Origin: a virus
IMG/VR virus record: IMGVR_UViG_3300046804_003518
Coordinates: 1 to 64,000 of that record
Length of the DNA stretch: 64,000 nucleotides
Strand: one strand, 5' to 3'
Shown here: piece by piece, positions 1 through 64,000 of the stretch
Position numbering within the stretch: position 1 is the first letter of the stretch
Layout: each line of letters begins with the position of its first letter
The notes under the pieces: model-generated
Database searches by the model: none
What the model was told of the DNA's origin: nothing
Seen by the model: the letters and a program-made list of their open reading frames with translations, nothing else
Translations under genes and position numbers: made by a program

Positions 1-2
1 AT

Positions 3-155
3 TATCGGCGGCCGCGTCGTCCTCATTACTTCAAGGGTGGCTCTTATATGAGCGATGAGGTCTTGGAGAAGCACATGACTACCGAAGAGGTTGAGGCCTA
101 TAACGCCGGCTTCGACCACAACGAACATCAACACAACTTTAAGGACTATTTCTAA
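3..155 (+). CDS. partial hypothetical phage protein (5' truncated by window)
   Basis: Open frame YRRPRRPHYFKGGSYMSDEV...NEHQHNFKDYF*; its TAA overlaps the ATG at 155 (TAATG). Confidence 0.7.
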   Translation, partial: YRRPRRPHYFKGGSYMSDEVLEKHMTTEEVEAYNAGFDHNEHQHNFKDYF

Positions 156-343
156 TGTATAAGATGGAAACCGAAACCAATCACCTTATCGCTAAGGAGT
201 TGGTTGAGCTTCTGATGAAGCATGACAAGATGTACGCTCTTGGTTATCTCGAGGGGATGATTAAGACCGAGATGAACTCAAACCCTCGCTTCCGCGAGGA
301 AGTAATTCGACATTTGTATACACAAAAGCGCAGGGCTGCATAA
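155..343 (+). CDS. hypothetical protein
   Basis: 62 aa ORF with TAATG coupling on both sides. Confidence 0.7.
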   Translation: MYKMETETNHLIAKELVELLMKHDKMYALGYLEGMIKTEMNSNPRFREEVIRHLYTQKRRAA

Positions 344-552
344 TGGGCTTCTTTAGTGAAATTGATATTGATATCAACGAAATGGTTTCGATGGGCTTCA
401 CTCGTGACGAAATCCTTGCCAAGTATCCATTCTTAACTGAACGCGAGCTTGATGTGCATTTTGGTCAGGAGTTTGATCATAGTGTAATGGATGGCGATGT
501 TATTAGTTACGATGATCTCATTAACGAACCAGAGTGGGCGGATGAACAATAA
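343..552 (+). CDS. acidic hypothetical protein
   Basis: 69 aa ORF, TAATG-coupled to the upstream gene. Confidence 0.7.
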   Translation: MGFFSEIDIDINEMVSMGFTRDEILAKYPFLTERELDVHFGQEFDHSVMDGDVISYDDLINEPEWADEQ

Positions 553-988
553 GGCTAAGCGAACTCTCGACACCCGTCGTTTGTATAAATTCGAGAAGGA
601 ATGGTTCCGTGGCGAACCTAACCTTCCGATGAAGGTACTACAGGAACTTGCATATGATATTTGGAAGGAAGCTGGCTACACTGGCCATTACTATGGTGAC
701 AAAGTTAAGCCTCTCCCCGCTGTTGTGGCTGGGAATGGAGTTAAGTATAATGGTCGCTATTATTCTTATTGCGACGGCAAGCGCATAGAGCTTGCTCGAA
801 GTGAGCGTAAGAAGTTTGTACTGATTCACGAGATGGTTCATGCTCTTGGTTATGATGACCATGATGAAGCATTTGTTGACAAATACTTCGAATTGTTGGA
901 TCATTATAAGGTGTGTGACATGAGCACTCTTTGCACAATTGGTGCTAACTATGGCATCTGGTATAACCCTGTTGGGGATATTTACTAA
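542..988 (+). CDS. SprT-like HExxH zinc metalloprotein
   Basis: LIHEMVHAL motif followed by DHDEAF; probable start MNNKAK at 542 rather than 491. Confidence 0.6.
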   Translation: MNNKAKRTLDTRRLYKFEKEWFRGEPNLPMKVLQELAYDIWKEAGYTGHYYGDKVKPLPAVVAGNGVKYNGRYYSYCDGKRIELARSERKKFVLIHEMVHALGYDDHDEAFVDKYFELLDHYKVCDMSTLCTIGANYGIWYNPVGDIY

Positions 989-2316
989 TGGTTGATAGCA
1001 TTTTTAATCAGTTGGCTGCTACTTCTTCTCGTTTGGAGAAGGAAGCAATCCTAACTGCCAACAAGAGCAACGCTGTTCTTAGATGGGCGTGCTTCTTGGC
1101 TCTTGACCCGTTCACCAACTTTTACATTCGGAAGATTCCAAAGTATAAGACAGGTATCGGTCCATACACATCTCTTCAGCATGCTCTTGACAAACTGTTT
1201 GCATTGTCTACAAGACAGGTTACAGGCAATGCTGCCATCGAGTTCTTGACAAACATCCTAGAAGAGCTTGAACCTGAGGATGCTAAGGTTGTTGAACGAG
1301 TAATTGAAAAGGATCTTCGGTGTGGAGTGTCTGAGGCTACAGTCAATAAGATTTGGCCTAGCCTTGTTCCAACCTATCCTTGCATGTTGGCTTCTGGTTA
1401 CGAAGAGAAGCTCATCAACAAGATTACATGGCCTGCTAATGTCCAGCTAAAGTTGGATGGTATGAGGTTCAATGCTATTGTTGATGGCAAGAAGAAAACA
1501 GTTGAGTTCCGTTCACGCAATGGCAAGCTTCTTAACCTTCTTGGTGAGCTTGAGCAGGAGTTCTTGGCTATTGCTGGCAACGATGATGTTGTCTTTGATG
1601 GCGAGCTGAATGTCATGAATACTGATACCTACCAGTTCATGGCTCGGCAGATTGGTAACGGTATTCTATCTAAGGCTCAGAAGGGTACCCTTACTCAAGG
1701 TGATGCTGCCTTGATCCATGCTACTGTTTGGGATTGGATTCCATATGCTGACTTTAAGGCTGGCGTTTCAACTATTCCGTATCGCATCAGACTTAACTCA
1801 CTGTTCTCTACAATGGATAGCAGTAAGTTTAAAGATAAGGATGAATACCGAGTTGGTAAGGTTCATAAGGTTTGGAACGAGAATGTGAATACTCTTGCCG
1901 AAGCCCAAGAGCGGTTTGAACAGCTACTTGGCGAAGGACAGGAAGGTATCATTCTAAAAGATCTCAATGCTCATTGGGAGGACAAGCGAGCGAAACACCA
2001 GATCAAGTTCAAGGGTGAGCTCGAGTGTGACTTGGTTTGCGTCGACTGGGTCGAGGGCACTGGTAAGAATGCCGGTCGCTTAGGTGCTCTGGTTCTCGAG
2101 TCTTCTGACGGTAAGGTTAAGGTTAGCGTTGGCACTGGATTCACTGATCTTGATAGAGACCGTATCAGTAAGAAAGTTATTGGTAAGGTCATTGCTATCA
2201 AGTATAACGGTAGAGTCGTTGATCAAAGAACTGGTGTTTGTAGTTTGTTCCTTCCAGTGTTCATTGAGGTCCGGGAAGATAAGGATAGGGCCGACAGTTC
2301 TAAGAACATTAAATAA
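988..2316 (+). CDS. 30: ATP-dependent DNA ligase (T4 gp30-like)
   Basis: QLKLDGMRF adenylation motif, FDGE, EGIILK, KFKGE and VSVGTGF motifs. Confidence 0.95.
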   Translation: MVDSIFNQLAATSSRLEKEAILTANKSNAVLRWACFLALDPFTNFYIRKIPKYKTGIGPYTSLQHALDKLFALSTRQVTGNAAIEFLTNILEELEPEDAKVVERVIEKDLRCGVSEATVNKIWPSLVPTYPCMLASGYEEKLINKITWPANVQLKLDGMRFNAIVDGKKKTVEFRSRNGKLLNLLGELEQEFLAIAGNDDVVFDGELNVMNTDTYQFMARQIGNGILSKAQKGTLTQGDAALIHATVWDWIPYADFKAGVSTIPYRIRLNSLFSTMDSSKFKDKDEYRVGKVHKVWNENVNTLAEAQERFEQLLGEGQEGIILKDLNAHWEDKRAKHQIKFKGELECDLVCVDWVEGTGKNAGRLGALVLESSDGKVKVSVGTGFTDLDRDRISKKVIGKVIAIKYNGRVVDQRTGVCSLFLPVFIEVREDKDRADSSKNIK

Positions 2317-2319
2317 CTG

Positions 2320-2376
2320 TTGAATTATAGAATGTGTTGTAGTAGAATACTAAATATTTACTGAACACTAAATATT
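2320..2376 (+). promoter_or_regulatory. sigma70-like promoter overlapping tandem late-promoter-like boxes
   Basis: TTGAAT(2320)-17 bp-TAGAAT(2343); ACTAAATATT direct repeat at 2349 and 2367. Confidence 0.55.
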
Positions 2377-2391
2377 GAGGAATCTGTAAAT

Positions 2392-2562
2392 ATGTCCGAC
2401 AATAAAGTTTTGAATCTAGCCCTTACAGTAGAAGAATTGAATCTTGTTCTTGGTGCTCTTGCTGAGCTTCCATATAAGGTTTCAATGAATTTAATTGCTA
2501 AGGTTAGTAACCAAGCCCAGCAACAGTTGCAGGCTTCCACACCAGAGGTTGATAATGGCTAA
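2392..2562 (+). CDS. small hypothetical protein (missed by ORF track)
   Basis: 56 aa MSDNKVLNLALTVEELNLVLGALAELPY...; GAGGA upstream. Confidence 0.75.
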   Translation: MSDNKVLNLALTVEELNLVLGALAELPYKVSMNLIAKVSNQAQQQLQASTPEVDNG

Positions 2563-2770
2563 TAGAAGTGACTTTCAATCAGACTTCCCTCGTCAGTTCA
2601 AGCGCATGCTTGCATTGGAAGAGGCAAGGGGCATGATTAAAGATAACCACGAACGTGGCGAAATGAAGCGTGTATGGCTTGCTGCCCATAAGCATCATCG
2701 TGACTATGTCAATAAGCGTGGCACAATGGCAGTTGGTCAGAACATTGCATTGGAAGAAGGTTCTGAATGA
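2555..2770 (+). CDS. hypothetical protein
   Basis: Probable start MANRSDFQ at 2555, overlapping the upstream stop. Confidence 0.65.
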   Translation: MANRSDFQSDFPRQFKRMLALEEARGMIKDNHERGEMKRVWLAAHKHHRDYVNKRGTMAVGQNIALEEGSE

Positions 2771-3057
2771 ACACAATAGACCACTTCGGTAAAGAGTTAA
2801 TTCTCAAGCCTATCAATAAGGTACGTGTCCGTGCCGTTGATAAGAAGTGGAATGTTGAGTATAGAACTAAGAAGTGGATCTTCAATATCTGGAATGTTGA
2901 AGGTCAGTACAAAGACTTCGTTGATGCTAAGGCAAAGGCGCTTGCCCTAAAGGCACAGGGTGGTATATTCATCCTTCAGGATATGAAACTCGAGTGGGAT
3001 GTTGGTGAGGATGAGCCTCATGTTGAGGAACACCCACCGATTGATGATCCTATCTAA
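2767..3057 (+). CDS. hypothetical protein
   Basis: 96 aa ORF with ATGA overlap. Confidence 0.65.
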   Translation: MNTIDHFGKELILKPINKVRVRAVDKKWNVEYRTKKWIFNIWNVEGQYKDFVDAKAKALALKAQGGIFILQDMKLEWDVGEDEPHVEEHPPIDDPI

Positions 3058-3072
3058 TAGGTAATCTATATT

Positions 3073-3309
3073 ATGGATTCACGACAACAAACTATTCAAT
3101 ATCTAATGCTCGAGGCAAGCGAACTTACTAAAGTTTGCGCTGAGGGGTTGATGGCTGTCCATAGAAATAAAGCTGATGCAAAGATTGAACTGCAAGTAGC
3201 GTCAGTTCTCAATGCTATTAAAGAATCAATTCAACAGCTTGATTTTAATGAAGAGCGCATGATGGCTTCTGCTGAGAAAGAACAACTAAGACGCGAGAGG
3301 GAATTATAA
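3073..3309 (+). CDS. hypothetical helical protein
   Basis: 78 aa ORF, TAATG-coupled to the next gene. Confidence 0.6.
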   Translation: MDSRQQTIQYLMLEASELTKVCAEGLMAVHRNKADAKIELQVASVLNAIKESIQQLDFNEERMMASAEKEQLRREREL

Positions 3310-3767
3310 TGGAACAGGATATTGATACGAAGGCCTATTTTACATTTGATTATGAATCCGAAGGTAAGAATGTTACCCTAAGATTCAATAAGCAGGATGC
3401 ACGAGTGCCAGAGGTCCTTGAGGAGTTTTTAAACTTTCTAAAGGCTTGTGGATACTGTTTTGATATTGACGACTATCTTGATGTCAACAACGACTTCAAG
3501 TATCCAGCATCGGATAGTGAACCAGATAGTGAAGATGTTGTTTCTCACGAAGAGGCTGAGGCAAAAGCATACCAACAGGCTGCTAGCTGGACTATGACAG
3601 ATCCTAATGCTGGTCTTAATCTAACAATGGCTGATATGGATTATCCAGAACCAGAAACCACAAACTTCAGTTTCAATGATTATGGTAACAGCTGGGTCCC
3701 AGCTAACTGGGACAACTTAAACTCTTCAGCTAACTCGACAACCACTTTTAAAGTACAGGATTACTAA
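3309..3767 (+). CDS. acidic hypothetical protein
   Basis: 152 aa ORF with a T4-like phage-type N-terminus (EVLEEFLNFLKACGYCF). Confidence 0.65.
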   Translation: MEQDIDTKAYFTFDYESEGKNVTLRFNKQDARVPEVLEEFLNFLKACGYCFDIDDYLDVNNDFKYPASDSEPDSEDVVSHEEAEAKAYQQAASWTMTDPNAGLNLTMADMDYPEPETTNFSFNDYGNSWVPANWDNLNSSANSTTTFKVQDY

Positions 3768-3768
3768 C

Positions 3769-3858
3769 ATGCCAGCTAAAACAGGTATTAAAGGATACGG
3801 TAAAGGCAGAGCAAAGCTAGGTTCTAAGAAGCGTAAGGCTCGCCGCAAAAAGACCTAA
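3769..3858 (+). CDS. 29 aa highly basic peptide
   Basis: MPAKTGIKGYGKGRAKLGSKKRKARRKKT*; exactly fills the gap, starting 1 nt after the upstream stop, with TAATG overlap to the next gene. Confidence 0.6.
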   Translation: MPAKTGIKGYGKGRAKLGSKKRKARRKKT

Positions 3859-4121
3859 TGACAAAAGTAAATTCAGTTACACCCAAGTATGATATTACTT
3901 GGTATGTAAAATGGACTGCTAGCGTCATTACACTTGTTGCCATTACAGTGAGAGCCAGTGGAGTGATGGAGCTTCATTGGCTTGATCTTTTCTGTAGTTG
4001 GCTTGGTGCTGTTGGCTGGTTCTATGTTGGCTTCAAGTGGAACGATAGAGCAATCATGGTTTTGAATGGCGTGATTGGTGTTATATTGTTTGCAGGAATG
4101 ATAAGGATGTATTTCACGTGA
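3858..4121 (+). CDS. small membrane protein (about 3 TM helices; DUF6552-like)
   Basis: Hydrophobic segments; WNDRAIMVLN motif. Confidence 0.6.
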   Translation: MTKVNSVTPKYDITWYVKWTASVITLVAITVRASGVMELHWLDLFCSWLGAVGWFYVGFKWNDRAIMVLNGVIGVILFAGMIRMYFT

Positions 4122-4606
4122 AGATTAGAATTGGAAAGTACCCAAAGAAAGGCGAACAAAAGATATCAATTCATATTGATCCATGGGATACTTGGTCTAT
4201 GGATCGTACACTTGCGCTTATCGTTCATCCGATGCTCAAGCAGTTGCATAAGACGAATCATGGTGCGCCTTGTACTGATGACGAAGATGTGCCTGAGAAT
4301 CTTCGTTCTACGAATGCGAAGCCGAAGAAGAATGAGTGGGATACAGACTCCAATCACTTCAAGCGTTGGGATTGGATTATGAAGGAAATGGTCTGGGCAT
4401 TTGGTGAACTTGCAAAAGATCGCGACCCATCCTTTCTTATCAAGAAGGGTAAATACAAGATGGTGAAGAAGGAAGGACAAGATTGGAGCGAAATGGTAAC
4501 TCTTGTCGAACCAGTTTATGATATGGAGAAGATGAAAGCATATCATGAGCGCAAGAAGAATGCCTTTCGTTTATTCGGCAAGTATTATGAAAATCTTTGG
4601 GATTAA
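4118..4606 (+). CDS. conserved T4-like phage hypothetical protein
   Basis: GTG start; IHIDPWDTWSMDRTLA...RWDWIMKEMVWAF...GFRLFGKYY-like C-terminus. Confidence 0.7.
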   Translation: MKIRIGKYPKKGEQKISIHIDPWDTWSMDRTLALIVHPMLKQLHKTNHGAPCTDDEDVPENLRSTNAKPKKNEWDTDSNHFKRWDWIMKEMVWAFGELAKDRDPSFLIKKGKYKMVKKEGQDWSEMVTLVEPVYDMEKMKAYHERKKNAFRLFGKYYENLWD

Positions 4607-4608
4607 TT

Positions 4609-4899
4609 ATGAAACGTCAATGGCGATATGTTGATAAAAACATTCACTACTATTTTCAAACTAATGATGGTCAAGTAATTGGAAAAGCATACAACGTTGC
4701 TTTAACTATTATTTGGGGTGCAAAGATTCCTATTAATGCTACTGAAGAACTAATTATTGGGGAATTTGTTGAACTAGAATATGCTAAATTAGCAATCGAA
4801 AGATATTGGAACGAGAAGGATAGGACCTTTGATATGTTCGATGATGTATATAAGTTGCCCGCAGGGATTGTAGATGAGCCAGCCGGTAAGAGTTTTTAG
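4609..4899 (+). CDS. hypothetical protein
   Basis: Probable start MKRQWR at 4609. Confidence 0.6.
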   Translation: MKRQWRYVDKNIHYYFQTNDGQVIGKAYNVALTIIWGAKIPINATEELIIGEFVELEYAKLAIERYWNEKDRTFDMFDDVYKLPAGIVDEPAGKSF

Positions 4900-5431
4900 A
4901 GAATTTATAACTCCACAAGATCACAAAGAGTTATTAAATTCAGCTATGATGCTCTACAGCAATGGTATCATGCGATCAAACGTAAGAGGCTCATTCAGAC
5001 GGTTCTTGTCCCTTGATAGGGATTGTGATCAGAAATTCTTCTTTCCAAAAGTGCAGCATTTGTATAGTAGAATTTCAAATGTTCTACAAATAACTGACCC
5101 TGTGATAGACCCATCTCTTGGTATTCTACTAAGCGTAATAGAACCAAATGGCTTTATACAGAAGCACAATGACCCTTACAAACAGGATAAGGACAAAGTC
5201 AACCTAAGATTCAACATAATGGTCAACCGTGGCCCCTCAGAGGCCTATAACCCTCGTGTTGATAAAAAGTTGTACCGAGTGGAAGAAAGAGATGCATGGT
5301 TATTTAATGCAACAGATTTTTACCATAGCACATTGGCCAATCCTGGTCCAGAACTAAGAATTGTGTACCAGTTTGGGTTTATGGTTGATAGAGCATTCCT
5401 ACCTTCTCTTGACATTGCTGCAAAGGTATAG
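4874..5431 (+). CDS. 2OG-Fe(II) oxygenase-like protein
   Basis: HxD (KHND), distal His (YHST) and C-terminal Arg (LRIVY) in a DSBH-like pattern. Confidence 0.65.
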   Translation: MSQPVRVFREFITPQDHKELLNSAMMLYSNGIMRSNVRGSFRRFLSLDRDCDQKFFFPKVQHLYSRISNVLQITDPVIDPSLGILLSVIEPNGFIQKHNDPYKQDKDKVNLRFNIMVNRGPSEAYNPRVDKKLYRVEERDAWLFNATDFYHSTLANPGPELRIVYQFGFMVDRAFLPSLDIAAKV

Positions 5432-5437
5432 TATAAT
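5409..5437 (+). promoter_or_regulatory. consensus sigma70 promoter
   Basis: TTGACA(5409)-17 bp-TATAAT(5432), 6 nt upstream of the ATG at 5444. Confidence 0.85.
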
Positions 5438-5443
5438 ACTCCT

Positions 5444-6070
5444 ATGAACATTTTTATTGTTGACCGTAACCCTGTTGTTGCAGCCGAGATGCTATGTGAC
5501 CAGCATGTTGTTAAGATGGTCACCGAAAGTGTTCAGATGCTATCGACCTGTCATAGAGTGCTAGATGGCAAGATGGAGATGGGGTCTTCAGTCTCTGGTA
5601 AGAGACTAGTTCCTCGTTACAGGTTGAACGATGATCGCGACAAAGTTCTGTACCACGCTGTCCACTTTAACCATCCTTGTAACATTTGGATTAGGGAAAA
5701 TGTTATCCACTATGATTGGCTAATATTCCATACTGCTGCCCTAAGTGCTGAGTATACGAAGCGCTATAAGAAGACGCATGCGTGTCATAGTATGATTAAA
5801 TATCTACTAGAAATAAGTGTACCCAAAAACATTCCAATACCATACAACCAAACAAGATTACTTGGTAACCATGAATTTGTTCAGGCAATGCCAGATGAAT
5901 ACAAAGACAAAGACCCTGTGAAGGCTTATAGAAACTTTTACATTGGTAGCAAGTCAAAGTTTGCTCGCTGGCGATTTACAACCCCTCCTAAGTGGTACAC
6001 AGATGCAACTACAAAGTCCATACGAAGCGTATCAACTTTACGTAGCAATCAAGAATCACTTTCATACTAG
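5444..6070 (+). CDS. pyrimidine-dimer DNA glycosylase/endonuclease V-like protein
   Basis: MNIF...CDQHVVKMVTESVQMLST...HFNHPCNIW...DPVKAYRNFY signature. Confidence 0.75.
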   Translation: MNIFIVDRNPVVAAEMLCDQHVVKMVTESVQMLSTCHRVLDGKMEMGSSVSGKRLVPRYRLNDDRDKVLYHAVHFNHPCNIWIRENVIHYDWLIFHTAALSAEYTKRYKKTHACHSMIKYLLEISVPKNIPIPYNQTRLLGNHEFVQAMPDEYKDKDPVKAYRNFYIGSKSKFARWRFTTPPKWYTDATTKSIRSVSTLRSNQESLSY

Positions 6071-6593
6071 TTACGATTTCTTTAAATACAATGGCAAAGT
6101 CAAAGTTCAGTTCACTGCTTTTGAAGTTCGCAAGGACAAGTATTTCTTTTCAAAGCTTCAGAAACATAGTGATCCTATTGGTCTTCTTGTATCTAATCTG
6201 GTTGATGATCCAAGTGCATGGATTGGAGATATAGTAAACGCTGAGATGAGTGAGGATGTCTATCTCAAGTGGAAGAAGAGACAAGACTCTATCACATATA
6301 CGTACCAGGAAGACTTAAAAAAGTTATCAAATAATGTTGATGAGTCGTTGAGGGTTGATAGTGGTCAGCATCCAAAGCTATTAAAATACTTGCTTGGATC
6401 TACTATTTATCCGGAAACGATGATCTTGCTGAATTACCATTTGAACTTCTTTCCCTATTGGGAAAAGGAAATCATAGACCCAGCCATCTGGCCAAATGAG
6501 TACAATAAACTTGTGAAGTACAAACCATTTGTTAAGTTTGACAAACAAAAAATAAAGAAAATAACTGTTGACTATTTCGAGTTGGAGAGGTAA
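6003..6593 (+). CDS. 59: helicase loader (T4 gp59-like)
   Basis: PYEAYQLYVAIKNHF...YDFFKYNGK; located just upstream of gp32; probable start 6003. Confidence 0.85.
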   Translation: MQLQSPYEAYQLYVAIKNHFHTSYDFFKYNGKVKVQFTAFEVRKDKYFFSKLQKHSDPIGLLVSNLVDDPSAWIGDIVNAEMSEDVYLKWKKRQDSITYTYQEDLKKLSNNVDESLRVDSGQHPKLLKYLLGSTIYPETMILLNYHLNFFPYWEKEIIDPAIWPNEYNKLVKYKPFVKFDKQKIKKITVDYFELER

Positions 6594-6601
6594 GATAAAT
6601 A
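6568..6601 (+). promoter_or_regulatory. sigma70-like plus late-type promoter upstream of gp32
   Basis: TTGACT(6568)-17 bp-TAAGAT(6591), overlapping GATAAATA(6594). Confidence 0.6.
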
Positions 6602-6665
6602 GTGTATATAATGATTGTTTGTGAATACGTTTTATACACTAATACATTTAATACGGAGAATATAC

Positions 6666-7589
6666 ATGGCAAGTTCATTTAATCAATTGAAGCAAGGTCG
6701 TAAGAGTGACTTCGATAAGCTCGCAAAGGCTGTCGAGAAGCTCAATGAGAAGCAAGGTGGTGGCGGAGCGGATACTCGCTTCTGGCAACCAGGTGTCGAC
6801 CAAGCTGGTAACGGTTTCGCCGTTATTCGTTTCCTCCCAGCACCCGCTGGTGAAGACAATCCTTTCGTAAGAGTCTTTTCGCATGGCTTTAAGGGTCCAG
6901 GTGGCTGGTTCATTGAGAACTGCCCAACGACTCTCAATGAGAAGTGCCCTGCTTGTGAAGAGAACACTAAGCTCTGGAACAGTGGTGTTGATTCCAACAA
7001 GAAGATTGTTTCTGAGAGAAAGCGAAAGCTAAACTTTATTTCTAACATCTACGTTGTTCGTGATCCTGCAAACCCTTCTAACGAAGGTAAGGTATTCTTG
7101 TTTAAGTATGGCAAGAAGATCTACGACAAGATCAATAATGCAATGTATCCTGAGTTTGAAGATGAGAAGGCAGTCAATCCTTTCGATATGTGGGAAGGCG
7201 CTGACTTCAAGTTGAAGATTCGTAAGGTTGAAGGGTATCGTAACTACGATAAGTCTGAGTTCGATAGTCCTGCTGCTCTCCTTGATGATGATGGTAAGCT
7301 CGAGAAGATTTGGCAGAGTGAGCATTCACTTGCCAGCTTCACTGATAAGAAGGAATTCAAGGGCTATGAGGAATTGAGTGCTCGTTTGGCTAAGTCTCTC
7401 GGCCACGCTGCTCCAATGACTCGTGCTATTGAAGAGGAAGCTGAGGAAGAAGATACTCCTGTCTACCGTCCTAAGGCAGCACCAGCTAAGCAAGAGAAGG
7501 AAGCATGGAATTCTGATGATGAAGCGTTCACACCTTCTGATTCAGAAGATGATCTTCCAAATTTCTTTAAGAAGTTAGCTGAAGAATAA
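6666..7589 (+). CDS. 32: single-stranded DNA binding protein (T4 gp32)
   Basis: DTRFWQP, AVIRFLP, zinc ligands H...C...CPAC, FKYGKKI, acidic tail; start MASSF at 6666 after GGAG. Confidence 0.95.
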   Translation: MASSFNQLKQGRKSDFDKLAKAVEKLNEKQGGGGADTRFWQPGVDQAGNGFAVIRFLPAPAGEDNPFVRVFSHGFKGPGGWFIENCPTTLNEKCPACEENTKLWNSGVDSNKKIVSERKRKLNFISNIYVVRDPANPSNEGKVFLFKYGKKIYDKINNAMYPEFEDEKAVNPFDMWEGADFKLKIRKVEGYRNYDKSEFDSPAALLDDDGKLEKIWQSEHSLASFTDKKEFKGYEELSARLAKSLGHAAPMTRAIEEEAEEEDTPVYRPKAAPAKQEKEAWNSDDEAFTPSDSEDDLPNFFKKLAEE

Positions 7590-7631
7590 TATCATTAGTG
7601 AGCGTGTAGACGCATCGATTGATGATATGGA

Positions 7632-7661
7632 GGGGCCAGGAAACTGGCCCCCTTTCTTTTT
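7632..7661 (+). terminator. rho-independent terminator between convergent genes
   Basis: GGGGCCAG-GAAA-CTGGCCCC stem-loop followed by a T-rich tail. Confidence 0.9.
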
Positions 7662-10137
7662 AGAATGCGCTAACTCGTTGCTCTCCTCTACTTAGAGCAG
7701 CACCAAATGTTGGGGTGGCAGATGGACGAGTTGCAAAATTGTTTGTCTGACCATTATTAACATTTGTCGTTGGAGCATTAACAATAGCATTACCACGACC
7801 CTGGCCTGCTGCTGCTGAATCAGCAGCTGCTACTCTTTGCGAGTCTGTCATTATTTGTTGGCCAGGTGGAGTTGTTTGTACTGGTTCAACTCTTCTGCCT
7901 TCTGCTACTGCTGCTCTTTGTTCTGGTGTTGCCTGAGCAGTTGCCGCAGCAACTTTATTAGCGCTTTCCATCTTCTGTAGCTGAGCTTCCGCTGCGTTTC
8001 TACCAGCAGACCCTTCTGGCATCTTTCCTGCAAGATCACGTTGCTTCTGAATATCAGCTTCGCTGTATGGTCCTACAGCTTGGACTGGTGCAGGTGGAGT
8101 TGCTCCACGCACGGCCGCAGCAGCTGTACGGTCAAGAACATTGCCCTGGGCTGGTTGAGCACTAGGTACTGCACCTTGTTGTGGTGGTCCACCAGCCTCT
8201 GCCATCTTATTCTGAGACTTCATATTTTCAAGTCTGGAACGGGCTGCACTGATTGCTGCCTTGCCACCAGACTTTTCAGCAACAGCTAAATTACGCTCAG
8301 CGGCTGCAATATCTTCTTTACTATAAACACCATTTGAACCACCAGCTGGCTTAGCTGCTGGTTGTGCTGCTGGACCAGGAGCAGGTTGTGGACCTGCCGC
8401 GCCACCTGCAGGCTGGCCAGCCGCACCTGGAGCTGGTCTATTCAATGCCTCGGCAATCTTGGCAAGAGCTGTTAGCGCATCGCCAGTCTTTTCAAATCCC
8501 TTAGCTGCATCAGCAATCTTTCTTAGGCCAGCAGCTAAGATATCAACATTCTGCATGAAGTTCTTGGATACTTCAAAGTTAGATAGCTTCTGAAGAGCTT
8601 TCAGTGAGTCAGGTAGTTTATTAATTTCTGTAGATGCTTCGCCAAGTCTAATTAGCTTTTCAATTGGATCATTCTTACCAAACAGGCTACTGATGAAATT
8701 GCCAATAGCACCAATAACACTTGTTGCACCTAAGCCAGCAAGAGCTAAGCCCACAGCAGTTATGCCAGCCGCGGCGCCAAGCAATTGTGCTCCATTCAGC
8801 TTGCCTACACTTGTGAGGAAATCGCTAAATGCTGGTAGAGCAGCTCCAACAACATTCAATGCGGCACCAAATGCAAGCAAAGCAACGCTCATTACACCAA
8901 GAGCTGCTGAACCAGCAATAACCATTGGTAGTACCATTCCCAGACCTACAACAGCTGCTGTCAACCCTATGATGCCTAGAGCAGCAACGCCAAGTGCTTT
9001 CCAATCTACGTTTGCAAATTGTTGGAATGCCTTACCGGCAAGGAACAGTGCGCCAGACATAATTGTAAGAGCAGCAGCACCCTTAATCATGCTGACTGTG
9101 CCCTTCTCTAGCAACTTCATTACAAGGACTAGACCTGTTATACCAACAAGTCCTTTAGCAACTCCTGCCCAATCTACATCTGCAAACTGCTTAAATGCTT
9201 TAGCAGCTATGTAGAGTGCACCAGACACAACTACGAGGGCAGCTGCACCCTTTAATACTTTAGCAGTACCAAAACTCTCGATACCTTTAGCAAGACTGGT
9301 TAGTAGGGATTTTAGACCCTGGCCAATCTTAGAAATAAACTGCTTAATACCATCTGCTAGCTTACCTAACACCTTACTTACGGTGTCGGCAATACCAACA
9401 AACAGCTCTTTAATTGACTTGCCAATCTTCTGGGCACCCTGTAGGAACTTATCGAGGCCAGATGGTCCCTTAGGTGTGGCTGGACCTTTACCAGGAGCCT
9501 CAGGAGCACCAGGAGCGGCACCACCAGGCGCCGCAATGCCACCAGTACCTGGTAGTTCGGGTTTCTTACCCATGAGGAAGTCTTTTGCTTTAGTGAAAAG
9601 ACCACCTACAGCTTTATTAATGGCTTTTCTGAATCCCGACAATGCCACATACAATATAGCAAACAGTGTTACTAACTTGCCAATACCAGTTTCAAGTAAT
9701 CCAAAAGCCTTCGAAAGACCTATAACAAATCCAACTAGTAGAGGTATTAAAACCTTTTCAAAAAACTCACCCAGTTTTTCCCAGAATGATTTTTCTTTTT
9801 TTTCTTTTGGCTTTTCTTTTTCTTTTGGTTTTTGATCTTCTCTTTGCTTCTCAATCTGCGCCCCCTCGTCCATAGCAGGAGGTCTCATTTGAGGCAGATT
9901 TTCTTCTAAAACTTTCTTGGTTTCTCTAAACGATGTAACCTGGGCATCCATCTTGCCAGCAATGTTATAGAGATTAACAGCTGACTGTGCGGTGAAGATC
10001 AGTAGCTGCTGAAGGGTTGTCTCTTGACTTAACTTGTCAATTTTATCAACTATATCAGTATGCATGAGGTCAAGCTTGGCTAAAACCTCAATGCCTTGTT
10101 TTTCTAGTTGGGTGTTGTCTAATTTAGGTAAGGCCAT
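7660..10137 (-). CDS. tape-measure / baseplate hub protein (gp29-like)
   Basis: 825 aa, Ala/Gly-rich amphipathic repeats (KGAAAL...FADVDW twice), C-terminal NAPTTNVNN motif; follows gp26/gp51. Confidence 0.65.
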   Translation of the reverse strand: MALPKLDNTQLEKQGIEVLAKLDLMHTDIVDKIDKLSQETTLQQLLIFTAQSAVNLYNIAGKMDAQVTSFRETKKVLEENLPQMRPPAMDEGAQIEKQREDQKPKEKEKPKEKKEKSFWEKLGEFFEKVLIPLLVGFVIGLSKAFGLLETGIGKLVTLFAILYVALSGFRKAINKAVGGLFTKAKDFLMGKKPELPGTGGIAAPGGAAPGAPEAPGKGPATPKGPSGLDKFLQGAQKIGKSIKELFVGIADTVSKVLGKLADGIKQFISKIGQGLKSLLTSLAKGIESFGTAKVLKGAAALVVVSGALYIAAKAFKQFADVDWAGVAKGLVGITGLVLVMKLLEKGTVSMIKGAAALTIMSGALFLAGKAFQQFANVDWKALGVAALGIIGLTAAVVGLGMVLPMVIAGSAALGVMSVALLAFGAALNVVGAALPAFSDFLTSVGKLNGAQLLGAAAGITAVGLALAGLGATSVIGAIGNFISSLFGKNDPIEKLIRLGEASTEINKLPDSLKALQKLSNFEVSKNFMQNVDILAAGLRKIADAAKGFEKTGDALTALAKIAEALNRPAPGAAGQPAGGAAGPQPAPGPAAQPAAKPAGGSNGVYSKEDIAAAERNLAVAEKSGGKAAISAARSRLENMKSQNKMAEAGGPPQQGAVPSAQPAQGNVLDRTAAAAVRGATPPAPVQAVGPYSEADIQKQRDLAGKMPEGSAGRNAAEAQLQKMESANKVAAATAQATPEQRAAVAEGRRVEPVQTTPPGQQIMTDSQRVAAADSAAAGQGRGNAIVNAPTTNVNNGQTNNFATRPSATPTFGAALSRGEQRVSAF

Positions 10138-10325
10138 TATACGTCTTTATATCCTGCTTTTCTTAATCTTTCTTTCTCTTTCTCAAGATAATCAATTAGC
10201 ATAGCAACATAAACATCACGTTCAAATGGCAAAAGACCTTCAACATCACTAATGGAATATTTATGATGTTGACACAACGCAAAGATAGTTTGATAGTAAT
10301 TGGCTAGGTTACTGTACCCAGCCAA
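10137..10325 (-). CDS. 51: baseplate hub assembly catalyst (gp51-like)
   Basis: NLANYYQTIFALCQHHKYSISDVEGLLPFERDVY motif, adjacent to gp26. Confidence 0.8.
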   Translation of the reverse strand: MAGYSNLANYYQTIFALCQHHKYSISDVEGLLPFERDVYVAMLIDYLEKEKERLRKAGYKDV

Positions 10326-10327
10326 TA

Positions 10328-11023
10328 CTAGAAAAAATTCTCGAGGCCCTCGAGTCTTAGTTCTTTAACTACCTTATCCTTTGTTACATACTTAGCATCA
10401 TAGACAAGTTTTGGCATTGATTCAAAGTACTTCTGAATTTGTTCAACATGGTTCTTGTTGAGGGACAGAATGAAATCATCCATTTCTTGCTTCGAATAAT
10501 TCACTGTTTCAAATACTTCTTCACCTTCGTAAATCTGATGAATACAGCCTCTTAGTACTGATAGCGTTGTATCCATTTGGTTTGAATCTTCAATTTTAGA
10601 TAGAATGCTGAATGTTGGATACTTCAAAACAACACCAACGGTGTCAGTTAACTTAATGTTATTTGGAACATCAGCCTTCTTAAACACTTCAACCTTATCA
10701 AGATTGATTTCAACCTCGTATGTTTGTTGATCATCTGCATCCTTAACAAGTACCTTGGATACGTTTGAGACAGACTTTGATCTTAGGCAAAGGAAGAAGT
10801 ATTCCAAGTCGATAGCTGCCATGTTATCAACATCCACCTGATCAATTGCACAGTTGTTGATTAGCTGCTTATAAACATTAATAATATCTTTCTTTTCACC
10901 TGACTCCTGGGCCATTAGTAAAAGCTTTTCTTCTCTTACTGTGAAAGGTCTATAGTGAACAACTTTACCATTAGATGGTAGCGTTAATTGAAAGATTGGT
11001 TGACTAATTTTTGGTAGTGGCAT
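10328..11023 (-). CDS. 26: baseplate hub subunit (gp26-like)
   Basis: MPLPKI...LPSNGKVVHYRPFTVREEKLLLMA; LRSKSV motif. Confidence 0.9.
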   Translation of the reverse strand: MPLPKISQPIFQLTLPSNGKVVHYRPFTVREEKLLLMAQESGEKKDIINVYKQLINNCAIDQVDVDNMAAIDLEYFFLCLRSKSVSNVSKVLVKDADDQQTYEVEINLDKVEVFKKADVPNNIKLTDTVGVVLKYPTFSILSKIEDSNQMDTTLSVLRGCIHQIYEGEEVFETVNYSKQEMDDFILSLNKNHVEQIQKYFESMPKLVYDAKYVTKDKVVKELRLEGLENFF

Positions 11024-11036
11024 GATTCACCTCACG

Positions 11037-12140
11037 TTAAATTTTAAAAATATTCTTTGGACTGCGTCCACCTGTGATTGTTTTTGCTTCTTGTCTCAAC
11101 TCTTTCTTTAGTGATGAGTTGAGACCCCTTAATACGCCCAATGTCTTTCTTACATCCATTGCTGCGCTGAGTGCGTTTTGACCTGTCTTAATATATTTGT
11201 TGCCATAAATGCTTTGTTCAAGTCTTGCAGTGGCAGATACGGCCTCTGTACGAATTGATTTAGATGTATCTCTGACGTTTGTAGCAAACTCGTTAATTGA
11301 TTGAAGAGCTGTTGGCTTATAAGGACCAATCTGAGATGGCTGGCCAAAGTCGCTCAGATTGACAGGTGGGGCAGATTGTAATCTTGGATTTGTGACTTCC
11401 AACTTTCTATTCTTAAATCCACCACCAGCTAAATTTGTTGGAGGAACATTATCTTCTGCTCCTGGAGGAACTCTGCTATTTGGTTTATCAAATGAGAACG
11501 AAGGTGGAACTGGTATTCTCAACTCTGTTGGATCTGGTCTTGGTTGATCGAGCTTCTTATATTCAAATGACTTATAGGTAAATGTAACATTGAATGAAAG
11601 AATATCGTTACCAGACTGCCAATCTAAACCTGGTTCACTAATTGATAGTGGGAAGGCTTCATACATTGAAAATATCATTACTGAGCCATCCTGGGGGTCA
11701 GCGCCAGCTGCTCTTAACTTATCTCCAAATAACATAATGTCAATTTTTGTTATATATTCTGATCTATAAGAAAGCTGGTTACTAAATGCACCTGATCTTA
11801 TTTGGTCTTGGGTGTGGCTTAGGTTGACAATGTTTCTTAGCCAATCATAAAAATAGGCTAGAGAGTCGCCATCACCATCTGCGTAGAACTTCAGTGTGAT
11901 ATCGGTTGTTGCAATATCGTAGGCCATCTTCACTGTTGGACCTTGGCCATAGATTTTTGATTCTTGAGTTAGAATTTGAATGCCAGGCAATGATGCAGCA
12001 GCTGCAAGATAAGCAAGATCAGGTGGCTCAACCCCTGCTCTTGCTACCCACTTTGGTGGGTAAATGTATACAATGAAATTAGAAGGTTTCAGAAACCCCA
12101 TTTCAGTTGATACTTTGAAATCTTCTATGTTAAATGCCAT
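11037..12140 (-). CDS. tail-tube-family baseplate protein (gp54-like) with C-terminal extension
   Basis: KPSNF...ASLPG...EAFPLSISEPGLDW...FNVTFTYK tube-fold motifs, plus about 170 aa of Pro-rich/basic tail. Confidence 0.7.
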   Translation of the reverse strand: MAFNIEDFKVSTEMGFLKPSNFIVYIYPPKWVARAGVEPPDLAYLAAAASLPGIQILTQESKIYGQGPTVKMAYDIATTDITLKFYADGDGDSLAYFYDWLRNIVNLSHTQDQIRSGAFSNQLSYRSEYITKIDIMLFGDKLRAAGADPQDGSVMIFSMYEAFPLSISEPGLDWQSGNDILSFNVTFTYKSFEYKKLDQPRPDPTELRIPVPPSFSFDKPNSRVPPGAEDNVPPTNLAGGGFKNRKLEVTNPRLQSAPPVNLSDFGQPSQIGPYKPTALQSINEFATNVRDTSKSIRTEAVSATARLEQSIYGNKYIKTGQNALSAAMDVRKTLGVLRGLNSSLKKELRQEAKTITGGRSPKNIFKI

Positions 12141-12143
12141 GTG

Positions 12144-12755
12144 CTAAAACCTGTTTCTAGAATCTTGCCATACGTTTCTCTTTGTGTCCTTTCTAAACTG
12201 TTCAGAAGGCACAAATAGAGCTAAATTCCATTCCGAAGGTTCAATGTAAATTAATGTTGACTGCATCCCCTCGTTCAAGTAATGTTTATAGCATGGCTTG
12301 AACCATCTATATTTAGATGAACTACTAAGAAGGTCATACGTCATTCTCAGTCTTGTTGTCTCATCAAATGCAGTATTATTAAGAAGATTATATAATTGAT
12401 CCATCAATAATGCTCTGAATTTTGGTGGTAGATAATGAAGATTGATGCCAAAGAACCCACCTGCTACTCTTCTTACTGGAAACACTAATGGAAACCTATC
12501 ATAAAAAGGAAGCGTATCCATATGCTTTGGCTTATAAAGAAACATATACAGACGGCCAACCAACGGAACCTTACGCCTTCTATCTGTTTCCTTTAGGAAT
12601 GATCTTGGTACAACATCTGCTGGTCTTAGCGATTCGTACTTCGATTTTAACCACTGTAGCGATTGCATTGAGTTATCAAGCTCAATACCTTCATCCTCAG
12701 CCTGTTTTAATAACTTTAGGAATCCAGGAATATTGGAGTTAGTAGTGGTAGCCAT
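12144..12755 (-). CDS. 2: DNA end protector protein (gp2)
   Basis: LYMFLYKPK...LPFYDRFPLVFP...GINLHYLPP motif. Confidence 0.9.
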   Translation of the reverse strand: MATTTNSNIPGFLKLLKQAEDEGIELDNSMQSLQWLKSKYESLRPADVVPRSFLKETDRRRKVPLVGRLYMFLYKPKHMDTLPFYDRFPLVFPVRRVAGGFFGINLHYLPPKFRALLMDQLYNLLNNTAFDETTRLRMTYDLLSSSSKYRWFKPCYKHYLNEGMQSTLIYIEPSEWNLALFVPSEQFRKDTKRNVWQDSRNRF

Positions 12756-13182
12756 TAATTTCTCGTTCAGTTAGGATCTGAAACTTCCATTTTCTTTCAT
12801 CGCAAAACTCTTTACACGCCTTCCACTTAGCATTATTGATACCCCAATTCTTCACATCATTAATGTATCTTGGTGTTACTCTGCTCTTCTTTTCTGGAGG
12901 CTTTGTTTGAGAAGATGGCTTAATCTCTATTACAATCCTATCAATATTACCATTCTTGTCGCGTCTCTTTACACTGAAATCAGGAAAGTATCTGTGGTAT
13001 CTACCATCGATTGGCGATAGATAAGGTACAAAAAACTCCTCACTTGACCACTCCAATACATCAGGATGTGTATCTAAATAGTTCATCAATTTAAGCTCCA
13101 AAGATGAACGATAAATAACATTGGTGGGGTCACCTCTGTATTTTTGTGGATTTTTGACTTTGTAGCGCCCCTTATAACTCAT
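12739..13182 (-). CDS. 4: head completion nuclease (gp4)
   Basis: YKGRYKVKNPQKYRGDPTNVIYRSSLE...YFPDF...IEIKP motif. Confidence 0.92.
   Translation of the reverse strand: MSYKGRYKVKNPQKYRGDPTNVIYRSSLELKLMNYLDTHPDVLEWSSEEFFVPYLSPIDGRYHRYFPDFSVKRRDKNGNIDRIVIEIKPSSQTKPPEKKSRVTPRYINDVKNWGINNAKWKACKEFCDERKWKFQILTEREINGYHY
13110..13117 (+). promoter_or_regulatory. candidate late promoter for gp48 (inside gene 4, antisense)
   Basis: GATAAATA 78 nt upstream of the gp48 ATG. Confidence 0.4.
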
Positions 13183-13187
13183 AAAGG

Positions 13188-13195
13188 TATTTATA
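13188..13195 (-). promoter_or_regulatory. T4-type late promoter for the gp4-gp2-gp26 operon
   Basis: TATAAATA on the minus strand, 5 nt before the gp4 ATG. Confidence 0.75.
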
Positions 13196-14193
13196 TGCCA
13201 GGTTCAGCTAGAAGAAGATACAACCATCCAGCTGCCGTAATTGGTGCAACTAAGAATAGTAGATCACTTGCCGGCCTTGTGTTTCCAGCCGGTGACAACA
13301 AACTTAACATGGGTATGTTGTTTAAGTTTGTTAAGTATTCAATCACGTTTGGCAGTGGCGTTAAAGCTGCCCAGGCAACAAATTTAACCAACGCTCACAT
13401 TGCGCTACCCTTACCAGAAGGATTGCAAGATACATTAAATATTAACTATGATGTAGTTGATATGGGTGTCGTATCTGCTGGCCTACAAAGCGGTGAAGCT
13501 GTGGGCAATGACTTAAAGAACAAAGGTGCAATTGAGGGGCTAAAGACCTTTGGCAAGAGAGCAGCAGGTGACACTGAGTACTTGGCTAGAACAGCAATTA
13601 ATCAATTGGGTGCTGTTGGTTCTGGTCTTAATGCAGCATCTGGTAATGTGCCAAACCCATTTACGACAACAGTATTTAAGAATGTTGATTTAAGAAAGCA
13701 CACGCTAACATGGAAACTAACTCCAGAAACGCCAGAAGATTCTATTGCAATTAAAAATATTATTAATCTCTTCAAGTGGGAAGCTCTACCTGGCGGCGGT
13801 GCTGGGTCACCATTCCTTACAATGCCAAATGAAGTGATGGTGGATTTCTTTGGCACGAATGCTTTATACGGTTTTGGTAGATGTGTAATTACAGGTGTTA
13901 CTGTTAACTATAATCCAACAAATGTACCAGCATTCTATAAGAACATTGGCCAAGGCCTAATTAGTGCTCCTCAGCAAGTAGAGCTTCAAGTACAGCTAAG
14001 TGAAGTGGAGCAGCTTACTGGTGGCGTATTTGCTGCCACAAAAGATTATGGTGGCCAGGGTGGCGCTACCCAGACCGTACAGTCTACTGGTGATGCAAGC
14101 AGCGAATCCCTACCACAAGATCAAAGACCAGGTAACAGACTTGTTAATGAAAATGTTAATGATCCTGTCAGACAGTATGATGTGGAAGAGTAG
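13195..14193 (+). CDS. 48: baseplate tail tube cap (gp48-like)
   Basis: LPLPEGLQD...VPNPFTTTVFKNVDLRKHTLTWKLTP...CVITGVTVNY; start MPGS at 13195. Confidence 0.75.
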   Translation: MPGSARRRYNHPAAVIGATKNSRSLAGLVFPAGDNKLNMGMLFKFVKYSITFGSGVKAAQATNLTNAHIALPLPEGLQDTLNINYDVVDMGVVSAGLQSGEAVGNDLKNKGAIEGLKTFGKRAAGDTEYLARTAINQLGAVGSGLNAASGNVPNPFTTTVFKNVDLRKHTLTWKLTPETPEDSIAIKNIINLFKWEALPGGGAGSPFLTMPNEVMVDFFGTNALYGFGRCVITGVTVNYNPTNVPAFYKNIGQGLISAPQQVELQVQLSEVEQLTGGVFAATKDYGGQGGATQTVQSTGDASSESLPQDQRPGNRLVNENVNDPVRQYDVEE

Positions 14194-14210
14194 GCTTGAG
14201 GTAAACAATA

Positions 14211-14768
14211 ATGTCAGACAAATATTTTAAAAACTTCCCTCTCGTACAATATGGCGAGCACAGTGTAAGAAACATTATGCTCAAGGCAACACTTGGTAAG
14301 AAATTATTTGATAGTTTTGATAGCTTCTATCCTTACACTATTAAGGAAGGGGAAAGAATAACAGAAGTTGCTTTTAATTACTATGGATCTATTGATTATG
14401 TTTGGATTATTGTAATGTCTAACGATATGATAGATCCAGTATATGATTGGCCACTATTCAATGATGACTTTGAAAAATTCATCACTGAAAAGTATGGTAG
14501 TCTAGCGATAGCAATGAATGTTGCAAATGCTCAGTATTACAGAAATCCAAAGTATTCGTACTGGATGACTAAAACAACCTATAGCAATATATCTGCTTCA
14601 GAAAGAACTGGTTGGACAGCAGTTGATAACTATACGTATGAGCTAATTAAGAATGAGGAAAAGAGAAAAATTAGATTACTTAATAACGCTCTTGCAATTG
14701 ATATAGGATTGGAAATGGAAAAGATTTTCAGAAAAGTTAATTTACCAACAAGGGTGGCTGCTGAGTAA
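14211..14768 (+). CDS. 53: baseplate wedge subunit (gp53)
   Basis: YFKNFP...GERITEVAFNYYGS...WIIVMSNDMIDPVYDWPL LysM-like motif. Confidence 0.9.
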   Translation: MSDKYFKNFPLVQYGEHSVRNIMLKATLGKKLFDSFDSFYPYTIKEGERITEVAFNYYGSIDYVWIIVMSNDMIDPVYDWPLFNDDFEKFITEKYGSLAIAMNVANAQYYRNPKYSYWMTKTTYSNISASERTGWTAVDNYTYELIKNEEKRKIRLLNNALAIDIGLEMEKIFRKVNLPTRVAAE

Positions 14769-16150
14769 TGGCTACTGTAGCTACCTCTGCTATTATTAAA
14801 AAAGAGCAAATTGATCAATTTGCTTATAAAATTACTCTTGTCAAAAGAACCAATGGTGTCAATACAGAAATTGGTTTCAACACTTATGTTCGACATTTTA
14901 AGTTGTTTGAATCAGTATTTTCTAAATTTACTTACATTGAGGGATTGATTCTTGATGGTATGAATGTGGCTCAACGTTTTGGTATTCAACCAGGTGATGT
15001 TTTTAGAGTCGACATTTATAAAGACCCAAGCGATGTTGCCCCCCACGAAAGAATATCAAAGGATTTTATTATCCAAGATTTGGGTGGCCAAGAAAGATCA
15101 GAAGGCAATAAGGCTGCCAAGTATGCATTCAGAGCAATATCAGAAAGTGGCCATAGAGGTCTTAAAACTAAAGTCAAGAGAAGTTATAGAGGTAAGGGAT
15201 CAGCTATCGTTAATATAATGACTGGCCAATATGTAACTAAAGGTACATCAAAGCCAGCAATGCGTTGGGAATCAATTGGTAGTTATGGTGATATCAAGTA
15301 CGTTGTACCGTCGCTCACTCCGTTTGAAGCAATTGAAAATATTTCAAAACATTGCGTATCAGCATCTAATCCTAAAGATGGCAACTATTTCTTTTATGAA
15401 GTCAGAGATACTGTATACTTTAAGCCACTCAAGGCAATTGTGGCAGCTGCCAACAACCACAAGTATGCACTAACTGCTGATAAAAATAGAGCACCTGATA
15501 ATCAGGCAGCCAACGATTATTTCAGAGTGATTGAATTCCAGCATCATCAATCTACAGACCAACAAAAATTCCTACAAAGTGGAACACTATCAAACAAAGT
15601 GACAACATTTGATTTTATTACAAGAAAGATAACAGACAAGGGATTTGGCTTGCTTGGAATGAAACAAGATATTCTTCTTATGGGTGATAACCTACTAATG
15701 GATAACCAGGAAGTAAATCATTTTATACCTGGAAACAATGAAACGGATGAGCAAACAAATCTTTTCATTAGATGCTCCAGCGAAAGCTATAAAGATAGTA
15801 AGAAGGACAAAACGGTTGAAACCTTAACCAAAGCTAGACCTTATGCTCAAGCGCAAAAAGGATTAATGAATCAAACTGTTTTAACAATTAGCGTGTTGGG
15901 TAATCCTAGAATTAAGCCAGGTGATACAATTGAACTAGAAATGGCTCAGCCATCTGGTGACGTTGTGCAGGAAAAGGATTTTGTTTTGAGTGGTAAATTC
16001 TTTGTTGGTAGTTGTGCTCATTCAATAACAGACATGGATGATTATACAACAATTATTGAGTTATTCAAAGATGGTTATGAAAGAGATATAACACAATATA
16101 GAAAGGATATTAATAGTCTAAATGAATCTCAGCAAGTGAGTGGCACATAA
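14768..16150 (+). CDS. baseplate hub protein (gp27/GPD-like)
   Basis: Lies between gp53 and gp5; VLGNPRIKPGDTIEL...SGKFFVGSCAH motif. Confidence 0.7.
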   Translation: MATVATSAIIKKEQIDQFAYKITLVKRTNGVNTEIGFNTYVRHFKLFESVFSKFTYIEGLILDGMNVAQRFGIQPGDVFRVDIYKDPSDVAPHERISKDFIIQDLGGQERSEGNKAAKYAFRAISESGHRGLKTKVKRSYRGKGSAIVNIMTGQYVTKGTSKPAMRWESIGSYGDIKYVVPSLTPFEAIENISKHCVSASNPKDGNYFFYEVRDTVYFKPLKAIVAAANNHKYALTADKNRAPDNQAANDYFRVIEFQHHQSTDQQKFLQSGTLSNKVTTFDFITRKITDKGFGLLGMKQDILLMGDNLLMDNQEVNHFIPGNNETDEQTNLFIRCSSESYKDSKKDKTVETLTKARPYAQAQKGLMNQTVLTISVLGNPRIKPGDTIELEMAQPSGDVVQEKDFVLSGKFFVGSCAHSITDMDDYTTIIELFKDGYERDITQYRKDINSLNESQQVSGT

Positions 16151-18027
16151 TGAATGTTATAACGGAAGGTGATTCACAATTTGGCTCTATGACATGGTTT
16201 ATTGGTGTTGTTGAAGATGTCAATGATCCACTAAAAATTAATAGAGTTCGCGTCAGATGTATTGGTTACCATACTAACGATAAAGTTGCTATGAAGGTTG
16301 GTGACCTACCATGGGCCCCATTCCTTTCTTCCACAGCACAAATGTCAGCTCCAATGGTCAACCAAGGCGATTGGGTAATTGGATTTTTTATTGACGGCAT
16401 GCAGGCGCAGCAACCAGTTGTCCTTGGGTCTATTGTCAGTATTCCAAAAGATAAGGCCGACCCAGAAAAAGGATTTTATGATCCATCTGGTGTGCATCCT
16501 AAGCCAGAGCAACTTGAAGATGATCCACTTGGGGGTGGAACAAACTCGAGACATGCAAGAGGTCTAGAAGGTGAAGTTGATAAGAATGCTATAGCGTATT
16601 CAAAGTCGACAGTAACAACAAACATTCCAGCAGCAGATGGTTCAATATTTGCAGAACCAGAATCTAAATTTGCTGCTGTCTATCCAGCCAATCACGTAAT
16701 GGAAACAGATGGCGGTCATGTCTTTGAGCTAGATGATACACCAGGAGCTGAGAGAGTACACATCTTCCACAAAAAAGGCTCGTTTGTGGAGTTTCATCCA
16801 GATGGCACTGTAGTACATAGAGGAGCTCAAGATCGCTACCATGTAGTATTGAAAGATGAGAACATGTATGTGGGTGGAACACTAAACATGTCTGTAAAGG
16901 GTACTGTTAATATCCTAGCCGGTAACAATACAAATATATCAACAGTTGGTGATGCAACATGGAGGGTTGGCGGTAATCTGAGATTAGATGTTGCCAAGAA
17001 TTTTGATATAGCTGTAGGCGGTGATGTTAATATTGACTCAAGCGGTAAGATGCAATTAGATTCACAAAGTAGTTTTGGTATTGCTTCTGGTAGCTCAGTG
17101 GGCATCGATGCAGCTAGCTCAGCAACATTGTATGCTGGTGGCCAGTGTGGTATCCGCGGCAGTAAGGTTCAGTTGGATGGTAGTACAGTATTAGCTAAAC
17201 CTAAGATTGATCAGGGAGGTGGGTCTGTATCTAAACCTTCAAGTGGTCCAATGATCATTATTCCAAAAGCCCCTGTACCAATTTCAGTGGCAGGTCCTGG
17301 AGCTAGAAACGGCTTCACAATTAATGGTGTATTTGTTGAAAACAGCCCAAGCATTGAATTGCCTGATACAGCTACCTCATATAATATACAACGAAGCCAA
17401 GAATACATCGAGACTCCTGAAAAATTCAAGAACCCAGCTGCAGCAGCAGATGGTGTCAAGGAAAACTATCCAGGCACACCTGAATCTGGTGGTGCAGGAG
17501 AGAGCTTAATTGTTGACGCTCCACCAGCATCTGACCTCTGTGCATTCCTCAATGAACAGCTAAAATTAGCTGCGAGTGGTTATTGGTCTGAGACTGGTAT
17601 GGGTGGTGCCAAATCTAATCCAAATATTGTAAGAATCTGGGAGACACTTGGTATTGATGCTAAGGGTACTGCATATTGGAAATCAGACCAGACCCCATGG
17701 TGTATGGGATTTGTTAACTACTGTCTAAAGATGAGTGGATACAGATTTGTTCAGACTGCTCGCGCATTTGATATTAGAGATAGACAGTCAGCCTATAAGG
17801 CAATTCAAGTGCCAACAAACCAGGCTAAGTGTGGTGACATTGCCCTTTGGAGTTACTCACACGTTAATTTTGTCTTGGGTAGTAGTGGCGGCCGTCTGGC
17901 GTTTGTTGGAGGTAACCAAAGTCCTAAGGGTAAGGCAACTAATAACAATCCATCCCAGGGTGACGTTACAAGAAACAGTCCTGGCCTTGGTAACCTAATA
18001 GGCATCTACAGACCTGTCAAAAAGTAA
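16150..18027 (+). CDS. 5: baseplate spike gp5 (OB fold, beta-helix, C-terminal CHAP/NlpC-like domain)
   Basis: WFIGVVEDVNDPLKINRVRVR; YPANHVMETDGGHVFELDDTPGAERVHIFH; C-terminal TPWCMGFV...SHVNFV...GGNQS. Confidence 0.9.
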   Translation: MNVITEGDSQFGSMTWFIGVVEDVNDPLKINRVRVRCIGYHTNDKVAMKVGDLPWAPFLSSTAQMSAPMVNQGDWVIGFFIDGMQAQQPVVLGSIVSIPKDKADPEKGFYDPSGVHPKPEQLEDDPLGGGTNSRHARGLEGEVDKNAIAYSKSTVTTNIPAADGSIFAEPESKFAAVYPANHVMETDGGHVFELDDTPGAERVHIFHKKGSFVEFHPDGTVVHRGAQDRYHVVLKDENMYVGGTLNMSVKGTVNILAGNNTNISTVGDATWRVGGNLRLDVAKNFDIAVGGDVNIDSSGKMQLDSQSSFGIASGSSVGIDAASSATLYAGGQCGIRGSKVQLDGSTVLAKPKIDQGGGSVSKPSSGPMIIIPKAPVPISVAGPGARNGFTINGVFVENSPSIELPDTATSYNIQRSQEYIETPEKFKNPAAAADGVKENYPGTPESGGAGESLIVDAPPASDLCAFLNEQLKLAASGYWSETGMGGAKSNPNIVRIWETLGIDAKGTAYWKSDQTPWCMGFVNYCLKMSGYRFVQTARAFDIRDRQSAYKAIQVPTNQAKCGDIALWSYSHVNFVLGSSGGRLAFVGGNQSPKGKATNNNPSQGDVTRNSPGLGNLIGIYRPVKK

Positions 18028-18044
18028 ATGGTCAATATAGTTAA

Positions 18045-18052
18045 TATAAATA
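18045..18052 (+). promoter_or_regulatory. T4-type late promoter
   Basis: TATAAATA upstream of gp25. Confidence 0.75.
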
Positions 18053-18070
18053 ATCATAAAGAGAATTACT

Positions 18071-18493
18071 ATGTCCAACTACGCCAAAACAACAGCAGCA
18101 TTTATTAAAAAGAATGCAAGATATTCTGACTTGAGTATTGCTCTTGGCGTCAACCCATTCTCTGGTGATCTTAACAGAGTTACAGATATAGATGCTGTAA
18201 AAAGATCAGTAAAGAATTTAGTTTTAACTGACAAATTTGAAAGGATTCTTGATCCTAACATTGGCGGCAATGTTAAGGCAATACTGTTTGAGCCAATGAC
18301 TCCTCTAACAGAAACTATCCTACAAGATTACATTACAGAAGTGATTGAAAACTATGAGCCAAGAGCTATTCTTGAAGATGTTGTGATAGACGCTAATTAC
18401 GACAACAATTCTTATATTGTAACAATTACATTCAGAATTGATACGTCAGAAGACCCACAAGTATTAACTTTTGCATTAGAAAGAGTAAGATAA
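18071..18493 (+). CDS. 25: baseplate wedge subunit (gp25)
   Basis: YSDL...DAVKRSVKNLVLT...IENYEPRA motif. Confidence 0.92.
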   Translation: MSNYAKTTAAFIKKNARYSDLSIALGVNPFSGDLNRVTDIDAVKRSVKNLVLTDKFERILDPNIGGNVKAILFEPMTPLTETILQDYITEVIENYEPRAILEDVVIDANYDNNSYIVTITFRIDTSEDPQVLTFALERVR

Positions 18494-18494
18494 T

Positions 18495-20294
18495 ATGGCT
18501 AATGGATTCCTTACAACTTCAGAACTAGATTTTTCAAACTATAAATCTAGCCTAAAGACTTTCTTATCCCAACAAGATATCTTCAAAGACTATAACTTTG
18601 AAGGCTCTAACATGGCCGTATTGCTTGATGTTTTAGCGTATAACACTTATCTTAATGGTGTGTATCTTAACATGGTTGGCAGTGAAATGTTTTTAGATAC
18701 CGCTGCATTGAGAGAATCAATTGTATCGCACGCCAAAGAACTAAATTACACTCCTCGTTCTAGAACAGCTGCAGCAGCATATGTTAATATTACTATTACT
18801 CCAGATGACAATCCTGACTCAATTACAATTCCAAAGTACTATCAAATTAACGGTGAGACAAAAGATAATACAACATATTTCTTCACTACTGATGAGGCAA
18901 TTGTAATTAGACCAGATAACGGTGTCTATCAGGCAGCTAATGTTGCAGTATATGAAGGAAACATTGTTAAGGAAGTATTTGTTGCCAATGCAACAGCTCG
19001 TTATTTACTACAATCTGCAAATGTTGATATTCAATCCCTTAATGTTACTATAAAAGACTCTGCCACATCTACAACAGAAACAAAGTGGAATAGAGAAACA
19101 TTTCTGTTTGGTTTAGACAACGCTGACAACGTGTACTTTGTACAAGGTGCCGAAGATCACATGTATGAAGTTGTGTTTGGTAATGGCGATATTGGTAAAG
19201 CACTTGTTGATGGTAATGTTATTACTATTACCTATAGAGAGACAAACGGCATTGATGCTAATGGCGTAGACATATTCTCAGCTCCAAACAGCATCCAAGG
19301 TTACCAAGGAGTTGGTGTAACAACAGTTCAATCTTCTGCTCAAGGATCCGAGCATGAAACTAATGATGAGATTAAGTTCAATGCTCCTCGCTACTTCCCA
19401 ACTCAAAATAGAGCAGTAACAGTAGAAGATTATATTGCATTAACAAAACAAGCATTCCCATCTCTTGAAATTGTTACAGCTTATGGTGGTGAAGAAACAG
19501 AACCAAAACAATACGGTAAAGTAATTGTTGCCGCCAAGCCAATTGGTGGTACAAAACTACCAACTCCGCTCAAGACACAAATTTACAATTTCTTAAAAGA
19601 AAGATCTGCCATATCAATTGATCCAGTTGTAATTGATCCAGAGTATTTCTTTGCTGAAGTTGTAACAGAGGTTCTCTATAATATCAACTTAACAACAAGA
19701 TCAGAAAGAGATATTGGAGCTCTAGTTGAAGAAACAGTCATGCAATGGGGTGATAATAACCTTGCTAAGTTTGGTTCTGATCTAAGATATTCAAAACTTG
19801 TCAAGGCTATTGATGATAGTGAAGCAGCCATCATTAGTAACAATACAAAAGTAAGAATTGTTAAGCATGTTGAGGTGGATACAGGTATTCCATTTAGAAT
19901 TGCTTTTTCGTTTGAGAATGAACTAGAACAAGAAGTTTTATCGGCCAGAAAAATTTACGAAGATACTACATCTACTATTGAGTCCTCATTATTCACTTAC
20001 AATTTAAACAATATTGATTACCTTGCTAAAATTAAAGATGACAGTCAGGGTAACCTAATGATTGTATCCACAGTTAACGGTGTTGTTCAGTTGTTGAAGG
20101 ACAAGGTTGGTACAGTTGACTATGCCACAGGTACAATTTCTATTGGTGCTGTAGTGTATGAAGATGTCGGCCTCAATAACGAATTAGAAATTTATGGCAG
20201 GACAAAGAAGTTAGATATTGAAACAAATGCGAATAAAGTTCTTCAAATAGAGGCAGGACATCTTGTTGTTTCTGTCCGTGGTATTAGAGAATAA
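18495..20294 (+). CDS. 6: baseplate wedge subunit (gp6)
   Basis: ELDF...DYNFEGSNMAVLLDVLAYNT...QNRAVTVEDY motif. Confidence 0.93.
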   Translation: MANGFLTTSELDFSNYKSSLKTFLSQQDIFKDYNFEGSNMAVLLDVLAYNTYLNGVYLNMVGSEMFLDTAALRESIVSHAKELNYTPRSRTAAAAYVNITITPDDNPDSITIPKYYQINGETKDNTTYFFTTDEAIVIRPDNGVYQAANVAVYEGNIVKEVFVANATARYLLQSANVDIQSLNVTIKDSATSTTETKWNRETFLFGLDNADNVYFVQGAEDHMYEVVFGNGDIGKALVDGNVITITYRETNGIDANGVDIFSAPNSIQGYQGVGVTTVQSSAQGSEHETNDEIKFNAPRYFPTQNRAVTVEDYIALTKQAFPSLEIVTAYGGEETEPKQYGKVIVAAKPIGGTKLPTPLKTQIYNFLKERSAISIDPVVIDPEYFFAEVVTEVLYNINLTTRSERDIGALVEETVMQWGDNNLAKFGSDLRYSKLVKAIDDSEAAIISNNTKVRIVKHVEVDTGIPFRIAFSFENELEQEVLSARKIYEDTTSTIESSLFTYNLNNIDYLAKIKDDSQGNLMIVSTVNGVVQLLKDKVGTVDYATGTISIGAVVYEDVGLNNELEIYGRTKKLDIETNANKVLQIEAGHLVVSVRGIRE

Positions 20295-22291
20295 TGAAAG
20301 AACTAGAAAAGTATATATCGCCATTCATTGCTAATCAATTCCCTTCTATCTATAAAGAGGAAGGTCCTCTATTCATTGCATTTGTAAAAGCTTACTTTGA
20401 GTGGCTTGAATCACAAGACCAGGTAATTTACGATTCAAGAAGACTTCTTGAATACAGAGATGTTGATAAGACAGTGGATGTCTTTATTAATAACTTTAAA
20501 AAGAAATATATGTTTCCTATTCCAGATGATATTGCTGGCGATAAGAGACTGCTGCAGAAGCATATTAAAGAAGTTTATGGCTCAAAAGGCACAGAGCGTG
20601 GGTTAAAGCTTCTATTCCAATTATTGTTTGCTGATAATATTAGCGTCTATAAGCCAGGTGATGATGTTCTTAGACTATCAGATGGCGAATGGAATAGAGA
20701 CATTTATCTAGAGGTTTCTTACAAACCCTACAATAGTTTATTTGTGGGTGAGTTTATTAAGGGCCGCATTTCTGGTGCAAGAGCATATGTCGAGAGCTTT
20801 CAGACTAAATTTGTTAACAATAAAAACATTAACGTCTTTTACTTAACAGACGTTGTTGGTAACTTCAGAAATGATGAGGTTGTAATTATTGATGAGGCAA
20901 GGTTAGCGGAGGGACAAGTACCAGCTGTTACAGCAATCAATTCTCCAAAGATTATTGGTTCCATGACAGAAGTGGATGTTGCCAATAGAAGTTCACCATT
21001 TGGTTATTCGGTTGGCGATATTTTGGAAGTCCAGGGTAAAGGCTCTCGCGGTAAAGTTGTAGTAACAAAACTTAAAGAATTGGATGGCACAATTACATTC
21101 AATCTTGAAGATGGAGGATCCGGTTACACAATTAATAATACAGTTTTTCTAATTAAGGGTCCTGTAACTGGTGTTGTGGTTGAGAATGGTGGAGTTGGTT
21201 ACTCAAATTCTGATTATATCGTATTCTCTAATGGAACTGCTAATGCAGTAGCCAATTTAGTAACTGATGGATCAGGTACTATTCTCAACAACACTGCTGG
21301 TGGTGATACCTTATTCACCATTACTCATGGTGGCAATGGATTTTTAACTACAAATGTATTCACCGTCTCGGTTACAGTTTCAAACTCAACTGGTGGTCCT
21401 TCTGCAGGTGCTGGTGCCAACCTTGTTCCTACAATTGCAGGCGGTGGCGATTTGGCAGGACTAAGAATTGGTGCATTGTCCAACATTAAGTATTTGTTTT
21501 CTTCGGCAGCTAAAATCAATCTTGTAGGCAAGTCCCTTAACTACATTGGTACAGCAAACAGTGTTGATAATATGCTTGTTGGTCAGTTGTCGTATCCTAC
21601 AGGTACAGGGTATGGCTTATCGTCAAACGTTGCCGCAGGTTTTGATACTATATTAAAGGATGCTTTAAACTATCAAAATTATGAAGTTGGTACAATCTCA
21701 AAAATCTTTACAACAAATCCTGGTCAAGATTATACTACAAATGTGCAGATTACAGTCACCGACACTATCATTGGTTTAATGGGTTTATTGGATAAGGAAC
21801 ATCCGGCGGGCCGTGGCGACACTGGTAATGGTTACCTAGGCAATAATGCAGTGGTAACGGGAGTCAGTGGTTTTGGTTCAACGGCTCTTGGTGAAGTTAA
21901 GGTTATTGATTCTGGTCTTGGTTATGAACAAAGAGAGGAAGCAACCCTTGTATCTCTATCAAATACAAACCTTATTACATCTGGCACAGTGTTACTAATG
22001 AAGCAAGGTCAGGGCGAAGGATTCTTTAAATCTACTCGTGGCTTTTTAAACTCTGACAAGTATATTCACGATAGTTATTATTATCAAGATTATTCATATG
22101 AAGTAAGATCGTCAGTAGTATTTAATAAGTATAGCGATCTTCTAAGAAAACTTTGGCACCCAGCTGGTGTGGAGAAGTTTGGTCGCGTGCTTGTAAGTAG
22201 TGAAGTAACATCTGCCACACCAGATGTTCTACAGCAGGCATACATAGGGGATGGGTCAACGACGTCGTTTGAAATCCCGGGTGGGGCATGA
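20294..22291 (+). CDS. 7: baseplate wedge initiator (gp7-like)
   Basis: IKEVYGSKGTERGLKLLFQLLF; DSYYYQDYSYEVRS...LWHPAG motif; follows gp6. Confidence 0.75.
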   Translation: MKELEKYISPFIANQFPSIYKEEGPLFIAFVKAYFEWLESQDQVIYDSRRLLEYRDVDKTVDVFINNFKKKYMFPIPDDIAGDKRLLQKHIKEVYGSKGTERGLKLLFQLLFADNISVYKPGDDVLRLSDGEWNRDIYLEVSYKPYNSLFVGEFIKGRISGARAYVESFQTKFVNNKNINVFYLTDVVGNFRNDEVVIIDEARLAEGQVPAVTAINSPKIIGSMTEVDVANRSSPFGYSVGDILEVQGKGSRGKVVVTKLKELDGTITFNLEDGGSGYTINNTVFLIKGPVTGVVVENGGVGYSNSDYIVFSNGTANAVANLVTDGSGTILNNTAGGDTLFTITHGGNGFLTTNVFTVSVTVSNSTGGPSAGAGANLVPTIAGGGDLAGLRIGALSNIKYLFSSAAKINLVGKSLNYIGTANSVDNMLVGQLSYPTGTGYGLSSNVAAGFDTILKDALNYQNYEVGTISKIFTTNPGQDYTTNVQITVTDTIIGLMGLLDKEHPAGRGDTGNGYLGNNAVVTGVSGFGSTALGEVKVIDSGLGYEQREEATLVSLSNTNLITSGTVLLMKQGQGEGFFKSTRGFLNSDKYIHDSYYYQDYSYEVRSSVVFNKYSDLLRKLWHPAGVEKFGRVLVSSEVTSATPDVLQQAYIGDGSTTSFEIPGGA

Positions 22292-25200
22292 GTACAATAG
22301 TTGTCAAAGTAAATGGAGTACTACAGGTACTAGGTACGGATTATACCGTCTCTGGTAACAATATTGTATTTGCCAATCCACCAGATGCAAATGCAAAAGT
22401 GGAGATTAGAAAGGAAGCAGCCAGAAGTGTTTTAGAGACAAGCTTCAAAATTGATCAGATCAGATTGACAGAACTTGTTACTGCATATAGCACACAAACA
22501 ACTGTATCTTCCACATTCAATACATCTATTGGCACAGGCACCACAACAGCGTTTGTCACTGCGTTCTCAACATCTAAGACAACAGATAGTGCAGTTCTTA
22601 CATCCAAGAACACAACAACAGCTTATATTTCTGTATTTGATACAGTATTCAATACAAGTAAGTCAACAACAACTCAATTTGTTACTGCCTACCAAACTGT
22701 ATTCAATACTATTTCAACATTTGATACAACAATTCTTACTTCATACGCCACAACAAAAACAACATCTACTGTATTTGAAACAACAGGTGTTACAAGTAAG
22801 TCAACTACTACAACATATAACACTATCGTCACAACTGTATACGATAGCAATAGAACAACTTCAACTGTTTATAGTACGGCCTATACAACAACGTTTACAA
22901 CCCAAACAGCATATGCAACAACAAGAAACACTGTATATGATACTATTGTTGCCACACTGACAAGCAAAAGCACAGACACAACAGTTGCAACATCAACAAG
23001 CATTAATACTGTATTTGTAACAGCTTATGGTACTACCACTGTATTTAATACAACAAAAGATACTAACCTTTCAACAGCAAAGTCGACAGACACAACTATT
23101 GCTACTTCAAAGGCAACAAATACAACAACTACATTTGCTACAATTTACGATACAACTGGTTCAACATCTAAAAATACAACAACTGCATTCTTAACTGTAT
23201 TTGATACAGCCAAGACAACATCAACTTTATTTGCAACAACATTTGATACAACGTTTGTTACAAATAAACTAACATCAACTAGCAAATCAACAACTTCTGT
23301 ATTCAACACAACAACCACATTTATTACAACATTTGATACTGGTTACGATACTAGTAAGTCAACAACATCGTTGTTTAATACGACAACAACATTCAATACA
23401 TCATATGCAACTAACTTTGCAACGACAACAGCATTTGAAACAAATGTAGCAACCCAAACCGCTGTATCACAAAATACTGCCAGAAATACAACTACAATAT
23501 TCAACACAGCAACAAGCAAATCAACTACAACAATATTCAACACAGCAACTACGTTTAATACAACGTATGCAACTAACTTTGCAACAACAACCTCGTTTGA
23601 AACTAATTTCATTACAGCAACAAACCGTGGAACAAGTAGAGCCACTGATACAACTGGCTCAACAAGTAGAGCAACAGGTACTTCAAGAGTAACCACAACT
23701 GTATTTAATACAACAACTGTATACGATACTGCAACAGCATTCCAAACAAGTACAATATTCCAAACACAGACAACCGCAGCTGGCTCAACAACATTCTTGA
23801 CAGCAAATGAAGTTACATTTCAAACCTTTACTATAAAGGGTACTGGTGCAAGTTACATTACAACGTACCAAACAAGCTATGATACAATTATTGGCTATGG
23901 TAAGGGTGGTTTACCAATCTATGGCCAGACATATTTCAATACATCGAAATCTACACAGCCTTTAACTGCGTTTTATTTCCAGACCACAGCTGTGGGTGTA
24001 ACTGTGACAACCTATGCAACTTACACATACCTACCTCAAGGGTTTGGTTATGTGTTTTTTGATACAACAAAACTAACAGCCACGGCAAGTAGACTTACAT
24101 CAAGAGGTACGACATTCTATTTTCAAACAGATACAAGTAGAAGTACAGACACATCTAGAGCCACAAGTACATCTAGAGCCACAAGTACGTCTGCATCAAC
24201 AACCACTGCATATGATACTTCAACAACGTTTGGCACTACGTATCAGACAACAACCTCGTTTGTAACGACCTTTGACACATTAACAATATTTGGTACATCT
24301 AAGAGCACAACAACAGTATTTGATACAGCAAGAAGTACTGCTGCTGCCACAAGCACAAGCGGATCAACTACATCTGTATTTGATACAGCAACGTCAGCTG
24401 TAACATCAACGACCTTTATTACTACCTATCTAGCAGCTACAACAACAGTATTTGTAACATCTAAGAGCACAACAACAGTCTTTGATACAGCAAAGGCCAC
24501 GAGTGCAGTAACTGCCACAAGTGCGGCCACATCCACTGCATTCAACACTCTTGTTTCAACTTCTAACACAACAAGTAGAGCAACAGCAACGAGCGTTGCC
24601 ACAACAACTGTATTTGATACATCTACAGCATATGATACAAACATTGCAACTGTAAGAGACACATCCAAGTCAACAGCTACAACATACGAAACTAATTTTG
24701 GCACAAGTGCTGTCACAGCAACAGTGTTTAATACTGTATATAACACGGTAGGAGCTACCCAAAAAGCAACTGCTACGACAACAGTCTTTAATACAGCATA
24801 CGCCACAACAACAACATTTGATACAGTATACCAAACCGTATTTAATACAAACAAAACAACCGATACTTCTATCAACACCTCAAGATCTACATTGGGTACA
24901 ACAGGATCTGTATATCAAACATCTACAGCATATAATACCCAAACAGCATTTGAAACAAACAGAAACACGGTATTTGACACTGTTGTGGCAACAGACACAT
25001 CTCGCGACACAATTATCTTAACATCTAAGAGCACAACAACATCATTTGAAACGGCAATTAATACTGGCTATGACACAAGCAAGTCTACAACATCCGTATT
25101 CAACACAGTATTCAATACTGCCAAAAATACAACCAGCGTATTTGACACAACAATTGATACTTCATATGCTACAACAAAAGCCACTGCAACATCAAAATTT

Positions 25201-28200
25201 ACAACAAATTTAACTGGAAGAAGTACAACCAGCAGCTTTGACACAGCTTATGCAACTGCAATTGCAACATCCAAAACTACATCAACTGCATTTATTACCG
25301 GGTATGATACAACAACTTTGTTTGATACTTCTACTCCTACAACAAGAAACACCCTTACTCAATCTGTTTACTCAACCACTTCAAGCACATTGAAGGGCAC
25401 TGATACTGCCATCTTAACAGAATATAGAATTCTCGCAACTCAAACATTGTTTAGTACTAAGTATGAAACCACATATGAAACAATTGCTGGTGTACTAACA
25501 ACAATTTCTACGGATGTTGTAACCAACAGAACAACTAATACTGCATACGCATTTGAAAGTAGAAATACGTTAAGGGATACTGCTTTTCAAACAACAAATC
25601 CAACATTGATTGCCACAACAACATTATTCCAAACATCATACAATACAAATCAGATCACACGCTTTGTTACACTTAACACTGCCTTTGGCACAAGTAAAAA
25701 TACATCAACAGTATTTGATAAAGCCACTACAACTGTATTTGCAACAATAAGTGCATTTGATACTGTAAAGACCACAGACTTCTCTACATCACGTAATACG
25801 TTAATTACTTCTTCAACAGCATTTGAAACAAGTAAGACAACTCTTGTAGCAACTGGTACATCTAGAACTACTACCTCTTCGTATCAGACAAATATAAACA
25901 CAGTGTTCAATACAGGATACGACACATCCAAGTCAACAACATCGTTATTTGTTACAGCATTTTTAACTGTCTCAACTTTTGAAACTAATAAGACAACCTC
26001 AAGAACAACAACGCTAACTAAGGGCACAGAAATTCTCACTTTCTTTGCTACATCTCAATCAACTGTTAAGCCAACAAGCACAACGCGATCAACAGTTTAT
26101 GTTAGTGACTTTGTCACCGTCTCCCGTACTACAACATTTGTAACAGGCACAAATGAAGTAACGTCATTTGATACTAAGAGGGGTACAAACATTGATACAG
26201 TGTTTGATAGCTCAACATCTTTCTTAACGAGCTTTAACACTACTCTTAATAAGACCACAACAGCAATTACTAATAAGAGTACAACTACAGGATTTGACAC
26301 TTTTGTTAACACATCAAAGGTAACTAATGTTGCAACATCCACAGATACGTTAACTTCATTCAATACAATAACTGGCTTTTTGACATCATTTGATACAAAC
26401 AAGACGACACAGAGTTCAAAATCAACTGTATTCAATACTGCGTTTGACACAACGTTTGCCACAACAAAGTCAACATCCACAAGTAGAAGTACAACCACAT
26501 CTACAAGTAAAAGTACCTCGACGGCATACGATACAACAAAGAGTACCGTTAATAATACGAGCACAACTTACCAAACCACATTCCAAACAGATTCTGGTGC
26601 CGGCACTCTACATAACACATCAGCTTTAACAACTGGTCTAACCGGTACTCTTACTTCTTCAGTTACAGTTAAGTTAACAACAGTTGACACAACTAAATCA
26701 ACAGAAACACAGTATCTGATGTCAAGTAGCTATGGGACAGGTACTGTATTTGAAACTGTTGTCGGTACAGCATACGAAACATCAACAGTATTTAATACGA
26801 CAACTGCATTTAATACTGATACAGTATTTAACACCACAACAACCTTTCAAACAGATTCTGGTAAGGGTACATTGAAGTCGACCTCTAAGTCTACTGCAAC
26901 AAGTTACGCTACTGGCACAAGTAAAAATACATCCACATCAAAAATAACATTAACAGCAAGTGGTACGTATTATATTTCTCAAAGAAATACTACATCTGCC
27001 TATGACACAACAAAAAATACAGCTGGTGGATTAACAAGTCGAGCCACAAGCACGTCAGACACCACAACAACTGTTTACCTAAGTGCCTATCAATCAAACA
27101 TTAACACGACAACAACATACTTGTCGTCATACTCAACTGTCATTGATACAAGCAGACAAACGCAAGCTCTTACATCATTTGGAACATCAAGAACTACAGA
27201 AACAATATTCCAAACTGCCGCTTTAGGTGGCACTCTATTCAATACAACAAAGAATACAACTACCGCATTTGATACAGTTTATCTCATTACACAATCTGTT
27301 GCCTCAACTGCTACCACATTTCAAACTGATTCTGGAGCTGGTACACTAAAGAATACATCTCAGAACACAATTACTGCGTATACAAGATTTGAAGGTGGTA
27401 AGCAGACGTCAACTGTATTCTCTACAGCGTTTGCTACAAATCCGTTTGTAACAACTGCATATGGCACATCTAGAACTACAACAACTGTATACCCAACAGT
27501 GTTTACAGAATTTGGTACATCTAAAGACACCACAACTACTTTCCAGACCGACTCAGGCGCTGGTACAATGAAGGCAACGTCAAAGGACACAGTAACAGCA
27601 TTTAATACAATCTATGCAACTGCCCCAGTAACATCAAAGTCAACAACCACATCATTTGACACCATTTATAGTACTGGTATACCAACAACAAGACAAACAG
27701 CCACATTGTTGACAACTGCTACTGCATATGCAACTGAAACTGCAAAAATTACTGGCTCAGGTAAAATTACACAATTTGCAACTACAACTACAATCAACAC
27801 TGATACAGCAAGAGGAACTTCAACTACATTCCAAACGGATTCTGGTAAAGGCACACTTCACAGCACGTCAAGAAATACTCTAACTGGTACATTGACATCA
27901 TTTAACACTACAACTTTAACAATTAGCGACATGCTAACAAGCAAGTCCACTAGCACTACAACAGACCAAGGAACTCTTGTTAATACATCTACAAGCACTT
28001 CTTATGCTACACAAACTGAGTATGCAACCTCAGGTGGTGCAACAGTATTTGGTACCTCAGTAACAACTGAGACAGTCATTGACTTTACAGTTAGAAACAC
28101 GGAATATCAAACGCTAACTTCTGTTGATACATTAACGTATTATGAATCAGGGGATAGACTAACTGCAAAAACTACAGCAATTTTAACTAACACAAATACA

Positions 28201-28395
28201 TCTCAAATTGTTAGAGATACAACAAGAACAACGTCAATTGATACAACGTATATCACAACCTTCTTGACAGACTCAGGCGCAGGTACAATGGTGTCAACAT
28301 CAAAGTCAACATCTAGAACAACTGACAAGATAACAAACACCGATTACGATACAGCAATTCAAACAACATATGAAACTGTTTATATAAATAACTAG
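22288..28395 (+). CDS. 2035 aa Thr-rich self-complementary beta-hairpin fibre protein
   Basis: T-x-T periodicity; mirrored 4/6 spacing with i+j=1109 verified in two windows; six F(Q/L)TDSG(A/K)GT turn motifs in the C-terminal part. Confidence 0.8.
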   Translation: MSTIVVKVNGVLQVLGTDYTVSGNNIVFANPPDANAKVEIRKEAARSVLETSFKIDQIRLTELVTAYSTQTTVSSTFNTSIGTGTTTAFVTAFSTSKTTDSAVLTSKNTTTAYISVFDTVFNTSKSTTTQFVTAYQTVFNTISTFDTTILTSYATTKTTSTVFETTGVTSKSTTTTYNTIVTTVYDSNRTTSTVYSTAYTTTFTTQTAYATTRNTVYDTIVATLTSKSTDTTVATSTSINTVFVTAYGTTTVFNTTKDTNLSTAKSTDTTIATSKATNTTTTFATIYDTTGSTSKNTTTAFLTVFDTAKTTSTLFATTFDTTFVTNKLTSTSKSTTSVFNTTTTFITTFDTGYDTSKSTTSLFNTTTTFNTSYATNFATTTAFETNVATQTAVSQNTARNTTTIFNTATSKSTTTIFNTATTFNTTYATNFATTTSFETNFITATNRGTSRATDTTGSTSRATGTSRVTTTVFNTTTVYDTATAFQTSTIFQTQTTAAGSTTFLTANEVTFQTFTIKGTGASYITTYQTSYDTIIGYGKGGLPIYGQTYFNTSKSTQPLTAFYFQTTAVGVTVTTYATYTYLPQGFGYVFFDTTKLTATASRLTSRGTTFYFQTDTSRSTDTSRATSTSRATSTSASTTTAYDTSTTFGTTYQTTTSFVTTFDTLTIFGTSKSTTTVFDTARSTAAATSTSGSTTSVFDTATSAVTSTTFITTYLAATTTVFVTSKSTTTVFDTAKATSAVTATSAATSTAFNTLVSTSNTTSRATATSVATTTVFDTSTAYDTNIATVRDTSKSTATTYETNFGTSAVTATVFNTVYNTVGATQKATATTTVFNTAYATTTTFDTVYQTVFNTNKTTDTSINTSRSTLGTTGSVYQTSTAYNTQTAFETNRNTVFDTVVATDTSRDTIILTSKSTTTSFETAINTGYDTSKSTTSVFNTVFNTAKNTTSVFDTTIDTSYATTKATATSKFTTNLTGRSTTSSFDTAYATAIATSKTTSTAFITGYDTTTLFDTSTPTTRNTLTQSVYSTTSSTLKGTDTAILTEYRILATQTLFSTKYETTYETIAGVLTTISTDVVTNRTTNTAYAFESRNTLRDTAFQTTNPTLIATTTLFQTSYNTNQITRFVTLNTAFGTSKNTSTVFDKATTTVFATISAFDTVKTTDFSTSRNTLITSSTAFETSKTTLVATGTSRTTTSSYQTNINTVFNTGYDTSKSTTSLFVTAFLTVSTFETNKTTSRTTTLTKGTEILTFFATSQSTVKPTSTTRSTVYVSDFVTVSRTTTFVTGTNEVTSFDTKRGTNIDTVFDSSTSFLTSFNTTLNKTTTAITNKSTTTGFDTFVNTSKVTNVATSTDTLTSFNTITGFLTSFDTNKTTQSSKSTVFNTAFDTTFATTKSTSTSRSTTTSTSKSTSTAYDTTKSTVNNTSTTYQTTFQTDSGAGTLHNTSALTTGLTGTLTSSVTVKLTTVDTTKSTETQYLMSSSYGTGTVFETVVGTAYETSTVFNTTTAFNTDTVFNTTTTFQTDSGKGTLKSTSKSTATSYATGTSKNTSTSKITLTASGTYYISQRNTTSAYDTTKNTAGGLTSRATSTSDTTTTVYLSAYQSNINTTTTYLSSYSTVIDTSRQTQALTSFGTSRTTETIFQTAALGGTLFNTTKNTTTAFDTVYLITQSVASTATTFQTDSGAGTLKNTSQNTITAYTRFEGGKQTSTVFSTAFATNPFVTTAYGTSRTTTTVYPTVFTEFGTSKDTTTTFQTDSGAGTMKATSKDTVTAFNTIYATAPVTSKSTTTSFDTIYSTGIPTTRQTATLLTTATAYATETAKITGSGKITQFATTTTINTDTARGTSTTFQTDSGKGTLHSTSRNTLTGTLTSFNTTTLTISDMLTSKSTSTTTDQGTLVNTSTSTSYATQTEYATSGGATVFGTSVTTETVIDFTVRNTEYQTLTSVDTLTYYESGDRLTAKTTAILTNTNTSQIVRDTTRTTSIDTTYITTFLTDSGAGTMVSTSKSTSRTTDKITNTDYDTAIQTTYETVYINN
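28383..28390 (+). promoter_or_regulatory. T4-type late promoter embedded in the last codons (YINN) of the Thr-rich gene
   Basis: TATAAATA upstream of the gp8-like gene. Confidence 0.7.
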
Positions 28396-28417
28396 AGCAT
28401 AGGATTTAGGACACGTA

Positions 28418-30469
28418 ATGTTAACCAAATTTAAAAGAAATGTTGTTGACTTATTCATAGATTCTGTTGCCAATACGCTGAGCTTAGATCTTTCTGGCAC
28501 AGTAACAGTCAACACCTCATCAGCCAATGTCACAGGTTCAGGTACTAATTTTACTGTAGACTTTACGGTAGATGATCGTTTGTTTATTGGTTCTGAGTCA
28601 AGACAAGTTATTTCTATTGTCAATAATACATTAATGACTGTGGCCTCGGCATATTCTGCCAATGCGACAGCAAACACATATAAAAAAGGTAGATTGAAAA
28701 ACGATAGTTATTACGTTTTTGCTGCAAGACAGTCACCGTTTGAAAATGAGGCTGTTGCAGCTAATACAATTGATGATAATTATGAATCTCATATCTTCAT
28801 CCATGATGAATTAATGTTTGGTATGAAGATTACAAACGAAGATGTGCTACCAATGGTTGCCAAAAAGCAATGGCAGGCCAACACAATCTATGCCATTTAT
28901 GATGATAAAGACCAAGATTTACCAGCAAAAACCTTTCATGTAATAACAGCAGAAAACAAAGTATATAAGTGTATTCACAATCACCTTGGTGGCATCTCAG
29001 AGGTTGAACCATCCCACACAGAGCTTGGCTATCCACCTGAAGAGTCAGATGGCTATAGATGGATGTATCTCTACACAATCAACAACATTGATTACCTAAC
29101 ATATGCCACAGAAAATTACATTCCTATCATTGAAAATGCTAACGTAAAAAATGCTGCAATTGATGGGTCCATATTTAACATTACTGTTGAGGCTAATGGA
29201 TCATCATATCCAGCTGACAGCGGTACTATTAAGACGGATCCAAATGGCAACAATTATATTATCCAAATCAGAACTGGTACATCTACCTCAAACGATTTCT
29301 TTGCTAACTGTGCAATTACAATTACAAACGACTCCACAAATTTAACATATGTGAAGGAAATTCGTGACTATGTTTCAAATGGAGTTGGTAACTTTGTTAT
29401 CTTGAAAATTCCATTTACAACTGGTCAAGTTTCAAACAACAACCCATATTCAATTGGCCCATATATTAAAATTGATTCTAAGACAGGATCAAATTGTATA
29501 GCCTCAGCAGTAATGCAAAATATTTCAAATACCAACTTTACTGGTAGTATTGAAATGGTGGATATTATTAATCCAGGTAAAAACTACAAACAAGCAAATG
29601 TCTCCGTACAGACATCAACTGGTTTTGGTAGTGGAGCTAGGGTTAGAGCCATTTTGTCACCACCTGGCGGCCATGGTTCTAATGTCAAGGATGAGTTGTA
29701 TTGTCAATCTGTTGGTATTGGTGTTGTATTCTCAAATACAGCAACATTTTCCTTTTCGTCGGATGTGGAATTTAGAACAGTTGGTATATTGAAAAACCCA
29801 CTTTCCGCTAACACAATTGATGGAACTGGAACAGTTGACCTAGTAGCTAATAGTTTGAGTGTTGCAGGAGTTGGAACTAAGTTTACAAACGAACTTAATA
29901 TTGGTGACCATATCATCTACTTAGATGAAGAAAAAGAAGTTGTTTCAATTGCCAATAACACTAGCCTGACACTCAAAACACCATTCTCATATACTGTTGT
30001 GGCAGAATCATTTGATATTAGAAAAAGATTCTTCAATTCCTTTTTCAACCAAACGGTCGATGTAGCTGCATCTAATACAACCCCTGCGTTGCTGCAACCT
30101 GGTGAGTATATATTGGGGTCTGATGGCGCCGGTGGCGGATCTCAGGTTCAAGCTAAAGTTGCATTTGCTAATACATCCAAGGTCATTTTAACAGGTCTTG
30201 ATAAGACGCAGGCACGCGGTAATAATAGTGTTGTAACTTTTGTTAATGATACAGTTATGGATGGTGTTGGTTATGTGGTAAATGGTGCTGATACGCCAAC
30301 AATACCTGCATCGGGAGCTAAATACTCTAAGACGGCAGGTAATACATATATTACGACGGTTCCAGATTTAAAATTGTATTCTGGCGAAGTTTTATATCTA
30401 CAAAACTTGCTACCAATACAAAGATCAAACACAACAAACGAACAAATTAGACTAGTAGTTAAGTTCTGA
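28418..30469 (+). CDS. 8: baseplate wedge subunit (gp8-like)
   Basis: WQANTIYAIYDD...VYKCIHN...DGYRWMYLYTI...ILSPPGGHGS motifs. Confidence 0.8.
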   Translation: MLTKFKRNVVDLFIDSVANTLSLDLSGTVTVNTSSANVTGSGTNFTVDFTVDDRLFIGSESRQVISIVNNTLMTVASAYSANATANTYKKGRLKNDSYYVFAARQSPFENEAVAANTIDDNYESHIFIHDELMFGMKITNEDVLPMVAKKQWQANTIYAIYDDKDQDLPAKTFHVITAENKVYKCIHNHLGGISEVEPSHTELGYPPEESDGYRWMYLYTINNIDYLTYATENYIPIIENANVKNAAIDGSIFNITVEANGSSYPADSGTIKTDPNGNNYIIQIRTGTSTSNDFFANCAITITNDSTNLTYVKEIRDYVSNGVGNFVILKIPFTTGQVSNNNPYSIGPYIKIDSKTGSNCIASAVMQNISNTNFTGSIEMVDIINPGKNYKQANVSVQTSTGFGSGARVRAILSPPGGHGSNVKDELYCQSVGIGVVFSNTATFSFSSDVEFRTVGILKNPLSANTIDGTGTVDLVANSLSVAGVGTKFTNELNIGDHIIYLDEEKEVVSIANNTSLTLKTPFSYTVVAESFDIRKRFFNSFFNQTVDVAASNTTPALLQPGEYILGSDGAGGGSQVQAKVAFANTSKVILTGLDKTQARGNNSVVTFVNDTVMDGVGYVVNGADTPTIPASGAKYSKTAGNTYITTVPDLKLYSGEVLYLQNLLPIQRSNTTNEQIRLVVKF

Positions 30470-30479
30470 GGTTCAAAGA

Positions 30480-33400
30480 ATGGCTCTTGATATCGCAAAC
30501 ACAGTATTGAATGCATCTCCATATTTTGATGATTATAGCGAAGATAAGAACTTTCATAGAGTTCTTTTCAGACCATCTGTTGCCGTCCAGGCTCGTGAAC
30601 TAAATCAGGTTCAGTCTATTCTCCAGAACCAGATTGAAAGATTTGGCCAGCATGTCTTCAAAGATGGTACAATTATTAAGGGTTGCGGCCTATCATACCT
30701 AGAAAGAATTGATTACGTTTCTGTTAATGATCAGTTTGATTCTAATACTTCTCTATCATCAACAAATACCCAGTTTGTCAATGCGATTGCAGTTGGCTCA
30801 AATTCGGGTGTAGTTGCCCAAATTATTTCTGCAAGAGAAGGCTTTAAGGCATCAACAAGCCCTGCTAGATTCTTTATTCAATATACCCAACCAGGTTTCA
30901 ACAACCAAAGAACTTTTGACCAGAATGAAACAATCAGTCTTTACCAGCCTGGCAAGTCTTATATTGATAAGGTTGTTGTACAAGTTAACACGGTAATTAC
31001 TGTCAACACAACAAACTTCCCAGTTGGTTCTAAATTAGTCAATAATGTCAATAAGGCACGTGGCTTCATTATTAATGCCTATGCCAATACGCTAGGTAAT
31101 TATGTTGAGATGAGAAATGTCAGAAAGACATTTGCACCTGGCGACACATTGGTTCTTTCTACAGATGCGGCTGTATCTGCTAATGTTATTAATGTAGATT
31201 ATGAAAGCTACGCTAACTCTCTAATTGATACAATTACAACATTATCGGATAATACTGAGTTAGGATACACATCTTTAGGTTTTGCTTATGGTGTTGCTGT
31301 ATCACCTGGTATTATCTTCCACAAGGGTCACTTTGTTAAAGTAGATTCACACACAACAATTATTAACGAGAATGCGGCTGACCCAAGTGGTAAAATTCTT
31401 TACTTTAAGACAGAAGAAACAGTAGTTAAAGAAACAGATGACTCATCTCTCTACGACAATGCTTCTGGCACAACAAACATCAATGCACCTGGTGCCCATA
31501 GATTAAAGCTAACCTCAACACTAATTGCAAGAAATAAAAATGGTGCCAATACCATTTCAAATACTGACATTGCATTCCCAATTGTTGAGTTTGGTAACAA
31601 TGGCCCTATCTTCCAAAAGACAAACACAGAATATAATATTATTGGTGACGAGCTCAATAAAAGAACATATGAAGAGTCAGGTCACTATGTTGTCAAGCCG
31701 TTTACAATTCTAACAAAGCCTCACGGTAGCGACCCAGATAAGTTTGTTTACGAAGTTGGTCAGGGTCTGTCTTATGTTAAGGGTAAGAGAATTGAATTCC
31801 TAAACAATCAAAACGTTGAAGGAAGAAAGGGAGTTGATACTATATCAGAATCTGAACAACCTATTACTATGGCTTATGGTAATTATGTTGTTGTAGATGA
31901 CTTGAGAGGTTACTTCCCAATCAACCAAGATGTTGAAGTAAGATTCTACAATGCAGCTCAGGATGCTGTATCAGGTGAAAGACTACCAGTAGCTAACACA
32001 GCTACAGGCACAATTGTTGGCTACGCAAACATTAGGGCAATCACCTACATTGATTCAAACTCAGCCAAAAAGGGCTCACATCTAGCTCAGTATAGACTAT
32101 ACATCTTCAACTATAGACCAGTTGGCACCTACACATTCCAAGATGCAAGATCAGTTGTCTATAATAATGGTGTAAATGATTTAGCATTTGCCGACCTCGT
32201 ATTAACAGGGGGCGTGCCAATTCTTGAAGAAAGTTCAGCCACTCCTCTATTGTTTAGCGTTAACGCTAAGGCTCTAAAGAACCTAAGAAACAGCAATAAT
32301 GTTCTTGATACTAATTATTACTATACTGCAGCCAACACGACAGCTCAACTTCAGTCAACAGGTATCCTAACATTTGGTATTGGTGCATTGAAGGGTATTC
32401 TTGGATTCACCGGTAGCTCAAATGCCGATGAATTAAAGGTTGATATTCATGTTGTTGATGCCAATGCTCAATGTGCTGCAGCCCTAGTTGGCACAACAGC
32501 TGCTTCTGCCACAAACGTAATTACTGGTACAGGCACTCTATTTACTGAAGACTTTATTCCTGGTGAATGCATTAGATTCACAGGTCTACCTTCAGCCAAT
32601 ACACATAGAATTGTATCAATCACTAATGCCACATCAATGGTAATTAATACTGCTGTAACAGTTACTGCAAACACATATACAAGAGTACACCTCAGAGGTT
32701 CTGTAATTGCGCTGAACCCAGCTGCTGGCACCAAGAGAACAATGGTTGTCAACCCAGGTACTGAGACAGCCACAATTAACCTAGGTAATTCATATACTGG
32801 CACAACAAATGTCGTTGTTAGATTCCAGGCTTTAAATAATGAAGCCAATACAATCAGTAAACAAATTAATAGAAACAGTGTTGTAATTATTAACACTGCA
32901 AACAATGTTGCAGGAACAACAGGCCCATGGTTACTTGGTGTACCAGATGTGCTAAAGTTGAATGGTGTCTTTATTGGTTCTAACTCTTCAAACTTTGTTA
33001 CAGCAAATAGAGTTAGTGACTTTGTTCTTGATAATGGTCAAAGAGACACCCACTACGATCATGCCAAGATTTCATTGGCACCAAAAACATCATTTGGGTC
33101 ATTACCAAGTGGTACCCATCTACTTGTACAGTTTGATTGCTTTACAGCAAACGTATCAGGTGGTGAAGGATTCTTCTCTGTTGAGTCATATCAAGCAAAT
33201 GATACACCTAATGCCAATACCCAAACGGCACTAAGAACATATGAGATTCCAACATACACAACAACAGTAGCTAACACAACTGTTACATATGACTTGAGAG
33301 ATGTTATTGATTTTAGACCTTATAAGGCCAACACAGCTAATATTACAACATCATTCACTTCTGCTACAATTAATCCACCAGCCACAAATACATTTAACTC

Positions 33401-36308
33401 TAATACAACAGTATATAATCCATATCCTGGTTCATCATTAACAACAAACTTTACTTATTATCTTGGAAGAAAGGATAGATTAGTACTTACACCAGAAGGT
33501 GCATTTAAGGTAGAAGAGGGTCTACCAGGATTAAATCCAAGACTATCGCCAATGCTACCAGAAGTGTTAAATGTAGCAGAAGTAACAGTCCCTGCATATC
33601 CTTCACTATCTGATACAGAAAAATCAAATATCAGTAGAAGAGACAATTTCATTCAGATTGATATTCTAACAAATAAGCGCTTCACAATGCGTGACATTTC
33701 TGTTCTTGAAAAGAGAATTGAAAGATTAGAATACTACACAACTCTAAACATGCTTGAGAGCATTGCTCTCTCAACAATGATTGCTGATCAAAATGGCGAT
33801 CAAAGATTCCAGAATGGTTTCTTTGTTGATCCTTTCAATAGCCATGCATTTGGTAGAACAGAAGATCCTGGTTATAGAATTGCTATTGATGAGCAAAAGG
33901 GTCTACTAAGACCACTATTTGAGCCACAAGTTATTGAAATGGAATTTGATACAAATGCAGGTTCATATAGCAATGTCCAAGTAACTGGCAACATGGTTAC
34001 ACTTGCATATACACATGAAGTGTATATTGATCAGCCATATGCATCAGATCCAGTAAATGTTTCTGGCACACCAATTGCCTGGAAAGGAACAATTGATGTT
34101 AGACCAACTGTAAGAAATGATGTTGAATTCCTAGCAAGAGCTGCCTCAGTTGGTAGCACATCTAAGATTGCCCAGGCTTATGAAAATATGTCTACTGTTA
34201 CACCAGGCATCACGCAGTATGGTTGGTGGAGAGAGGGAATTCAGAATAATGATGACTATAATGTTAAGTCCAATGCAAATGATGCAAGAAATGCAACATC
34301 AATTGCAATTGAAACAAACAAGTCAATAACAACTCAGAGTGGCGAAAAGGTACAGACAGGTATTGTGTACCTATCAAAGGAAAGAGTTTATGCCTTCAAG
34401 GCAGTAGGCCTAAAGCCAAATACAATTCATTACCTATTCATTAATGATAACAACAACTCACAGTATGCAGCCCTAGGTGAACTAAGTTCAACACCAAATG
34501 CAGGTGACGAAACATTTGTTACTAGATCATCTCCATGGGGTACAGTTCTAGAAACAGACTCACGTGGTGAAATTATTGGTAAGTTTATTGTACCAGCCCT
34601 AGCATTAAAGTCAGGTACCCATAAGCTAACTCTAAGAAATAGAAATACATTAAACCGTGGTATTGATGAATCATTTGCTGATGCCTACTTTACAATTGAT
34701 ATCACTCTACAACAACCACCTATAGTTATTCAGCCAAACCCTCCAGGGCCACCAGACGCCAATACACCTGCAAATACTACATTACCTCCACCAGCTAATT
34801 CAACTACAAACACAGTTGTTACGCTGCCTGAGGCATTTGCAAGATTTACATATACTGGCGAAACTACAGTCACAGCTCAGCAAAATGCTAATGGGTACAT
34901 TGCAAATGGTACATTTACATTAACATTTACAGATGACAGCTTTGTTAAGAATGGAAGTATCACTGCTTATGAATGGAATTTCAATACTGGAGATTTCCCA
35001 GAAATTGGAATTCTAAATGTCAATACGACTGTAACTGGCGTTGGCCCACACACTGTAACATTTAGTACAGATAAGGCTGTTCAGGATGTTCTTGTCACAT
35101 TGACAATTACAGACTCTGCAGGCGAGAAGAAGAGAAATAGCCAACCAATTAGACTAACTAAGTTGGTCAAACCACCTATTGTTGTTCCTCCACCAGCAAC
35201 ACCTCCAACCGTACCAAACGTTGAGTTGACATTTGTCACATCAGAAGTCAACCAGGTGTCTGATCCATACATCTATAATTCCTGGAACGTGTTTGAGTTT
35301 AGAGACAGCTTCCACCGTGGGTTCAACACACCATATCTCAACCTAACATATGATACAGGAACATCTTTAGGTACTAACACCGTAGTCAAGGTTATTGCTA
35401 AGCCATCAGTTGACTATCAAGGCTATATTGGTTGGACTGTGACACCAGTATCTGCAACCTCACTAAGAACCTTTACCCAAGCAAACCTAACTCAAGTTTA
35501 TGTTGAGGCAGGTGGCTCAGGATATTCTAACAACGACACAATTAGATTCTCTAATGGTCAAGTTGATGCCTATGCAACAGTTATCACAGACGTGTATGGT
35601 TCAATTCGTTATGTTGAACTTGACACAATGGGTAACTTCTCTAACGGTGCTCCTGTAACCCAGCAAACATTTACAGCCAATAGCACTGTTTACAATAACT
35701 TCCCACTATCTGTATCAAGTACAAACACAAGCATTCTTGTTACAGTTAATGGCCTTGTCCAATCTCCAGGTGTCGATTACCAAGTAACTGGCGGTGGCTC
35801 AACTCTAAACTTTACAACCAACTTAAATTATCTTGTAAGTCCAGATATTGCAGTCGTATCGTATGATGTAACTGGTGTAACACCTGGTACTGGATTTAAG
35901 ACGCCTCAGCAAATTAAAGTACAGATTGCCAACACAACAGCTCCAGCAAATAGCACAAATGGTAACACATCAGGTGGTAGTGGTGCAGTATTGACGTTGG
36001 TACCTGGTGTCGTCTTCAATTCAACTCCAACAAATTCACCAAGATGTGCAAACGATTCGATTACTCTATACTCTAACACAGGACCAGATAGTGAAACAAT
36101 TGTACTTGTTAAGGCTGACTTCTATCTATCCAATGGTTATGCAAACTCAATTGGTAATACATCCCAGCACTTTACATTGAAGACAACATCAGCTGTTCCA
36201 ATTAATATTCCACCAATTAACGTTGGTAACTGGGGTGGCATAGGATTACCTGGAACTGGCGGTGGTTGGGTGAATGATGATTATATGAAGTACACAAAAG
36301 TAAAATAA
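30480..36308 (+). CDS. large virion structural protein (DUF4815/VrlC-like)
   Basis: SPYFDDYSEDKNFHRVLFRPSVAVQARELNQVQSILQNQI; APGAHRLK; IERLEYYT; FQNGFFVDPF. Confidence 0.8.
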   Translation: MALDIANTVLNASPYFDDYSEDKNFHRVLFRPSVAVQARELNQVQSILQNQIERFGQHVFKDGTIIKGCGLSYLERIDYVSVNDQFDSNTSLSSTNTQFVNAIAVGSNSGVVAQIISAREGFKASTSPARFFIQYTQPGFNNQRTFDQNETISLYQPGKSYIDKVVVQVNTVITVNTTNFPVGSKLVNNVNKARGFIINAYANTLGNYVEMRNVRKTFAPGDTLVLSTDAAVSANVINVDYESYANSLIDTITTLSDNTELGYTSLGFAYGVAVSPGIIFHKGHFVKVDSHTTIINENAADPSGKILYFKTEETVVKETDDSSLYDNASGTTNINAPGAHRLKLTSTLIARNKNGANTISNTDIAFPIVEFGNNGPIFQKTNTEYNIIGDELNKRTYEESGHYVVKPFTILTKPHGSDPDKFVYEVGQGLSYVKGKRIEFLNNQNVEGRKGVDTISESEQPITMAYGNYVVVDDLRGYFPINQDVEVRFYNAAQDAVSGERLPVANTATGTIVGYANIRAITYIDSNSAKKGSHLAQYRLYIFNYRPVGTYTFQDARSVVYNNGVNDLAFADLVLTGGVPILEESSATPLLFSVNAKALKNLRNSNNVLDTNYYYTAANTTAQLQSTGILTFGIGALKGILGFTGSSNADELKVDIHVVDANAQCAAALVGTTAASATNVITGTGTLFTEDFIPGECIRFTGLPSANTHRIVSITNATSMVINTAVTVTANTYTRVHLRGSVIALNPAAGTKRTMVVNPGTETATINLGNSYTGTTNVVVRFQALNNEANTISKQINRNSVVIINTANNVAGTTGPWLLGVPDVLKLNGVFIGSNSSNFVTANRVSDFVLDNGQRDTHYDHAKISLAPKTSFGSLPSGTHLLVQFDCFTANVSGGEGFFSVESYQANDTPNANTQTALRTYEIPTYTTTVANTTVTYDLRDVIDFRPYKANTANITTSFTSATINPPATNTFNSNTTVYNPYPGSSLTTNFTYYLGRKDRLVLTPEGAFKVEEGLPGLNPRLSPMLPEVLNVAEVTVPAYPSLSDTEKSNISRRDNFIQIDILTNKRFTMRDISVLEKRIERLEYYTTLNMLESIALSTMIADQNGDQRFQNGFFVDPFNSHAFGRTEDPGYRIAIDEQKGLLRPLFEPQVIEMEFDTNAGSYSNVQVTGNMVTLAYTHEVYIDQPYASDPVNVSGTPIAWKGTIDVRPTVRNDVEFLARAASVGSTSKIAQAYENMSTVTPGITQYGWWREGIQNNDDYNVKSNANDARNATSIAIETNKSITTQSGEKVQTGIVYLSKERVYAFKAVGLKPNTIHYLFINDNNNSQYAALGELSSTPNAGDETFVTRSSPWGTVLETDSRGEIIGKFIVPALALKSGTHKLTLRNRNTLNRGIDESFADAYFTIDITLQQPPIVIQPNPPGPPDANTPANTTLPPPANSTTNTVVTLPEAFARFTYTGETTVTAQQNANGYIANGTFTLTFTDDSFVKNGSITAYEWNFNTGDFPEIGILNVNTTVTGVGPHTVTFSTDKAVQDVLVTLTITDSAGEKKRNSQPIRLTKLVKPPIVVPPPATPPTVPNVELTFVTSEVNQVSDPYIYNSWNVFEFRDSFHRGFNTPYLNLTYDTGTSLGTNTVVKVIAKPSVDYQGYIGWTVTPVSATSLRTFTQANLTQVYVEAGGSGYSNNDTIRFSNGQVDAYATVITDVYGSIRYVELDTMGNFSNGAPVTQQTFTANSTVYNNFPLSVSSTNTSILVTVNGLVQSPGVDYQVTGGGSTLNFTTNLNYLVSPDIAVVSYDVTGVTPGTGFKTPQQIKVQIANTTAPANSTNGNTSGGSGAVLTLVPGVVFNSTPTNSPRCANDSITLYSNTGPDSETIVLVKADFYLSNGYANSIGNTSQHFTLKTTSAVPINIPPINVGNWGGIGLPGTGGGWVNDDYMKYTKVK

Positions 36309-36321
36309 TTGAGGAACAGCA

Positions 36322-38031
36322 ATGACTGACGCAGTAAAGTATACAAGCCTTTCACAAACATTTAGAGTAACAGCTCCTCCTGGAGTTCCAGGTGTATATG
36401 TTTCTAAGCTTGGATTATTCTTTAGAAAGAAGTCTGATTCATTGGGTGTGCAAGCATTTTTAATGCAGGTTACTAACAACTTACCTGACCCTGATAAGGT
36501 TATTCCTAACTCACTGGTTACAGTTGATGTTGAAGATGTTGCAACATCAACAGATGGATCTTCTGAAACACAGTTTGTGTTTCCACAACTTGTTTATCTA
36601 AATGCTGGCGAGACATATGCATTTGGTATTAAGTCTATTGGTAGTTCTCCTGACTATGAAGTTTGGGTTGGCGAACTAGGCCAGAGAGACCTAGCTACAG
36701 ATAAACCAATTGGTTCAAACCCAGTTGTTGAGACTGCATACTTTGCTGGTAACAAACAGAAGTATGCTGACCTAATTAACCAAGATATTAAATTTAATCT
36801 TTATAGAGCTAAGTTTACTGCTACAAGTGGCACTGCGGCACTAAGAAATAATAATACAGAAATTATCTCATTCTATAATCTATCAAGCGTATCTGGGGCT
36901 GTAGACATTAGAGCTGGTGACCACGTTTATGCATGGTCTAATTCTTATGTTAATACAGCTGCCAATGCAGTTGTAACCAAACTAGATATGGTTAATAGCT
37001 TACTATATGTTAAGAACTCATCTGGTAACTTCACTTCCAATACAGATATTGTGTTTGTAAGAACAGGTGAAGAAGGTGATCCTACATCCAATAATTCAGG
37101 CATGCTTGGTATAGCGAGAATTGATAGCACTGCAAATAATGGTATTACAAAGTTTGCATATCATGGGATTGTTCCAAAGCTAGCCATTAATAAAATTCCA
37201 TTTACAGGCATCACATTAAGATATAAGGGTGCAAAATATAATGGTACAAAATACGTACAAGATGATGAAAAATTAATTGATAATAACATTGAATTAGAAT
37301 TTAGAGATAGAACAAGATATTGGTTGGGTGAAACAGACGAAAGAAATGCTGGTAATGAGTTTAGAACTGGTGTTACCCCATCTGGTAAGCCATGCACAAA
37401 CTCATCAATTATTATTGAAGCTTCAATGAATTCAGATAATGATTTTATTTCACCAGCGATTGATTTAACTCGTAACAATGTTATCCTGTTGCGTAACATT
37501 ATTAATGCAAATACAACTGACGAACATACTGTTAGTGGTGGCGCCGCCTCAAGATATATTTCTAAAATCATTACTCTTGAAGATGAGCAAGAAGCAGAAG
37601 ATCTTAGAATCTTTATTACTGCTAATAAGCCAGCCAACACAGAAATCCATGTTTACAGTAAAATATGGAGTGACTCTGACCCAGAACCATTTGATTCAAA
37701 GGTTTGGTCAAAGATGACATATGAAAATCCAGCAACTGTTAGAAATACAAATGCTCCAGATGAATTCTTAGAATATGTGTATTCATTTGCAAATTCAGCT
37801 ACACTAGCTGGCAATGCCCTAGCAGCATTCCAAGCCAACAACACAGTTCCTGTCTCTTATCTTGGCGCCAACTCAACTGGTGGTGTGACAGGTGGCCCTT
37901 CATATGGTGGTAGTGGATATAATAAGGTAATTAAGAAGTTTGCTGTTAAGTTAGTATTAACTTCTGACACAGGTCTTGAGTACATTTATCCTACAGTTAA
38001 CGATTTAAGAGTAATTGCTCTACAGATGTAA
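36322..38031 (+). CDS. virion structural protein (resembles the C-terminal part of DUF4815-type proteins)
   Basis: SLSQTFRV...GVYVSKLGLFFRKK; QDIKFNLYRAKF; own GAGGA SD. Confidence 0.7.
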   Translation: MTDAVKYTSLSQTFRVTAPPGVPGVYVSKLGLFFRKKSDSLGVQAFLMQVTNNLPDPDKVIPNSLVTVDVEDVATSTDGSSETQFVFPQLVYLNAGETYAFGIKSIGSSPDYEVWVGELGQRDLATDKPIGSNPVVETAYFAGNKQKYADLINQDIKFNLYRAKFTATSGTAALRNNNTEIISFYNLSSVSGAVDIRAGDHVYAWSNSYVNTAANAVVTKLDMVNSLLYVKNSSGNFTSNTDIVFVRTGEEGDPTSNNSGMLGIARIDSTANNGITKFAYHGIVPKLAINKIPFTGITLRYKGAKYNGTKYVQDDEKLIDNNIELEFRDRTRYWLGETDERNAGNEFRTGVTPSGKPCTNSSIIIEASMNSDNDFISPAIDLTRNNVILLRNIINANTTDEHTVSGGAASRYISKIITLEDEQEAEDLRIFITANKPANTEIHVYSKIWSDSDPEPFDSKVWSKMTYENPATVRNTNAPDEFLEYVYSFANSATLAGNALAAFQANNTVPVSYLGANSTGGVTGGPSYGGSGYNKVIKKFAVKLVLTSDTGLEYIYPTVNDLRVIALQM

Positions 38032-38032
38032 T

Positions 38033-38242
38033 ATGGAAAGAGATGTAATTTATAGAGTACAGGATAATCCTGACTACATAAGAGATATAGAAACAAATGC
38101 GGTGTTAAATACTAATACCGCTAAGTTAAGAGAATATAAACTTAGAAAGAAACAGAATAGAAAAATACAGGATTTACAAGATGAAGTTGCAGAATTAAAA
38201 CAACTTCTTAAAGCAGTCCTTGAGGAAAGAAAATGTCAGTAA
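38033..38242 (+). CDS. small coiled-coil conserved phage protein
   Basis: YIRDIETNAVLNTN followed by a heptad tail; start MERD at 38033. Confidence 0.7.
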   Translation: MERDVIYRVQDNPDYIRDIETNAVLNTNTAKLREYKLRKKQNRKIQDLQDEVAELKQLLKAVLEERKCQ

Positions 38243-39354
38243 CAATTAATTCAATTGATGCAAATTCAGATACATTTGCAAGTTGGGTTGCCATCACAAA
38301 TCAGATGGCACAAACTATTAGTAATTCTGTTGTTACAGCAAACACTTCAGAAGGTGTTACTGGCAACTCTACAGTCAATTTTAACTCCAAGTTGTGGGGT
38401 AAGTTTGCAGCCAACACTATTCTAGTTGGCAATACAATTACATCCAACGTCACAGGCGCTAATGTAGCCATTGAAGCTAATCTAGAACTTAAATCGGCAT
38501 TTAAACTATACACAGTTGGCGACTTGAGTGTCAAGGGTAATATTATTATCGACACAACAGCCAAACTAAGATTTGGTGATAGATCATCAACATATTCAGG
38601 AACAACTGGTTGGCTCAGAGCCAACTCTACTGGCTACGCTGCATTTGCAAACCTAGAGGTAAAGGGCACAGACTTAGATCCAGATGAGTTTGTACTAACA
38701 TCAAACATTGGTTATGCAAACTCAACAAATTCTACATACGATGTTATCTGCTATGATACATCAGCAAGCAAGTGGCTAAGAACAAGATTAACTCACTTAC
38801 TTTCACAAGAAATTGATGCATTAAAGTTGGGCACAGTTACAGCTAATGCAACAGCGGGCGAAGTAAGAGTAAATGCTAATACAAACTTTGGTGGTTCAAC
38901 ATCATCGCTTTTTGTTTCTAATACAGTAGCAAGAATTGGTGTTGGTGGTATTACAAGTCCACAGGCTCCACTTCATGTCCAGGGTGCTGTTTACGCAACT
39001 GGTGATATTACAGCATTTTACACATCAGATGCAAACCTAAAGAAAAACGTAACTCCAATTGCTAATGCATTGGAAAAGGTTCGTTGGTTAAAGGGTGTCC
39101 ATTTTGAATGGGACAAAGATAAGATTGCTGGCCTAGAGCATGTTGGTCCAAAACCAGATAAAGATATTGGTTTAATTGCCCAAGATGTTGAAAAAGTATT
39201 TCCTCAAGCAGTTACAGAAAGAAGCGATGGTTATAAGGCAGTAGATTATACCAAGCTGGTTCCTGTATTAATTGAGGCTGTGAAGGAGCTCAGCTATAGA
39301 ATTAATATTCTAGAAGCTGAGATGGAAGAAAAATACCGTAGCAGTAGTAGATAA
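38233..39354 (+). CDS. tail fibre with C-terminal peptidase S74 intramolecular chaperone
   Basis: TSDANLKKNV...GLIAQDVEKVFPQAV...VDYTKLVPVLIEAVKELS. Confidence 0.85.
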   Translation: MSVTINSIDANSDTFASWVAITNQMAQTISNSVVTANTSEGVTGNSTVNFNSKLWGKFAANTILVGNTITSNVTGANVAIEANLELKSAFKLYTVGDLSVKGNIIIDTTAKLRFGDRSSTYSGTTGWLRANSTGYAAFANLEVKGTDLDPDEFVLTSNIGYANSTNSTYDVICYDTSASKWLRTRLTHLLSQEIDALKLGTVTANATAGEVRVNANTNFGGSTSSLFVSNTVARIGVGGITSPQAPLHVQGAVYATGDITAFYTSDANLKKNVTPIANALEKVRWLKGVHFEWDKDKIAGLEHVGPKPDKDIGLIAQDVEKVFPQAVTERSDGYKAVDYTKLVPVLIEAVKELSYRINILEAEMEEKYRSSSR

Positions 39355-39355
39355 G

Positions 39356-39682
39356 ATGGCAACAAAAGTTAACTTGGTTGTAGATCAAGGCGCAACATTC
39401 CAAACATCCGTTACCTTCAATGATGAAAATGGTAACACGATTAACTTTTCTACGTATTCCGGCGTTGCCCAAATGCGTAAGCATTATACATCTTCAAATT
39501 CTACATCTTTTTCTGTTAATATGACATCTAATGGTGTAATTACACTAGGGTTAACAGCCAATCAAACTGCAAATTTAACTGCTGGACGTTATGTTTATGA
39601 TCTCGAGGTCACTGATGCATCTAATCAAATCTCAAGATTGATTGAGGGTATAGTGACCGTAACTCCAAACGTAACAAGATAA
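39356..39682 (+). CDS. small virion structural protein
   Basis: NLVVDQGATF...AQMRKHY...GRYVYDLEV...RLIEGIVTVTPNVT. Confidence 0.7.
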   Translation: MATKVNLVVDQGATFQTSVTFNDENGNTINFSTYSGVAQMRKHYTSSNSTSFSVNMTSNGVITLGLTANQTANLTAGRYVYDLEVTDASNQISRLIEGIVTVTPNVTR

Positions 39683-39685
39683 TTT

Positions 39686-39693
39686 TATAAATA
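39686..39693 (+). promoter_or_regulatory. T4-type late promoter
   Basis: TATAAATA 4 nt before the ATG at 39698. Confidence 0.7.
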
Positions 39694-39697
39694 ACTT

Positions 39698-39979
39698 ATG
39701 GCAATTCTAAGTAAAGTTACAGTCAATCAGAACAAACTGGCAGCGGCTGTAACCGTTAAAAATGTCAGTGGCGGATTGCAACAAACTAATAAGGTAAATC
39801 CTATTAGTTTGATAGCATCTACCGGAGCTGGTGGTGCTGGCAGATTTGATGAGTTGCTTGATGTGACTGAAGGAACACCCGCCAATGGCGATGTTGTCGT
39901 ATATAATGCCGCAAATGATAAGTACGAGGTAAAAAGTTTAGGCAATACGTCAATAACGCTTGACGGGGGCACATTCTAA
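39698..39979 (+). CDS. small fibre-associated protein
   Basis: 93 aa; LLDV...GDVVVYN module and DGGTF C-terminus, both shared with the next gene. Confidence 0.65.
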   Translation: MAILSKVTVNQNKLAAAVTVKNVSGGLQQTNKVNPISLIASTGAGGAGRFDELLDVTEGTPANGDVVVYNAANDKYEVKSLGNTSITLDGGTF

Positions 39980-42549
39980 TGGCAAATATAATCAAAATTA
40001 AAAGAAGTGCGGCAACAGCGGCACCAACAACACTAAACGAAGGCGAGTTAGCGTTTTCGTATCTATCAGGTAAACTATTCATAGGCAACAGCTCAGCTGT
40101 AATCCCTATCGGTGGTACCCACAATCCTGGCGTACTAACAGCTAACCAAGCCCTTGTTGCAAACGCTTCAAGCGCAATTGACAAAATTATTGTCGCCAAC
40201 TTACAACCAACATATATCTACGCCAATGGTGCATCTGGCACAGCTGGCCAAGTTCTTCTATCAAATTCAACCGGTGGTGTCTATTGGGGCACCGCTGCAT
40301 CTGATCTAGATTCTTTAACAGACGTTACACTATCATCTGTTGCCAATAATCAGTTACTTGTCTACGATAATACTGCCGGCCAATGGGAAAACCATTCAAT
40401 TTCTGGCAACGCAAATCAGACAAATGTTGCGTTCAATTCCCAAAATATTACAATCAGCCTAACGCCTTCAGTTAATGTAGATACATCGATTGCTGTTGGT
40501 GGCAATGTTATTATTAATGCCTCAGCATTGTTTATTGGTAACTCTACAGTTAATTCAGTCGTCAATGCTACCCACGTAACAACAAACACATTTAACATTG
40601 CTGGTGGTATTGCAGTTGGCTCAAATGTATCGATCAATACATCAACAATCTTTATTGGCAATTCAACTGTCAATACAACAATCCAAGCTGGTAATATTGC
40701 CCTACGTGGTACACAGCTAACAATTGGCAACACATTATTTGATGGTACATTAATTAGCGTTGGCAACTCCACAGTTAATACTGTTGTCAACTCAACATCT
40801 GTAACAACCAATATTCTTTATGCAACAAATGCTGAAATTTCATCATCAGCTAATGTTGGTGGTAACATTACAGCAAGAGCAAACGTAACGGTTAATGGTG
40901 CTCTAACAGTTGCCAACACAGCATCTCTTGGCAACACAACAGTTAGTCAGACATTAACAGTTGGCAACAGTACAGTTAACGTATCAATCAACGCAACATC
41001 AATTGCAGTTGGACCAAACGTAGCTGTAACCCAAAGTACAATTACCGTTGGCAACTCAACTGTTAATGCAGTTGTCAACTCAACATCTATTAATGTAGGC
41101 ACAACAGGTACAATTGTTGGCCATAGAGTACTTTCATCAAATATTACTCTACAGGCTCCAAACAATGGTAACTATGATGGTGAAAGATTCCGTCTATACG
41201 ACTTTGGAGATAGTAGAGTACACTATTCGATGGGTGTCGAGGGTGGCCACATTTGGACGGCTGTCGACAATTCATCTAACTCAATAGGCTTCAAGTGGTA
41301 CGGTAATACAGTCCTAGCTGCCCGCTTGGGTGGTACTGGTACTCTAGAGCTAAAGGGCGATTTATACACTGATGCAGTTGCCCACGTTAACTCAGCATTG
41401 TATGTTGGTAGCACATCAACAAATGTTACAATTAATTCAACATCTCTAGCAGTTGGTTCAAATGTAACTCTTGATACAGGTGTGTTGGTAATTGGCAACT
41501 CAACTGTCAATACGACAATCAACTCATCATCAATTAGTACTGGTGCTCTAAACATTGGCAATACAACCATTAATGGTTGGGCCAATGTCATTGGTGACTT
41601 TACTGCCCACTCCAATGTACAGCTAGGTAATAGCTTTGGTGTTGATGTAGTATCGTTCAAGGCAACAGTCAACACAGAAATCACACCATCCGCAAACAAC
41701 ACTCAGAAGTTGGGTCGTGCTGATCTGAGATGGGGTGAAGTAAACGCCAACAACGTACTAGCAACAAATGTTGCTATTGACTCAGTACTAACTGTAAATG
41801 GCAATACAAAACTTGGCGATGCTTCTTCCGACGTTGTATCGTTTATTGGTAAAGTTAATACCCATATTATTCCATCAGCCAACCTAACATACAGCTTAGG
41901 TAACAACACTCTATATTGGGCTGAAGTTCACACTGGTAATGTTCATGCTGATTATGGTTACTTTAACCAAGATGTTGCAATTTATGGTGACTTGACTGTA
42001 TCTGGCAATCTTGTCACTACAAATGTTCAGTCGGTAGTCATTTCTGATCCATTGATCTACCTAGCTGGTAACAACTACGCAGCTGACCTAGTTGATATTG
42101 GTTTTGTTGGTAACTACCATGTTGGCGGCGCAAACCTCCACACTGGTTTGTTTAGAGATGCATCTGTTGATCAATACTACTTGTTCAAGGGGCTAACCCA
42201 AGAGCTTGATGGCGTACTAACAGTTAATACGGCAGACCCAACATTTGCCATTGCTGATTTGAATGCATACTTGCTATCAGGTGCGTTGGTATCCAACGCT
42301 CTAGCAGTCACAATTACAGCCAACTCAACTGTCAATGTTAATATTACAGCCAACAGCTTATCCCTATCAACTGCCCTTGCAGTAGGTTCAGGTGGTACAG
42401 GCTTGTCAACTGTTACATCTAAGGGTGTTCTATATGGTAACACTACTGGCCCACTAGGTGTTACATCTGCTGGTACAGACGGTCAAGTACTTCAGGCCAA
42501 TGCATCTGGCTACCCAGTATTTGCGGATCTTGATGGTGGCACATTCTAA
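39979..42549 (+). CDS. tail fibre protein
   Basis: IKIKRS...LNEGELA N-terminus, many (I/V)GNSTVN repeats, GGTG motif, DLDGGTF end. Confidence 0.75.
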   Translation: MANIIKIKRSAATAAPTTLNEGELAFSYLSGKLFIGNSSAVIPIGGTHNPGVLTANQALVANASSAIDKIIVANLQPTYIYANGASGTAGQVLLSNSTGGVYWGTAASDLDSLTDVTLSSVANNQLLVYDNTAGQWENHSISGNANQTNVAFNSQNITISLTPSVNVDTSIAVGGNVIINASALFIGNSTVNSVVNATHVTTNTFNIAGGIAVGSNVSINTSTIFIGNSTVNTTIQAGNIALRGTQLTIGNTLFDGTLISVGNSTVNTVVNSTSVTTNILYATNAEISSSANVGGNITARANVTVNGALTVANTASLGNTTVSQTLTVGNSTVNVSINATSIAVGPNVAVTQSTITVGNSTVNAVVNSTSINVGTTGTIVGHRVLSSNITLQAPNNGNYDGERFRLYDFGDSRVHYSMGVEGGHIWTAVDNSSNSIGFKWYGNTVLAARLGGTGTLELKGDLYTDAVAHVNSALYVGSTSTNVTINSTSLAVGSNVTLDTGVLVIGNSTVNTTINSSSISTGALNIGNTTINGWANVIGDFTAHSNVQLGNSFGVDVVSFKATVNTEITPSANNTQKLGRADLRWGEVNANNVLATNVAIDSVLTVNGNTKLGDASSDVVSFIGKVNTHIIPSANLTYSLGNNTLYWAEVHTGNVHADYGYFNQDVAIYGDLTVSGNLVTTNVQSVVISDPLIYLAGNNYAADLVDIGFVGNYHVGGANLHTGLFRDASVDQYYLFKGLTQELDGVLTVNTADPTFAIADLNAYLLSGALVSNALAVTITANSTVNVNITANSLSLSTALAVGSGGTGLSTVTSKGVLYGNTTGPLGVTSAGTDGQVLQANASGYPVFADLDGGTF

Positions 42550-42558
42550 GAGGTTTAA

Positions 42559-42795
42559 ATGGAAAATAATGATTTGGTTGAAAAGGTATTCAACAATTAC
42601 AGAAATGCGTGGATAGAAGCTTCAAGTTTAAATATTGTACAAAAATCACAGTTAGAGATAGCAAACGAAAATATTAAGAAACTAGAAGAACAAATACAAG
42701 AACAAAACAATACTATTACGAAATTAAAGAATCAGATTGAAGCAATTAGGAACGTAAAGCCTGCTCAGCAAGCACCAAAACAAGAACAAAAGTAA
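42559..42795 (+). CDS. coiled-coil hypothetical protein
   Basis: 78 aa with a heptad pattern. Confidence 0.65.
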   Translation: MENNDLVEKVFNNYRNAWIEASSLNIVQKSQLEIANENIKKLEEQIQEQNNTITKLKNQIEAIRNVKPAQQAPKQEQK

Positions 42796-42813
42796 GCTTC
42801 AAATCTCAACTGG

Positions 42814-42846
42814 GGCTACGTATAAATAGATACGTAGCCTTTTTTT
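42814..42846 (+). terminator. rho-independent terminator containing a late promoter
   Basis: GGCTACGTAT-AAATAG-ATACGTAGCC followed by T7; TATAAATA at 42821-42828. Confidence 0.85.
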
Positions 42847-42858
42847 ATAGGGTTTGAA

Positions 42859-45800
42859 ATGACCACCCCAACGACACCAGCCAATGCATTAGATGTATCC
42901 GACATTAGGGATGAAATTAACCCTGGTGATGGTTCTGGTATTCAACAAGATGTTGGGGCAAACGCTGTTGTCAGACAGCTGACAGGGTCCCTTGCAAAAT
43001 CTAAGCAGGGAACAGAGATCCTTTTTAGTGATCTGAGCAATAAGATTGGCTTCTCAGAAATTTATACAACATCGACAACAAATACCCAAGGCGGTATTGC
43101 AATTGTAGGAAGCCCAATAACAGCTGAGCTTACTCTGCAGGCTAACAGCGACATGTATGATCCATTGCTAACGTGGACATACACAATTGATAGCGGATCA
43201 GATAATATAACAGCTAGCGATATAACAGTAACAAAACCAAATAGTAAAACTGCTGTAATCAAACTTGCATCTGCAAGTGGCGCTAAGGTTGCTAACCTCA
43301 CAGTAACTGGCGTAATGACAGTTGATGGTCATACAGTCAATACATGTACTAAAAATATTAAGTTAACAGTTAATGCTGTCAACACAGCTTTCCAAGTTAT
43401 AGCTACTCCAAGCTTCACTATCAATTCAACTGGAGTTGCAGCACAGACAGCATTTGTTACAGTAACAGCAACATCAAATGCTTCATTGGCTGGAACAACA
43501 TATAGATTCACACCAACATATTTGTCAGGCACTGGACCAATTACACCTAGCTTTACGTTTAATGGCGTAATGCCAGGTATTGGTGATAGCGTATCGTTTG
43601 GTGTTACGGCGGCAACTCCATTAGTAAATGCTGTTGTATATTCGCTGTTATCAGAAATGATTAATGATGGTAAGGTTGTCGCGTCAAACACTTCTACCAT
43701 TGACATTAGAGCTCATTTTATTGATAGGCAGATTACATCTTTAACTCCAGCTGCTTTATCAAATAATCAATTCTCAAATTCTGCTAGTCAGTATTCAACA
43801 ATTGATATAACGGCTGTCCATAATTCTGTAGCACCAACATATGCTCAAGGCACGATCACATTTACTCTTGAAACAACTGGCGACACTGTCACTCAGCAAA
43901 CATTATCATCTAATAGTTCTGCTAAAGTAGAAAGAATCAGTCTCTATCACAATAAAGATACAGATGGGTTTGGCTTTAAGAAAGCAACTGTTGTAGTGCT
44001 AGCAACACTAAGAGCTTCTGATAATACAATTATGGATCAGAAGAGATCCGCTCCAATTACATTGAGAGCAGGCACCTACGGATTAACTCTCAATAAGCCT
44101 CCATCAAATACTCAGATTGGTTTTAGTGCCCAAACTGCAACCTCTATTGGTTCAGCCACATGGGGTGCTGGTAACTTTGCTTGGTCTATAAGACAATTTA
44201 ATGGAAGTGGTCCAGAGCTCACACAAGACAATCAGCCTAAAGCATCTACGATTAATATCAGAGCAACAACGCCATCTGGTAAGAATGCTACACAAACAAT
44301 TTCAAATACATGTAATTATGATTTGACAGCTACGTTATCCTATGATGGTATTACAATTGTTAATACAGTACTAAGTGACATTTTAATTAGTGCTCAGTCG
44401 CAAGCATATACTTATAGCATTTCAACTCCAGCTACCTCAAATGTACAGATGGAAGTAAGTGCTGTAGCAGAATCAAGAATTGTTATTAATGCTACCAAAT
44501 CCACAGGTACGATTACGTGGACAAAAAATAATACGAATGTAGGTATTGAAACAAATCCAACTTCTGCGCTAGTAGAGGTTGTATCACCAGTCGTTGGTGG
44601 TTCTAACACCCAAGATGTTGTGGTTACTGGTACACTATATGATGCAAGCTCGAGAGTAATTGAGGCATTATCTACCCCAACAATTACTCTTGATGCTGCC
44701 ACAACTAAATTGGCAATTAGTGGAGAAAATGTAACCAAGTCTTCAGACAACAAAACAGATACAGCCACTGGCATTTATGAAACAAGTGCAGTTGTTGGTA
44801 ATCATAAGTTTAGATTTCCTCCTACAAAACATGGTGGTAATGATTTACAGGTGGTATTAGAAAGTCCACAGAGAATGTCTATTACTGCTAGTGCAACACA
44901 AGCATCTAACTCTGGTAGTTATGAGCTCACTGCTGAAGTTAATTATAAGGGTGTTATAAGAACTGTTCAAAAAGATGTCACAGTTACAATTAATGCTCTT
45001 GCTCCATCATTAACAGTTACCAAATATCCATACACATATTCAGAATATATTACAATAGATAGTGATGTCTACGCATTCAGCGGCCAAGCAATTAATTATT
45101 TAATTGAGAATGGTGGATATGTTAATGGTGGAGTTGGAACAACAATATACAACACATTCAATGGTATTGACTTTGTTGCCACAACTGATTATCCAGGTTC
45201 AATCAATACTAATTTTACTATAACAAGAGTTGTCAATATTATTGATCCTAATGCAGTGGTTAATGGTCCATTCTACAATCAAGCAGCTAATACAAGCGCT
45301 GCACCAGCTGGATATCCAGCAACATCTGGTGGAAAGAAAAGAAGAGATAGAATTCAATCAACCCTTGGCACTCCACAGACACTTGTATATAATATTACAT
45401 ACGAATTGAGAGATCTTAATAATAATGTATTAATATCTAATACTGTAAGCGATAGTATTATTAGTCAACCACCATCAGATGGTAGTGCTAAGTTGTCCTC
45501 AGGAACTGCTGGTGGCAAATATTTTACATTTACACAAAGACCTAATGGCGCATATGGCTACCCTCAACCACACCCATCGCAAGTTACATATAACCAGAAT
45601 GTAGCATTCACAGCATCATATACAAGCACACAAACAATTCCATCTCCTGAGTTTGTCTTCAGTACCACTGGTGGTGTCTTATATGCCAATACTACAAATG
45701 GACAAGCCAACTTAGTTGGTCAGTCAATATATAATGACACTGGTCCAGAATTTAATTTTGCAATTCCGACAGTAACTAATCTTAATAATTCTGTAACTCT

Positions 45801-46569
45801 AAGTGCTCAGTTATCTTCAGGTGGTTATCTATTAGGTAAGCCTGCAACCCAAAATTATACCTTCAGCTTACCAATGCCACCAGGTAAATGTTATTACCTG
45901 CCAATATACAATTATGGTGTGAGACAGCAACACACAAGAGACCCATTTGGTTACAACAATGAGCAAGTTGATTACTCAAGAGTTCCTTCACAAGGAACTT
46001 TAGCTGGTCCAGAAACAAAATGGATTGGTACCCATGATGGTAGTAGAATTTATGAACAGTCCCAAAGACCTCTATATGCAGCAGACGGTACTAGATACTA
46101 TAGTAGCGAGTCGCATAGAACAACTCACCAATCAACTTATCCAAAAGAACTAAGATATCCAAGCAAGATAATCCCATCGGATTATTTTATGGTTCTTTCA
46201 TTTTCTGAAACAGGGTCAGCATATATTGGCCAGATATCTTTAATTGGTTCTGATAATAATGTGTATACTCTTGGTCCTAGCAATCTGTGGGCCTCAGGCA
46301 GCCAAAATGATACAAGCAGAGATAATGATGCATTTGAATGGTTCATATATACTTGGTCACCACCAGCTGGTGTAACATTTACATATGCATTCATTTCCAA
46401 TGTTGCAGGTGCGGTTGCTCCTCCTCCATTCAGCGCAACACCTCTTACGTTTACAGCAGTACAGCCAGGCAATGTTTTGGTTGGGCAAAATGTCAATCTA
46501 AATATTGGAACAGTATCTGGCGGATTAGTTGAAGAAGACTTTTACGTTGACCCAGGCGGAGTATTTTAA
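42859..46569 (+). CDS. large adhesin-like protein with gp38-like N-terminus and beta-sandwich domains
   Basis: N-terminus LDVSDIRDEI...VVRQLTG...ILFSDLSNK; the rest is Thr/Ser/Val-rich and beta-type. Confidence 0.55.
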   Translation: MTTPTTPANALDVSDIRDEINPGDGSGIQQDVGANAVVRQLTGSLAKSKQGTEILFSDLSNKIGFSEIYTTSTTNTQGGIAIVGSPITAELTLQANSDMYDPLLTWTYTIDSGSDNITASDITVTKPNSKTAVIKLASASGAKVANLTVTGVMTVDGHTVNTCTKNIKLTVNAVNTAFQVIATPSFTINSTGVAAQTAFVTVTATSNASLAGTTYRFTPTYLSGTGPITPSFTFNGVMPGIGDSVSFGVTAATPLVNAVVYSLLSEMINDGKVVASNTSTIDIRAHFIDRQITSLTPAALSNNQFSNSASQYSTIDITAVHNSVAPTYAQGTITFTLETTGDTVTQQTLSSNSSAKVERISLYHNKDTDGFGFKKATVVVLATLRASDNTIMDQKRSAPITLRAGTYGLTLNKPPSNTQIGFSAQTATSIGSATWGAGNFAWSIRQFNGSGPELTQDNQPKASTINIRATTPSGKNATQTISNTCNYDLTATLSYDGITIVNTVLSDILISAQSQAYTYSISTPATSNVQMEVSAVAESRIVINATKSTGTITWTKNNTNVGIETNPTSALVEVVSPVVGGSNTQDVVVTGTLYDASSRVIEALSTPTITLDAATTKLAISGENVTKSSDNKTDTATGIYETSAVVGNHKFRFPPTKHGGNDLQVVLESPQRMSITASATQASNSGSYELTAEVNYKGVIRTVQKDVTVTINALAPSLTVTKYPYTYSEYITIDSDVYAFSGQAINYLIENGGYVNGGVGTTIYNTFNGIDFVATTDYPGSINTNFTITRVVNIIDPNAVVNGPFYNQAANTSAAPAGYPATSGGKKRRDRIQSTLGTPQTLVYNITYELRDLNNNVLISNTVSDSIISQPPSDGSAKLSSGTAGGKYFTFTQRPNGAYGYPQPHPSQVTYNQNVAFTASYTSTQTIPSPEFVFSTTGGVLYANTTNGQANLVGQSIYNDTGPEFNFAIPTVTNLNNSVTLSAQLSSGGYLLGKPATQNYTFSLPMPPGKCYYLPIYNYGVRQQHTRDPFGYNNEQVDYSRVPSQGTLAGPETKWIGTHDGSRIYEQSQRPLYAADGTRYYSSESHRTTHQSTYPKELRYPSKIIPSDYFMVLSFSETGSAYIGQISLIGSDNNVYTLGPSNLWASGSQNDTSRDNDAFEWFIYTWSPPAGVTFTYAFISNVAGAVAPPPFSATPLTFTAVQPGNVLVGQNVNLNIGTVSGGLVEEDFYVDPGGVF

Positions 46570-48983
46570 TGCCTTACAAATGGACATTGACAAGTGGCAA
46601 TTTGCCTCCTGGTCTTTCACTTCAAACTCTTAATAGTGGTAGAAGTGGATTTCTTGTTGGTAAGCCTACCCAGATTGGTACCTATAATTGGCGTTATACT
46701 ATAACAGACGACCAGTCACCAACTCCTGCTTCAACATATGCTGACTACGCAATGACTGTATCAGGATCATTAGTATTAACTGGTTACCTAGTTGATGATG
46801 GTGGTAGATTGCCACCAATGACAAAAAATGTATCTCTAGATGGTTCATTTTCTAATAGGCTACTTGTAACTGAGCTTGGCGCACATAGCAGTACATTTAG
46901 TGTTACAGTAATTGGTGGCACAAAACCATCATGGTTAACAATTAGTGTTACACCAACAGTCAATCAATTAGCCTATACTGGCAAATTTTGCTTTGCATCA
47001 ATTAACTTCACAGGTACACCAACCGAAGCGATTGCAACCCAGTTTACAATAAGAGTAACCTCCTCATCAGGTGCATTTCAAGATTTGCCTGTTTCAATTT
47101 CAGTGGGTAGTGTAACCACAACATCACCACAAGTTGATACGTTCTATACACTAACCGCCGACAAGACTCAAATATCAGAAGGTGAGTCAGTTACATTTAC
47201 ACTTGTAACTGCAAACTATAATGATGGGGATGTAATTCCTTGGCAAATAGAACCAGGTACAGGATTCACTACATCAGATGTTGTTGGTGGTCAGTTTAGT
47301 GGCAACTTTACTCTAACGACAGTTGTTGATCGTGTGCCAATCTTCCAATCAATTGGTGGTATACTAAGCGAATATCTTGTGGGATATCAAGAAACAAAAT
47401 ACCAGACAGCCAGCGTAACAGTCACTGCTAGTGCTGATGTTAGTACGGAAGGTATTGAATATTTTAGATTTAAATTGCCTACAATCATTCAGCAGGCTCC
47501 GCCAGGATCTATAACCTATGTTGATATTGGTGTAAAAGATACCTCCCAGGCCGTAGCTGTACCAACATATAGCCTGACTGCTTCACCAACATCAATACAA
47601 GAAGGTGATGTGTTTAGTGCTACACTAACTACAACAAATGTTCCACAGGGAACAAAATTTGCTTATAGGGTTACAGGAATAACATCAACTGATTTAGATG
47701 GTATGCCATTAACTGGTTACTTTACAGTTGGTGCAGATGGTACAAGTACAATTACCTTCTCCACTTTACCAAACGGTTACTATGATCCAAAGACAGCTGT
47801 AATTGCAATCAGCTCATTAAATCTATCAGCAAGAGTTGCAATCGCTGATGCAAACCCAACATACTCGCTATCTGCTTCGGCATCAGCAATTGCAGAGGGT
47901 AAATCAGTATCATTTAATTTAAGAACGACATCTGTTGCTGATGGTACAACATACAATTATAGTATTACAGGGGTATCTTCTGCTGATATTGATAAGCCAT
48001 TAACAGGAACTATTACAGTTAATAATAATAGTGGCGGTATTGTAGTTACAGCACTAAACGATTTAACTACGGAAGGTTTTGAAACAATGACCTTCTCATT
48101 GCCAACCTTGGGGCTAATATCCCAAGTTGTAATTAATGATACTTCTGTCACTCCAGCTCCAATTAATTATTACCTAACATTGACAAATTCAAATGGCATT
48201 AATATGTCATCAAGTTCTGAAATTACAGAAGGGGATTTGTTCTTTATAACTGTTGATGCGTCAGAGGCTGCAATAGGATCTGGTGTAAGATATTCAATTA
48301 GTGGATTACCACAAACAATGTGTAGTATTCCATTAACAGGCACGTGGACACTTTATGATCGCTACCTATCCTTCCTCAATGCTGAATATGTGTCAGCATT
48401 TTATTCAACAGGCGTAACAACAAGTAAGTCTGGTGAAACTAATACTCAAAGAGTTGTAACTGTTACGTTGACAGACCTAGGAATTAGCAATTCATTTAAG
48501 TTGAACAGCCCTATTGTAACAAATACACCTCCCCCATCTCCTCCAAGTGGCAATAAGACACCTTATAACCCACCACCAAAACCTACAACAAATCCATTAA
48601 CACTGTTTGCGTCAACGTCATTACCTAATGGAACTGTTAATGTTTATTATGATTCATCTGTGTATGTTTCCCACACAGGAGGTGTTGCACCTCTTACATG
48701 GGCCGTAACAAGTGGGTCATTACCAGTAGGAATGAGTGGTATTACAGAAAATGAAACAGATGAGGGTAGCTATTTCTACCTTGTTGGTGCGCCAACAACA
48801 GCTGGAACATCAACATTTACAATCACAGCAACAGACTCAGTAGGCGTTTCAAATACATTTGTTGGTTCAATAACTGTTGCTGCTTCCCAATCAGGAACAG
48901 GGGGTGTTGATCCTGGGTCTGGCGGTATTGTTGATAATGTAACTGATCCAGTTGATTTGTGGGAATTGTATCTCGGTGGATAA
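46569..48983 (+). CDS. Ig-like repeat virion protein (He_PIG-like and Calx-beta-like domains)
   Basis: PYKWTLTSGNLPPGL and LTWAVTSGSLPVG modules; repeated YxL(T/S)AxxxxIxEGxxxxxxL modules. Confidence 0.7.
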   Translation: MPYKWTLTSGNLPPGLSLQTLNSGRSGFLVGKPTQIGTYNWRYTITDDQSPTPASTYADYAMTVSGSLVLTGYLVDDGGRLPPMTKNVSLDGSFSNRLLVTELGAHSSTFSVTVIGGTKPSWLTISVTPTVNQLAYTGKFCFASINFTGTPTEAIATQFTIRVTSSSGAFQDLPVSISVGSVTTTSPQVDTFYTLTADKTQISEGESVTFTLVTANYNDGDVIPWQIEPGTGFTTSDVVGGQFSGNFTLTTVVDRVPIFQSIGGILSEYLVGYQETKYQTASVTVTASADVSTEGIEYFRFKLPTIIQQAPPGSITYVDIGVKDTSQAVAVPTYSLTASPTSIQEGDVFSATLTTTNVPQGTKFAYRVTGITSTDLDGMPLTGYFTVGADGTSTITFSTLPNGYYDPKTAVIAISSLNLSARVAIADANPTYSLSASASAIAEGKSVSFNLRTTSVADGTTYNYSITGVSSADIDKPLTGTITVNNNSGGIVVTALNDLTTEGFETMTFSLPTLGLISQVVINDTSVTPAPINYYLTLTNSNGINMSSSSEITEGDLFFITVDASEAAIGSGVRYSISGLPQTMCSIPLTGTWTLYDRYLSFLNAEYVSAFYSTGVTTSKSGETNTQRVVTVTLTDLGISNSFKLNSPIVTNTPPPSPPSGNKTPYNPPPKPTTNPLTLFASTSLPNGTVNVYYDSSVYVSHTGGVAPLTWAVTSGSLPVGMSGITENETDEGSYFYLVGAPTTAGTSTFTITATDSVGVSNTFVGSITVAASQSGTGGVDPGSGGIVDNVTDPVDLWELYLGG

Positions 48984-49035
48984 TAAATAACTGAAAGAGG
49001 TTATATAACCTCTACTATATCCCAGTATATACTGG
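48982..49035 (+). promoter_or_regulatory. late-promoter-like box followed by two perfect palindromes
   Basis: AATAAATA(48982); AGAGGTTATATAACCTCT(48996-49013); CCAGTATATACTGG(49022-49035). Confidence 0.55.
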
Positions 49036-49053
49036 CTAAAATTTGAGGGCCAC

Positions 49054-52000
49054 ATGGCAACAAAGTTTCAGATTAAAAGAACGTCTGTAGCTGGACGTAC
49101 GCCTAATACATCTAATCAGGCTAATTCATCCTATATTGCAGCTGGTGAGCTAGCTGTCAATCTTACGGACAAAAAGCTATATTCTTCTAATGGTACCTAT
49201 CATTTTGAGATTGGTGCCTTTGATGTACAGTTAGTTAATTCAACTTCTAACGTATCCACATACACACAAATTTCTACTCTTCAATTTGACGAAGATAGTG
49301 GGTTTGATGTAACAAATCCTTCCGCGGGCATTGCTAAGGTTGCAATGAACAGTACATTCAAGTACTGGCAAGTTGATGGTGTTACTAAGCTAACTGCAAC
49401 TGGTCTTGATACCGTAAACTTTATCGGTGGCAATAATGTTCTAATTACTGCCAATGGTGCCAATACACCTCAATCTATTGCCTTTGCAACTTCAATGACG
49501 CCAACATTTACAAGCGTCACGTTTGGCAATAGCACAGTTAACACAACAATCAATTCTTCTGCTATTGCAGTCACTAAAATTTTTGCAAACGGTTTTGTTG
49601 GCACAGCTGGTAAGGTACTGACTTCAAATGGCACAGGTGGCATCTATTGGAGTGATCCAACATCTGGTGGCGGTGGCGGTGGTGACCTTACAATTATTAG
49701 CGATACGTTTAATGGTAATGGATCTAACACACAATTTACTTTATCAGTTACAACACAAACCAATAAAACATTTGTTTACCTAAATGGTGTCCTACAAGCT
49801 CCAACAACAGATTACTCTGTTGCCAACAATATTCTAACATTTGCAACAGCTCCTCCAAGTGATAATGCTATTGAAGTAAGAACCTTTGACATTCCATCTG
49901 TTGCTGACTTGACAGTTACAAGCGACAACTTTACTGGCAATGGTTCCAATACCCAGTTCACACTTACAACATCATTATCATCAGACCAAACATCGTTAGT
50001 ATTTCTAAACGGTGTCGCTCAAGTACCAACAACAGATTATACAATATCTGGTAGTACTCTAACATTTACAGCTGCTCCAGCTAATGGTACCAATATCCAG
50101 GTTACTAGCTATACCGCTGAAGATATTGCTACAACAACGTATACTGGTAATGGATCTAACACACAATTTACACTTGGTACAACATCTACCACTTCTAAGA
50201 CAGTAGTTTCTCTCAACGGTGTTACTCAAACTCCTGTTGCTGACTATAGCGTTTCAGGTGCTATTCTAGTCTTTAGTGTTGCACCAGCCAACGGCGATAA
50301 GATCATTGCTAGATCAATCCCATCTACAGCATCGTCTACTGCTGGTAGTAACACTAATGTCCAATACAATAAGTCTGGGTCGCTTGGTGGCTCGGCTGGC
50401 TTTGTGTTTGATGAGACAACCAACAACGTCACGATTGCTAATACATTAACTGTACCTAACCTAAGAATTAGTGCCTCTAACCCTCCAGCCAACTCTACTG
50501 CCACTGGTACGACTGGTACTATTGCTTGGGATAGTAGCTACCTATATGTTGCCACTGGCACAAATACTTGGAAGAAGACACCAATTACTACTGATGGTGC
50601 TGGTGGCGGAGGTAGTGCCAATACTGCCGGCGCCAATACTGAAATTCAATTTAACGACAGTAATGCTCTTGGAGCTAATAGTAAGTTCACGTTTAATAAG
50701 GACACAACGACATTAGCAATTGGCTCAAACGTAACAGTCAATACAAGTACTATCTTTATTGGTAACAGTACAGTCAACACAACAATCACAGCCGGCAATG
50801 TTCATCTTCAAGGCACTCAGTTAACTGTTGGCAATGTTGTTATTACAGGATCGCAAATCACTGTTGGTAATAGTACTGTTAATACAGTAATTGGTGCCAA
50901 TTCGTTTGGTGTCGGAATGTTGAGGGATTCATTTACTGGTAATGGATCAAACACCCAATATACATTATCATCTACACCAACTGACGAAAGTCACACACTT
51001 GTATTTGTTGATAGAGTTATTCAAAGAGATGCTGATTATAATATATCTGGTACAACATTAACATTTACAGCAGCTCCTGATAACGGGTCAGAAATAGATG
51101 TTTATATTGCCCGAGCTGGAATAGCCACGTTGTCAGGCAATGGTTCTTCAATTACATCTGTTAATGCAGCTACAGTTGGTGGCAACACTGCTTCTACACT
51201 AAGATCATATTCAGATACAGTTGCTGCCACTGCTTTCTCTAATGCTGCTGCAAGAGCCGATTCAGCTTATTCTAATGCTGTAAGTTATGCAGACACCAAA
51301 GCAGCTACAGCTTATAGTAACGCCACAAGTTATGCTGATACAAAGGCAGCTACTGCCTATTCAAATGCAACCTCATACGCTGACACTAAGGCGGCCACAG
51401 CATTTTCTAACGCAGCCTCAAGAGCTGATAGTGCATATAGTAATGCAGTAAGTTATGCAGATACAAAGGCAGCAACAGCTTATAGCAATGCTACATCGTA
51501 CGCTGATACTAAAGCCTCGGCCGCTTACTCAAATGCGATTGCCTACTCGGGTAATGCGGCGGCCGCCTATACCAATGCAGTTGCATATGCTAACTCAACA
51601 TTCCTACCTCTTGCTGGTGGAACATTAAATGGTACACTGACATTTGGGAATAGCACTGTTAATACAGTAATTAATTCCACTTCTGTTGTTGTTACAAAGG
51701 TTGTTGCTAATAGTTCTGCTGGATCAGACGGACAAATACTAACGTCTAATGGAGCTGGTGTTTATTGGGCTAATGCAGCATCAACATCAAAGTATTCCAA
51801 TCAGTATTTACTCACTGGAACAACAACAAATGCTACAGAAACAGAAATATTCATTGATGGTGGAGCAACAAGAATACCAGTAGCAGTCAATAAGACAGTT
51901 TACTACACAATTGATTGTGTCTGTAGAAGAACAGACTCAACAGGTGACCACGGCGCGTTTTTTCTAAAGGGTGTTGCAACAAATGCAAGCGGAACAACAA

Positions 52001-52164
52001 CAGACGTTGGTTCTATTTACGAAGTTATTGTTACTAGGTCTGATGCTAACTTTGCAATTGACGCCAGAGCAAATAACGCAAGCGATTCAGTAAACATATT
52101 TGTTACCGGGGCAACAGGAAAGACTGTGTCCTGGAGTTGTGTCGTTACAACAATGGAAGTATAA
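49054..52164 (+). CDS. tail fibre protein with repeated ~70 aa beta domains and a coiled-coil stalk
   Basis: Four (F/Y)xGNGSNTQ(F/Y)TL modules, GNSTVN repeats, AYSNATSYADTKAAT repeats. Confidence 0.75.
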   Translation: MATKFQIKRTSVAGRTPNTSNQANSSYIAAGELAVNLTDKKLYSSNGTYHFEIGAFDVQLVNSTSNVSTYTQISTLQFDEDSGFDVTNPSAGIAKVAMNSTFKYWQVDGVTKLTATGLDTVNFIGGNNVLITANGANTPQSIAFATSMTPTFTSVTFGNSTVNTTINSSAIAVTKIFANGFVGTAGKVLTSNGTGGIYWSDPTSGGGGGGDLTIISDTFNGNGSNTQFTLSVTTQTNKTFVYLNGVLQAPTTDYSVANNILTFATAPPSDNAIEVRTFDIPSVADLTVTSDNFTGNGSNTQFTLTTSLSSDQTSLVFLNGVAQVPTTDYTISGSTLTFTAAPANGTNIQVTSYTAEDIATTTYTGNGSNTQFTLGTTSTTSKTVVSLNGVTQTPVADYSVSGAILVFSVAPANGDKIIARSIPSTASSTAGSNTNVQYNKSGSLGGSAGFVFDETTNNVTIANTLTVPNLRISASNPPANSTATGTTGTIAWDSSYLYVATGTNTWKKTPITTDGAGGGGSANTAGANTEIQFNDSNALGANSKFTFNKDTTTLAIGSNVTVNTSTIFIGNSTVNTTITAGNVHLQGTQLTVGNVVITGSQITVGNSTVNTVIGANSFGVGMLRDSFTGNGSNTQYTLSSTPTDESHTLVFVDRVIQRDADYNISGTTLTFTAAPDNGSEIDVYIARAGIATLSGNGSSITSVNAATVGGNTASTLRSYSDTVAATAFSNAAARADSAYSNAVSYADTKAATAYSNATSYADTKAATAYSNATSYADTKAATAFSNAASRADSAYSNAVSYADTKAATAYSNATSYADTKASAAYSNAIAYSGNAAAAYTNAVAYANSTFLPLAGGTLNGTLTFGNSTVNTVINSTSVVVTKVVANSSAGSDGQILTSNGAGVYWANAASTSKYSNQYLLTGTTTNATETEIFIDGGATRIPVAVNKTVYYTIDCVCRRTDSTGDHGAFFLKGVATNASGTTTDVGSIYEVIVTRSDANFAIDARANNASDSVNIFVTGATGKTVSWSCVVTTMEV
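51232..51597 (+). repeat. 15/11-residue coding tandem repeats
   Basis: AYSNA(T/V)SYADTKAAT (15 aa) interspersed with AFSNAA(A/S)RADS (11 aa). Confidence 0.85.
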
Positions 52165-52167
52165 CAA

Positions 52168-52635
52168 ATGCCAACAAGAACAAGAAGTATTTTAATTGAT
52201 AACACACTAGGTAAAATCTTTACCGGTGTTGCTAATTCTGGAACAACTGATGTTTCAAAGTTAATAGCTGGCACCAAAATACAAAACAAGGGGGTAAGTG
52301 CTCCATCTAAAAATAATATCGTTGCAGCCACCAATATTGGGGATGGTAAGGGTGTTTATTTTTCAGCAGATAGCCTGATTGTCCAAGTTGTTCTAAAAGC
52401 TAGTATAGCCCCCAAGGGGAGAGCGGCGCAAGTTAGATTGAAGAAAGGATCGGATGGTTATAGCAATTCAACAGTTATTGACACCTATTCGTTACCAGCT
52501 AACTCAGTTTCCGCTACAATAAATACTAACATAAGCATTTTGGCAGGCCAATCTGTATTTGCAGATGTTGTCCAAGGTGGTTCAACCACTCCTGGTCAGG
52601 GATTATCCATTGCATACAATTATTACTCAGGTTAA
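52168..52635 (+). CDS. hypothetical virion protein
   Basis: 155 aa beta-rich ORF in the late operon. Confidence 0.6.
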   Translation: MPTRTRSILIDNTLGKIFTGVANSGTTDVSKLIAGTKIQNKGVSAPSKNNIVAATNIGDGKGVYFSADSLIVQVVLKASIAPKGRAAQVRLKKGSDGYSNSTVIDTYSLPANSVSATINTNISILAGQSVFADVVQGGSTTPGQGLSIAYNYYSG

Positions 52636-52639
52636 TTAT

Positions 52640-52849
52640 ATGGAAGAAGTATCAAAATATTTTAATAATGCAACGTATTATAGCTTCAATGGGCCAAGAG
52701 TAGATTTTAATCAATTCATGGTCGATAACAACGCTAGCCATACAACTTTGGTTGTCATGGATACGATTTATTTTATAACAAACGTAGAAGATGTTAGTTT
52801 TCTACAAAGCGATCCAAGAGTAACTACCTTCAATGGTAGTGGGGGTTAA
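52640..52849 (+). CDS. hypothetical protein
   Basis: Probable start MEEVSKY at 52640. Confidence 0.55.
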   Translation: MEEVSKYFNNATYYSFNGPRVDFNQFMVDNNASHTTLVVMDTIYFITNVEDVSFLQSDPRVTTFNGSGG

Positions 52850-52853
52850 TTAG

Positions 52854-53879
52854 ATGTACGCCAAGTTAGTTGTAGGTAATGCTAATATTCACCACGTTGG
52901 TGCAATGAGAGATATTGGTAGATTACTTGTATCGAGTAACCCTAGTACTGCAAACCTTTTATATTTTAGTAATACTTCAAGTGTTATAGTAAGTAATACA
53001 CCTGCAGGCTGGACGTATGTTGGAAGTAACGTGGCAAATGATCAGCCAACAATTAGTACCGAATCAGTAGCATCTCCTACAAGAACAACTGGTCATAGTC
53101 TTGTATTTTCTGCTCCTTGCTTAGATAATTCAAAGACAAAGTATCTAGTTTTGGGTAATTACGTTGGAAACGCAGTTTCAACAAATGCCTTTTCAATGAT
53201 GGCATGTTCATCATCAACTAACCTTGGTGTAATGACAAATAGAACCCCTGCTTCAAATACTGTAGGCACCTTGACGTCGCCCTCGCCCAGAATGATTCCA
53301 ACTATCTCAGGTACTGTAATTCACCTTTTAGCAACAGCCAGACATTGTACGCTAATTGTTGAAGGAATAGGATATCATGGATTATGGGAATCTTCTCAAA
53401 CTTCAGTCCATGATTTTTATAATGTTGCACCTTTCATAATAATTAATAATCCTAACAATAGCGCAACAGTTATTGAGACAATTACAACAGATGGTACTGC
53501 AATGCAACAACAAGGATATGCCGTCAATGTGACAAATCCTTCAACGGGTACTAATTACGGGGTTTACAACATATATTCTGGTTCAGCTCAAAATAAAGCT
53601 TACAACCAAAATAATTTATTCTGGGTATCAGGTAATGCTGTTAGAGAGAATACAATTGACTCAAGCGGCAACCCAAGATATCAGATTGATCCAGTATGGT
53701 ATAAAATGGGTGATATAAGCTTTCCTGCGTCATTTGTTACAGGAGTGTGCCCAATTTATTGGACAAAGGGAGGTATTGGCTCAACAGGTGATACAGTTAA
53801 TGTTAATGGTGATACCTATACTTTCTTTAACGCAGGAACATCTACCAACATGCCTGGGCTATTGATTAAGGTAGAGTAG
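52854..53879 (+). CDS. hypothetical virion protein
   Basis: 341 aa ORF in the fibre cluster. Confidence 0.65.
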   Translation: MYAKLVVGNANIHHVGAMRDIGRLLVSSNPSTANLLYFSNTSSVIVSNTPAGWTYVGSNVANDQPTISTESVASPTRTTGHSLVFSAPCLDNSKTKYLVLGNYVGNAVSTNAFSMMACSSSTNLGVMTNRTPASNTVGTLTSPSPRMIPTISGTVIHLLATARHCTLIVEGIGYHGLWESSQTSVHDFYNVAPFIIINNPNNSATVIETITTDGTAMQQQGYAVNVTNPSTGTNYGVYNIYSGSAQNKAYNQNNLFWVSGNAVRENTIDSSGNPRYQIDPVWYKMGDISFPASFVTGVCPIYWTKGGIGSTGDTVNVNGDTYTFFNAGTSTNMPGLLIKVE

Positions 53880-53880
53880 T

Positions 53881-54054
53881 ATGGCTGCATTACAATATAC
53901 TATAGTTCAGCAAGATATTACAAATTATGCCAATACAACTGTAGCAGCATTAGTTGGTCTTGTTGGTGGATATAATGTTAATAAAGAATTGCAGATTGCG
54001 TTAGATCCATTAATTGATAAATCGTTAGTTGCTCCAGAAGAAGCTTACACTTAG
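53881..54054 (+). CDS. small hypothetical protein (missed by ORF track)
   Basis: 57 aa MAALQYTIVQQDITNY...EEAYT*; starts 1 nt after the upstream stop. Confidence 0.55.
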   Translation: MAALQYTIVQQDITNYANTTVAALVGLVGGYNVNKELQIALDPLIDKSLVAPEEAYT

Positions 54055-54068
54055 TAGAGTATACAAAT

Positions 54069-54664
54069 ATGCCAGGCAAATTACAAGGTAGAGCAATATC
54101 TAATACGGCAAACGTAATCTTACAGTCTATCACTGTAGGTAACTCTACCTCTAACGCCACTGTAAATTCAACAGCGGTTGTTATTGGCAATGTCACAATT
54201 ACCGCCTCTCAGATTGCCGTTGGCAACTCAACAGTCAATGCTGTAATTAATAGCTCAGCTGTTACAGCAGCTGGCGGTGCAACATTTGGTGGCCACCTAA
54301 TGCCATCAGCCAATATCACCTACGATATTGGTAATTCTTCAATGCGCTGGAGAGATTTGTGGTTGTCTGGTACGACTATTAATCTTGGTGGTGCCACAAT
54401 TAAGACAGACACCGATACTGGTGCTGTTGCCATTATTCCTAAACCAACAACCGATACACCAGATCCACTTGCCGTAGTCATCTCGCCAGCTGGTGGTGTC
54501 ACTGCAGTACCAACAACTGGTGGTATGGTGCTTGTTGGGATGGCAATTATTTTGGTGGTGGTGGCTATCAAGATGCACCTTATTGGGTAGGTTCTGGCGG
54601 AGATTATTATGCTTATGGTGCCGCTTATGTTTGTTGGTACGACTCGAGCTTTGACACACTATGA
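54069..54664 (+). pseudogene. fibre gene with internal deletion/frameshift
   Basis: Fibre-like frame to ...VPTTGG; the -1 frame then reads NNWWYGACWDGNYFGGGGYQDAPYW...* and ends in an ATGA overlap with the next gene. Confidence 0.6.
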
Positions 54665-54891
54665 ATATACAACTAAAACAAATGAAGCTATTTGTTAAGA
54701 AAATAGACAGCGAAAAATATAAAAGAACAATCACAGATTTACAAGGTAATTTAATCTGGGATGGTGGCGAGCAGTTTTACGTTTATCAAAATATGGTTAC
54801 TATGGATAAAGAAAGAATGAATAATCTTATTACACAAATGAAACAGCTACCATTCTGGAATATAGTAGAGGTAGAAAATGACTTTGCCTAA
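54661..54891 (+). CDS. hypothetical protein
   Basis: 76 aa ORF. Confidence 0.6.
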   Translation: MNIQLKQMKLFVKKIDSEKYKRTITDLQGNLIWDGGEQFYVYQNMVTMDKERMNNLITQMKQLPFWNIVEVENDFA

Positions 54892-55042
54892 TAAAAAGTT
54901 TATTAACATGGATAAAAACTCAGACAATACCTGGTGGGTAGATGTTTTGGATACTTCTTTGGAGCACCCTAGAATGCTTCGTGAAGAATTTGATACAGAG
55001 GCAGAAGCCAGAGCCTATTACAACGAGTTAATGGATCAATAA
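54878..55042 (+). CDS. small hypothetical protein (missed by ORF track)
   Basis: 54 aa MTLPNKKFINMDKNSDNTWWVDV...; GAGG upstream. Confidence 0.55.
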   Translation: MTLPNKKFINMDKNSDNTWWVDVLDTSLEHPRMLREEFDTEAEARAYYNELMDQ

Positions 55043-55050
55043 GTAGTTAA

Positions 55051-56151
55051 ATGGCAACAACAGCTAAAATCGCAAGGACGGATGTACCTGGTGAAGTACC
55101 AAATATATCCGACAGCTCAAATAGTTCATACATTGAACCAGGTGCATTGTTCATCAATGTCACTGATCAAAAGCTATACTCTTCAAATGGGTCAAACTAT
55201 TTTCAGATTAGTGGGTCTGGTGGTGGGTCTGCTAATGTTTCTGTCATTTCCCAAACATTCACTGGCAATGACACAAACACACAGTTTACACTATCCACTT
55301 CTGCCAATACATCTAGAACATTTATATTCTTAAATGGTGTTGCCCAGGTACCAACTACTGACTATTCTATAACCGGTACTACACTAACATTTGTTACTGC
55401 TCCTGCCAATACTGATACTATCCATGCCCATATTCTGGATATTAGTAACCCAAATGATGTGGAGTTTACATTTGATAATTTTGTTGGTAATGATACCAAT
55501 ACCCAGTTTACGCTTGGTTCATCTCTATCATCTAATGCGTATGCGTTAGTATTTCTAAACGGTGTTGCCCAGGTACCAACCAACGATTATGGTGTATCTG
55601 GCGCCAATCTAACATTCACTGTTGCACCAACATCAACAGATAACATTAACATTGTTGGTATTAATGCTGCCGATAACTTAATGGTGACAACATTTATTGG
55701 AGATGGCACAACAAAGAACTTCACTCTAACAGACCCATCTACAACAAATAAGACATTTGTTTATTTAAATGGTGTTGTCCAGAGGCCAACAACTGACTTT
55801 TTTGTGACAAATAAAACACTAACATTTATTACAGCGCCAGCAAATAACGACAAAATTACAGTAAGAACCTTTTTCTATAGACTAGATGCAAGCGGCACAA
55901 ACACGTTTGTCCAGTTTAATGATTCAAATGATATTAGTGGGTCACCAGGATTCACGTTTGATAAGACAACAAACAACGTATCAGTAGCTAATACTTTAAG
56001 TATTGGCCAGCTAAGATTTACGGCCTCAAACCCTCCTGCGACAGCTGTTGCTCCTGGAGTGGCAGGAACAATAACGTGGGATTCGACCTATATCTACGTT
56101 TGTGTTGCTACAAACACGTGGAAGAGGGTTCAGATAGCAACTTGGCCATAG
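55051..56151 (+). CDS. fibre protein, compact paralogue of 49054
   Basis: Shared N-terminus (NSSYI...NxTDxKLYSSNG), three FxG(N/D)...FTL modules and the GTIxWDSxYxYV...NTWK motif. Confidence 0.75.
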   Translation: MATTAKIARTDVPGEVPNISDSSNSSYIEPGALFINVTDQKLYSSNGSNYFQISGSGGGSANVSVISQTFTGNDTNTQFTLSTSANTSRTFIFLNGVAQVPTTDYSITGTTLTFVTAPANTDTIHAHILDISNPNDVEFTFDNFVGNDTNTQFTLGSSLSSNAYALVFLNGVAQVPTNDYGVSGANLTFTVAPTSTDNINIVGINAADNLMVTTFIGDGTTKNFTLTDPSTTNKTFVYLNGVVQRPTTDFFVTNKTLTFITAPANNDKITVRTFFYRLDASGTNTFVQFNDSNDISGSPGFTFDKTTNNVSVANTLSIGQLRFTASNPPATAVAPGVAGTITWDSTYIYVCVATNTWKRVQIATWP

Positions 56152-56161
56152 TTTAAAATAA

Positions 56162-56169
56162 CATAAATA
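56162..56169 (+). promoter_or_regulatory. late-promoter-like box
   Basis: CATAAATA in the intergenic region upstream of 56210. Confidence 0.55.
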
Positions 56170-56209
56170 AACAAGACCCTTCAACCATTTTTAGTTAGGA
56201 TTAGACGGT

Positions 56210-56398
56210 ATGACAACTAAAATTAAACCATCTAACGTCGAAGAAGCTGTATATCCAGTCACTGCCAACAACGCAAATAACCTTGGCGGTACACCAGCTA
56301 ATCAACATTACACGGAAGCAAGAGTAACAATCACTGGTACAACCCCAACAAATGTGGGTGCAACATCTAACGGTCATATTTGGCTAGTTTACCAGTAA
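56210..56398 (+). CDS. small fibre adaptor-like protein
   Basis: 62 aa; LGGTPA and PT...NGHIWLVY motifs. Confidence 0.6.
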   Translation: MTTKIKPSNVEEAVYPVTANNANNLGGTPANQHYTEARVTITGTTPTNVGATSNGHIWLVYQ

Positions 56399-56410
56399 TA
56401 GGCTTATGTA

Positions 56411-59400
56411 ATGCCAGGTAAATTATTCTTTAATGACAACGGCACTCTGAGAGAAGCCGAAATTCTGAAAGTCAACGATGGCGGTATTCTACGTACCGTT
56501 AGGGATGCCTATGTTAATCAGAATGGTGTTCTAAGGCAAATTTACTCTGCTACAAAAGATACATCATACGAAACTTCTAGATCAACTGTATTTGAGACAG
56601 TCATTGTCACGACATTTGATACAACAATTTCAACAAATAGAAATACAACAACTGCTTTTGTGACGTTGTTTGAAACTGGCTATGATACAAGCAAGGCAAC
56701 TGCAACAAATAGAAACACTTCTACATCCAGAGCAACTGCCTACGCTACAACAAGAACAACTGCAACTGTATTTCAAACTTTAACCGTATTTGAAACAACA
56801 ATTGGTACTAATAGAGTAACATCAACCTCTAGGGCTACCACGACAAGTTTCCTCACTAACACTGTATTTGAAACAACTATCAATACAGCAAGAAATACTG
56901 CAACTTCTAGAGCTACCACAACAATATTTATTACAAACACTGTATTTGAAACAACTATCAATACAGCAAGAAATACTGCAACCTCAAAATCAACTGCAAC
57001 GGTATTTGACACCAATACAGTATTTGATACAACAATTAATACAGCAAGAAATACTGCAACAAGCAGAAGTACAGATTCTGTATTTGATACTGTAATTGGC
57101 ACAAATAGAACTACTCTATCTGTATTCAATACCGTTACGGCGTTTCAAACAACAACGGCGTTTGAAACTGCTTATGCTACAACCACAGTATTCAATACGA
57201 CAACTACGTTTGATACGGTAATTGATACTGCTCGTAATACAGCAACCACAAGATCTACAACCACTGCTTATGACACTGGGTATGATACAAGTAAGATAAC
57301 AAATACAGTATTCAATACTGGTACAATAAAAGATACCGTTATTGACACATCTAGATCTACTGCAACAAGTATAGCTACAACAACTGTCTTCCAGACGGCC
57401 TATGCTACAAGCAGAGCCACAGCAACTAGCAGATCTACAGATACTACAATTGATACATCTAGAGCTACAGCAACTAGCAGATCCACAGATACTACAATTG
57501 ATACATCTAGAGCAACGGCTACCTCTAGAGCAACTGACACAACAATTGTTACATCTAGGTTGACAGATACGTCTCAATCTACCACAACAACATTTAACAC
57601 AACAACGACGTTTGACACTGCTTACGCAACGACGACGACGTTTAATACTACAACTACGTTTGACACAGCATATGCTACGACAACAACGTTTAATACCACA
57701 ACTACGTTTGATACTATAATTGCAACAACAAGAGCAACAGACACTTCAAGATCAACCACTACTACGTTCCAAACAACGACAGTATTTCAAACAACTACTA
57801 CATTCCAAACAACAACTACGTTTAACACTATTACAACTTATATCACCTCTCTAGGTGGTAACACTGTATTCCAAACAACAACTACGTTTAATACTATTAC
57901 AACGTATATTACCACTCTTGTTGCTGGAACAACTAGAGCAACTGACACTTCAAGATCAACTACTACCACGTTCCAGACAACGACTGTATTTAATACAATC
58001 ACAACGTATATTACTACTCTTGTTAATGCAACTTCAAGAGCAACCGATACATCTAGAGCCACAACTACAACATTCCAGACTACAACTACATTTGGTACTA
58101 CGTTCTTCTTTAATACAAGTAAGGCAACAACATTCTACTTCAATACAACAACTACATTTGGTACTACGTTCTTCTTTAATACAAGTAAGGCAACTACGTT
58201 TTACTTCAACACATCTGTTATTACAACAACAACATTTATTACGTCAGCTGTTGGTCTTACAACGTTTATTACAACGGCTGTTGCTGGTACAAGTAAGGCA
58301 ACGACGTTCTACTTTAACACAACATACATCACAACAGCCGCTGCTGCAACCTCTAAGGCTACAACATTCTACTTTAACACAAGTGTTGGTGGTACTACAT
58401 ATTTCAGCTCAGGGTTCATAACAACATTCTACACAGTGATTGGTATAGCCTATTACAAATGGTGGTCAAACCAGTACTTTGGCAATACAACCAGAGCCAC
58501 ATCTGTAATTACATCCAAGGCTACAACATTCTACTTTGGCACAAGTGCTGGTGGTACTACCTACTTTAATACAACATTCTACTTTAATACAGTTAGAGGT
58601 ACCAGTGCTGGTGGTACTACTTTCTTCAACACTACCTTTTATTTCAATACGTCTAGAAACACGACGTTCTACTTTAACACAGCTAGAGCAACAACATCTA
58701 CCTTTATCACAACTCTAGGTGGTATCACAACATTCATTACAACTCTAGGTGGTACAACATCTAGAGCAACAGGTACTTCAGTTGGTGGTATTACTACATT
58801 TATTACAACATTGGGTGGTACAACATCTAGAGCAACAGATACGTCTAGAGCAACTACAACCACATTCCAAACAACAACAACGTTTAACACTACGTTCTTT
58901 TTTAATACAACTCTTGCTACAGCCACTTCTAGAGCAACAGATACGTCTAGAGCAACAACTACAACATTTCAGACAACAACTGCATTCAACACAACATTCT
59001 TCTTTAATACAACTCTAGCAACTGCAACTTCTAGAGCAACTGATACGTCTAGAGCAACTACGTTCTTCTTTAATACTACTTTGGCCACGGCAACAAGTAG
59101 AGCAACCGATACATCTAGAGTAACTGATACTTCTAGAGCTACTGACACATCTAGAGCTACAACAACAGTTTTCCAAACAACAACAACGTTTGAGACTGCC
59201 TATGCTACAAGCAGAGCTACCGCAACCAGCAGATCTACTGACACAACAATTAGCACATCTAGAGCTACTGCAACAAGTAGAGCAACAGATACAACAATTA
59301 GCACATCTAGAGCTACTGCAACAAGTAGAGCTACAACTACTGTCTTCCAGACAACAACAGCATTTAATACAGCTTATGCTACAACAACGGTATTTGATAC

Positions 59401-60370
59401 TACAACAACATTTGCTACTGCATATGCAACCACAACAATATTCAACACAACTACAACATTTGCTACTGCATATGCTACAACAACGGTATTCAATACAACG
59501 ACAACATTCGACACTGTAATTGATACAAACAAGTCAACTACTTCAGTATTCAATACAACCACAACATTTGCTACTGCCTACCAAACATCAGATGTTAAGT
59601 CAACTAACTTTGATACATCAACTGCCTATAACACTCTTGTTGGTACAAGCAAGTCAACAATATCAACATTTGATACATCTACTACATTTCAGACAGCTTA
59701 TGCAACAAATAGAGTTACTGCTACAGATAGATCAACCGACACTATAATTGGCACTTCTAGAGCAACTGAGACATCTAGAAATACAGCTACTGATAGAAAT
59801 ACCGTAACGGCATTTGAAACTGCATATGCTACAAACATTGCAACAACAACCGTATTTGATACATCAACAACATTTGAAACTTCTTATGCTACTGGTAGAA
59901 ACACATCAACCAACCGTTTAACGACATCGGTGTTTGATACATCAACAACATTTGAAACGACGTATGATACAAACTTTGATACACTAACCAACCGTTCAAC
60001 AACATCGGTATTTGATACATCAACAACATTTGAAACAACTTATAATACAAACTTTGATACACTTACAAGCCGCTCAACAACGTCTGTATTTGATACAACA
60101 ACATCATTTGAAACGACGTATGACACAAATATCCTTACATCAACTTCAAGAAATACAGTATCAACATTTGATACCGAGATTGTAACTGTATTTGATACTG
60201 TAACGGTATTCAATACAACAACATCTTACGACTCGCAATATGGCACAGACCGTGCAACAAGTAAGACAACAACTTCTGTGTTCAATACAGCCTATGCTAC
60301 AAATCGCAATACGGCATTCAACACATCACAAAACACAACATTCAATACAACTATCGAAACATACTTCTAA
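56411..60370 (+). CDS. 1319 aa Thr-rich self-complementary beta-hairpin fibre protein
   Basis: Mirror register i+j=1368 verified at residues 49-173/1195-1319 and 583-673/695-785; apex IAYYKWWSNQY. Confidence 0.85.
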   Translation: MPGKLFFNDNGTLREAEILKVNDGGILRTVRDAYVNQNGVLRQIYSATKDTSYETSRSTVFETVIVTTFDTTISTNRNTTTAFVTLFETGYDTSKATATNRNTSTSRATAYATTRTTATVFQTLTVFETTIGTNRVTSTSRATTTSFLTNTVFETTINTARNTATSRATTTIFITNTVFETTINTARNTATSKSTATVFDTNTVFDTTINTARNTATSRSTDSVFDTVIGTNRTTLSVFNTVTAFQTTTAFETAYATTTVFNTTTTFDTVIDTARNTATTRSTTTAYDTGYDTSKITNTVFNTGTIKDTVIDTSRSTATSIATTTVFQTAYATSRATATSRSTDTTIDTSRATATSRSTDTTIDTSRATATSRATDTTIVTSRLTDTSQSTTTTFNTTTTFDTAYATTTTFNTTTTFDTAYATTTTFNTTTTFDTIIATTRATDTSRSTTTTFQTTTVFQTTTTFQTTTTFNTITTYITSLGGNTVFQTTTTFNTITTYITTLVAGTTRATDTSRSTTTTFQTTTVFNTITTYITTLVNATSRATDTSRATTTTFQTTTTFGTTFFFNTSKATTFYFNTTTTFGTTFFFNTSKATTFYFNTSVITTTTFITSAVGLTTFITTAVAGTSKATTFYFNTTYITTAAAATSKATTFYFNTSVGGTTYFSSGFITTFYTVIGIAYYKWWSNQYFGNTTRATSVITSKATTFYFGTSAGGTTYFNTTFYFNTVRGTSAGGTTFFNTTFYFNTSRNTTFYFNTARATTSTFITTLGGITTFITTLGGTTSRATGTSVGGITTFITTLGGTTSRATDTSRATTTTFQTTTTFNTTFFFNTTLATATSRATDTSRATTTTFQTTTAFNTTFFFNTTLATATSRATDTSRATTFFFNTTLATATSRATDTSRVTDTSRATDTSRATTTVFQTTTTFETAYATSRATATSRSTDTTISTSRATATSRATDTTISTSRATATSRATTTVFQTTTAFNTAYATTTVFDTTTTFATAYATTTIFNTTTTFATAYATTTVFNTTTTFDTVIDTNKSTTSVFNTTTTFATAYQTSDVKSTNFDTSTAYNTLVGTSKSTISTFDTSTTFQTAYATNRVTATDRSTDTIIGTSRATETSRNTATDRNTVTAFETAYATNIATTTVFDTSTTFETSYATGRNTSTNRLTTSVFDTSTTFETTYDTNFDTLTNRSTTSVFDTSTTFETTYNTNFDTLTSRSTTSVFDTTTSFETTYDTNILTSTSRNTVSTFDTEIVTVFDTVTVFNTTTSYDSQYGTDRATSKTTTSVFNTAYATNRNTAFNTSQNTTFNTTIETYF
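56858..57080 (+). repeat. 78-bp coding tandem repeat (about 3 copies), N arm
   Basis: Units start at 56858, 56936 and 57014; the first two share 47 identical nt. Confidence 0.85.
59924..60130 (+). repeat. 78-bp coding tandem repeat (about 3 copies), C arm
   Basis: Units start at 59924, 60002 and 60080 (TSVFDTSTTFETTYxTNFDTLTxRST). Confidence 0.85.
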
Positions 60371-60376
60371 ACGCAT

Positions 60377-60384
60377 TATAAATA
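60377..60384 (+). promoter_or_regulatory. T4-type late promoter
   Basis: TATAAATA just after the hairpin-fibre stop. Confidence 0.75.
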
Positions 60385-60412
60385 TTAGCATGTCCCAATT
60401 GAGGTGATTAAC

Positions 60413-60607
60413 ATGATTGATGAACCAAGAGTTAGTAATGAACAGCTTGATAAAAAGCTAGAGTCTTTTGTAGAGGTTGTTCTCCAAAAGATGATTGATC
60501 TCCATCAGGAAATCAAAACGCTAAAAAAGAAAGTCCACGACGCTGAAAAGAAGCTACAGGCCCTTGAACAAGGGTCAACGGAAGTAGACGAGCGTCTTGG
60601 CATTTAA
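60413..60607 (+). CDS. small coiled-coil protein
   Basis: GAGGTG SD, then MIDEPRV... with a heptad pattern. Confidence 0.7.
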   Translation: MIDEPRVSNEQLDKKLESFVEVVLQKMIDLHQEIKTLKKKVHDAEKKLQALEQGSTEVDERLGI

Positions 60608-60621
60608 TAGGAAATTATATT

Positions 60622-61608
60622 ATGGTAGCTGAAGTTCCAGGTAAGGGTGGAAAGAATAAATTCTTTACTATGTCTTCAAATGAGTGGGTAAACGATGATG
60701 TAACCCATTTTATGAAGTCTGGTAATATACTAAGGTCTCCAATCAACGAGAGACTATCCGAAATAGCCAAGCACATTCCTAAGAATCCAAATGGATCCAA
60801 AATTGAGTATGATATCAATTATGGTAGTCCAAGTGGCACAATTGCTGGTTATAAATTTACGGATTTGTTAACTCAGATACTCTATCTTGCTCCATGTAAT
60901 ACCCAAATTGCAACAAAGAATATGATTGATTGCATTAGAAAGGGAGCAACTCCAGAAGGCCATAGAATTGTAGAGGCCCTAAGGGCAAATCTCACCGATA
61001 AGTATCTTTTAGACGAAGACCTTGATCTTGAATACGGCGATGTTAACGAATTAGTGCTCCTCCCAGGTACTAACCTTATAACAAAAGATGCTGTGGACTT
61101 TAAGAAGGTAGACGAACTCTATAATAATGGAGCTTGGGTTAAGCTCCATCCTATTACCGCTAAGGTTTGGCAAACTATGCTTGAAAAAAGATTCAAGGGT
61201 AGAGTTGTAAAAAACGAAGCATCAATGTATCCAATATTGAAGCGCTCAAAGAAGGTTTACTTCACCCTATCCTCTGAAACCGGATGTGCTGCCGTTCTTT
61301 TAGGTAAGGGAATTGGTCTTATTGATAATAAAGAAGCAAAGGTTGGTAAGACATTTGAAGCTGTTTATATGTCACTTGACAGAAGTGGCGTAAAGGATAA
61401 ACTAATTAATAAGTTTGCTGCCCTCATGTCCTACCCTGAATCAGGATTGATTAGCGTTCACCACGAAAATAAAGAAGAATGTATTCAAAGATTTTTTGAC
61501 AACATGAAGCAGCATAGACACGTTACGTTATCAAAGAAGCCTGGTGAAGAAGGGGATGATGTTATTGTAAAAGAGCTAGAACAACAGGGTGGATTGAAGC
61601 AACAATGA
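60622..61608 (+). CDS. KpsC/KpsS-like (capsule synthesis, GT-B) glycosyltransferase-like protein
   Basis: WVKLHP...ILKRSKKVYFTLSSETGCAAVLLGK resembles the K-HP...S..G.EA..GK pattern. Confidence 0.45.
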   Translation: MVAEVPGKGGKNKFFTMSSNEWVNDDVTHFMKSGNILRSPINERLSEIAKHIPKNPNGSKIEYDINYGSPSGTIAGYKFTDLLTQILYLAPCNTQIATKNMIDCIRKGATPEGHRIVEALRANLTDKYLLDEDLDLEYGDVNELVLLPGTNLITKDAVDFKKVDELYNNGAWVKLHPITAKVWQTMLEKRFKGRVVKNEASMYPILKRSKKVYFTLSSETGCAAVLLGKGIGLIDNKEAKVGKTFEAVYMSLDRSGVKDKLINKFAALMSYPESGLISVHHENKEECIQRFFDNMKQHRHVTLSKKPGEEGDDVIVKELEQQGGLKQQ

Positions 61609-62498
61609 AAACTATATTAATTGCCCAACATCATGGTACGTTTTTTACCTTAAATTCTTTAAAAGAAAAAGGTATAACGGATGTAACTATTATTATTCCC
61701 GGTAGCCAAGTTAACAAGTACAATGATATGTACAATAATAACTCTAGCAATCCAGAATATAAGCCATTTGAAAAGTATGACAATTTGGTTTCTTCTTTCC
61801 TAAAGAAGAATAATCTCAATTACAAGGCCTATGTTGTAGAAGATTTTGATGTTAGGAACACATTAGTTTCAACACTAAAGGTTATTGCTGATTTGGGATA
61901 TCAAGAAATTGTAGCGTGCATTTTGAGTGGTACTGTTGTTAATAAAGACTATAGATCAACCGCCAAAGAAGCCTTAAACTTTAAGACATTTGGAATGTGT
62001 TATTCCAGAGTTTATCATGGCCACAATCAGCTCTCAATGTACCACATGCTTGGATTGCCTCAACATGATCCATCATTGGATTTAAACTTTTTTATTGTTG
62101 ACATGAGCAAAATTAAACTTTCTGACTTGCAGAAGGGAGACGGTGAGCTTTTATCTGAGTCTGTTAAGAAAAAGCAAGTAAACATTATTGGTAGAGAATA
62201 TAATGGAAAGGACGATGCGCTAATTGGTACTGCAATTTCTGCTCGCCAAACAATTGCCCACAATCTTAAAATCCAATCAGGTTACATTGTCAACTTATGG
62301 AATAAGTCGATCAAAGCAAATAGTCTATTGAAATCAGAAGAATTCTATGGCTACCCTTTGAATATATACAGCACTCTTGGGGCAAATCTTGACGGGTATC
62401 TACCAAAAAGTACGCTGGATAAGATCATCACGAATGGTAAAGAAACGGAAAAACTCACTAGCGGTCTTTATGAATGTCTGGATATAATTGATCTATAA
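61605..62498 (+). CDS. GT8-like (GT-A fold) glycosyltransferase-like protein
   Basis: DLNFFIVDMSKIK resembles FNSGVMLIDL and GREYN resembles ..YN; no clear DxD. Confidence 0.35.
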   Translation: MKTILIAQHHGTFFTLNSLKEKGITDVTIIIPGSQVNKYNDMYNNNSSNPEYKPFEKYDNLVSSFLKKNNLNYKAYVVEDFDVRNTLVSTLKVIADLGYQEIVACILSGTVVNKDYRSTAKEALNFKTFGMCYSRVYHGHNQLSMYHMLGLPQHDPSLDLNFFIVDMSKIKLSDLQKGDGELLSESVKKKQVNIIGREYNGKDDALIGTAISARQTIAHNLKIQSGYIVNLWNKSIKANSLLKSEEFYGYPLNIYSTLGANLDGYLPKSTLDKIITNGKETEKLTSGLYECLDIIDL

Positions 62499-62501
62499 AT
62501 A
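62494..62501 (+). promoter_or_regulatory. T4-type late promoter
   Basis: TATAAATA upstream of gp13. Confidence 0.75.
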
Positions 62502-62533
62502 CATGTACAGAGTATTTTTAGAGGGTCAATCCC

Positions 62534-63274
62534 ATGGCAGTTCCAGCAACTAGATCTGAATTTAAAGAGTATTGCCTTCGTAAACTAGGTAAGCCAGTCA
62601 TTGAAATCAACGTTGATGATGATCAGGTTGAAGACCGTATTGACGAGGCGTTGAAATACTACTGGGATTATCATTTTGATGGGTCTGAGAAGACATATTA
62701 CAAACATCTAATTACAGCCTCAGATATTGCTAACAAATACATTACTCTACCAGAAAACATTATTGGTGTTGTTAAGCTATTCCCTGTTGGCCAAAGCTTA
62801 AACACAATGAATCTTTTCAACATCCGCTACCAGATTGCGTTAAATGATCTTTACACTCTAACAACGCAATCCATGATTCCATATGTCATGGCAATGCAGC
62901 ATATTCAATTCCTAGAAGAAATTTTAGTTGGCCAGAAGCCAGTCCGTTATAGCAGACACAAAGATAGATTGTTTATTGATATGGATTGGGGCCAGGCTGT
63001 TGAAGGTGAGTATTTTGTTGTGGAGGCGTACCAAGTAATAGATCCAGATACATTTACAGATGTTTGGGGCGATCGCTGGCTATCCCTCTACACAACTGCA
63101 CTTATTAAGTATCAATGGGGATCAAACCTAACTAAATTTACTGGTATGGTTCTTCCTGGTGGCGTTCAATTCAATGGTGAAAAAATCCAGGATGATGCCA
63201 AGGCTGAGATTGAGGCACTAGAGCAAGAAATGCAGACATCATATACATTACCAGCATACCATATGGTAGGATAA
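62534..63274 (+). CDS. 13: neck protein (gp13)
   Basis: EFKEYCLRKLGKPVIEINVDDDQVEDRIDEAL...YTTALIKYQWGSNL...LPGGVQFNG. Confidence 0.95.
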   Translation: MAVPATRSEFKEYCLRKLGKPVIEINVDDDQVEDRIDEALKYYWDYHFDGSEKTYYKHLITASDIANKYITLPENIIGVVKLFPVGQSLNTMNLFNIRYQIALNDLYTLTTQSMIPYVMAMQHIQFLEEILVGQKPVRYSRHKDRLFIDMDWGQAVEGEYFVVEAYQVIDPDTFTDVWGDRWLSLYTTALIKYQWGSNLTKFTGMVLPGGVQFNGEKIQDDAKAEIEALEQEMQTSYTLPAYHMVG

Positions 63275-63275
63275 C

Positions 63276-63944
63276 GTGGCTACCAACTTTTACTTTAATA
63301 ATTTTCAAAATAGCCAAGAACAAAACTTAATTGAAGATCTAGTAATAGAATCAATTAAGATCTATGGCCATGAGGTTTGGTATTGCCCAAGAACAGTTAC
63401 TGTTGAGGAGTCTATCTTCAAAGAAGACCAGCTAGCTGCCTTCAACAATGCCTACTCTATTGAAATGTATATTAAAAATGTTGAGGGCTTTGAGGGTGAG
63501 GGCGATTTCTTATCTAAGTTTGGTTTACAAATTAGAGACAGAATCACATTCACAGTTTCAAGAAGATCATTTACAGATGAAGTAACTGGTCTTACAAGAC
63601 CAAAGGAAGGAGATATGGTCTTCTTTCCATTAACCTCAAAGGGATATGTGGTGAGATTTGTTGAGCACGAGGCAATCTTTTATCAAATGGGTTCACTACA
63701 AACATTTGATCTCGTATGTGAATTGTTTGAGTTTAACCAGGAAACATTCAATACTGGCGTTGATATTATTGATGATACCTATAATGATCTAAGCTTTGCT
63801 ATGGCCAATAATACTCAGCAGGTTACCCAGTTCAATATTTCTACAATCGATAAGCAGGCTCAGAACGAAGAGTTTGAAACAAAGGGTAGCGATATTCTTG
63901 ACTTCACTGAAATCAATCCATTCTCAGAGGCTAATACCTACTAA
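63276..63944 (+). CDS. 14: neck protein (gp14)
   Basis: EQNLIEDLVIESIKIYG...LSKFGLQIRD...RPKEGD; GTG start. Confidence 0.93.
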   Translation: MATNFYFNNFQNSQEQNLIEDLVIESIKIYGHEVWYCPRTVTVEESIFKEDQLAAFNNAYSIEMYIKNVEGFEGEGDFLSKFGLQIRDRITFTVSRRSFTDEVTGLTRPKEGDMVFFPLTSKGYVVRFVEHEAIFYQMGSLQTFDLVCELFEFNQETFNTGVDIIDDTYNDLSFAMANNTQQVTQFNISTIDKQAQNEEFETKGSDILDFTEINPFSEANTY

Positions 63945-64000
63945 TGTTTGGCAACGAATTTTATCACGAGACAATTAGACGCTATGTCATCGTATTTGGT
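63944..64000 (+). CDS. 15: tail terminator (gp15), partial
   Basis: MFGNEFYHETIRRYVIVFG; TAATG overlap with gp14. Confidence 0.85.
   Translation, partial: MFGNEFYHETIRRYVIVFG

What the first reader, a model, noticed from the sequence alone, without database searches (positions are those of the whole stretch)
22288..25420. Second giant zipper fibre, encoded inside the baseplate operon, with a branched two-loop tip
Seen in sequence: register i+j=1109 holds in two independent windows. Residues 97-171 vs 938-1012 have gaps 6,4,6,4,4,4,6,4,4,6,4,4,4,6,4,4 on both arms (K97-F1012, K107-F, Y113-K, F131-R). Residues 399-491 vs 618-710 have gaps 6,6,6,6,6,4,6,4,6,4,6,4,4,6,6,6,6 on both arms (F491-R618). 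The stem would be about 430 residues per strand (~140 nm). Residues 492-617 form a cap with two Gly/aromatic loops (IIGYGKGGLPIYGQ and YTYLPQGFGYVFF). The gene lies between gp7 and gp8, implying baseplate attachment. Two paralogues with different tips indicate a family of self-complementary Thr-zipper fibres.
Basis: partly seen in the sequence, partly recalled or inferred. Interest (0 to 1): 0.9.

Follow-up and report, generated by a model that had tools for sequence, protein, structure and literature searches.

The report
Giant mirror-symmetric hairpin fibre on gp7
A 2035-residue, one-third-threonine phage protein encoded between baseplate genes gp7 and gp8 folds back on itself as an antiparallel two-strand ribbon about 410 residues per strand, a fibre design matched by no Pfam, PHROG or PDB entry.

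Summary
The ORF is 22288-28395 (2035 aa); 25420 is only its midpoint. Register i+j=1109 is the best of all mirror registers. It runs without a break from residues 82-491 to 618-1027. Its score is 67, against 18-20 (maximum 26) for unit-shuffled copies and 22 or less for ordinary proteins.

One face alternates Thr-Thr rungs with rungs that hold an aromatic. All 45 Lys/Arg rungs face Phe/Tyr, and none faces another base. A 70%-identical orthologue carries a 54-residue insertion on each arm at mirror positions. Two further matched indel pairs occur in relatives.

In Stenotrophomonas phage DLP_6-like phages the same module is the C-terminal extension of gp7 itself. Here it is a separate gene, and one small T7-fibre-type domain is split across the gp7/fibre gene boundary. 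The 126-residue cap evolves about four times faster than the stems, which suggests a binding tip.

Structure prediction mostly failed. Oligomeric state, true length, the "two-loop" tip and presence in virions remain untested. This scan also noted a 1319-aa paralogue in the same window. I rate it a new variant of a phage fibre, possibly a new fibrous fold.

The parts
20294..22291 (+). gp7 N-terminal-half homologue (665 aa). Its stop codon overlaps the fibre gene's ATG.
   Evidence: phrog_17744 baseplate wedge subunit, E 1e-143. PF23786. 43-50% identical to residues 1-518 of DLP_6 gp7.
22223..22288 (+). Last ~22 residues of gp7-N (..QQAYIGDGSTTSFEIPGGA). This is the first strand of a T7-fibre-N-terminal-type (PF03906-like) domain whose remainder lies in the next gene.
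   Evidence: The gp7 tail plus the fibre N-terminus aligns as one uninterrupted copy of the repeat domain of P0021-P0030. Those repeats hit PF03906 above its cut-off. The same split is present in orthologue L002.
22288..22291 (+). ATGA stop/start overlap (GTGA in the orthologue). It is preceded by GGTGGGG and by the heptamer C_CCG_GGT at 22276-22282.
   Evidence: The junction is reproduced without an indel in contigs of three other public runs.
22288..28395 (+). The whole fibre gene, 2035 aa, 33% Thr (P0002).
   Evidence: dN/dS against the orthologue is 0.11-0.23 outside the cap.
22288..22422 (+). Residues 1-45: the remaining strands of the split PF03906-like adaptor domain.
   Evidence: phmmer hits to repeat domains of collagen/PF03906 proteins.
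22531..23760 (+). Arm 1 of hairpin 1, residues 82-491.
   Evidence: Mirror register 1109.
23761..24138 (+). Cap, residues 492-617. It is aromatic- and Gly-rich, has no single mirror register, and is the fastest-evolving part.
   Evidence: 20% F/Y/W and 10% Gly. 25% identity to the orthologue against ~70% in the stems, and dN/dS 0.56. No clear sub-hairpins.
24139..25368 (+). Arm 2 of hairpin 1, residues 618-1027.
   Evidence: Mirror register 1109. The 54-residue insertion in the orthologue lies at the mirror position of the arm-1 insertion.
25666..26559 (+). Hairpin 2, residues ~1127-1424, register i+j=2551, with a tight turn at 1275/1276. Weaker evidence than hairpin 1.
   Evidence: Score 27, just above the shuffle maximum of 26. 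The predicted register is again the top one in the orthologue, but its score of 12 lies within noise.
26560..28392 (+). C-terminal third, with six F(Q/L)TDSG(A/K)GT motifs. Some sit at the tips of short hairpins with arms of 20-55 residues.
28418..30469 (+). gp8-like baseplate wedge gene (context).
   Evidence: phrog_438, E 1e-71. Weak PF09215 hit.
56411..60370 (+). Paralogous Thr-rich hairpin protein (1319 aa, 37% Thr), register i+j=1368, spanning nearly the whole chain.
   Evidence: Mirror score 96.

Best explanation
The gene encodes a baseplate-anchored fibre built as a very long antiparallel two-strand beta-ribbon.

Shown:
- Residues 82-491 and 618-1027 are mirror images in the spacing of their side-chain classes.
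- On one face, Thr-Thr rungs alternate with rungs that hold an aromatic residue. Every Lys/Arg faces Phe/Tyr.
- The other face carries only small, polar or acidic residues.
- Insertions and deletions occur in equal size at mirror positions on both arms.
- The pairing face is the most conserved part, and the 126-residue cap is the least conserved.
- The module is homologous to the C-terminal extension of gp7 in DLP_6-like phages.

Inferred:
- The chain leaves the baseplate wedge, runs out about 410 residues, forms a small aromatic/Gly-rich tip domain and zips back on itself. Cross-strand Thr-Thr and aromatic-cation pairs hold it together.
- It is anchored one-to-one to gp7. The last strand of gp7-N completes the fibre's incomplete N-terminal T7-fibre-type domain, either in trans or through a frameshift fusion.
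- The variable tip contacts the host surface, so the fibre would act in adsorption or host range.
- The chain then forms a second, shorter hairpin and several short ones.
- One copy per wedge, that is a monomeric ribbon, is my preferred stoichiometry, but it was not tested.
For: Register. 1109 is the top register (z 10.3) and is continuous. The score is 67, against 18-20 for shuffles (maximum 26) and 22 or less for other proteins. Thr alone gives the same register.

Pairing rule. Of 50 landmark pairs, 45 are aromatic-basic, 5 aromatic-aromatic and none basic-basic; random pairing gives 24.8 +/- 3.5. The orthologue shows 52 aromatic-basic and no basic-basic pairs.

Compensatory indels:
- Orthologue L002: +54 aa after residues 410/418 and +54 aa after 692/701. 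The mirror of 410 is 699.
- gp7-fused family: +10 at 930 with +10 at 1017, and -4 at 937 with -4 at 1007, where the register is 1949.

Other support:
- Six rungs occur in both aromatic-basic orientations among homologues.
- dN/dS is 0.08 on the pairing face, 0.21 on the other face, 0.13-0.17 on the arms and 0.56 on the cap.
- Homology to gp7 C-terminal extensions, each with its own mirror register.
- Split adaptor domain.
- The AlphaFold2 model of a family member is of low confidence. It still gives uninterrupted strands of 32-49 residues whose ends coincide with mirror partners: 28+566 and 136+458 both equal 594.
- T4 gp7 is a monomer with 6 copies per tail (PMC3004832).
Against: - There is no confident 3D model. 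AF2 gave pLDDT 26 for the window's own tip region and 35 for a relative.
- Nothing shows that the protein is in virions or even expressed. The phage is known only from a freshwater metagenome.
- An isolated two-strand ribbon of this length has no precedent that I know of. A higher-order assembly may be needed.
- The N-terminal domain type occurs in trimeric fibres (T7 gp17, collagen-containing proteins), which argues against a monomer.
- The role of the tip rests only on its fast divergence.
- Hairpin 2 is barely above noise and scores within noise in the orthologue.
Confidence: 0.75

Rival explanations
1. The same hairpin, but three chains assemble into a six-stranded needle like the tip of T4 long-tail-fibre protein gp37. 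The small-residue face would line the axis. The fibre would be a trimer docked on the wedge.
For: - In gp37 the chain also runs out and back (D10 = residues 811-881 plus 1010-1026), and the needle is a trimer (PMC6957217).
- The N-terminal domain type belongs to trimeric fibres. PF03906 occurs next to collagen repeats in P0021, P0022 and P0025.
- The face made of S/T/A/V/N/D residues is small enough for a narrow core.
Against: - In relatives the module is part of gp7, which in T4 is a monomer with one copy per wedge.
- The split adaptor domain implies one gp7 strand per fibre chain.
- The presumed core face is the less conserved one (dN/dS 0.21 against 0.08).
- There are only 2 His in 2035 residues, so no HxH metal sites.
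Confidence: 0.3
2. gp7-N and the fibre are made as one polypeptide by a programmed -1 ribosomal frameshift at C_CCG_GGT (22276-22282). This would recreate a fused gp7-hairpin protein like that of DLP_6. Anchoring would then be covalent rather than by strand complementation.
For: - One domain is split exactly at the gene boundary.
- The fibre frame is -1 relative to gp7-N.
- The heptamer fits the X_XXY_YYZ pattern and lies inside the only 19 nt where a shift could work.
- That stretch shows no listed variant in divergent contigs.
- Relatives have the fused form.
Against: - The heptamer is CCCAGGT in the orthologue.
- A start codon (ATG or GTG) and a GGTGGGG Shine-Dalgarno-like run are kept at the right spacing. 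These features are typical of ordinary translational coupling.
- Gene callers independently start fragments P0019 and P0020 at this Met.
Confidence: 0.3
3. The ribbon does not project towards the host. It lies along the baseplate or the tail sheath as a strap, brace or spacer.
For: - The length is similar to that of a tail.
- One face is basic and aromatic and the other acidic and small, which could suit lateral packing on another surface.
- Both ends of hairpin 1 return to the base.
Against: - The part farthest from the anchor is the fast-evolving one. This is typical of host-contact tips, not of internal braces.
- Arm length varies from about 180 to 480 residues among relatives. That is hard to fit to a fixed docking surface.
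Confidence: 0.12
4. It is a beta-solenoid or beta-helix, or a disordered, possibly glycosylated, Thr-rich spacer. The mirror pattern would be a by-product of tandem repeats.
For: - Direct periodicities of 14, 18 and 32 residues exist.
- Thr-x-Thr ladders occur in insect antifreeze beta-helices (my own knowledge).
Against: - Shuffling the same repeat units destroys the mirror signal.
- The order of 4- and 6-residue units is irregular along an arm but is copied in reverse on the other arm.
- The pairing rule holds, and indels are compensated.
- One face is under strong purifying selection.
- AF2 gives strands of 32-49 residues, not short coils.
Confidence: 0.04

Closest known systems
C-terminal extension of gp7 (baseplate wedge subunit) of Stenotrophomonas phage DLP_6 and about 18 metagenomic relatives (P0003-P0018, P0024, P0035, P0036)
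   Same: - Homologous Thr-rich module with the same unit grammar.
- Each has its own mirror register. The arms start near residue 705 and end about 45 residues before the C-terminus.
- Same baseplate gene order: gp25, gp6, gp7, gp8, then a VrlC-like gene.
   Different: - There the module is fused to gp7, follows a ~130-residue inserted domain and has arms of about 180-265 residues.
- Here it is a separate 2035-aa gene with a split adaptor domain and arms of 410 residues, followed by a further ~1000 residues.
- The hairpin in those proteins is not mentioned in the passages on baseplate, fibre and gp7 that I retrieved from the DLP6 paper (PMC5349666).
Needle (domains D10-D11) of T4 long-tail-fibre protein gp37
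   Same: - The chain runs out to a receptor-binding tip and returns antiparallel to itself.
- The tip is rich in aromatic residues and Gly (PMC6957217).
   Different: - gp37 arms are about 70 residues. The needle is a trimer held by seven His-bound iron ions.
- Here the arms are 410 residues, there are no His motifs, the oligomeric state is unknown, and no sequence or fold match was found.
T7 tail-fibre N-terminal domain (PF03906)
   Same: The fibre's first 42 residues plus the gp7-N tail match the repeat unit of proteins that hit PF03906. The role would be attachment, as in T7 gp17 (my own knowledge).
   Different: The window's own sequence gives no direct Pfam hit. The domain is divided between two genes.
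Single-layer beta-sheet proteins and designed beta-hairpins stabilised by cross-strand Thr and aromatic-Lys pairs (OspA, tryptophan zippers); named from my own knowledge, not tested here
   Same: Cross-strand aromatic-cation and Thr-Thr pairs on a solvent-accessible face.
   Different: Those structures span tens of residues, not hundreds. No homology is implied.

Membership tests
gp7-C-terminal Thr-rich hairpin module (DLP_6-like phages) | Sequence homology to the Thr-rich part of those gp7 proteins | tested here: met
   E 4e-24 to 3e-4 against 16 such proteins. BLASTP alignments cover the stems, and for P0003 also the cap.
gp7-C-terminal Thr-rich hairpin module (DLP_6-like phages) | A mirror register of its own, with equal arms | tested here: met
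   The window protein scores 67, the orthologue 79, and family members mostly 29-66 (one, P0017, only 19). Backgrounds are 22 or less.
T4 gp7 baseplate wedge subunit (PF23786 / phrog_17744) | The gp7 core domain lies in the same polypeptide | tested here: not met
   P0002 has no Pfam or PHROG hit. The core lies in the upstream ORF 20294-22291.
T4 gp37-type needle | The chain runs out and back in antiparallel fashion | tested here: met
   Mirror register and compensatory indels.
T4 gp37-type needle | HxH iron-binding motifs and homology to the collar domain | tested here: not met
   2 His in 2035 aa. No PDB or Pfam match.
T4 gp37-type needle | Homotrimer | not testable with these tools
   The single multimer job gave no answer.
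T7 tail-fibre N-terminal domain (PF03906) | Pfam match above the gathering score | tested here: not met
   Residues 1-91 give no PF03906 hit.
T7 tail-fibre N-terminal domain (PF03906) | Homology through intermediates that do match PF03906 | tested here: met
   phmmer hits to P0021, P0022 and P0025 (E 1.7e-15 to 1e-8). Their repeats hit PF03906 at 46-66 bits against a cut-off of 25.2. The alignment runs across the gene junction.
Beta-solenoid / Thr-ladder beta-helix | Coils of constant length seen as a dominant direct repeat | tested here: not met
   The best direct-repeat score is 31 against a mirror score of 67. The unit order is irregular.
Disordered Ser/Thr-rich (mucin-like) linker | No position-specific constraint | tested here: not met
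   dN/dS is 0.08 on the pairing face. Thr columns are invariant across the family.

The most novel reading that the evidence does not exclude
A new class of fibrous protein: a single polypeptide that zips on itself into a two-strand beta-ribbon more than 100 nm long. Its register is written in a simple residue code (Thr opposite Thr, aromatic opposite Lys/Arg) and kept by concerted duplications on both arms, much like an RNA stem. One such filament would hang from each baseplate wedge and carry a variable host-binding tip. It would be docked to gp7 by donor-strand completion of a domain split between two genes.
Probability: 0.35. Interest if true: 0.9.

Novelty: new variant of a known kind. 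Interest (0 to 1): 0.82.

Why it matters
Phage fibres solved so far are parallel trimers: triple beta-helices, beta-spirals and coiled coils. The short gp37 needle is the only out-and-back example I know.

Here the sequence alone specifies an antiparallel register over about 820 paired residues (410 per arm). The pairing rule is readable, and indel compensation resembles covariation in an RNA helix.

If confirmed, this would give:
- a new way to build long thin protein rods, of interest for protein design;
- an unrecognised appendage on the baseplates of a T4-like clade that includes a cultured Stenotrophomonas phage, which makes it directly testable;
- a likely host-range determinant with a modular, swappable tip;
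- a possible case of donor-strand docking, or of a frameshift fusion, between a wedge protein and its fibre.

The mirror-score test used here is simple enough to scan whole viromes for further members.

Tried and rejected
- AlphaFold2 on residues 300-810, with P0003 as the only aligned relative: pLDDT 26 and no secondary structure. Uninformative.
- Multimer job: three copies of residues 1196-1355. Verdict 'no answer', score 0.00, fold uncertain. No evidence either way.
- Foldseek of the low-confidence P0011 model against the PDB: nothing below E 1.
- PDB sequence searches with P0001, P0006 and P0023: no relevant hit.
- Pfam and PHROGs on the whole protein: no family.
- tblastn against 50,697 phage records: no match, probably because of low-complexity filtering. 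megablast of the neighbouring genes: no match.
- ESM Atlas by features: best score 0.86, unnamed viral clusters, below the useful range.
- Metagenome scan: only the L002 lineage again.
- Sequencing runs: no RNA holder listed.
- Laid contigs of four runs were short fragments broken by the repeats. They served only to confirm the junction sequence.
- Literature searches (threonine-rich + baseplate, Thr-rich + tail fiber, single-layer beta-sheet + phage) found no description. The library is incomplete.
- Sub-hairpins inside the cap: several weak, competing registers and none convincing.
- phiM12 gp7 and the Rhizobium phage RHph_I1_18 gene downstream of gp6: no hairpin.
Full report
**What is there**

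The ORF starting at 22288 does not end at 25420. It runs to 28395 and encodes 2035 residues. Thr is 33% along the whole length. There is almost no Pro (12), His (2) or Cys (0). Composition has a strong two-residue periodicity, with extra peaks at 4, 10, 14 and 18 residues.

The neighbouring genes are a T4-type baseplate module:
- gp5-like, 16150-18027
- gp25, 18071-18493
- gp6, 18495-20294
- a 665-aa homologue of the N-terminal half of gp7, 20294-22291
- the Thr-rich gene
- gp8-like, 28418-30469
- a 1942-aa VrlC/DUF4815 protein

The closest named phage is Stenotrophomonas phage DLP_6, with 47% identity in gp6. The window comes from a freshwater metagenome.

**Check of the observation**

I used F/Y/W/K/R as landmarks and scored every register i+j=c.
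- Register 1109 is the best of all: 57 matches against 15.9 expected (z 10.3; next best 5.9).
- The match is one unbroken segment, 82-491 against 618-1027, with score 67.
- Thr alone picks the same register: 130 matches against 62.8 expected.
- Shuffling the protein's own repeat units gives a best mirror score of 18-20, maximum 26.
- About 170 other phage ORFs and gp7 homologues score 22 or less.

The second series is off by two residues in its middle, but the register is right.

**A pairing rule**

Read in register, one face of the ribbon alternates Thr-Thr rungs (107) with rungs that contain an aromatic residue.
- Of 50 landmark pairs, 45 are aromatic-basic, 5 aromatic-aromatic and none basic-basic. 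Random pairing gives 24.8 +/- 3.5 aromatic-basic pairs.
- Aromatics without a basic partner nearly all face Ile/Val/Leu, Gly/Ala or Asn/Gln (one faces Thr).
- The other face holds S, T, A, V, N and D, with no Lys/Arg and one aromatic.

**Evolutionary tests**

An IMG/VR contig (L002) carries an orthologue of 2103 aa with 70% identity, in the same gene order.
- Its own top register is 1197, with score 79.
- Against the window protein it has 54 extra residues after 410/418 and 54 extra after 692/701. The mirror of 410 is 699. Each insertion is a local tandem duplication.

In the gp7-fused family (register 1949 in DLP_6 gp7) two further matched pairs occur:
- +10 after residue 930 with +10 after residue 1017;
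- -4 at residue 937 with -4 at residue 1007.

Six rungs occur in both aromatic-basic orientations among homologues.

dN/dS against the orthologue:

| Region | dN/dS |
|---|---|
| Pairing face | 0.08 |
| Other face | 0.21 |
| Arms | 0.13-0.17 |
| Cap | 0.56 |

dS is near saturation, so these ratios are approximate.

These results fit direct cross-strand contact. They are hard to explain by repeats alone.

**Relatives**

The only sequence relatives are gp7 proteins of DLP_6 and about 18 metagenomic phages, 1244-1416 aa long.
- Their first ~520 residues match the window's gp7-N.
- Their C-terminal ~600 residues are the same Thr-rich module. Each has its own mirror register, starting near residue 705 and ending about 45 residues before the C-terminus.
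- Among 103 further gp7 homologues, only two more have the module.
- phiM12 gp7 lacks it.
- The window also holds a paralogue at 56411-60370 with mirror score 96. This scan noted it separately.

**Anchoring**

The last ~22 residues of gp7-N and the first 42 of the fibre together align as one uninterrupted copy of a repeat domain found in proteins P0021-P0030. In those proteins the domain hits PF03906, the T7 tail-fibre N-terminal domain, next to collagen repeats.
- The split is conserved in the orthologue.
- The junction sequence is reproduced without an indel in contigs of three other runs.

Two readings fit.
- **Two chains.** They are coupled by the ATGA overlap, and the gp7 strand completes the fibre's domain in trans.
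- **A -1 frameshift.** It would occur at C_CCG_GGT (22276-22282) and give a fusion. The heptamer is not conserved in the orthologue, whereas a start codon and a Shine-Dalgarno-like run are.

I therefore favour two chains, at about 60:40.

**Rest of the protein**

- Register 2551 (about 1127-1424, with a tight turn at 1275/1276) scores 27, just above the shuffle maximum of 26. It is again the top register in the orthologue, but with a score within noise.
- Some of the six DSG(A/K)GT motifs sit at the tips of short hairpins.

**Structure prediction**

- AF2 failed on the window's tip region (pLDDT 26).
- With a 19-sequence alignment of a family member it gave pLDDT 35. It predicted uninterrupted strands of 32-49 residues. 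The strand ends coincide with the mirror partners: 28+566 and 136+458 both equal the expected 594. This is weak but independent support for a ribbon rather than a solenoid.
- No fold or sequence match exists in the PDB.

**Interpretation**

The most likely reading is a baseplate fibre made of a self-zipped two-strand ribbon with a fast-evolving tip, anchored to gp7.

T4 gp7 is a monomer with six copies per tail (PMC3004832). The module is fused to gp7 in relatives, and the adaptor is split one-to-one. For these reasons I lean towards one chain per wedge. A gp37-like trimer (PMC6957217) is not excluded.

Still inferred only: length, stiffness, oligomeric state, presence in the virion and tip function.

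Noticed in passing
window 22223-22422: One PF03906-like domain is divided between the end of gp7-N and the start of the fibre gene, and the same split is kept in the orthologue. The heptamer C_CCG_GGT, inside the only 19 nt where a -1 shift could join the two frames, shows no listed variant in divergent contigs.
   Followed up: partly
window 56411-60370: Paralogous 1319-aa protein with 37% Thr. Nearly the whole chain is one hairpin (register 1368, mirror score 96). Its N-terminal ~48 residues differ from those of the fibre studied here.
   Followed up: partly
L001 17780-21646 (DLP_6 gp7, P0006 residues ~580-705): A ~130-residue insert that is not Thr-rich and has no Pfam match sits just before the hairpin. 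The short Thr-rich stretch before it (532-571) may pair with the C-terminal tail (1244-1283). Register 1815 scores 25.5 there, with no null computed.
   Followed up: partly
window 26560-28392: Six F(Q/L)TDSG(A/K)GT motifs. The ones at residues 1523 and 1681 lie at the centre of local mirror registers with arms of about 45-55 residues. The other four show little or none.
   Followed up: partly
window 49054-52164 and 55051-56151: Two further ORFs (17% Thr) with tail-fibre PHROG hits. The first has a strong 15-residue direct repeat at residues 731-831 (score 26) and no mirror signal.
   Followed up: no
window 30480-38031: VrlC/DUF4815-like giant protein (1942 aa) followed by a 569-aa relative of the same PHROG. 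DLP_6 and phiM12 have the same pair.
   Followed up: no

Follow-up and report, generated by a model that had tools for sequence, protein, structure and literature searches.

Introduction

Phage fibres determine bacterial targets, and the solved examples are nearly all trimeric rods, mostly trimers built on repeated beta units. One of them is the needle domain of gp37, the tip protein of the T4 long tail fibre (PDB 2XGF). There the chain extends to a tip and returns, so that a thin beta rod has both ends of the segment together, and the receptor-binding part sits at the turn. The fibre protein described here has the same outward and returning course, although gp37 is a trimer with iron-binding His-x-His repeats, has no sequence similarity to our protein, and lacks a Thr ladder, a cation-pi pair code and repeated capped mini-hairpins.

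Another related system is gp7 of the Stenotrophomonas phage DLP6 (KU682439, AAY80_265), whose C-terminal extension is Thr-rich and made of the same 4- and 6-residue units as the fibre ORF. Under the pair matrix of the phage analysed here, this extension forms a gapless stem of 245 pairs (aa 716-960 with 989-1233, 154 bits). The order of the baseplate genes is as in our phage, and its gp7 core shares 43-50% identity with the gp7-like gene lying upstream of our ORF. In DLP6, however, the stem is fused to gp7, whereas here it belongs to a separate, translationally coupled ORF; moreover, DLP6 gp7 has a single stem, without a second arm, a C-terminal domain or a DSGxG motif. A term search of the DLP6 paper (PMC5349666) returned no mention of threonine.

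Results

A probable Thr-rich fold-back fibre encoded next to a gp7-like gene

We analysed 64,000 nucleotides (hereafter, the window; positions 1 to 64,000 of IMG/VR record IMGVR_UViG_3300046804_003518) of a complete 188-kb T4-like phage genome, in which the fibre ORF is found in the neighbourhood of gp6, gp7-like and gp8-like genes:

20294..22291, + strand: gp7-like baseplate wedge gene, 665 aa, directly upstream of the fibre ORF
22288..28395, + strand: Thr-rich fibre ORF, 2035 aa, 33% Thr, between the gp7-like and gp8-like baseplate genes

The ATG of the fibre ORF overlaps the stop codon of the gp7-like gene (ATGA), and the encoded protein is built from 4- and 6-residue units. Gene order, together with the DLP6 fusion, suggests that the protein of this uncultured phage is located in the virion and attached to gp7. 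The possibility that the ORF is itself a homologue of the gp7 core was rejected, since that core is encoded by the upstream ORF and the fibre ORF aligns only to the Thr-rich tail of DLP6 gp7. Neither the whole 2035-aa protein nor its C-terminal domain gave a family match in Pfam, PHROG or PDB, and there were no PDB sequence matches at E values up to 10; residues 3-45 alone matched PHROG tail-fibre and virion-structural profiles, over small stretches only (E 5e-6 to 2e-5). Syntenic orthologues exist in relatives, and a dN/dS of 0.10-0.14 at a dS of ~1.2 indicates that the ORF is under purifying selection.

From its N-terminus, the chain consists of an N-terminal piece, a 457-pair stem (stem 1), a linker, a 125-pair stem (stem 2) and a 613-aa C-terminal domain:

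22471..23841, + strand: stem 1, 5' arm (aa 62-518), gapless pairing with aa 591-1047, i+j=1109
23842..24057, + strand: stem 1 apex (aa 519-590), Gly/aromatic-rich and hypervariable in the conservation profile, candidate distal tip
24058..25428, + strand: stem 1, 3' arm (aa 591-1047), from the mirror register
25429..25671, + strand: inter-stem linker (aa 1048-1128), 79-86% identity, the highest conservation in the protein
25672..26046, + strand: stem 2, 5' arm (aa 1129-1253), i+j=2551
26047..26178, + strand: stem 2 apex (aa 1254-1297), conserved
26179..26553, + strand: stem 2, 3' arm (aa 1298-1422), pairs with aa 1129-1253
26554..28392, + strand: C-terminal domain (aa 1423-2035), contains every motif copy, 73-82% identity

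Stem 1 scores 339 bits with a Thr-pattern agreement of 0.80, against 42 bits for its parallel-register control; stem 2 scores 73.8 bits with an agreement of 0.84, against 22 bits for the parallel register and a shuffle maximum of 17.6+-3.2. Stem 2 had been missed by an earlier sequence-only reading of this region, though it lies within the range that this reading covered. Both stems are gapless in every full-length orthologue despite differing arm lengths, and the two arms co-vary through compensated indels (457-515 pairs in stem 1, 82-146 pairs in stem 2). The most enriched pair is F-R (74 observed versus 6.6 expected), with F-K, I-Y, K-Y, Q-S and T-T also enriched. F-R, F-K, I-Y, K-Y and T-T occupy one face and small polar pairs the other, and face parity is kept without slip along both stems. 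With gapless registers of at least 100 pairs and matching Thr positions, the pair code and compensated indels, the ORF groups with the Thr-rich fold-back phage fibres represented by DLP6 gp7 and by the protein at 56411-60370. Conservation is highest in the C-terminal domain and the linker and lowest in the stem 1 apex, where identity falls to 4-40% with indels and the loop ranges from 25 to 226 aa among orthologues.

The same genome encodes a second Thr-rich fold-back protein (56411-60370, 1319 aa) of like composition and pairing rules, which shows one 633-pair mirror register (i+j=1368). It differs in having a single stem, in lying outside the baseplate operon and in lacking both the DSGxG motif and the C-terminal domain.

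A recurrent motif in the C-terminal domain

The sequence-only reading had drawn attention to six copies of F(Q/L)TDSG(A/K)GT(L/M) and proposed them as a standard turn. A search of the 2035-aa ORF with F[QL]TDSG[AK]GT[LM] recovered all six at the positions reported, and the looser pattern T[DN]xGxGT[LMIV] gave no further site in any of the window's six frames. A degenerate seventh copy could also be placed:

26581..26610, + strand: motif copy 1, FQTDSGAGTL (aa 1432-1441), replaced by other sequence in relatives L032 and L036
26845..26874, + strand: motif copy 2, FQTDSGKGTL (aa 1520-1529), caps the longest local hairpin
27196..27231, + strand: degenerate seventh copy, FQTAALGGTLFN (~aa 1637-1648), DNA repeat family D2
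27319..27348, + strand: motif copy 3, FQTDSGAGTL (aa 1678-1687), fit limited to core pairs
27541..27570, + strand: motif copy 4, FQTDSGAGTM (aa 1752-1761), removed by a 12-aa deletion in relatives L010, L011 and L019
27829..27858, + strand: motif copy 5, FQTDSGKGTL (aa 1848-1857), missing in L032
28261..28290, + strand: motif copy 6, FLTDSGAGTM (aa 1992-2001), regex match

The motif packs two Gly into five residues, while Gly accounts for 4% of the protein. Given the composition of the ORF (D 4.1%, S 11.4%, G 4.0%), only ~0.015 DSGxG are expected by chance per 2035 aa. Copies are irregularly spaced, 74-158 aa apart. At the DNA level they are only 60-80% identical and differ at synonymous sites, and no DNA inverted repeats were found, which argues that they are old and maintained at the protein level rather than recent duplications.

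Motif sites are maintained in eight close orthologues and in one 55%-identical relative (L032), with the core T-[DN]-x-G-x-G-T-[LMI], and their number varies from 3 to 7 across lineages. The seventh site is intact in L021, as FQTDYGAGTLVN, and is also present in L032 and L036, while in L032 or L036 sites 1, 3 and 5 have disappeared or given way to other sequence. Excision of copy 4 leaves TT-SGK-ST, that is, a new SGK turn. Deletion or replacement of whole motifs is the behaviour expected of surface loops.

These data bear on whether the copies are by-products of low-complexity repeat expansion with no specific structural role. The protein is 33% Thr and made of short repeated units, and periodicity alone yields many mirror hits. 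However, a ten-residue motif that includes the rare D, G, G and L/M occurs six times where almost none are expected, and its site-by-site conservation across relatives at saturated synonymous change contradicts such an origin, which we regard as scarcely credible.

A protease active site (serine GDSGG or aspartic D-S/T-G) was also rejected: at individual sites Leu, Tyr or Phe stands in for the Ser and Asn or Ala for the Asp, and Pfam/family searches with the ORF gave no protease match.

Pairing around the motif

The mirror pairs named by the sequence-only reading are all present and centred on the second Gly of the motif: F1520-K1534, F1514-Y1540, F1508-K1546 and F1502-K1552 at copy 2, and F1752-K1766, K1746-F1772 and F1742-Y1776 at copy 4. 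If the loop is set at nine residues, pairs 1-3 of the flanks are T-T, Q/L-S and F/Y-K/R and pair 5 is T-T; pair 9 is often a code pair as well (K-F, F-R, I-Y, K-Y or F-K, in the window and L032). The second Gly is the best hairpin centre in nearly all copies across all orthologues.

Whether this pairing exceeds chance depended on the measure. With the pair matrix learnt from the stems and a fixed centre, four of the six copies scored above the 95th percentile of the domain (7.0 bits), and when arms were swapped between copies as a control, pairs 6-12 were best matched by the copy's own 3' arm at four of six sites (~0.009, binomial). The plain count of aromatic/basic mirror pairs showed no excess: 1, 4, 4, 3, 2 and 2 at the six motifs, equal to the background of this periodic protein (median 3). 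Motif scores were also within periodic-protein noise in two controls (local hairpin score and parallel register), scores equal to that of copy 2 occurred inside arms of the long stem, where no local hairpin is expected, and long-range mirror scores within the C-terminal domain were no better than the parallel-register control. As the six copies share their flanks, the core pairing amounts to about one observation, not six.

Copy 2 is the top hairpin centre of the domain (24.2 bits; arms aa 1486-1523 and 1531-1568). Its arms comprise 38 pairs in this clade, compared with 5-12 pairs at the other copies, and, as the sequence-only reading had remarked, the arm-swap analysis found longer pairing at copies 2 and 4 than at the remaining copies, where it was short or imperfect. 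In L032 the long copy-2 arms are not retained.

Structure prediction and folding

AlphaFold2 modelled the copy-2 91-mer as a strand (2-42), a loop (43-47, S-G-K-G-T) and a second strand (48-88) with a mean pLDDT of 81, from an alignment of 39 segments in which orthologous and paralogous copies were mixed. DSGxG thus falls in a predicted turn, a result obtained for copy 2 only; a prediction on 640 aa spanning the whole domain was uninformative (pLDDT 25.6). An isolated beta-prone peptide can hardly form anything except a hairpin, a caveat that applies to the copy-2 model. This loop, flanks that follow the pairing rules of the stems, and the motif deletions and replacements in relatives together support the proposal that the motif is a standard turn.

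The sole Foldseek matches of the copy-2 model were lysenin (5EC5), CDTb (6UWI), aerolysin (9GXJ), phi29 (6QZ9) and P68 (6IAC), with TM-scores of 0.2-0.33 and identities of 8-15%. Like the model, these toxin stems and phage tail knobs have two antiparallel strands of ~40 residues joined by a tight turn and are often Ser/Thr-rich. Their hairpins, however, are stable only as staves of a multi-chain barrel, and the fibre protein shows no sign of a barrel or membrane role.

The sequence-only reading went further and likened the chain after the long stem to multibranched RNA, as a bush of shorter hairpins. On this model, independent, solvent-exposed hairpins would radiate from a junction, and the standard turn would close every one of them. 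As an analogy only, tetraloop-capped RNA hairpins likewise carry a recurrent, sequence-defined loop on stems with simple pairwise complementarity; RNA, though, relies on base pairing, whereas the fibre relies on side-chain preference along a beta ladder, and its motif hairpins were not recovered by a secondary-structure optimiser. A Nussinov-style fold with the stem rules, the check suggested by that reading, was run at three penalty settings on five proteins; it recovered stem 2 but assigned just 0-3 of 5-7 motifs to hairpin loops, with a different placement in each orthologue; in the window, copy 2 was the sole motif in a loop.

Several observations speak for such a bush: the flanks fit the pair code, all copies share the same centre, and copy 2 is predicted as a hairpin. 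Stem faces are either polar or cation-pi paired, which makes a free two-stranded ribbon conceivable. T4 gp7 is present as one copy per wedge and is not a trimer, and the fusion of a stem to gp7 in DLP6 suggests that such ribbons may exist without a trimer. The coarse branching of the proposal is real, with two separate fold-back stems followed by a third domain. The free hairpins are what lacks support: in addition to the inconsistent fold and the parallel-register control, arms beyond ~12 pairs occur at copy 2 alone and are not retained in L032, and isolated hairpins of just 5-12 pairs would probably be unstable. Furthermore, motif hairpins span less than half of the C-terminal domain and the remainder has other turns (NTTTT, RFEGG, NP), such as the RFEGG turn right after the 3' arm of copy 3, which suggests a meander; a packed meander sheet fits at least as well as a bush. 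We therefore consider free hairpins distinctly unlikely, and the RNA-like bush is not established.

Discussion

The motif and its conservation are direct observations, as are flanks compatible with pairing, both stems, the profile of conservation and the gene context, and we lean towards explaining them by a conserved hairpin cap, with the capped hairpins building the C-terminal domain within the baseplate-proximal base of the fibre. TTFQT-DSGxGT(L/M)xx-TS(K/R)xT would represent a strand, a Gly-rich loop and a returning strand, the cap closing short two-stranded antiparallel hairpins under the same cross-strand rules as the two long stems. These hairpins would be the building blocks of the conserved, beta-rich 613-aa domain, probably packed together in it instead of splaying, and the Asp and two Gly may be retained for loop geometry. 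The C-terminal domain, the N-terminal piece and the linker between the stems would jointly form the conserved base of the fibre, which is probably mounted on the gp7 baseplate wedge encoded alongside; the domain is presumably the proximal end. Two arms would project from this base, one long (457 pairs) with a hypervariable tip and one short (125 pairs); at a strand rise of 0.33-0.34 nm per residue, their lengths would be ~150 and ~40 nm.

The protein is a member of a small, undescribed group of probable baseplate fibres whose long arms are set by residue-by-residue self-complementarity, to which the C-terminal domain adds a recurrent, sequence-defined candidate cap. A more radical possibility, which we hold to be rather unlikely, is a single non-trimeric chain forming a forked fibre, with two free beta-ribbon arms of these lengths and a cluster of mini-hairpins capped in tetraloop-like fashion. 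If true, its three-dimensional layout would be largely readable from a pairing table, as for RNA, a design principle unseen among solved fibre structures.

Conversely, the protein could be a conventional homotrimeric fibre in which the motif marks shaft repeat units made of intertwined strands from three chains, as in T4 shafts, and the flanks pair between chains. Precedent among solved fibres is on its side, and the motif is self-complementary, so that two copies may pair mutually as well as each within itself; indeed, pairing of copy 2 with copy 5 reaches 33 bits in three orthologues. In the window, however, the same pairing gives only 9.7 bits, the irregular spacing of the copies is unlike a shaft repeat, and no similarity to known fibre shaft repeats was found. 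Moreover, DLP6 has the same type of stem fused to gp7, which is non-trimeric in T4. On balance, a homotrimer seems quite improbable.

Should the cap and the pairing rules hold experimentally, they would provide compact design rules for beta ribbons that are long and thin and for beta hairpins with a cap, and fibre length and tip position could be read straight from metagenomic sequence. DLP6, which carries a simpler fused version, would then offer a cultured handle on the family.

Finally, the motifs might chiefly be loops, repeated over the C-terminal domain, that bind metal or a sugar of the host surface, with the turn secondary and the domain acting as a second adhesin instead of a base. 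Asp- and Gly-rich loops are frequent calcium binders, the Asp/Asn, the two Gly, the Thr and the Leu/Met are nearly invariant over a dS of ~1.2, and a copy number that changes by lineage is seen in avidity-type binders. Against this, each loop has one acidic residue, replaceable by Asn, and we found no match to a calcium- or carbohydrate-binding family. The RTX beta-roll (GGxGxDxUx) was rejected in particular: the residue order here is D-x-G-x-G, the copies are not in tandem, and there is no Pfam match. In addition, the domain surpasses the rest of the protein in conservation while the stem 1 apex is hypervariable, the usual signature of an anchor versus a receptor binder. Binding as the chief function thus appears unlikely to us. 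As a separate observation, F-Q-T-D-x-G-x-G-T-L is stricter than the geometry of a mere turn usually requires, and conservation beyond turn geometry may point to a further role, for instance in binding.

Two fold-back arms in the fibre ORF

The record represents a complete virus of 188,323 bp. The window covers its first 64 kb, where a T4-type baseplate operon surrounds the ORF of a putative fibre (the fibre ORF):

16150-18027, gp5-like hub/lysozyme gene
18495-20294, gp6
20294-22291, gp7-like wedge gene
22288-28395 (+), fibre ORF, 2035 aa
28418-30469, gp8-like gene
30480-36308, DUF4815 giant, 1942 aa

For gp6, the nearest cultured relative is Stenotrophomonas phage DLP6 (47% identity). The fibre ORF, which is composed of 33% Thr and 11% Ser, starts within the stop of the gp7-like gene (ATGA overlap). 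Its chain runs from an N-terminal piece through a long stem, a linker (aa 1048-1128) and a short stem to a 613-aa C-domain (aa 1423-2035) that carries every copy of the DSGxG motif. By stem we mean fold-back, antiparallel self-pairing of one chain; stem 1 joins aa 62-518 with aa 591-1047 in 457 gapless pairs (register i+j=1109), with a Thr-pattern agreement of 0.80.

A log-odds pair matrix was trained on stem 1 and on the 633-pair stem of the second Thr-rich protein encoded in this genome, in which the enriched pairs were F-R (74 observed, 6.6 expected), F-K, I-Y, K-Y, Q-S, A-V, N-S, D-S and T-T. Scanning with this matrix located a new, second stem inside the fibre ORF (25672-26553), not listed in the sequence-only reading, which joins aa 1129-1253 with aa 1298-1422 in 125 gapless pairs around a conserved apex of 44 aa. 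It scored 73.8 bits against 17.6 ± 3.2 for the best shuffle match, with a Thr-pattern agreement of 0.84, and in the parallel-register control stems 1 and 2 reached only 42 and 22 bits, respectively. Both stems are present and gapless in the full-length orthologues (457-515 pairs in stem 1, 82-146 in stem 2); as arm lengths vary while the stems remain gapless, indels must have been compensated. Given that stem 2 is retained in orthologues, the protein has two arms rather than one. One stem face consists of a T-T ladder with F-K, F-R, I-Y and K-Y pairs between the rungs and the other of S, A, V, N and D, a parity that continues without any slip along both stems. In the C-domain, the same parity (Thr, aromatic and basic versus Ser, Ala, Val, Asn and Asp) is visible as an average (Thr 44% versus 21%).

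Relatives and selection

Scans of viral and metagenome contigs yielded eight distinct close orthologues with the same gene order and 73-82% identity over the C-terminal 640 aa. Two relatives at a greater distance came from a scan for the motif pattern: L032 (full length, 2106 aa, C-domain 55% identical, same synteny) and L036 (partial, 52% identical). Seeding a further locus search with L032 returned only L032 itself. A HMMER profile search found just one 91-aa fragment among 1.84 billion representative proteins, which places the domain in a small clade. When the window is compared with three orthologues, dN/dS is 0.10-0.14 and dS about 1.2, which indicates that the fibre ORF is a real protein under purifying selection.

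By segment, identity to orthologues is 79-86% in the linker, 73-82% in the C-domain and 70-82% in the N-terminal piece; it falls to 60-74% in the stem arms and to 4-40%, with indels, in the apex of stem 1.

This stem-1 apex (aa 519-590, 23842-24057) is Gly/Tyr/Phe-rich and hypervariable. Its loop ranges from 25 to 226 aa in orthologues, a pattern that would be that of a host-recognition tip. A conserved linker and C-domain together with a variable apex are usually taken to mean that the base is conserved and the receptor-binding tip variable, which would place the motif domain in the base.

The DSGxG motif as a probable hairpin cap

All six copies of F(Q/L)TDSG(A/K)GT(L/M) were found at the positions assigned to them from sequence alone (nt 26581, 26845, 27319, 27541, 27829 and 28261), compared with about 0.015 occurrences of DSGxG expected from composition, and a looser pattern detected no further copies in the six frames of the window. 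The copies use differing synonymous codons (60-80% DNA identity), and the motif region contains no DNA inverted repeats. A degenerate seventh copy, FQTAALGGTLFN, lies near aa 1637; this site is intact in L032, L036 and a further relative, L021, where it reads FQTDYGAGTLVN (L021 7568-7840).

Relatives carry between 3 and 7 copies of the motif. Three orthologues have lost exactly 12 aa at site 4 and retain TT-SGK-ST there. Other sequence takes the place of site 1 in L032 and L036 and of site 3 in L036, and L032 lacks site 5. L036 (1-3522) also carries an extra YQTDLGLGTL, absent from the window, within an insertion after copy 2. Within the motif, Ser is replaced by Leu, Tyr or Phe and Asp by Asn. 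Judged by this deletion, replacement and substitution in relatives, the sites behave like surface loops; the cap motif, with seven sites that turn over in evolution, is new. A protease or calcium-motif reading of DSGxG was rejected, since Ser and Asp are replaced at individual sites and there is no family match. The same applies to an RTX calcium motif, because the order D-x-G-x-G is unlike GGxGxD and the copies lack a tandem arrangement.

Gly, which makes up 4% of the protein, occurs twice in each motif. Assuming a nine-residue loop, D-S-G-x-G-T-(L/M)-x-x, the flanks pair as T-T, Q/L-S and F/Y-K/R, pair 5 is T-T, and pair 9 is often K-F, F-R, I-Y, K-Y or F-K; this pattern is common to the window, the close orthologues and L032. 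Across all orthologues, nearly every copy had its best hairpin centre at the second Gly, and the mirror pairs named earlier for copies 2 and 4 are indeed present, all centred on this residue. The broader proposal of local mirror pairing around the motifs was borne out in part. Hairpin scores at the fixed centre exceeded the domain's 95th percentile for four of the six copies, and in an arm-swap control that preserves periodicity and composition (pairs 6-12) the own 3' arm was the best among six partners at sites 1, 2, 4 and 6 (about 0.009, binomial), but a plain count of aromatic/basic mirror pairs at the motifs equalled background. Because the flanks are common to all six copies, the core pairing amounts to roughly one observation. 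Scores of at least 24 bits also occurred at 10 of 1522 centres within the stem-1 arms, where a local hairpin is unexpected.

AlphaFold2 predicted the 91-mer around copy 2, the one turn-centred segment modelled, as one long hairpin (strands 2-42 and 48-88, mean pLDDT 81) with the motif in the loop S-G-K-G-T, in agreement with the proposed turn. The alignment comprised 39 motif-centred segments, orthologous and paralogous, with paralogues treated as homologues. In Foldseek, this model matched only long hairpins of pore-forming toxins and phage tail knobs (TM 0.2-0.33). For the C-terminal 640 aa with five orthologues, AlphaFold2 gave no structure (pLDDT 25.6).

A packed domain is favoured over a branched one

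The sequence-only reading held that, after the long stem, the chain forms a bush of short DSGxG-capped hairpins resembling multibranched RNA, and proposed a Nussinov-style fold. We ran such a nested fold on aa 1045-2035, scoring pairs with the matrix derived from the stems and penalising helix starts. It recovered stem 2 (96+21 pairs), and in the C-domain it placed only copy 2 within a hairpin loop, favouring other turns (NTTTT, TRFEGG, FTEF and IYATAPV). Across five proteins and three penalties, between none and three of the five to seven motifs fell in loops, never the same set. The C-domain fold score (80.9 bits) lies far above plain shuffles (29.7 ± 3.0) and about 2.8 sd above 12-residue-block shuffles (61.9 ± 6.7), which points to some extra antiparallel complementarity and no defined branched fold.

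Arms longer than about 12 pairs were found at copy 2 only, and L032 does not retain them; less than half of the C-domain lies in motif hairpins, and the 3' arm of copy 3 leads directly into an RFEGG turn followed by another strand. Together with the Nussinov outcome, these features favour a packed antiparallel domain, with the capped hairpins as its elements, over a bush, even though the hairpins may be splayed rather than packed. Long-range pairings (copy 1 with 6, copy 2 with 5) were rejected: at 20-34 bits they were no better than parallel-register controls (19-28 bits) and were not kept in the window, and they are explained by the motif's self-complementarity. A complex prediction of three copy-2 91-mers scored 0.02 (mark, 0.42), which speaks neither for nor against oligomers. 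The bolder reading, a single-chain, pair-coded forked fibre, appears improbable to us.

The protein is best classed among phage fibre proteins that contain repeated beta elements. Pfam and PHROG gave no family match for the whole protein, the C-domain or the apex or linker pieces; a PDB sequence profile search returned nothing at E up to 10, and an ESM Atlas feature search only scores at chance level (≤0.80). A word-indexed protein search, probably swamped by low-complexity words, found no match, nor did tblastn and megablast of the fibre ORF against cultured phages with the low-complexity filter on. No description of such fibres, domain or motif was found in the literature, and in these searches the predicted domain and its motif are without a described family or solved structure.

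A link to gp7 of a cultured phage

A new link connects this fibre to gp7 of DLP6 (L013 15780-19643, KU682439.2; 1288 aa, three parts). The DLP6 gp7 core is 43-50% identical to the gp7-like ORF upstream of the fibre ORF, and its Thr-rich tail forms a 245-pair fold-back stem (aa 716-960 with 989-1233; 154 bits with the pair matrix). Thus a fibre of this kind is part of gp7 in cultured DLP6, whereas here it is a separate ORF beside a gp7-like gene of 665 aa, an arrangement that resembles the outcome of a gene split or fusion between lineages. The fusion in DLP6 and the ORF overlap here support a putative gp7-mounted baseplate fibre. T4 gp7 is present in one copy per wedge, which would leave room for a non-trimeric ribbon. 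A term search of the DLP6 paper (PMC5349666) returned no hit for threonine.

Fibre aa 54-111 are weakly collinear with DLP6 gp7 aa 526-575 (E 0.022, single comparison). The first 45 aa (22288-22422; MSTIVVKVNG...VEIRK) align with short segments of several PHROG profiles for tail-fibre and virion-structural proteins (E 5e-6 to 2e-5) and are probably a small N-terminal module common to other phage structural proteins; an origin as a repeat of the gp7-like end domain was rejected for want of direct similarity. Ahead of its Thr-rich stem, DLP6 gp7 has a non-Thr insert of about 140 aa (aa 575-712), which by eye looks like a jelly-roll or carbohydrate-binding module. Two proteins matching PHROG 358, the 1942-aa DUF4815 protein and one of 569 aa, lie 3' of gp8 (30480-38031); the DLP6 record labels their counterparts VlrC (presumably VrlC).

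What the first reader, a model, noticed from the sequence alone, without database searches (positions are those of the whole stretch)
56411..60370. A 1319-aa self-complementary protein: one giant beta-hairpin zipper of about 635 residues per strand
Seen in sequence: every second residue is Thr or a large residue (R/K/F/Y/I). From the N-terminus, large residues (49,53,57,61,65,69,73,77,83,87,91,95,101,107...) are spaced 4,4,4,4,4,4,4,6,4,4,4,6,6,4,4,6,6,4,4,6,6,6. Reading backwards from F1319 gives the identical series. The same register (i+j=1368) holds next to the centre (583-673 vs 695-785), and the midpoint is W684 of the non-repetitive loop IAYYKWWSNQY. Inference: the chain folds back on itself as one continuous antiparallel ribbon of about 210 nm (at ~0.33 nm/residue), longer than T4 long tail fibres. 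I know of no described phage fibre built this way; it would normally be dismissed as low-complexity sequence.
Basis: partly seen in the sequence, partly recalled or inferred. Interest (0 to 1): 0.96.

Follow-up and report, generated by a model that had tools for sequence, protein, structure and literature searches.

The report
Giant self-pairing phage fibre protein
A 1319-residue threonine-rich protein of an uncultured T4-like phage has a second half that matches its first half in reverse, residue by residue, under a pairing rule that relatives preserve through matched insertions, so the chain almost certainly folds back on itself into a very long thin beta fibre of a kind I found described in no paper.

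Summary
In the ORF at 56411-60370, odd positions carry Thr or a large residue. The large residues of the N arm (49-567) coincide with those of the reversed C arm at one register, i+j=1368 (Dice 0.96; at most 0.60 in shuffles and rotations). The match is complementary, not identical: 64 cation-aromatic and 29 aromatic-aliphatic rungs, 4 aromatic-aromatic, no cation-cation. All 13 aromatic triplets near the tip face Gly/Ala-rich triplets at the same register.

Every tandem-repeat array in one arm has a partner array of equal period at the mirror position. Three orthologues with arms up to 76 residues shorter show indels of 2, 14, 16 and 26 residues matched across the arms. The DNA has no inverted repeats. 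A paralogue in the window and a gp7-like baseplate-wedge family, which includes cultured Stenotrophomonas phage DLP6, follow the same rule.

Best reading: an intramolecular fold-back antiparallel beta ribbon, probably a virion fibre. The 3D shape and oligomeric state are not shown, because structure predictors failed. The closest known case is the T4 gp37 needle, but this protein lacks its His-iron motif. The scan has found the same design in at least eight other phage genomes. I found no published description.

The parts
56411..60370 (+). Whole gene, 1319 codons plus stop (protein P0001)
   Evidence: Open frame. Conserved with the same neighbours in three other viral contigs, L009, L010 and L011.
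56411..56554 (+). N-terminal anchor module, residues 1-48: three 14-residue repeats with the motif N(D/Q)(N/G)G(T/I/V)LR at residues 8, 22 and 36
   Evidence: The same module heads small unrelated phage proteins of 137-239 aa. Its role as the virion attachment site is inferred.
56555..58111 (+). N arm of the stem, residues 49-567
   Evidence: Pairs without a gap with residues 801-1319 at i+j=1368.
58112..58450 (+). Outgoing half of the tip module, residues 568-680: no acidic residues, more aromatic residues and Gly, with FYF/FFF triplets
58451..58477 (+). Apex, residues 681-689 (YYKWWSNQY), centred on W684
   Evidence: Orthologues have YYKGIPLPYY, YFKGQPLQAP or YYKGIPIPYY at their own centres of symmetry.
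58478..58810 (+). Returning half of the tip module, residues 690-800
58811..60367 (+). C arm of the stem, residues 801-1319. The last residue, F1319, faces K49.
56823..57060 (+). N-arm tandem array, period 78 nt x 3.1 (residues 138-217). Its mirror partner is the array at 59841-60129.
   Evidence: An orthologue lacks one 26-residue unit in both arrays.
59841..60129 (+). C-arm tandem array, period 78 nt x 3.7 (residues 1144-1240), partner of 56823-57060
57413..57558 (+). N-arm array, period 48 nt x 3 (residues 335-383, Arg-type units). Its mirror partner is 59330-59508 (Phe-type units).
59330..59508 (+). C-arm array, period 48 nt x 3.7 (residues 974-1033)
57584..57715 (+). N-arm array, period 48 nt x 2.8 (residues 392-435, Phe-type units). 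Its mirror partner is 59213-59335 (Arg-type units).
59213..59335 (+). C-arm array, period 48 nt x 2.6 (residues 935-975)
57868..58093 (+). N-arm array, period 102 nt x 2.2 (residues 486-561). Its mirror partner is 58821-59061.
58821..59061 (+). C-arm array, period 102 nt x 2.4 (residues 804-884)
22288..28395 (+). Paralogue P0012 (2035 aa), a second Thr-rich fold-back protein. Arms 62-496 and 613-1047 pair at i+j=1109. It lies directly after the gp7-like wedge gene.
20294..22291 (+). gp7-position baseplate wedge gene (665 aa). In relatives it is fused to the Thr-rich hairpin.

Best explanation
The protein is a virion fibre built as a protein stem-loop.

Fold. After a 48-residue anchor of three short repeats, the chain runs out as one long beta strand. 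It turns at an aromatic apex around W684 and runs back. Residue i pairs with residue 1368-i in an antiparallel ribbon.

Pairing rules.
- Face 1 (odd positions): Thr faces Thr. Every 4 or 6 residues there is a rung with exactly one aromatic residue (F/Y) facing a long aliphatic or cationic partner (R/K or I/L).
- Face 2 (even positions): small and acidic residues in preferred pairs (A with T/V; D/N/Q with S/T).
- Tip (the last ~115 residues per arm): aromatic triplets lie over Gly-Gly.

Why the register is unique. Repeat families with different rung spacings follow one another in a non-periodic order, so only one register fits. The chain can then zip up from the apex as the C arm is made.

Length changes. 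The fibre length changes in evolution by gain or loss of repeat units in both arms at once.

Oligomeric state and function. I think one chain most likely makes one two-stranded ribbon up to about 0.2 micrometre long, with the acid-free, aromatic tip as the host-contact end.

Shown versus inferred. Shown: the mirror register, the complementarity rule, and the matched indels and arrays, in this protein, its orthologues, a paralogue and a second family. Inferred: beta-ribbon geometry, a single chain per fibre, the length, virion attachment and the binding role of the tip.
For: - A single mirror register with no gap over 517 residues. Rung positions coincide at Dice 0.956 against at most 0.60 in controls.
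- Complementarity: 64 cation-aromatic rungs (33 expected), 29 aromatic-aliphatic (15 expected), 4 aromatic-aromatic (26 expected), 0 cation-cation (10.5 expected). None of 20000 permutations reached the observed cation-aromatic count.
- Even-face pairs A:T, A:V, D:T, N:S and Q:S are enriched (z 3 to 6.6). Charges are split by face: +77/-1 against +0/-69.
- All 13 aromatic triplets face Gly/Ala-rich triplets, and only at i+j=1368.
- Five tandem arrays have mirror partners of equal period and similar copy number.
- Orthologues L009, L010 and L011 have their own single registers (1280, 1292, 1216) and matched indels against P0001: 374-389/974-989, 434-447/919-932, 627-640/725-738, 171-196/1170-1195.
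- Turn-like Gly/Pro motifs lie at the centre of symmetry in the relatives.
- Paralogue P0012 and the gp7-like family follow the same rule. Across 19 family members: 505 cation-aromatic, 118 aromatic-aliphatic, 33 aromatic-aromatic and 4 cation-cation cells; 14 column pairs with orientation flips; matched indels; arms of 250 to 720 residues.
- No DNA inverted repeat.
- No second register carries the code, and the rung spacing is not uniform. Both fit a strand with a single partner.
- In the fused family the fibre hangs on the gene at the gp7 position (PMC5349666). T4 gp7 is a monomer with 6 copies per tail (PMC3004832).
- A low-confidence AlphaFold2 model of the P0007 hairpin places long strands at mirror positions 20-61/494-539, 172-207/354-402 and 247-265/292-310.
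Against: - No confident structure. AlphaFold2 gave pLDDT 29 for P0001 residues 120-1248 without an alignment and 36 for a homologous hairpin with 18 sequences.
- A two-stranded ribbon has no hydrophobic core, and no isolated ribbon of this length has been seen.
- Fibres of T4-like phages are mostly trimers.
- The tip module has hydrophobic residues on both faces, which may mean thicker packing there.
- In the gp37 needle a Gly facing a Phe of another chain is part of a trimer core.
- There is no evidence that the protein is in the virion.
Confidence: 0.6

Rival explanations
1. The chain folds back in the same way, but three chains bundle into a six-stranded needle, as in the tip of the T4 long tail fibre (gp37). 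It would be a very long trimeric needle rather than a single-chain ribbon.
For: The gp37 needle domain D11 is an out-and-back structure in a trimer, with Gly facing a core Phe of a neighbouring chain (PMC6957217). Most fibres of T4-like phages are trimers (PMC3004832). The tip module here has aromatic residues on both faces opposite Gly-Gly.
Against: There are no His residues at all, so no His-iron sites. Neither face of the main stem looks like a core: one is Thr plus Arg/Phe, the other Ala/Ser/Asn/Asp, with 69 acidic residues on one face. No second pairing register carries a code. Rung spacing is not periodic, as an intertwined helix would need. Relatives attach the hairpin to a gp7-position protein, and T4 gp7 is a monomer in the baseplate. 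The anchor has three repeats within one chain.
Confidence: 0.22
2. The arms pair between chains rather than within one. The N arm of one molecule pairs with the C arm of another, giving antiparallel dimers or chains of molecules.
For: Mirror complementarity and matched indels cannot by themselves tell pairing within a chain from antiparallel pairing between identical chains.
Against: Non-repetitive aromatic or Gly/Pro turn motifs lie exactly at the centre of symmetry in every relative. In the fused family an antiparallel dimer would put the two baseplate wedge domains at opposite ends of the rod. The pairing runs up to the apex itself.
Confidence: 0.08
3. The repeats fold locally into a beta solenoid or a string of short hairpins between neighbouring Arg-type and Phe-type arrays. 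The global mirror would then be a by-product of repeat symmetry.
For: Neighbouring arrays such as 335-383 (Arg type) and 392-435 (Phe type) are also complementary to each other in principle. The failed AlphaFold2 model drew short strands near the tip.
Against: Arrays about 1000 residues apart (138-217 and 1144-1240) match in period and lose a unit together in an orthologue. The main stem has no turn-forming Gly or Pro. Repeat periods change along the arm (16, 22, 26 and 34 residues), which a solenoid does not tolerate. Rotated or forward comparisons reach a Dice of only 0.59.
Confidence: 0.05
4. The region is a disordered, low-complexity Thr-rich spacer, possibly glycosylated, with no defined pairing.
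For: 37% Thr. HMMER bias filters and predictors treat it as low complexity.
Against: There is strict two-residue alternation, one mirror register, a pairing rule and matched indels in two families. None of these is expected in a disordered spacer.
Confidence: 0.03

Closest known systems
Needle domain (D10-D11) of the T4 long-tail-fibre tip protein gp37 (PDB 2XGF, as described in PMC6957217)
   Same: It is a phage fibre in which each chain runs to the distal tip and returns, so both ends of the segment lie at the proximal side and the receptor-binding residues sit at the turn. Gly opposite an aromatic residue is structurally essential.
   Different: gp37 D11 spans about 128 residues (882-1009). 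It is an obligate trimer held by seven iron ions bound to His residues. P0001 has about 635 residues per arm, no His, no sequence match to any PDB chain, a Thr-based alternation and an explicit residue pairing rule. Its oligomeric state is unknown.
SasG/Aap B-region rods of staphylococci (PMC4458895) and variable-length 'Periscope' surface proteins (PMC8201768)
   Same: A single chain forms a long, thin, mostly beta rod without a conventional hydrophobic core. Its length changes with repeat number.
   Different: Those rods are strings of small domains with local folding. They have no fold-back of the whole chain, no mirror register and no need for matched changes in two distant arms. This is a resemblance of principle only, recalled and read from abstracts, not tested.
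Favoured cross-strand pairs of antiparallel beta sheets and designed beta hairpins: Thr-Thr, cation-pi Arg/Lys with Phe/Tyr/Trp, and 'aromatic rescue' of Gly (own knowledge)
   Same: The pair types used here are the ones known to stabilise neighbouring antiparallel strands.
   Different: Those are statistical preferences or pairs in hairpins about 12-16 residues long. Here they are used as a near-strict rule over more than 600 rungs and set the register of a whole protein.
RNA stem-loops (analogy only)
   Same: Two arms complementary in antiparallel sense, a loop at the centre of symmetry, and evolution by compensatory changes and matched indels.
   Different: This is a polypeptide. The complementarity is by side-chain size and chemistry, not by hydrogen-bonded bases, and it is not encoded by a DNA inverted repeat.
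gp7-position baseplate wedge proteins with Pfam PF23786, for example Stenotrophomonas phage DLP6 AMQ65900.1 (P0024)
   Same: Their C-terminal 590 residues are homologous to P0001 (E 3.7e-18 for P0002) and follow the same mirror rule.
   Different: They carry a wedge domain of about 540 residues and a carbohydrate-binding-like insert, and their arms are shorter (about 265 residues in DLP6). P0001 has only a 48-residue repeat anchor and lies between fibre genes and the neck gene.

Membership tests
gp37-type fold-back needle (T4 long tail fibre tip) | The chain runs to the tip and returns, with the N- and C-side strands paired | tested here: met
   Mirror register, complementarity and matched indels. 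This rests on sequence covariation, not on a structure.
gp37-type fold-back needle (T4 long tail fibre tip) | His-x-His motifs that bind iron along the axis | tested here: not met
   P0001 has no His. The feature is described in PMC6957217.
gp37-type fold-back needle (T4 long tail fibre tip) | Homotrimer | not testable with these tools
   No confident model could be obtained. This needs solution biophysics or EM.
gp37-type fold-back needle (T4 long tail fibre tip) | Sequence similarity to gp37 or another solved fibre | tested here: not met
   phmmer against all PDB chains found no hit at E<=1. Pfam and PHROGs gave no family.
Pfam PF23786 baseplate wedge (gp7-position) proteins with a Thr-rich C-terminal hairpin | N-terminal wedge domain PF23786 | tested here: not met
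   No Pfam hit for P0001 even at E<=10. The domain is encoded separately at 20294-22291.
Pfam PF23786 baseplate wedge (gp7-position) proteins with a Thr-rich C-terminal hairpin | Homologous Thr-rich mirror-coded arms | tested here: met
   E 3.7e-18 to P0002. The family shows the same code and matched indels.
Mirror-coded fold-back Thr-rich phage fibres (informal class seen by this scan in other genomes) | Two-residue alternation with Thr on one face | tested here: met
Mirror-coded fold-back Thr-rich phage fibres (informal class seen by this scan in other genomes) | One dominant mirror register across both arms, above controls | tested here: met
Mirror-coded fold-back Thr-rich phage fibres (informal class seen by this scan in other genomes) | Complementary (not identical) residues at paired sites | tested here: met
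Mirror-coded fold-back Thr-rich phage fibres (informal class seen by this scan in other genomes) | Arm-matched indels in relatives | tested here: met
Beta solenoid / beta helix fibres | Constant coil length with recurring turn residues, and direct rather than mirror repeat logic | tested here: not met
   Repeat periods of 16, 22, 26 and 34 residues follow one another. The stem has almost no Gly or Pro. The best forward or rotated match reaches Dice 0.59 against 0.96 for the mirror.

The most novel reading that the evidence does not exclude
A single polypeptide forms a two-stranded beta ribbon about 0.2 micrometre long with no hydrophobic core. A simple residue-pairing rule sets its register: Thr with Thr, aromatic with Arg/Lys/Ile, aromatic triplet with Gly-Gly, and small with beta-branched or acid with hydroxyl on the other face. 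The rule evolves by compensatory changes and matched repeat gains and losses, as an RNA stem does. This would be a natural, programmable 'protein duplex', used by many T4-like phages to make fibres of adjustable length from one chain.
Probability: 0.5. Interest if true: 0.95.

Novelty: categorically new. Interest (0 to 1): 0.85.

Why it matters
If the fold-back ribbon is real, it is a new way to build a long fibre. The fibre would come from one chain rather than a trimer. Its register would be set by a readable pairing rule, and its length would be tuned by paired repeat changes.

- Structural biology: it would be the longest known beta hairpin by far, and a test case that current predictors fail on.
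- Protein design: the rule is simple enough to copy for making rods of set length.
- Phage biology: it would explain what the large 'low-complexity' Thr-rich genes in many uncultured T4-like phages are. It also points to their aromatic, acid-free apex as a likely host-contact site.

A cultured relative, Stenotrophomonas phage DLP6, carries a shorter version on its gp7-position baseplate protein. The idea can therefore be tested at the bench now.

Tried and rejected
- AlphaFold2 on P0001 residues 120-1248 without an alignment gave pLDDT 29 and no usable model.
- AlphaFold2 on the P0007 hairpin (residues 696-1288) with 18 sequences gave pLDDT 36. The strand positions fit the mirror, but the model is too weak to use for geometry or fold search.
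- Complex prediction with three copies of residues 560-808 returned no verdict. It says nothing either way.
- phmmer of residues 1-1200 against 1.8 billion representatives gave only 12 weak hits, mostly to the N-terminal anchor, presumably because of composition filters.
- megablast and tblastn of the region, of P0001 and of its anchor against 50,697 phage records found no match.
- The search for related loci with P0007 alone found nothing. The alignment query worked.
- The ESM Atlas holds the sequence but no model. The nearest clusters are unnamed viral proteins with scores below 0.9.
- Counting substitutions pair by pair on the four-orthologue alignment was too noisy, because MAFFT places repeat indels differently in the two arms. 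I rely on each orthologue's own register and on the indel map instead.
- I tested whether the short Thr-rich strand before the carbohydrate-binding-like insert of gp7-like proteins pairs with their C-terminal tail. The result was inconclusive (Dice 0.55-0.64 on about 40 residues).
- I searched for a second pairing register that would indicate hairpin-to-hairpin contacts and found none.
- Eight literature searches turned up no paper describing such a fibre. The 'tentaclin' paper and the phiKZ structural atlas were checked and are unrelated.


Full report
**What is there**

The finding's coordinates hold one open frame, 56411-60370 on the + strand, of 1319 codons. The protein (P0001) is 37% Thr and has no His and no Cys. 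From residue 49 to the end it alternates strictly. Odd positions carry Thr or a large residue (F, R, Y, I, K). Even positions carry A, S, N, D, V or T.

The window belongs to a 188-kb viral record with a T4-like tail and baseplate module: hub-lysozyme, gp25, gp6-like and further wedge subunits, and several fibre genes. Its nearest cultured relative by the gp6-like protein is Stenotrophomonas phage DLP6, at 47% identity. P0001 lies after a 366-aa fibre-like gene and two genes before a neck gene (phrog_211).

**Checking the observation**

- Of all mirror registers, i+j=1368 stands alone. Dice is 0.72 over the whole protein and 0.84 for residues 49-560. The next register reaches about 0.5 and the best forward shift 0.43.
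- Counting only the odd face of 49-567, rung positions in the N arm and the reversed C arm coincide with Dice 0.956. The maximum was 0.60 in 5000 shuffles of the spacings. It was 0.59 for every rotation of the C-arm series, forward or reversed. The rotations keep the repeat structure.
- A local alignment of the protein against its own reverse needs no gap from 51 to 567.
- The midpoint is W684, in YYKWWSNQY.

**The match is complementary, not identical**

At the 97 rungs where both sides are large:

| Rung type | Observed | Expected by permutation |
|---|---|---|
| cation with aromatic | 64 | 33 |
| aromatic with aliphatic | 29 | 15 |
| aromatic with aromatic | 4 | 26 |
| cation with cation | 0 | 10.5 |
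| cation with aliphatic | 0 | 9.5 |

None of 20000 permutations reached the observed cation-aromatic count. Every rung therefore has one aromatic ring and one long non-aromatic partner.

- On the other face A:T, A:V, D:T, N:S and Q:S are enriched, and A:A, S:T and T:V are depleted.
- Charges are completely split by face. One face carries 77 basic and 1 acidic residues. The other carries 0 basic and 69 acidic.
- Near the centre my simple scoring lost the register. At i+j=1368, however, all 13 aromatic triplets (FYF, FFF) face GGL, GGV, GGA, AAA, AVA, GVA, NVL or AVL. No neighbouring register does this. The register thus runs to the apex under a second rule, aromatic over Gly.
- The last ~115 residues of each arm (568-800) form a distinct tip module with no acidic residues and more aromatic residues and Gly.

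**It is not a DNA palindrome**

The gene has 18 families of direct repeats and no inverted repeat. A reverse complement would not encode a reversed peptide in any case. Parts of the two arms are direct homologues of each other, for example 57340-57534 and 59140-59334 at 78% identity. Arg-type units in one arm pair with Phe-type units in the other.

**Arm-matched change**

This is the test that matters most. Within P0001, every tandem array in the N arm has a partner of equal period and similar copy number at its mirror position:

| Period | N arm | C arm |
|---|---|---|
| 78 nt | residues 138-217 | residues 1144-1240 |
| 48 nt | 335-383 | 974-1033 |
| 48 nt | 392-435 | 935-975 |
| 102 nt | 486-561 | 804-884 |
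| 66 nt | 558-601 | 770-811 |

Three full-length orthologues from other viral contigs, with the same gene neighbours, are 1287, 1299 and 1169 residues long. Each has its own single register (1280, 1292, 1216), and gap-free pairing runs for 348-546 residues.

Aligned to P0001, their indels come in mirror pairs:
- 374-389 with 974-989 (16 residues)
- 434-447 with 919-932 (14 residues)
- 459-460 with 909-910 (2 residues)
- 627-640 with 725-738 (14 residues)
- one whole 26-residue unit, 171-196 with 1170-1195

Their centres of symmetry carry turn-like motifs: YYKGIPLPYY, YFKGQPLQAP and YYKGIPIPYY.

**The same rule in other proteins**

- A paralogue in the window, P0012 (22288-28395, 2035 aa), pairs 62-496 with 613-1047 at i+j=1109, with K/R facing F/Y.
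- The database homologues of P0001 are proteins of about 1250-1420 aa. They have a Pfam PF23786 baseplate wedge domain, a carbohydrate-binding-like insert and a Thr-rich tail.
- In P0007 the tail pairs 706-970 with 979-1243 without a gap.
- Across 19 members, the mirror columns hold 505 cation-aromatic, 118 aromatic-aliphatic, 33 aromatic-aromatic and 4 cation-cation cells. Slid registers look quite different.
- Fourteen column pairs show orientation flips, against 0-8 in slid controls. That margin is modest, because the repeats are periodic.
- Indels in this family are matched across the arms as well.
- One member is the protein that the DLP6 authors list as gp7.
- In viral contigs the fused forms range from 1260 to 2432 aa, with arms of about 250 to 720 residues, always matched. 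In this window the wedge domain and the Thr-rich part are separate genes.

**What it most likely is**

Matched indels and complementary residues between segments up to 1200 residues apart are hard to explain unless the segments touch. The pair types are those known to stabilise neighbouring antiparallel strands (own knowledge). There are almost no turn residues in the stem. Turn motifs sit at the centre of symmetry. I therefore read the protein as a fold-back antiparallel beta ribbon, and I put about 0.9 on fold-back pairing itself.

The succession of repeat families with different rung spacings makes only one register fit. That would let the C arm zip onto the N arm from the apex outward as it is made; this step is inferred.

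The N-terminal 48 residues are three 14-residue repeats with the motif NDNGTLR. The same module also heads small unrelated phage proteins. I take it to be the attachment module and the acid-free aromatic tip to be the distal, host-contact end; both are inferred. At 0.33 nm per residue the stem would be about 0.2 micrometre long, which is arithmetic only.

**One chain or three**

I favour one chain per ribbon (0.6 for the full statement), for five reasons:
- No second register carries the code.
- Rung spacing is not uniform.
- Neither face of the stem looks like a core.
- The anchor has three repeats within one chain.
- The fused relatives sit at the gp7 position, and T4 gp7 is a monomer with six copies per tail (PMC5349666; PMC3004832). 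That the PF23786 proteins are true gp7 counterparts rests on gene order only. A profile search of the PDB did not find T4 gp7.

The main rival (0.22) is a trimer of hairpins like the gp37 needle. That needle is out-and-back and trimeric, with Gly facing a core Phe of another chain (PMC6957217). The tip module here could pack that way. Pairing between chains, local hairpins or a solenoid, and disorder are less likely, for the reasons given under rivals.

**Structure prediction**

Prediction gave little. AlphaFold2 without an alignment failed (pLDDT 29). With 18 sequences, the P0007 hairpin model had pLDDT 36. Its long strands fall at mirror positions (20-61/494-539, 172-207/354-402, 247-265/292-310, with i+j=559 expected), which is weakly consistent.

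**Comparison with what is known, and novelty**

The closest known structure is the gp37 needle. P0001 shares the out-and-back logic. It fails the defining His-iron feature (no His), has no sequence match to any solved chain and is about five times longer per arm. SasG-type rods show that a single chain can make a thin beta rod without a core (PMC4458895), but they fold locally.

None of my eight literature searches found a description of a mirror-coded Thr-rich fold-back fibre.

The scan's own notes record the same design in at least eight other phage genomes, and twice more on this gene. These are unchecked AI notes. I used them as leads for the gp37 comparison and for the triplet-versus-Gly idea, and tested both here.

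I rate the design as categorically new, with the caveat that its three-dimensional form is still inferred from sequence.

Noticed in passing
window:22288-28395 (+), protein P0012: This second Thr-rich fold-back protein (arms 62-496 and 613-1047) has a loop of about 116 residues with a motif like the P0001-orthologue apex (GYGKGGLPIYG). Its C-terminal half carries six copies of TDSG(A/K)GT(L/M) at residues 1434-1994. The same motif ends the 56-residue C-terminal tail that P0001 orthologues L009 and L010 have and P0001 lacks. It may be a docking motif.
   Followed up: partly
window:20294-22291 and 22288-28395; L094 11408-15274 (DLP6): The gp7-position wedge gene and the Thr-rich hairpin are one fused gene in DLP6 and many viral contigs (1260-2432 aa). 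Here, and in about 20 other contigs, they are split into two genes with overlapping stop and start (661-665 aa plus a separate Thr-rich ORF).
   Followed up: partly
window:56411-56554; proteins P0015, P0017, P0018, P0020, P0021: A 3 x 14-residue NDNGTLR repeat module heads several small (137-239 aa) phage proteins with unrelated C-terminal domains. It looks like a portable attachment module. No Pfam or PHROG family covers it.
   Followed up: partly
proteins P0002-P0011, residues about 576-705: The gp7-like proteins carry a domain of about 130 residues similar to DUF642 and to the Cry protoxin carbohydrate-binding region. It lies between a short Thr-rich strand and the hairpin. Whether the short strand pairs with the C-terminal tail could not be decided.
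   Followed up: partly
window:30480-36308 and 36322-38031 (+): Proteins of 1942 aa and 569 aa lie at the position of the two 'VrlC' genes of DLP6. They are large baseplate-periphery proteins of unknown structure.
   Followed up: no
window:60622-61608 and 61605-62498 (+): Two conserved genes (328 and 297 aa; phrog_26179, unknown function) lie between the fibre gene and the neck gene in all four orthologous loci. They are candidates for assembly helpers of the fibre, but nothing supports this yet.
   Followed up: no

Follow-up and report, generated by a model that had tools for sequence, protein, structure and literature searches.

What kind of object does a phage build from a protein in which more than a third of the residues are Thr? 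The question is raised by one gene in the window analysed here, 64,000 nt of a virus record (IMGVR_UViG_3300046804_003518, positions 1 to 64,000), which belongs to the complete 188-kb genome of a T4-like phage. In the translated ORF, termed P0001 in the following, Thr accounts for 37% of the residues, Pro occurs a single time, at position 2, and His and Cys are lacking altogether, as they are in the orthologues. Residues alternate along the chain, with Thr, Phe, Arg, Tyr and Lys at odd and Ala, Ser, Asn, Asp and Val at even positions, and the protein repeats change in length along the chain (6, 16 and 26 residues). The gene is surrounded by late structural genes, with baseplate and fibre genes on one side and the neck genes gp13 and gp14 on the other; the gp13 and gp14 homologues occupy 62534-63944, and two unknown ORFs separate the P0001 gene from gp13. 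Upstream lies a hypervariable gene for a 366-aa fibre-like protein. The reading frame of P0001 is kept in its syntenic orthologues. The T4 late promoter motif TATAAATA occurs in 7 copies in the window, a count not above chance, and no copy of TATAAATA is found directly upstream of the P0001 gene. We consider it probable that P0001 is a virion fibre consisting of one long, coded two-stranded hairpin that is locked in register and carries a tip cassette likely to recognise the host. Its parts are compiled in Table 1.

Table 1. Parts of the gene for the putative hairpin fibre protein P0001, in positions of the window
Feature	Position	Strand	Remarks
Gene for Thr-rich, putative hairpin fibre protein P0001	56411..60370	+	1319 aa, stop included; from ORF list and translation
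N-terminal unpaired domain, residues 1-48	56411..56554	+	Three repeats of ~14 residues, type VNDNGTLR
Putative ascending arm, residues 49-679	56555..58447	+	Local mirror scan, S=1368
Distal zone, about residues 480-888	57848..59074	+	Aromatic triplets (FYF, FFF) opposite small triplets (xGG, AAA, AVA)
Putative apex loop, residues 680-688 (AYYKWWSNQ)	58448..58474	+	W684 is the mirror centre
Putative descending arm, residues 689-1319	58475..60367	+	Would lead back to the base; F1319 opposite K49

A sequence-only reading had proposed that residues i and j of this protein face each other in a mirror register, i+j=S with S=1368, that basic residues are opposite aromatic ones and never opposite each other, and had given 58150-58770 as the position. 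All residues and triplets it named are found at their positions, and the register was the best of those scanned (S=1200-1539). At S=1368 we counted 74-75 basic-aromatic, 4 aromatic-aromatic and 0 basic-basic pairs, compared with means of 16.1 (sd 6.9), 15.5 and 4.3, respectively, for the other even registers. Beyond residue 48, Phe, Tyr or Trp is opposite 75 of the 77 Lys and Arg residues, and only K307 (opposite D1061) and K1063 (opposite T305) are without an aromatic partner. When the odd positions of arm 2 were shuffled 20,000 times, 17.1 pairs were obtained on average (sd 3.5, maximum 32) versus 75 observed, and the pair frequencies thus differ from chance. On the odd face, mutual information amounts to 1.54 bits at S=1368, whereas the remaining registers give 0.28 (sd 0.07). 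A sharp peak is lacking on the even face, where S=1366 gives 0.85 bits and S=1368 gives 0.69. In a local mirror scan, residues 49-679 were aligned with residues 689-1319 at the same S (score 268, 0 indels). The register continues unbroken from residue 49 through the C-terminus, and the pattern hence covers the whole protein (residues 49-1319) and not just the stretch 58150-58770. Residues 1-48 remain outside the register because residue 49 faces the last residue. The mirror pattern in P0001 is real and far beyond chance.

The pairs on the odd face obey simple rules. Thr-Thr is the most frequent pair (166), followed by F-R (61), I-Y (19), F-K (9), F-G (9) and A-F (8). R-T, F-T, I-T and Y-T pairs do not occur at all, a single Lys being the only large residue opposite Thr, and F-F pairs were seen 3 times versus 9.7 expected. 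Ile at odd positions is opposite Tyr or Phe in 23 of 24 cases, in agreement with the earlier reading, which was also right that bulky triplets face small ones: this applies to 13 of 13 aromatic triplets, with LGG, VGG, AGG, AAA, AVA, AVG, LVN and LVA among the partners. The triplets span positions 565 to 885 and face positions 481 to 801. Furthermore, the large rungs are irregularly spaced, 4 or 6 residues apart. If the arms slipped, large residues would therefore come to face Thr, Arg would face Arg or Phe would face Phe. Indeed, with slips of 2-12 residues the number of good rungs falls from 274 to 68-176, and that of bad ones rises from 14 to 122-240. The pairing pattern might thereby lock the register of a zipper that is otherwise of low complexity. 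On physical grounds, the F-R contacts would be of the cation-pi type, and the code would fix the register while the chain folds.

Mirror symmetry might also arise without any structural meaning, from tandem repeats of low complexity or from a palindrome in the DNA. Direct repeats are abundant in the gene, with heterogeneous periods (18, 48 and 78 nt, plus others), and registers shifted by 6 score above average, the runners-up being S=1374 (39 basic-aromatic pairs) and S=1362 (37). These scores are echoes of the 6-residue repeat. However, the score at S=1368 is twice that of the best echo and lies 8 sd above the remaining registers, and facing repeats differ in sequence. A palindrome as the source of the symmetry was rejected: the gene contains 0 inverted repeats, the mirror symmetry therefore resides in the protein, and Thr-Thr and Phe-Arg pairs cannot result from reverse-complement codons. 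As every orthologue, moreover, follows the one-register rule with balanced indels, we regard such an origin as extremely improbable.

Besides P0001, five full-length orthologues of 1155-1299 aa carry the same code, each in one register, with 63 (L011), 66 (L010), 58 (L009), 65 (L025) and 74 (L027) basic-aromatic pairs and 0 basic-basic pairs in each of them. The difference between S and the protein length is 47 or 49, except that an additional C-terminal tail of 56 aa brings it to -7; tails aside, the last residue is opposite residue 49 in every orthologue. Arm lengths differ among the phages yet stay exactly balanced. Net differences from P0001 are 76/76, 38/38 and 44/44 in the two arms when C-terminal tails are set aside; indels are even-numbered, and paired indels of 26, 16, 14 and 2 residues are located at mirrored places in the two arms. 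A few double changes preserve complementarity, for example from F-R to Y-I. L026 is an exception with an unbalanced 22-aa deletion; here, either imbalance is tolerated or a repeat was collapsed by assembly. We regard as established the pairing rules, which are confined to a single register and conserved, as well as the balance in length between the arms and the mosaic structure of the tip described below.

The N-terminal 48-residue module is nearly invariant among the orthologues and presumably serves as the virion anchor. It also heads small unrelated proteins, one of which sits, in another phage, two genes past an SU10-type adaptor gene. From this anchor the chain would leave, turn at residue 684 and run back, and we infer a beta-hairpin geometry in which the two arms pair as antiparallel beta-strands of ~631 residues each. 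When extended, the hairpin may reach a length of up to roughly 200 nm. Side chains would alternate between two faces, on one of which all rungs other than Thr-Thr would be complementary large pairs. In these, Phe would meet Arg or Lys, and Ile would meet Tyr, with either partner on either arm. Towards the tip, Gly/Ala triplets would be placed opposite aromatic triplets.

The i+j=1368 covariation fits intra-chain and inter-chain pairing alike. The same antiparallel register could thus be formed between chains, in a strand-swapped dimer or trimer or in three hairpins wound around each other as a six-stranded needle like the T4 gp37 tip, and the code would then specify assembly too. Known phage fibres are mostly trimers, and in T4 gp37 (PDB 2XGF) each chain reaches the distal tip and returns. 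However, the centre of symmetry is residue 684 and not the chain midpoint 660, and in every relative it coincides with the sole non-repetitive Trp/Pro/Gly loop, as a real turn should. The C-terminal residue is always opposite residue 49, right behind the anchor. A second in-plane partner, moreover, predicts a second clean register, whereas all other registers contain >120 clashing rungs. Pairing between chains hence appears unlikely to us. Stable free-standing ribbons of only two strands, with no hydrophobic core, are unusual, and further chains or partners may therefore be needed; a three-copy complex prediction for residues 600-768 gave a score of 0.00, which is evidence neither way.

In the preferred reading as a single-chain hairpin, P0001 resembles the T4 gp37 needle in that both are phage fibres with the chain reversal at the tip and with tip modules swapped among phages. 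As judged from the covariation, both termini of P0001 would lie proximally and the reversal at the tip, in the orthologues as well. In contrast, the gp37 needle is trimeric, ~15 nm long and contains seven His-coordinated iron ions, whereas iron-coordinating HxH motifs of this type are absent from P0001 and its orthologues, since they have no His. In P0001, it is F-R, I-Y and T-T rungs that specify the pairing, and the paired region would be ~40 times as long.

From the hairpin topology it follows that the distal end is encoded by one contiguous stretch of DNA, which is exchanged among phages as a balanced cassette. In the near-identical phages L009, L010 and L020, the basal arms are 90-100% identical, and the region of about aa 460-810 only 25-70%; at the DNA level, flanks and basal arms are ~97% identical, versus 35-70% over aa 460-810. 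The variable region corresponds to the distal third, i.e., ~170 rungs plus the loop or ~340 residues. Three alleles were found, and the cassette boundaries are mirror-symmetric, summing to S. The distal zone of P0001 is the counterpart of this cassette and encloses the stretch 58150-58770 given by the earlier reading. As judged from this exchange pattern, the distal cassette is likely the host-recognition end.

Only at the apex is P0001 non-repetitive, and its only two Trp residues, W684 and W685, are located there; in the relatives, the only internal Pro is found at this place. The orthologue apexes read YYKGIPIPYY, YFKGQPLQAP, YYKGIPLPYY, YFIKGNGPYY and YGYLWGQPESWF. Adhesion had been assigned by the sequence-only reading to the exposed YYKWW apex (nt 58436-58486, residues 676-692). 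As indirect support for an apical site, aromatic residues and an abundance of Gly/Pro mark the apex in 7 of 7 readable relatives (six full-length genes plus the partial L012), but its sequence is variable, most of all on the descending side, the Trp pair is not conserved, and the common element is merely [YF][YF]K[GW]. The mosaic pattern thus speaks for recognition by the tip region, and not by the YYKWW loop in particular. It is a substantial, if minority, possibility that the hairpin is real and YYKWW a mere turn, recognition, if any, being carried out by the lateral surface of the distal cassette or by a different protein, for example the 366-aa fibre-like one, or that the fibre is a neck whisker or an environmental sensor. 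Variation among near-identical phages extends over ~340 residues and not over the loop alone, the upstream fibre-like gene has also diverged between L009 and L010, the P0001 gene is found where T4 has wac, near gp13/gp14, and the anchor module adjoins an adaptor gene in another phage. Against a mere turn stand the aromatic, Gly/Pro-rich character kept in all readable apexes and the variability of the descending side. Likewise, the T4 gp37 tip, a needle with iron sites, contacts its receptor with aromatic and Gly tip residues (PMC6957217).

The location of the gene invites comparison with T4 fibritin (wac). The P0001 gene lies upstream of gp13/gp14, with two unknown genes in between, and fibritin is a long thin fibre with a small N-terminal attachment domain, as P0001 would be. 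Yet in fibritin three parallel chains form a coiled coil that ends in a C-terminal foldon, whereas P0001 shows a strict two-residue alternation and is 37% Thr. P0001 has neither heptad coiled coil nor foldon, an AlphaFold2 prediction of residues 484-884 was helix-free, and no fibritin match was obtained in PHROG or Pfam. TxT ice-binding and ice-nucleation beta-solenoids share with P0001 Thr on alternate positions and 16-residue repeats, but they pair i with i+period in parallel, whereas P0001 pairs i with 1368-i. A solenoid was rejected, as the constraint is of the mirror rather than the translational type, antiparallel and with heterogeneous periods instead of equal-length parallel coils.

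Aromatic-cationic pairs are a known stabilising motif in designed beta-hairpins. In Trp zippers, in Phe/Trp-Lys/Arg cation-pi hairpins and in OspA-derived self-assembly mimics, cross-strand pairs on one face of the sheet set stability and register without a conventional core, as they would in P0001. These designed hairpins and single-layer sheets are, however, peptides of 12-20 residues or contain a few strands, whereas in P0001 a natural chain would form ~631 rungs in succession, with two orthogonal types of pair, each used in both orientations. We would give slightly less than an even chance to the farther-reaching idea that a digital, base-pair-like code zips a single chain into a ribbon of ~631 rungs and ~200 nm. 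The code would comprise two orthogonal pairs (Phe-Arg/Lys and Ile-Tyr), each in both orientations, and Thr-Thr spacers, and the ribbon would represent a new class of fibre with no relation to coiled coils, beta-spirals or triple beta-helices. Such a fibre would evolve by duplications paired between the two arms and by exchange of self-contained tip cassettes, and it would be invisible to current predictors.

Database searches placed P0001 in no known family. No match was found in Pfam (E up to 1), in PHROGs or, with phmmer at E up to 1, among all PDB chains, those of the gp37/gp12 type included. A tblastn search of a cultured-phage collection with P0001 and its N-terminal 60 aa was likewise without match, with the low-complexity filter probably masking most of the sequence, and a word-index search with residues 1-60 returned nothing among proteins of 725-2309 aa. 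A HMMER search of 1.84 billion representatives returned no more than 12 matches, consisting of short anchor-only proteins and gp7 fusions, and in the ESM Atlas viral clusters alone were hit, with lead-level scores (best 0.87). A Thr-rich, hairpin or ribbon phage fibre is not described in the literature searched, which covered few subscription journals and is weak evidence for novelty. Structure prediction was uninformative. With residues 484-884 as a single sequence, AlphaFold2 produced short strands at pLDDT 40 and no hairpin; for residues 600-768 with a 4-sequence alignment, pLDDT was 28 and secondary structure absent. ESMFold gave no usable model. P0001 thus marks a blind spot: AlphaFold2 and ESMFold failed, yet the covariation is legible by eye.

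If the hairpin is physical, P0001 would, to our knowledge, be the longest beta-hairpin described by far, and a natural case of sequence-programmed beta-sheet registry, which designers and amyloid researchers have handled in short peptides only. The few fold types described for phage fibres would be joined by a new one, and a change of specificity would be explained by one contiguous, self-balanced distal DNA cassette. The rules (F-R, I-Y, T-T and aromatic versus Gly triplet) are directly testable and could be reused for rigid nanofibres of set length.

The module is not restricted to P0001. It also occurs, under the same pairing rules and with no basic-basic pair, in a second protein of this phage, and the mirror scan resolved two hairpins in P0002. 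Outside the orthologues, the only sequence relatives of P0001 are gp7-type wedge proteins of DLP6-like phages, which carry the Thr-rich mirror module, with the same code, as their C-terminal half (about residues 710-1250). In nine of the ten gp7-fused relatives scanned, we found 23-35 pairs, one clear register and zero basic-basic pairs; in the shortest, P0011, the register is not clear. One register in which most Lys/Arg are opposite Phe/Tyr/Trp, no basic-basic rung, Thr-Thr rungs and a non-repetitive aromatic/Gly/Pro apex at the centre are the marks of a mirror-coded hairpin module, as seen in P0001 and its relatives. The PF23786 wedge domain is present in P0003-P0012. In P0001, by contrast, no PF23786 match was obtained (E up to 1); the 48-aa repeat anchor takes the place of the wedge domain, and the hairpin would be more than twice as long as that of the gp7 type. 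The gp7-like protein of the same phage is encoded by its own ORF at 20294-22291, apart from P0001. In the searched passages of the DLP6 paper (PMC5349666) the protein is listed as gp7, with the word 'threonine' absent and the repeat unmentioned. DLP6 gp7 (P0022, AMQ65900.1) is, by inspection, near-identical to the scanned P0012, and the cultured Stenotrophomonas phage DLP6, with the module contained in gp7, offers a usable test system.

P0001, a putative hairpin fibre, is rich in Thr (37%), contains no His or Cys, and has one Met, one Pro (P2) and two Trp. Its residues alternate strictly, with Thr, Phe, Arg, Tyr, Ile and Lys at odd positions and Thr, Ala, Ser, Asn, Asp and Val at even ones. 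We scanned all mirror registers from 1200 to 1539 (S = i + j, residue i of the ascending arm facing residue S − i of the descending arm). At S = 1368, there were 74 basic–aromatic, 0 basic–basic and 4 aromatic–aromatic rungs, whereas other even registers averaged 16.1 (s.d. 6.9), 4.3 and 15.5, respectively. The runners-up, S = 1374 (39 basic–aromatic) and S = 1362 (37), are echoes of a 6-residue repeat. When arm 2 was shuffled within odd positions 20,000 times, 17.1 basic–aromatic pairs were found on average (s.d. 3.5, maximum 32), compared with 75 observed. The register runs without indel from residue 49 through 1319 with 274 good and 14 bad rungs, against 68–176 good and 122–240 bad when slipped by 2 to 12 residues. 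The sequence-only reading had described basic residues facing aromatics, bulky triplets facing small ones and no basic–basic pair; all residues and triplets it cited are where it placed them, and its observation is real and highly non-random.

On the odd face, pairs at S = 1368 were mainly T–T (166) and F–R (61), followed by I–Y (19), F–K (9), F–G (9) and A–F (8), while F–F rungs were rarer than expected (3 vs 9.7). Thr never stood opposite Arg, Phe, Ile or Tyr, Tyr or Phe faced 23 of 24 odd-position Ile, only 2 Lys in the hairpin had no aromatic partner, and all 13 aromatic triplets faced small triplets. Mutual information on this face reached 1.54 bits, compared with 0.28 (s.d. 0.07) at other registers, whereas the even face was weakly and broadly informative (0.69 bits at 1368, 0.85 at 1366); the code hence resides on one face. 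A DNA effect as source of the mirror pattern was ruled out, because the gene contains no inverted repeats (direct repeats are many), facing repeat units in the arms differ in sequence, and reverse-complement codons cannot produce Thr–Thr and Phe–Arg facing.

Syntenic orthologues were taken from viral and metagenome contigs. Basic–basic pairs numbered 0 and basic–aromatic pairs 63 in L011 (1169 aa, S = 1216), 66 in L010 (1299 aa, S = 1292), 58 in L009 (1287 aa, S = 1280), 65 in L025 (1155 aa, S = 1204) and 74 in L027 (1286 aa, S = 1335). Opposite the last paired residue is residue 49 in four of these and residue 47 in L011; L009 and L010 carry an extra 56-aa C-terminal tail. Arm length thus varies among phages (up to 76 residues for each arm), while within a protein both arms remain exactly equal. 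With tails excluded, net indels relative to P0001 were 76/76, 38/38 and 44/44, and arm indels of 26, 16, 14 and 2 residues had counterparts of the same length at the mirrored position of the other arm. As these lengths are even, the two faces are preserved. A few rungs were altered on both sides with complementarity kept, for example F–R to Y–I and I–Y to R–F. As far as sequence evolution goes, the proposed pairing code is well supported, with one conserved register and arms kept balanced in length; that cation–π contacts fix the register is the part that we infer. In L026, which shares 1262 of 1264 residues with L027 (both from 1544), a 22-aa deletion affects the descending arm only, splitting the register into 1313 basal and 1335 distal and leaving a 22-residue bulge. 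Either a repeat was collapsed during assembly, or L026 is a natural intermediate with unbalanced arms; L028 is also variable at this site.

The two chain halves are complementary one-to-one at one register that is conserved and maintained through length change. Such covariation suggests that they form antiparallel β-strands of one hairpin of ~631 rungs, which could extend up to ~200 nm at 0.33 nm per residue. Phe–Arg contacts would be cation–π stacks, with Ile–Tyr as a second, orthogonal pair. Large rungs at irregular 4/6 spacing among Thr–Thr rungs would penalise any slip and thereby fix the register of this low-complexity zipper. Towards the tip, FYF/FFF knobs would fill xGG/AAA holes on both faces. 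Neither AlphaFold2 (pLDDT 40 and 28) nor a three-copy ESMFold fold gave a usable model. The same pairing might act between chains rather than within one, but we favour this less, since a singular loop at the exact mirror centre and a C-terminus fixed opposite residue 49 both argue for an intra-chain turn. The slip test on P0001 gave no second clean register as a sign of a second in-plane strand partner.

The mirror centre of P0001 is W684, inside AYYKWWSNQ. No orthologue has a non-repetitive spot other than this centre, where its only internal Pro is located; the only Trp of P0001 are located there too. The ascending apex side keeps [YF][YF]K[GW], while the descending side is variable (WSNQYF, IPIPYY, QPLQAP, IPLPYY, NGPYY, QPESWF, FLSVHMRY). 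Of the aromatic apex proposed as receptor-binding loop, the aromatic character is thus conserved among homologues and the two Trp are not. L009 and L010 share ~97% DNA identity over flanking genes and basal arms, but only 35–70% over residues ~460–810, and the boundaries of this segment sum to S = 1280 within 40-residue resolution. L020 is a third allele with the same pattern. The turn of the chain at the tip places the distal ends of both arms and the loop in one contiguous ~1 kb DNA segment, a single exchange of which would replace a self-balanced tip. Such swapping would be expected of a host-specificity determinant and lends indirect support to the plausible idea that the apex may be an adhesin. 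The other divergent piece between L009 and L010 is the upstream 366-aa fibre-like gene, which may be a second specificity determinant.

At the other end, the 48 N-terminal residues are nearly invariant among orthologues. Their VNDNGTLR-type module, for which Pfam has no family, also heads small proteins of 137–239 aa with unrelated C-terminal domains (P0014, P0016, P0017, P0019, P0020), and one such gene is the second after an SU10-type adaptor gene (PF24175). It looks like a portable virion-docking unit, and the P0001 N-terminus is consistent with anchoring to the virion, perhaps close to the neck; the protein may be attached as a neck whisker or as a baseplate/tail fibre.

The same code occurs in both hairpins of P0002, the second Thr-rich giant protein of the phage: hairpin 1 (S = 1109) has arms 79–515 and 594–1030 and a loop domain of ~78 aa, hairpin 2 (S = 2551) arms 1131–1271 and 1280–1420. 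Repeated TFQTDSGAGT[LM] motifs follow in its C-terminal region; this motif also closes the L009 and L010 tails. The code is found as well in the C-terminal half of ~1290-aa gp7-type baseplate proteins, with one clear register in nine of ten scanned (P0003–P0012) and none clear in the shortest, P0011. In the window phage, wedge domain and hairpin protein are encoded by separate genes. In P0012, the mirror-coded hairpin is the C-terminal half (S = 1949). By inspection, P0012, which was the one scanned, is nearly identical to AMQ65900.1 of Stenotrophomonas phage DLP6, a cultured phage that is thus a ready experimental system. Its paper gives the protein as gp7; 'threonine' is absent from the text, and the passages searched mention no repeat (PMC5349666).

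The closest functional analogue of P0001 is the T4 gp37 tip needle, which binds its receptor through aromatic and Gly residues at its tip (PMC6957217). There, as presumably in P0001, chains run out and back. The needle is a short trimer clamped by iron bound to His, a residue entirely absent from P0001. Fibritin (no coiled coil), gp7 wedge protein (PF23786 domain absent) and TxT solenoid (constraint mirror-type, not translational) were ruled out as identities. Searches of Pfam, PHROGs and PDB chains gave no match to P0001, and no description of such a fibre was found in literature coverage lacking most subscription journals. We file P0001 as a new architectural variant of phage fibre, and the likelihood that it stands for a fibrous fold of a new class is substantial.

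Coordinates of P0001, its genomic neighbours and related features (window positions unless a locus is named)
Feature	Position	Strand	Remark
gp48, gp53, gp5, gp25, gp6, gp7, gp8 homologues	13-30 kb		then several fibre-like ORFs
Wedge domain	20294-22291
P0002	22288-28395	+	2035 aa, between gp7-like and gp8-like genes
366-aa gene	55051-56151	+	just upstream of P0001
Small ORF	56211-56399	+	62 codons, in gap between 366-aa gene and P0001; below the size covered by the ORF lists
P0001 ORF	56411-60370	+	1319 aa; site of the sequence-only finding
N-terminal module	56411-56554		P0001 residues 1-48, three VNDNGTLR-type repeats
TATAAATA box	60377-60384		just past P0001 stop
Two conserved ORFs without known function	60622-62498	+	328 and 297 aa, between P0001 and gp13
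TATAAATA box	62494-62501		just before gp13 homologue
Neck protein gp13 and gp14 homologues	62534-63944
Module-bearing gene	L031:2730-3257
DLP6 gp7 'baseplate wedge' protein	L015:11408-15274 = KU682439.2 151407-155273

The window covers the initial 64 kb of a 188,323-bp IMG/VR virus record, which is complete, and the neighbours of P0001 are T4-type late genes. The T4 late-promoter-like TATAAATA occurs 7 times across the window, not above chance. The 366-aa gene has tail-fibre-like PHROG matches and a DUF4183 match. The 328- and 297-aa ORFs keep their synteny across all orthologous loci and are candidates for chaperones of the fibre or partners of a neck fibre; the former has a tblastn match in DLP6 (51% identity), where two hypothetical genes hold the same place ahead of gp13.
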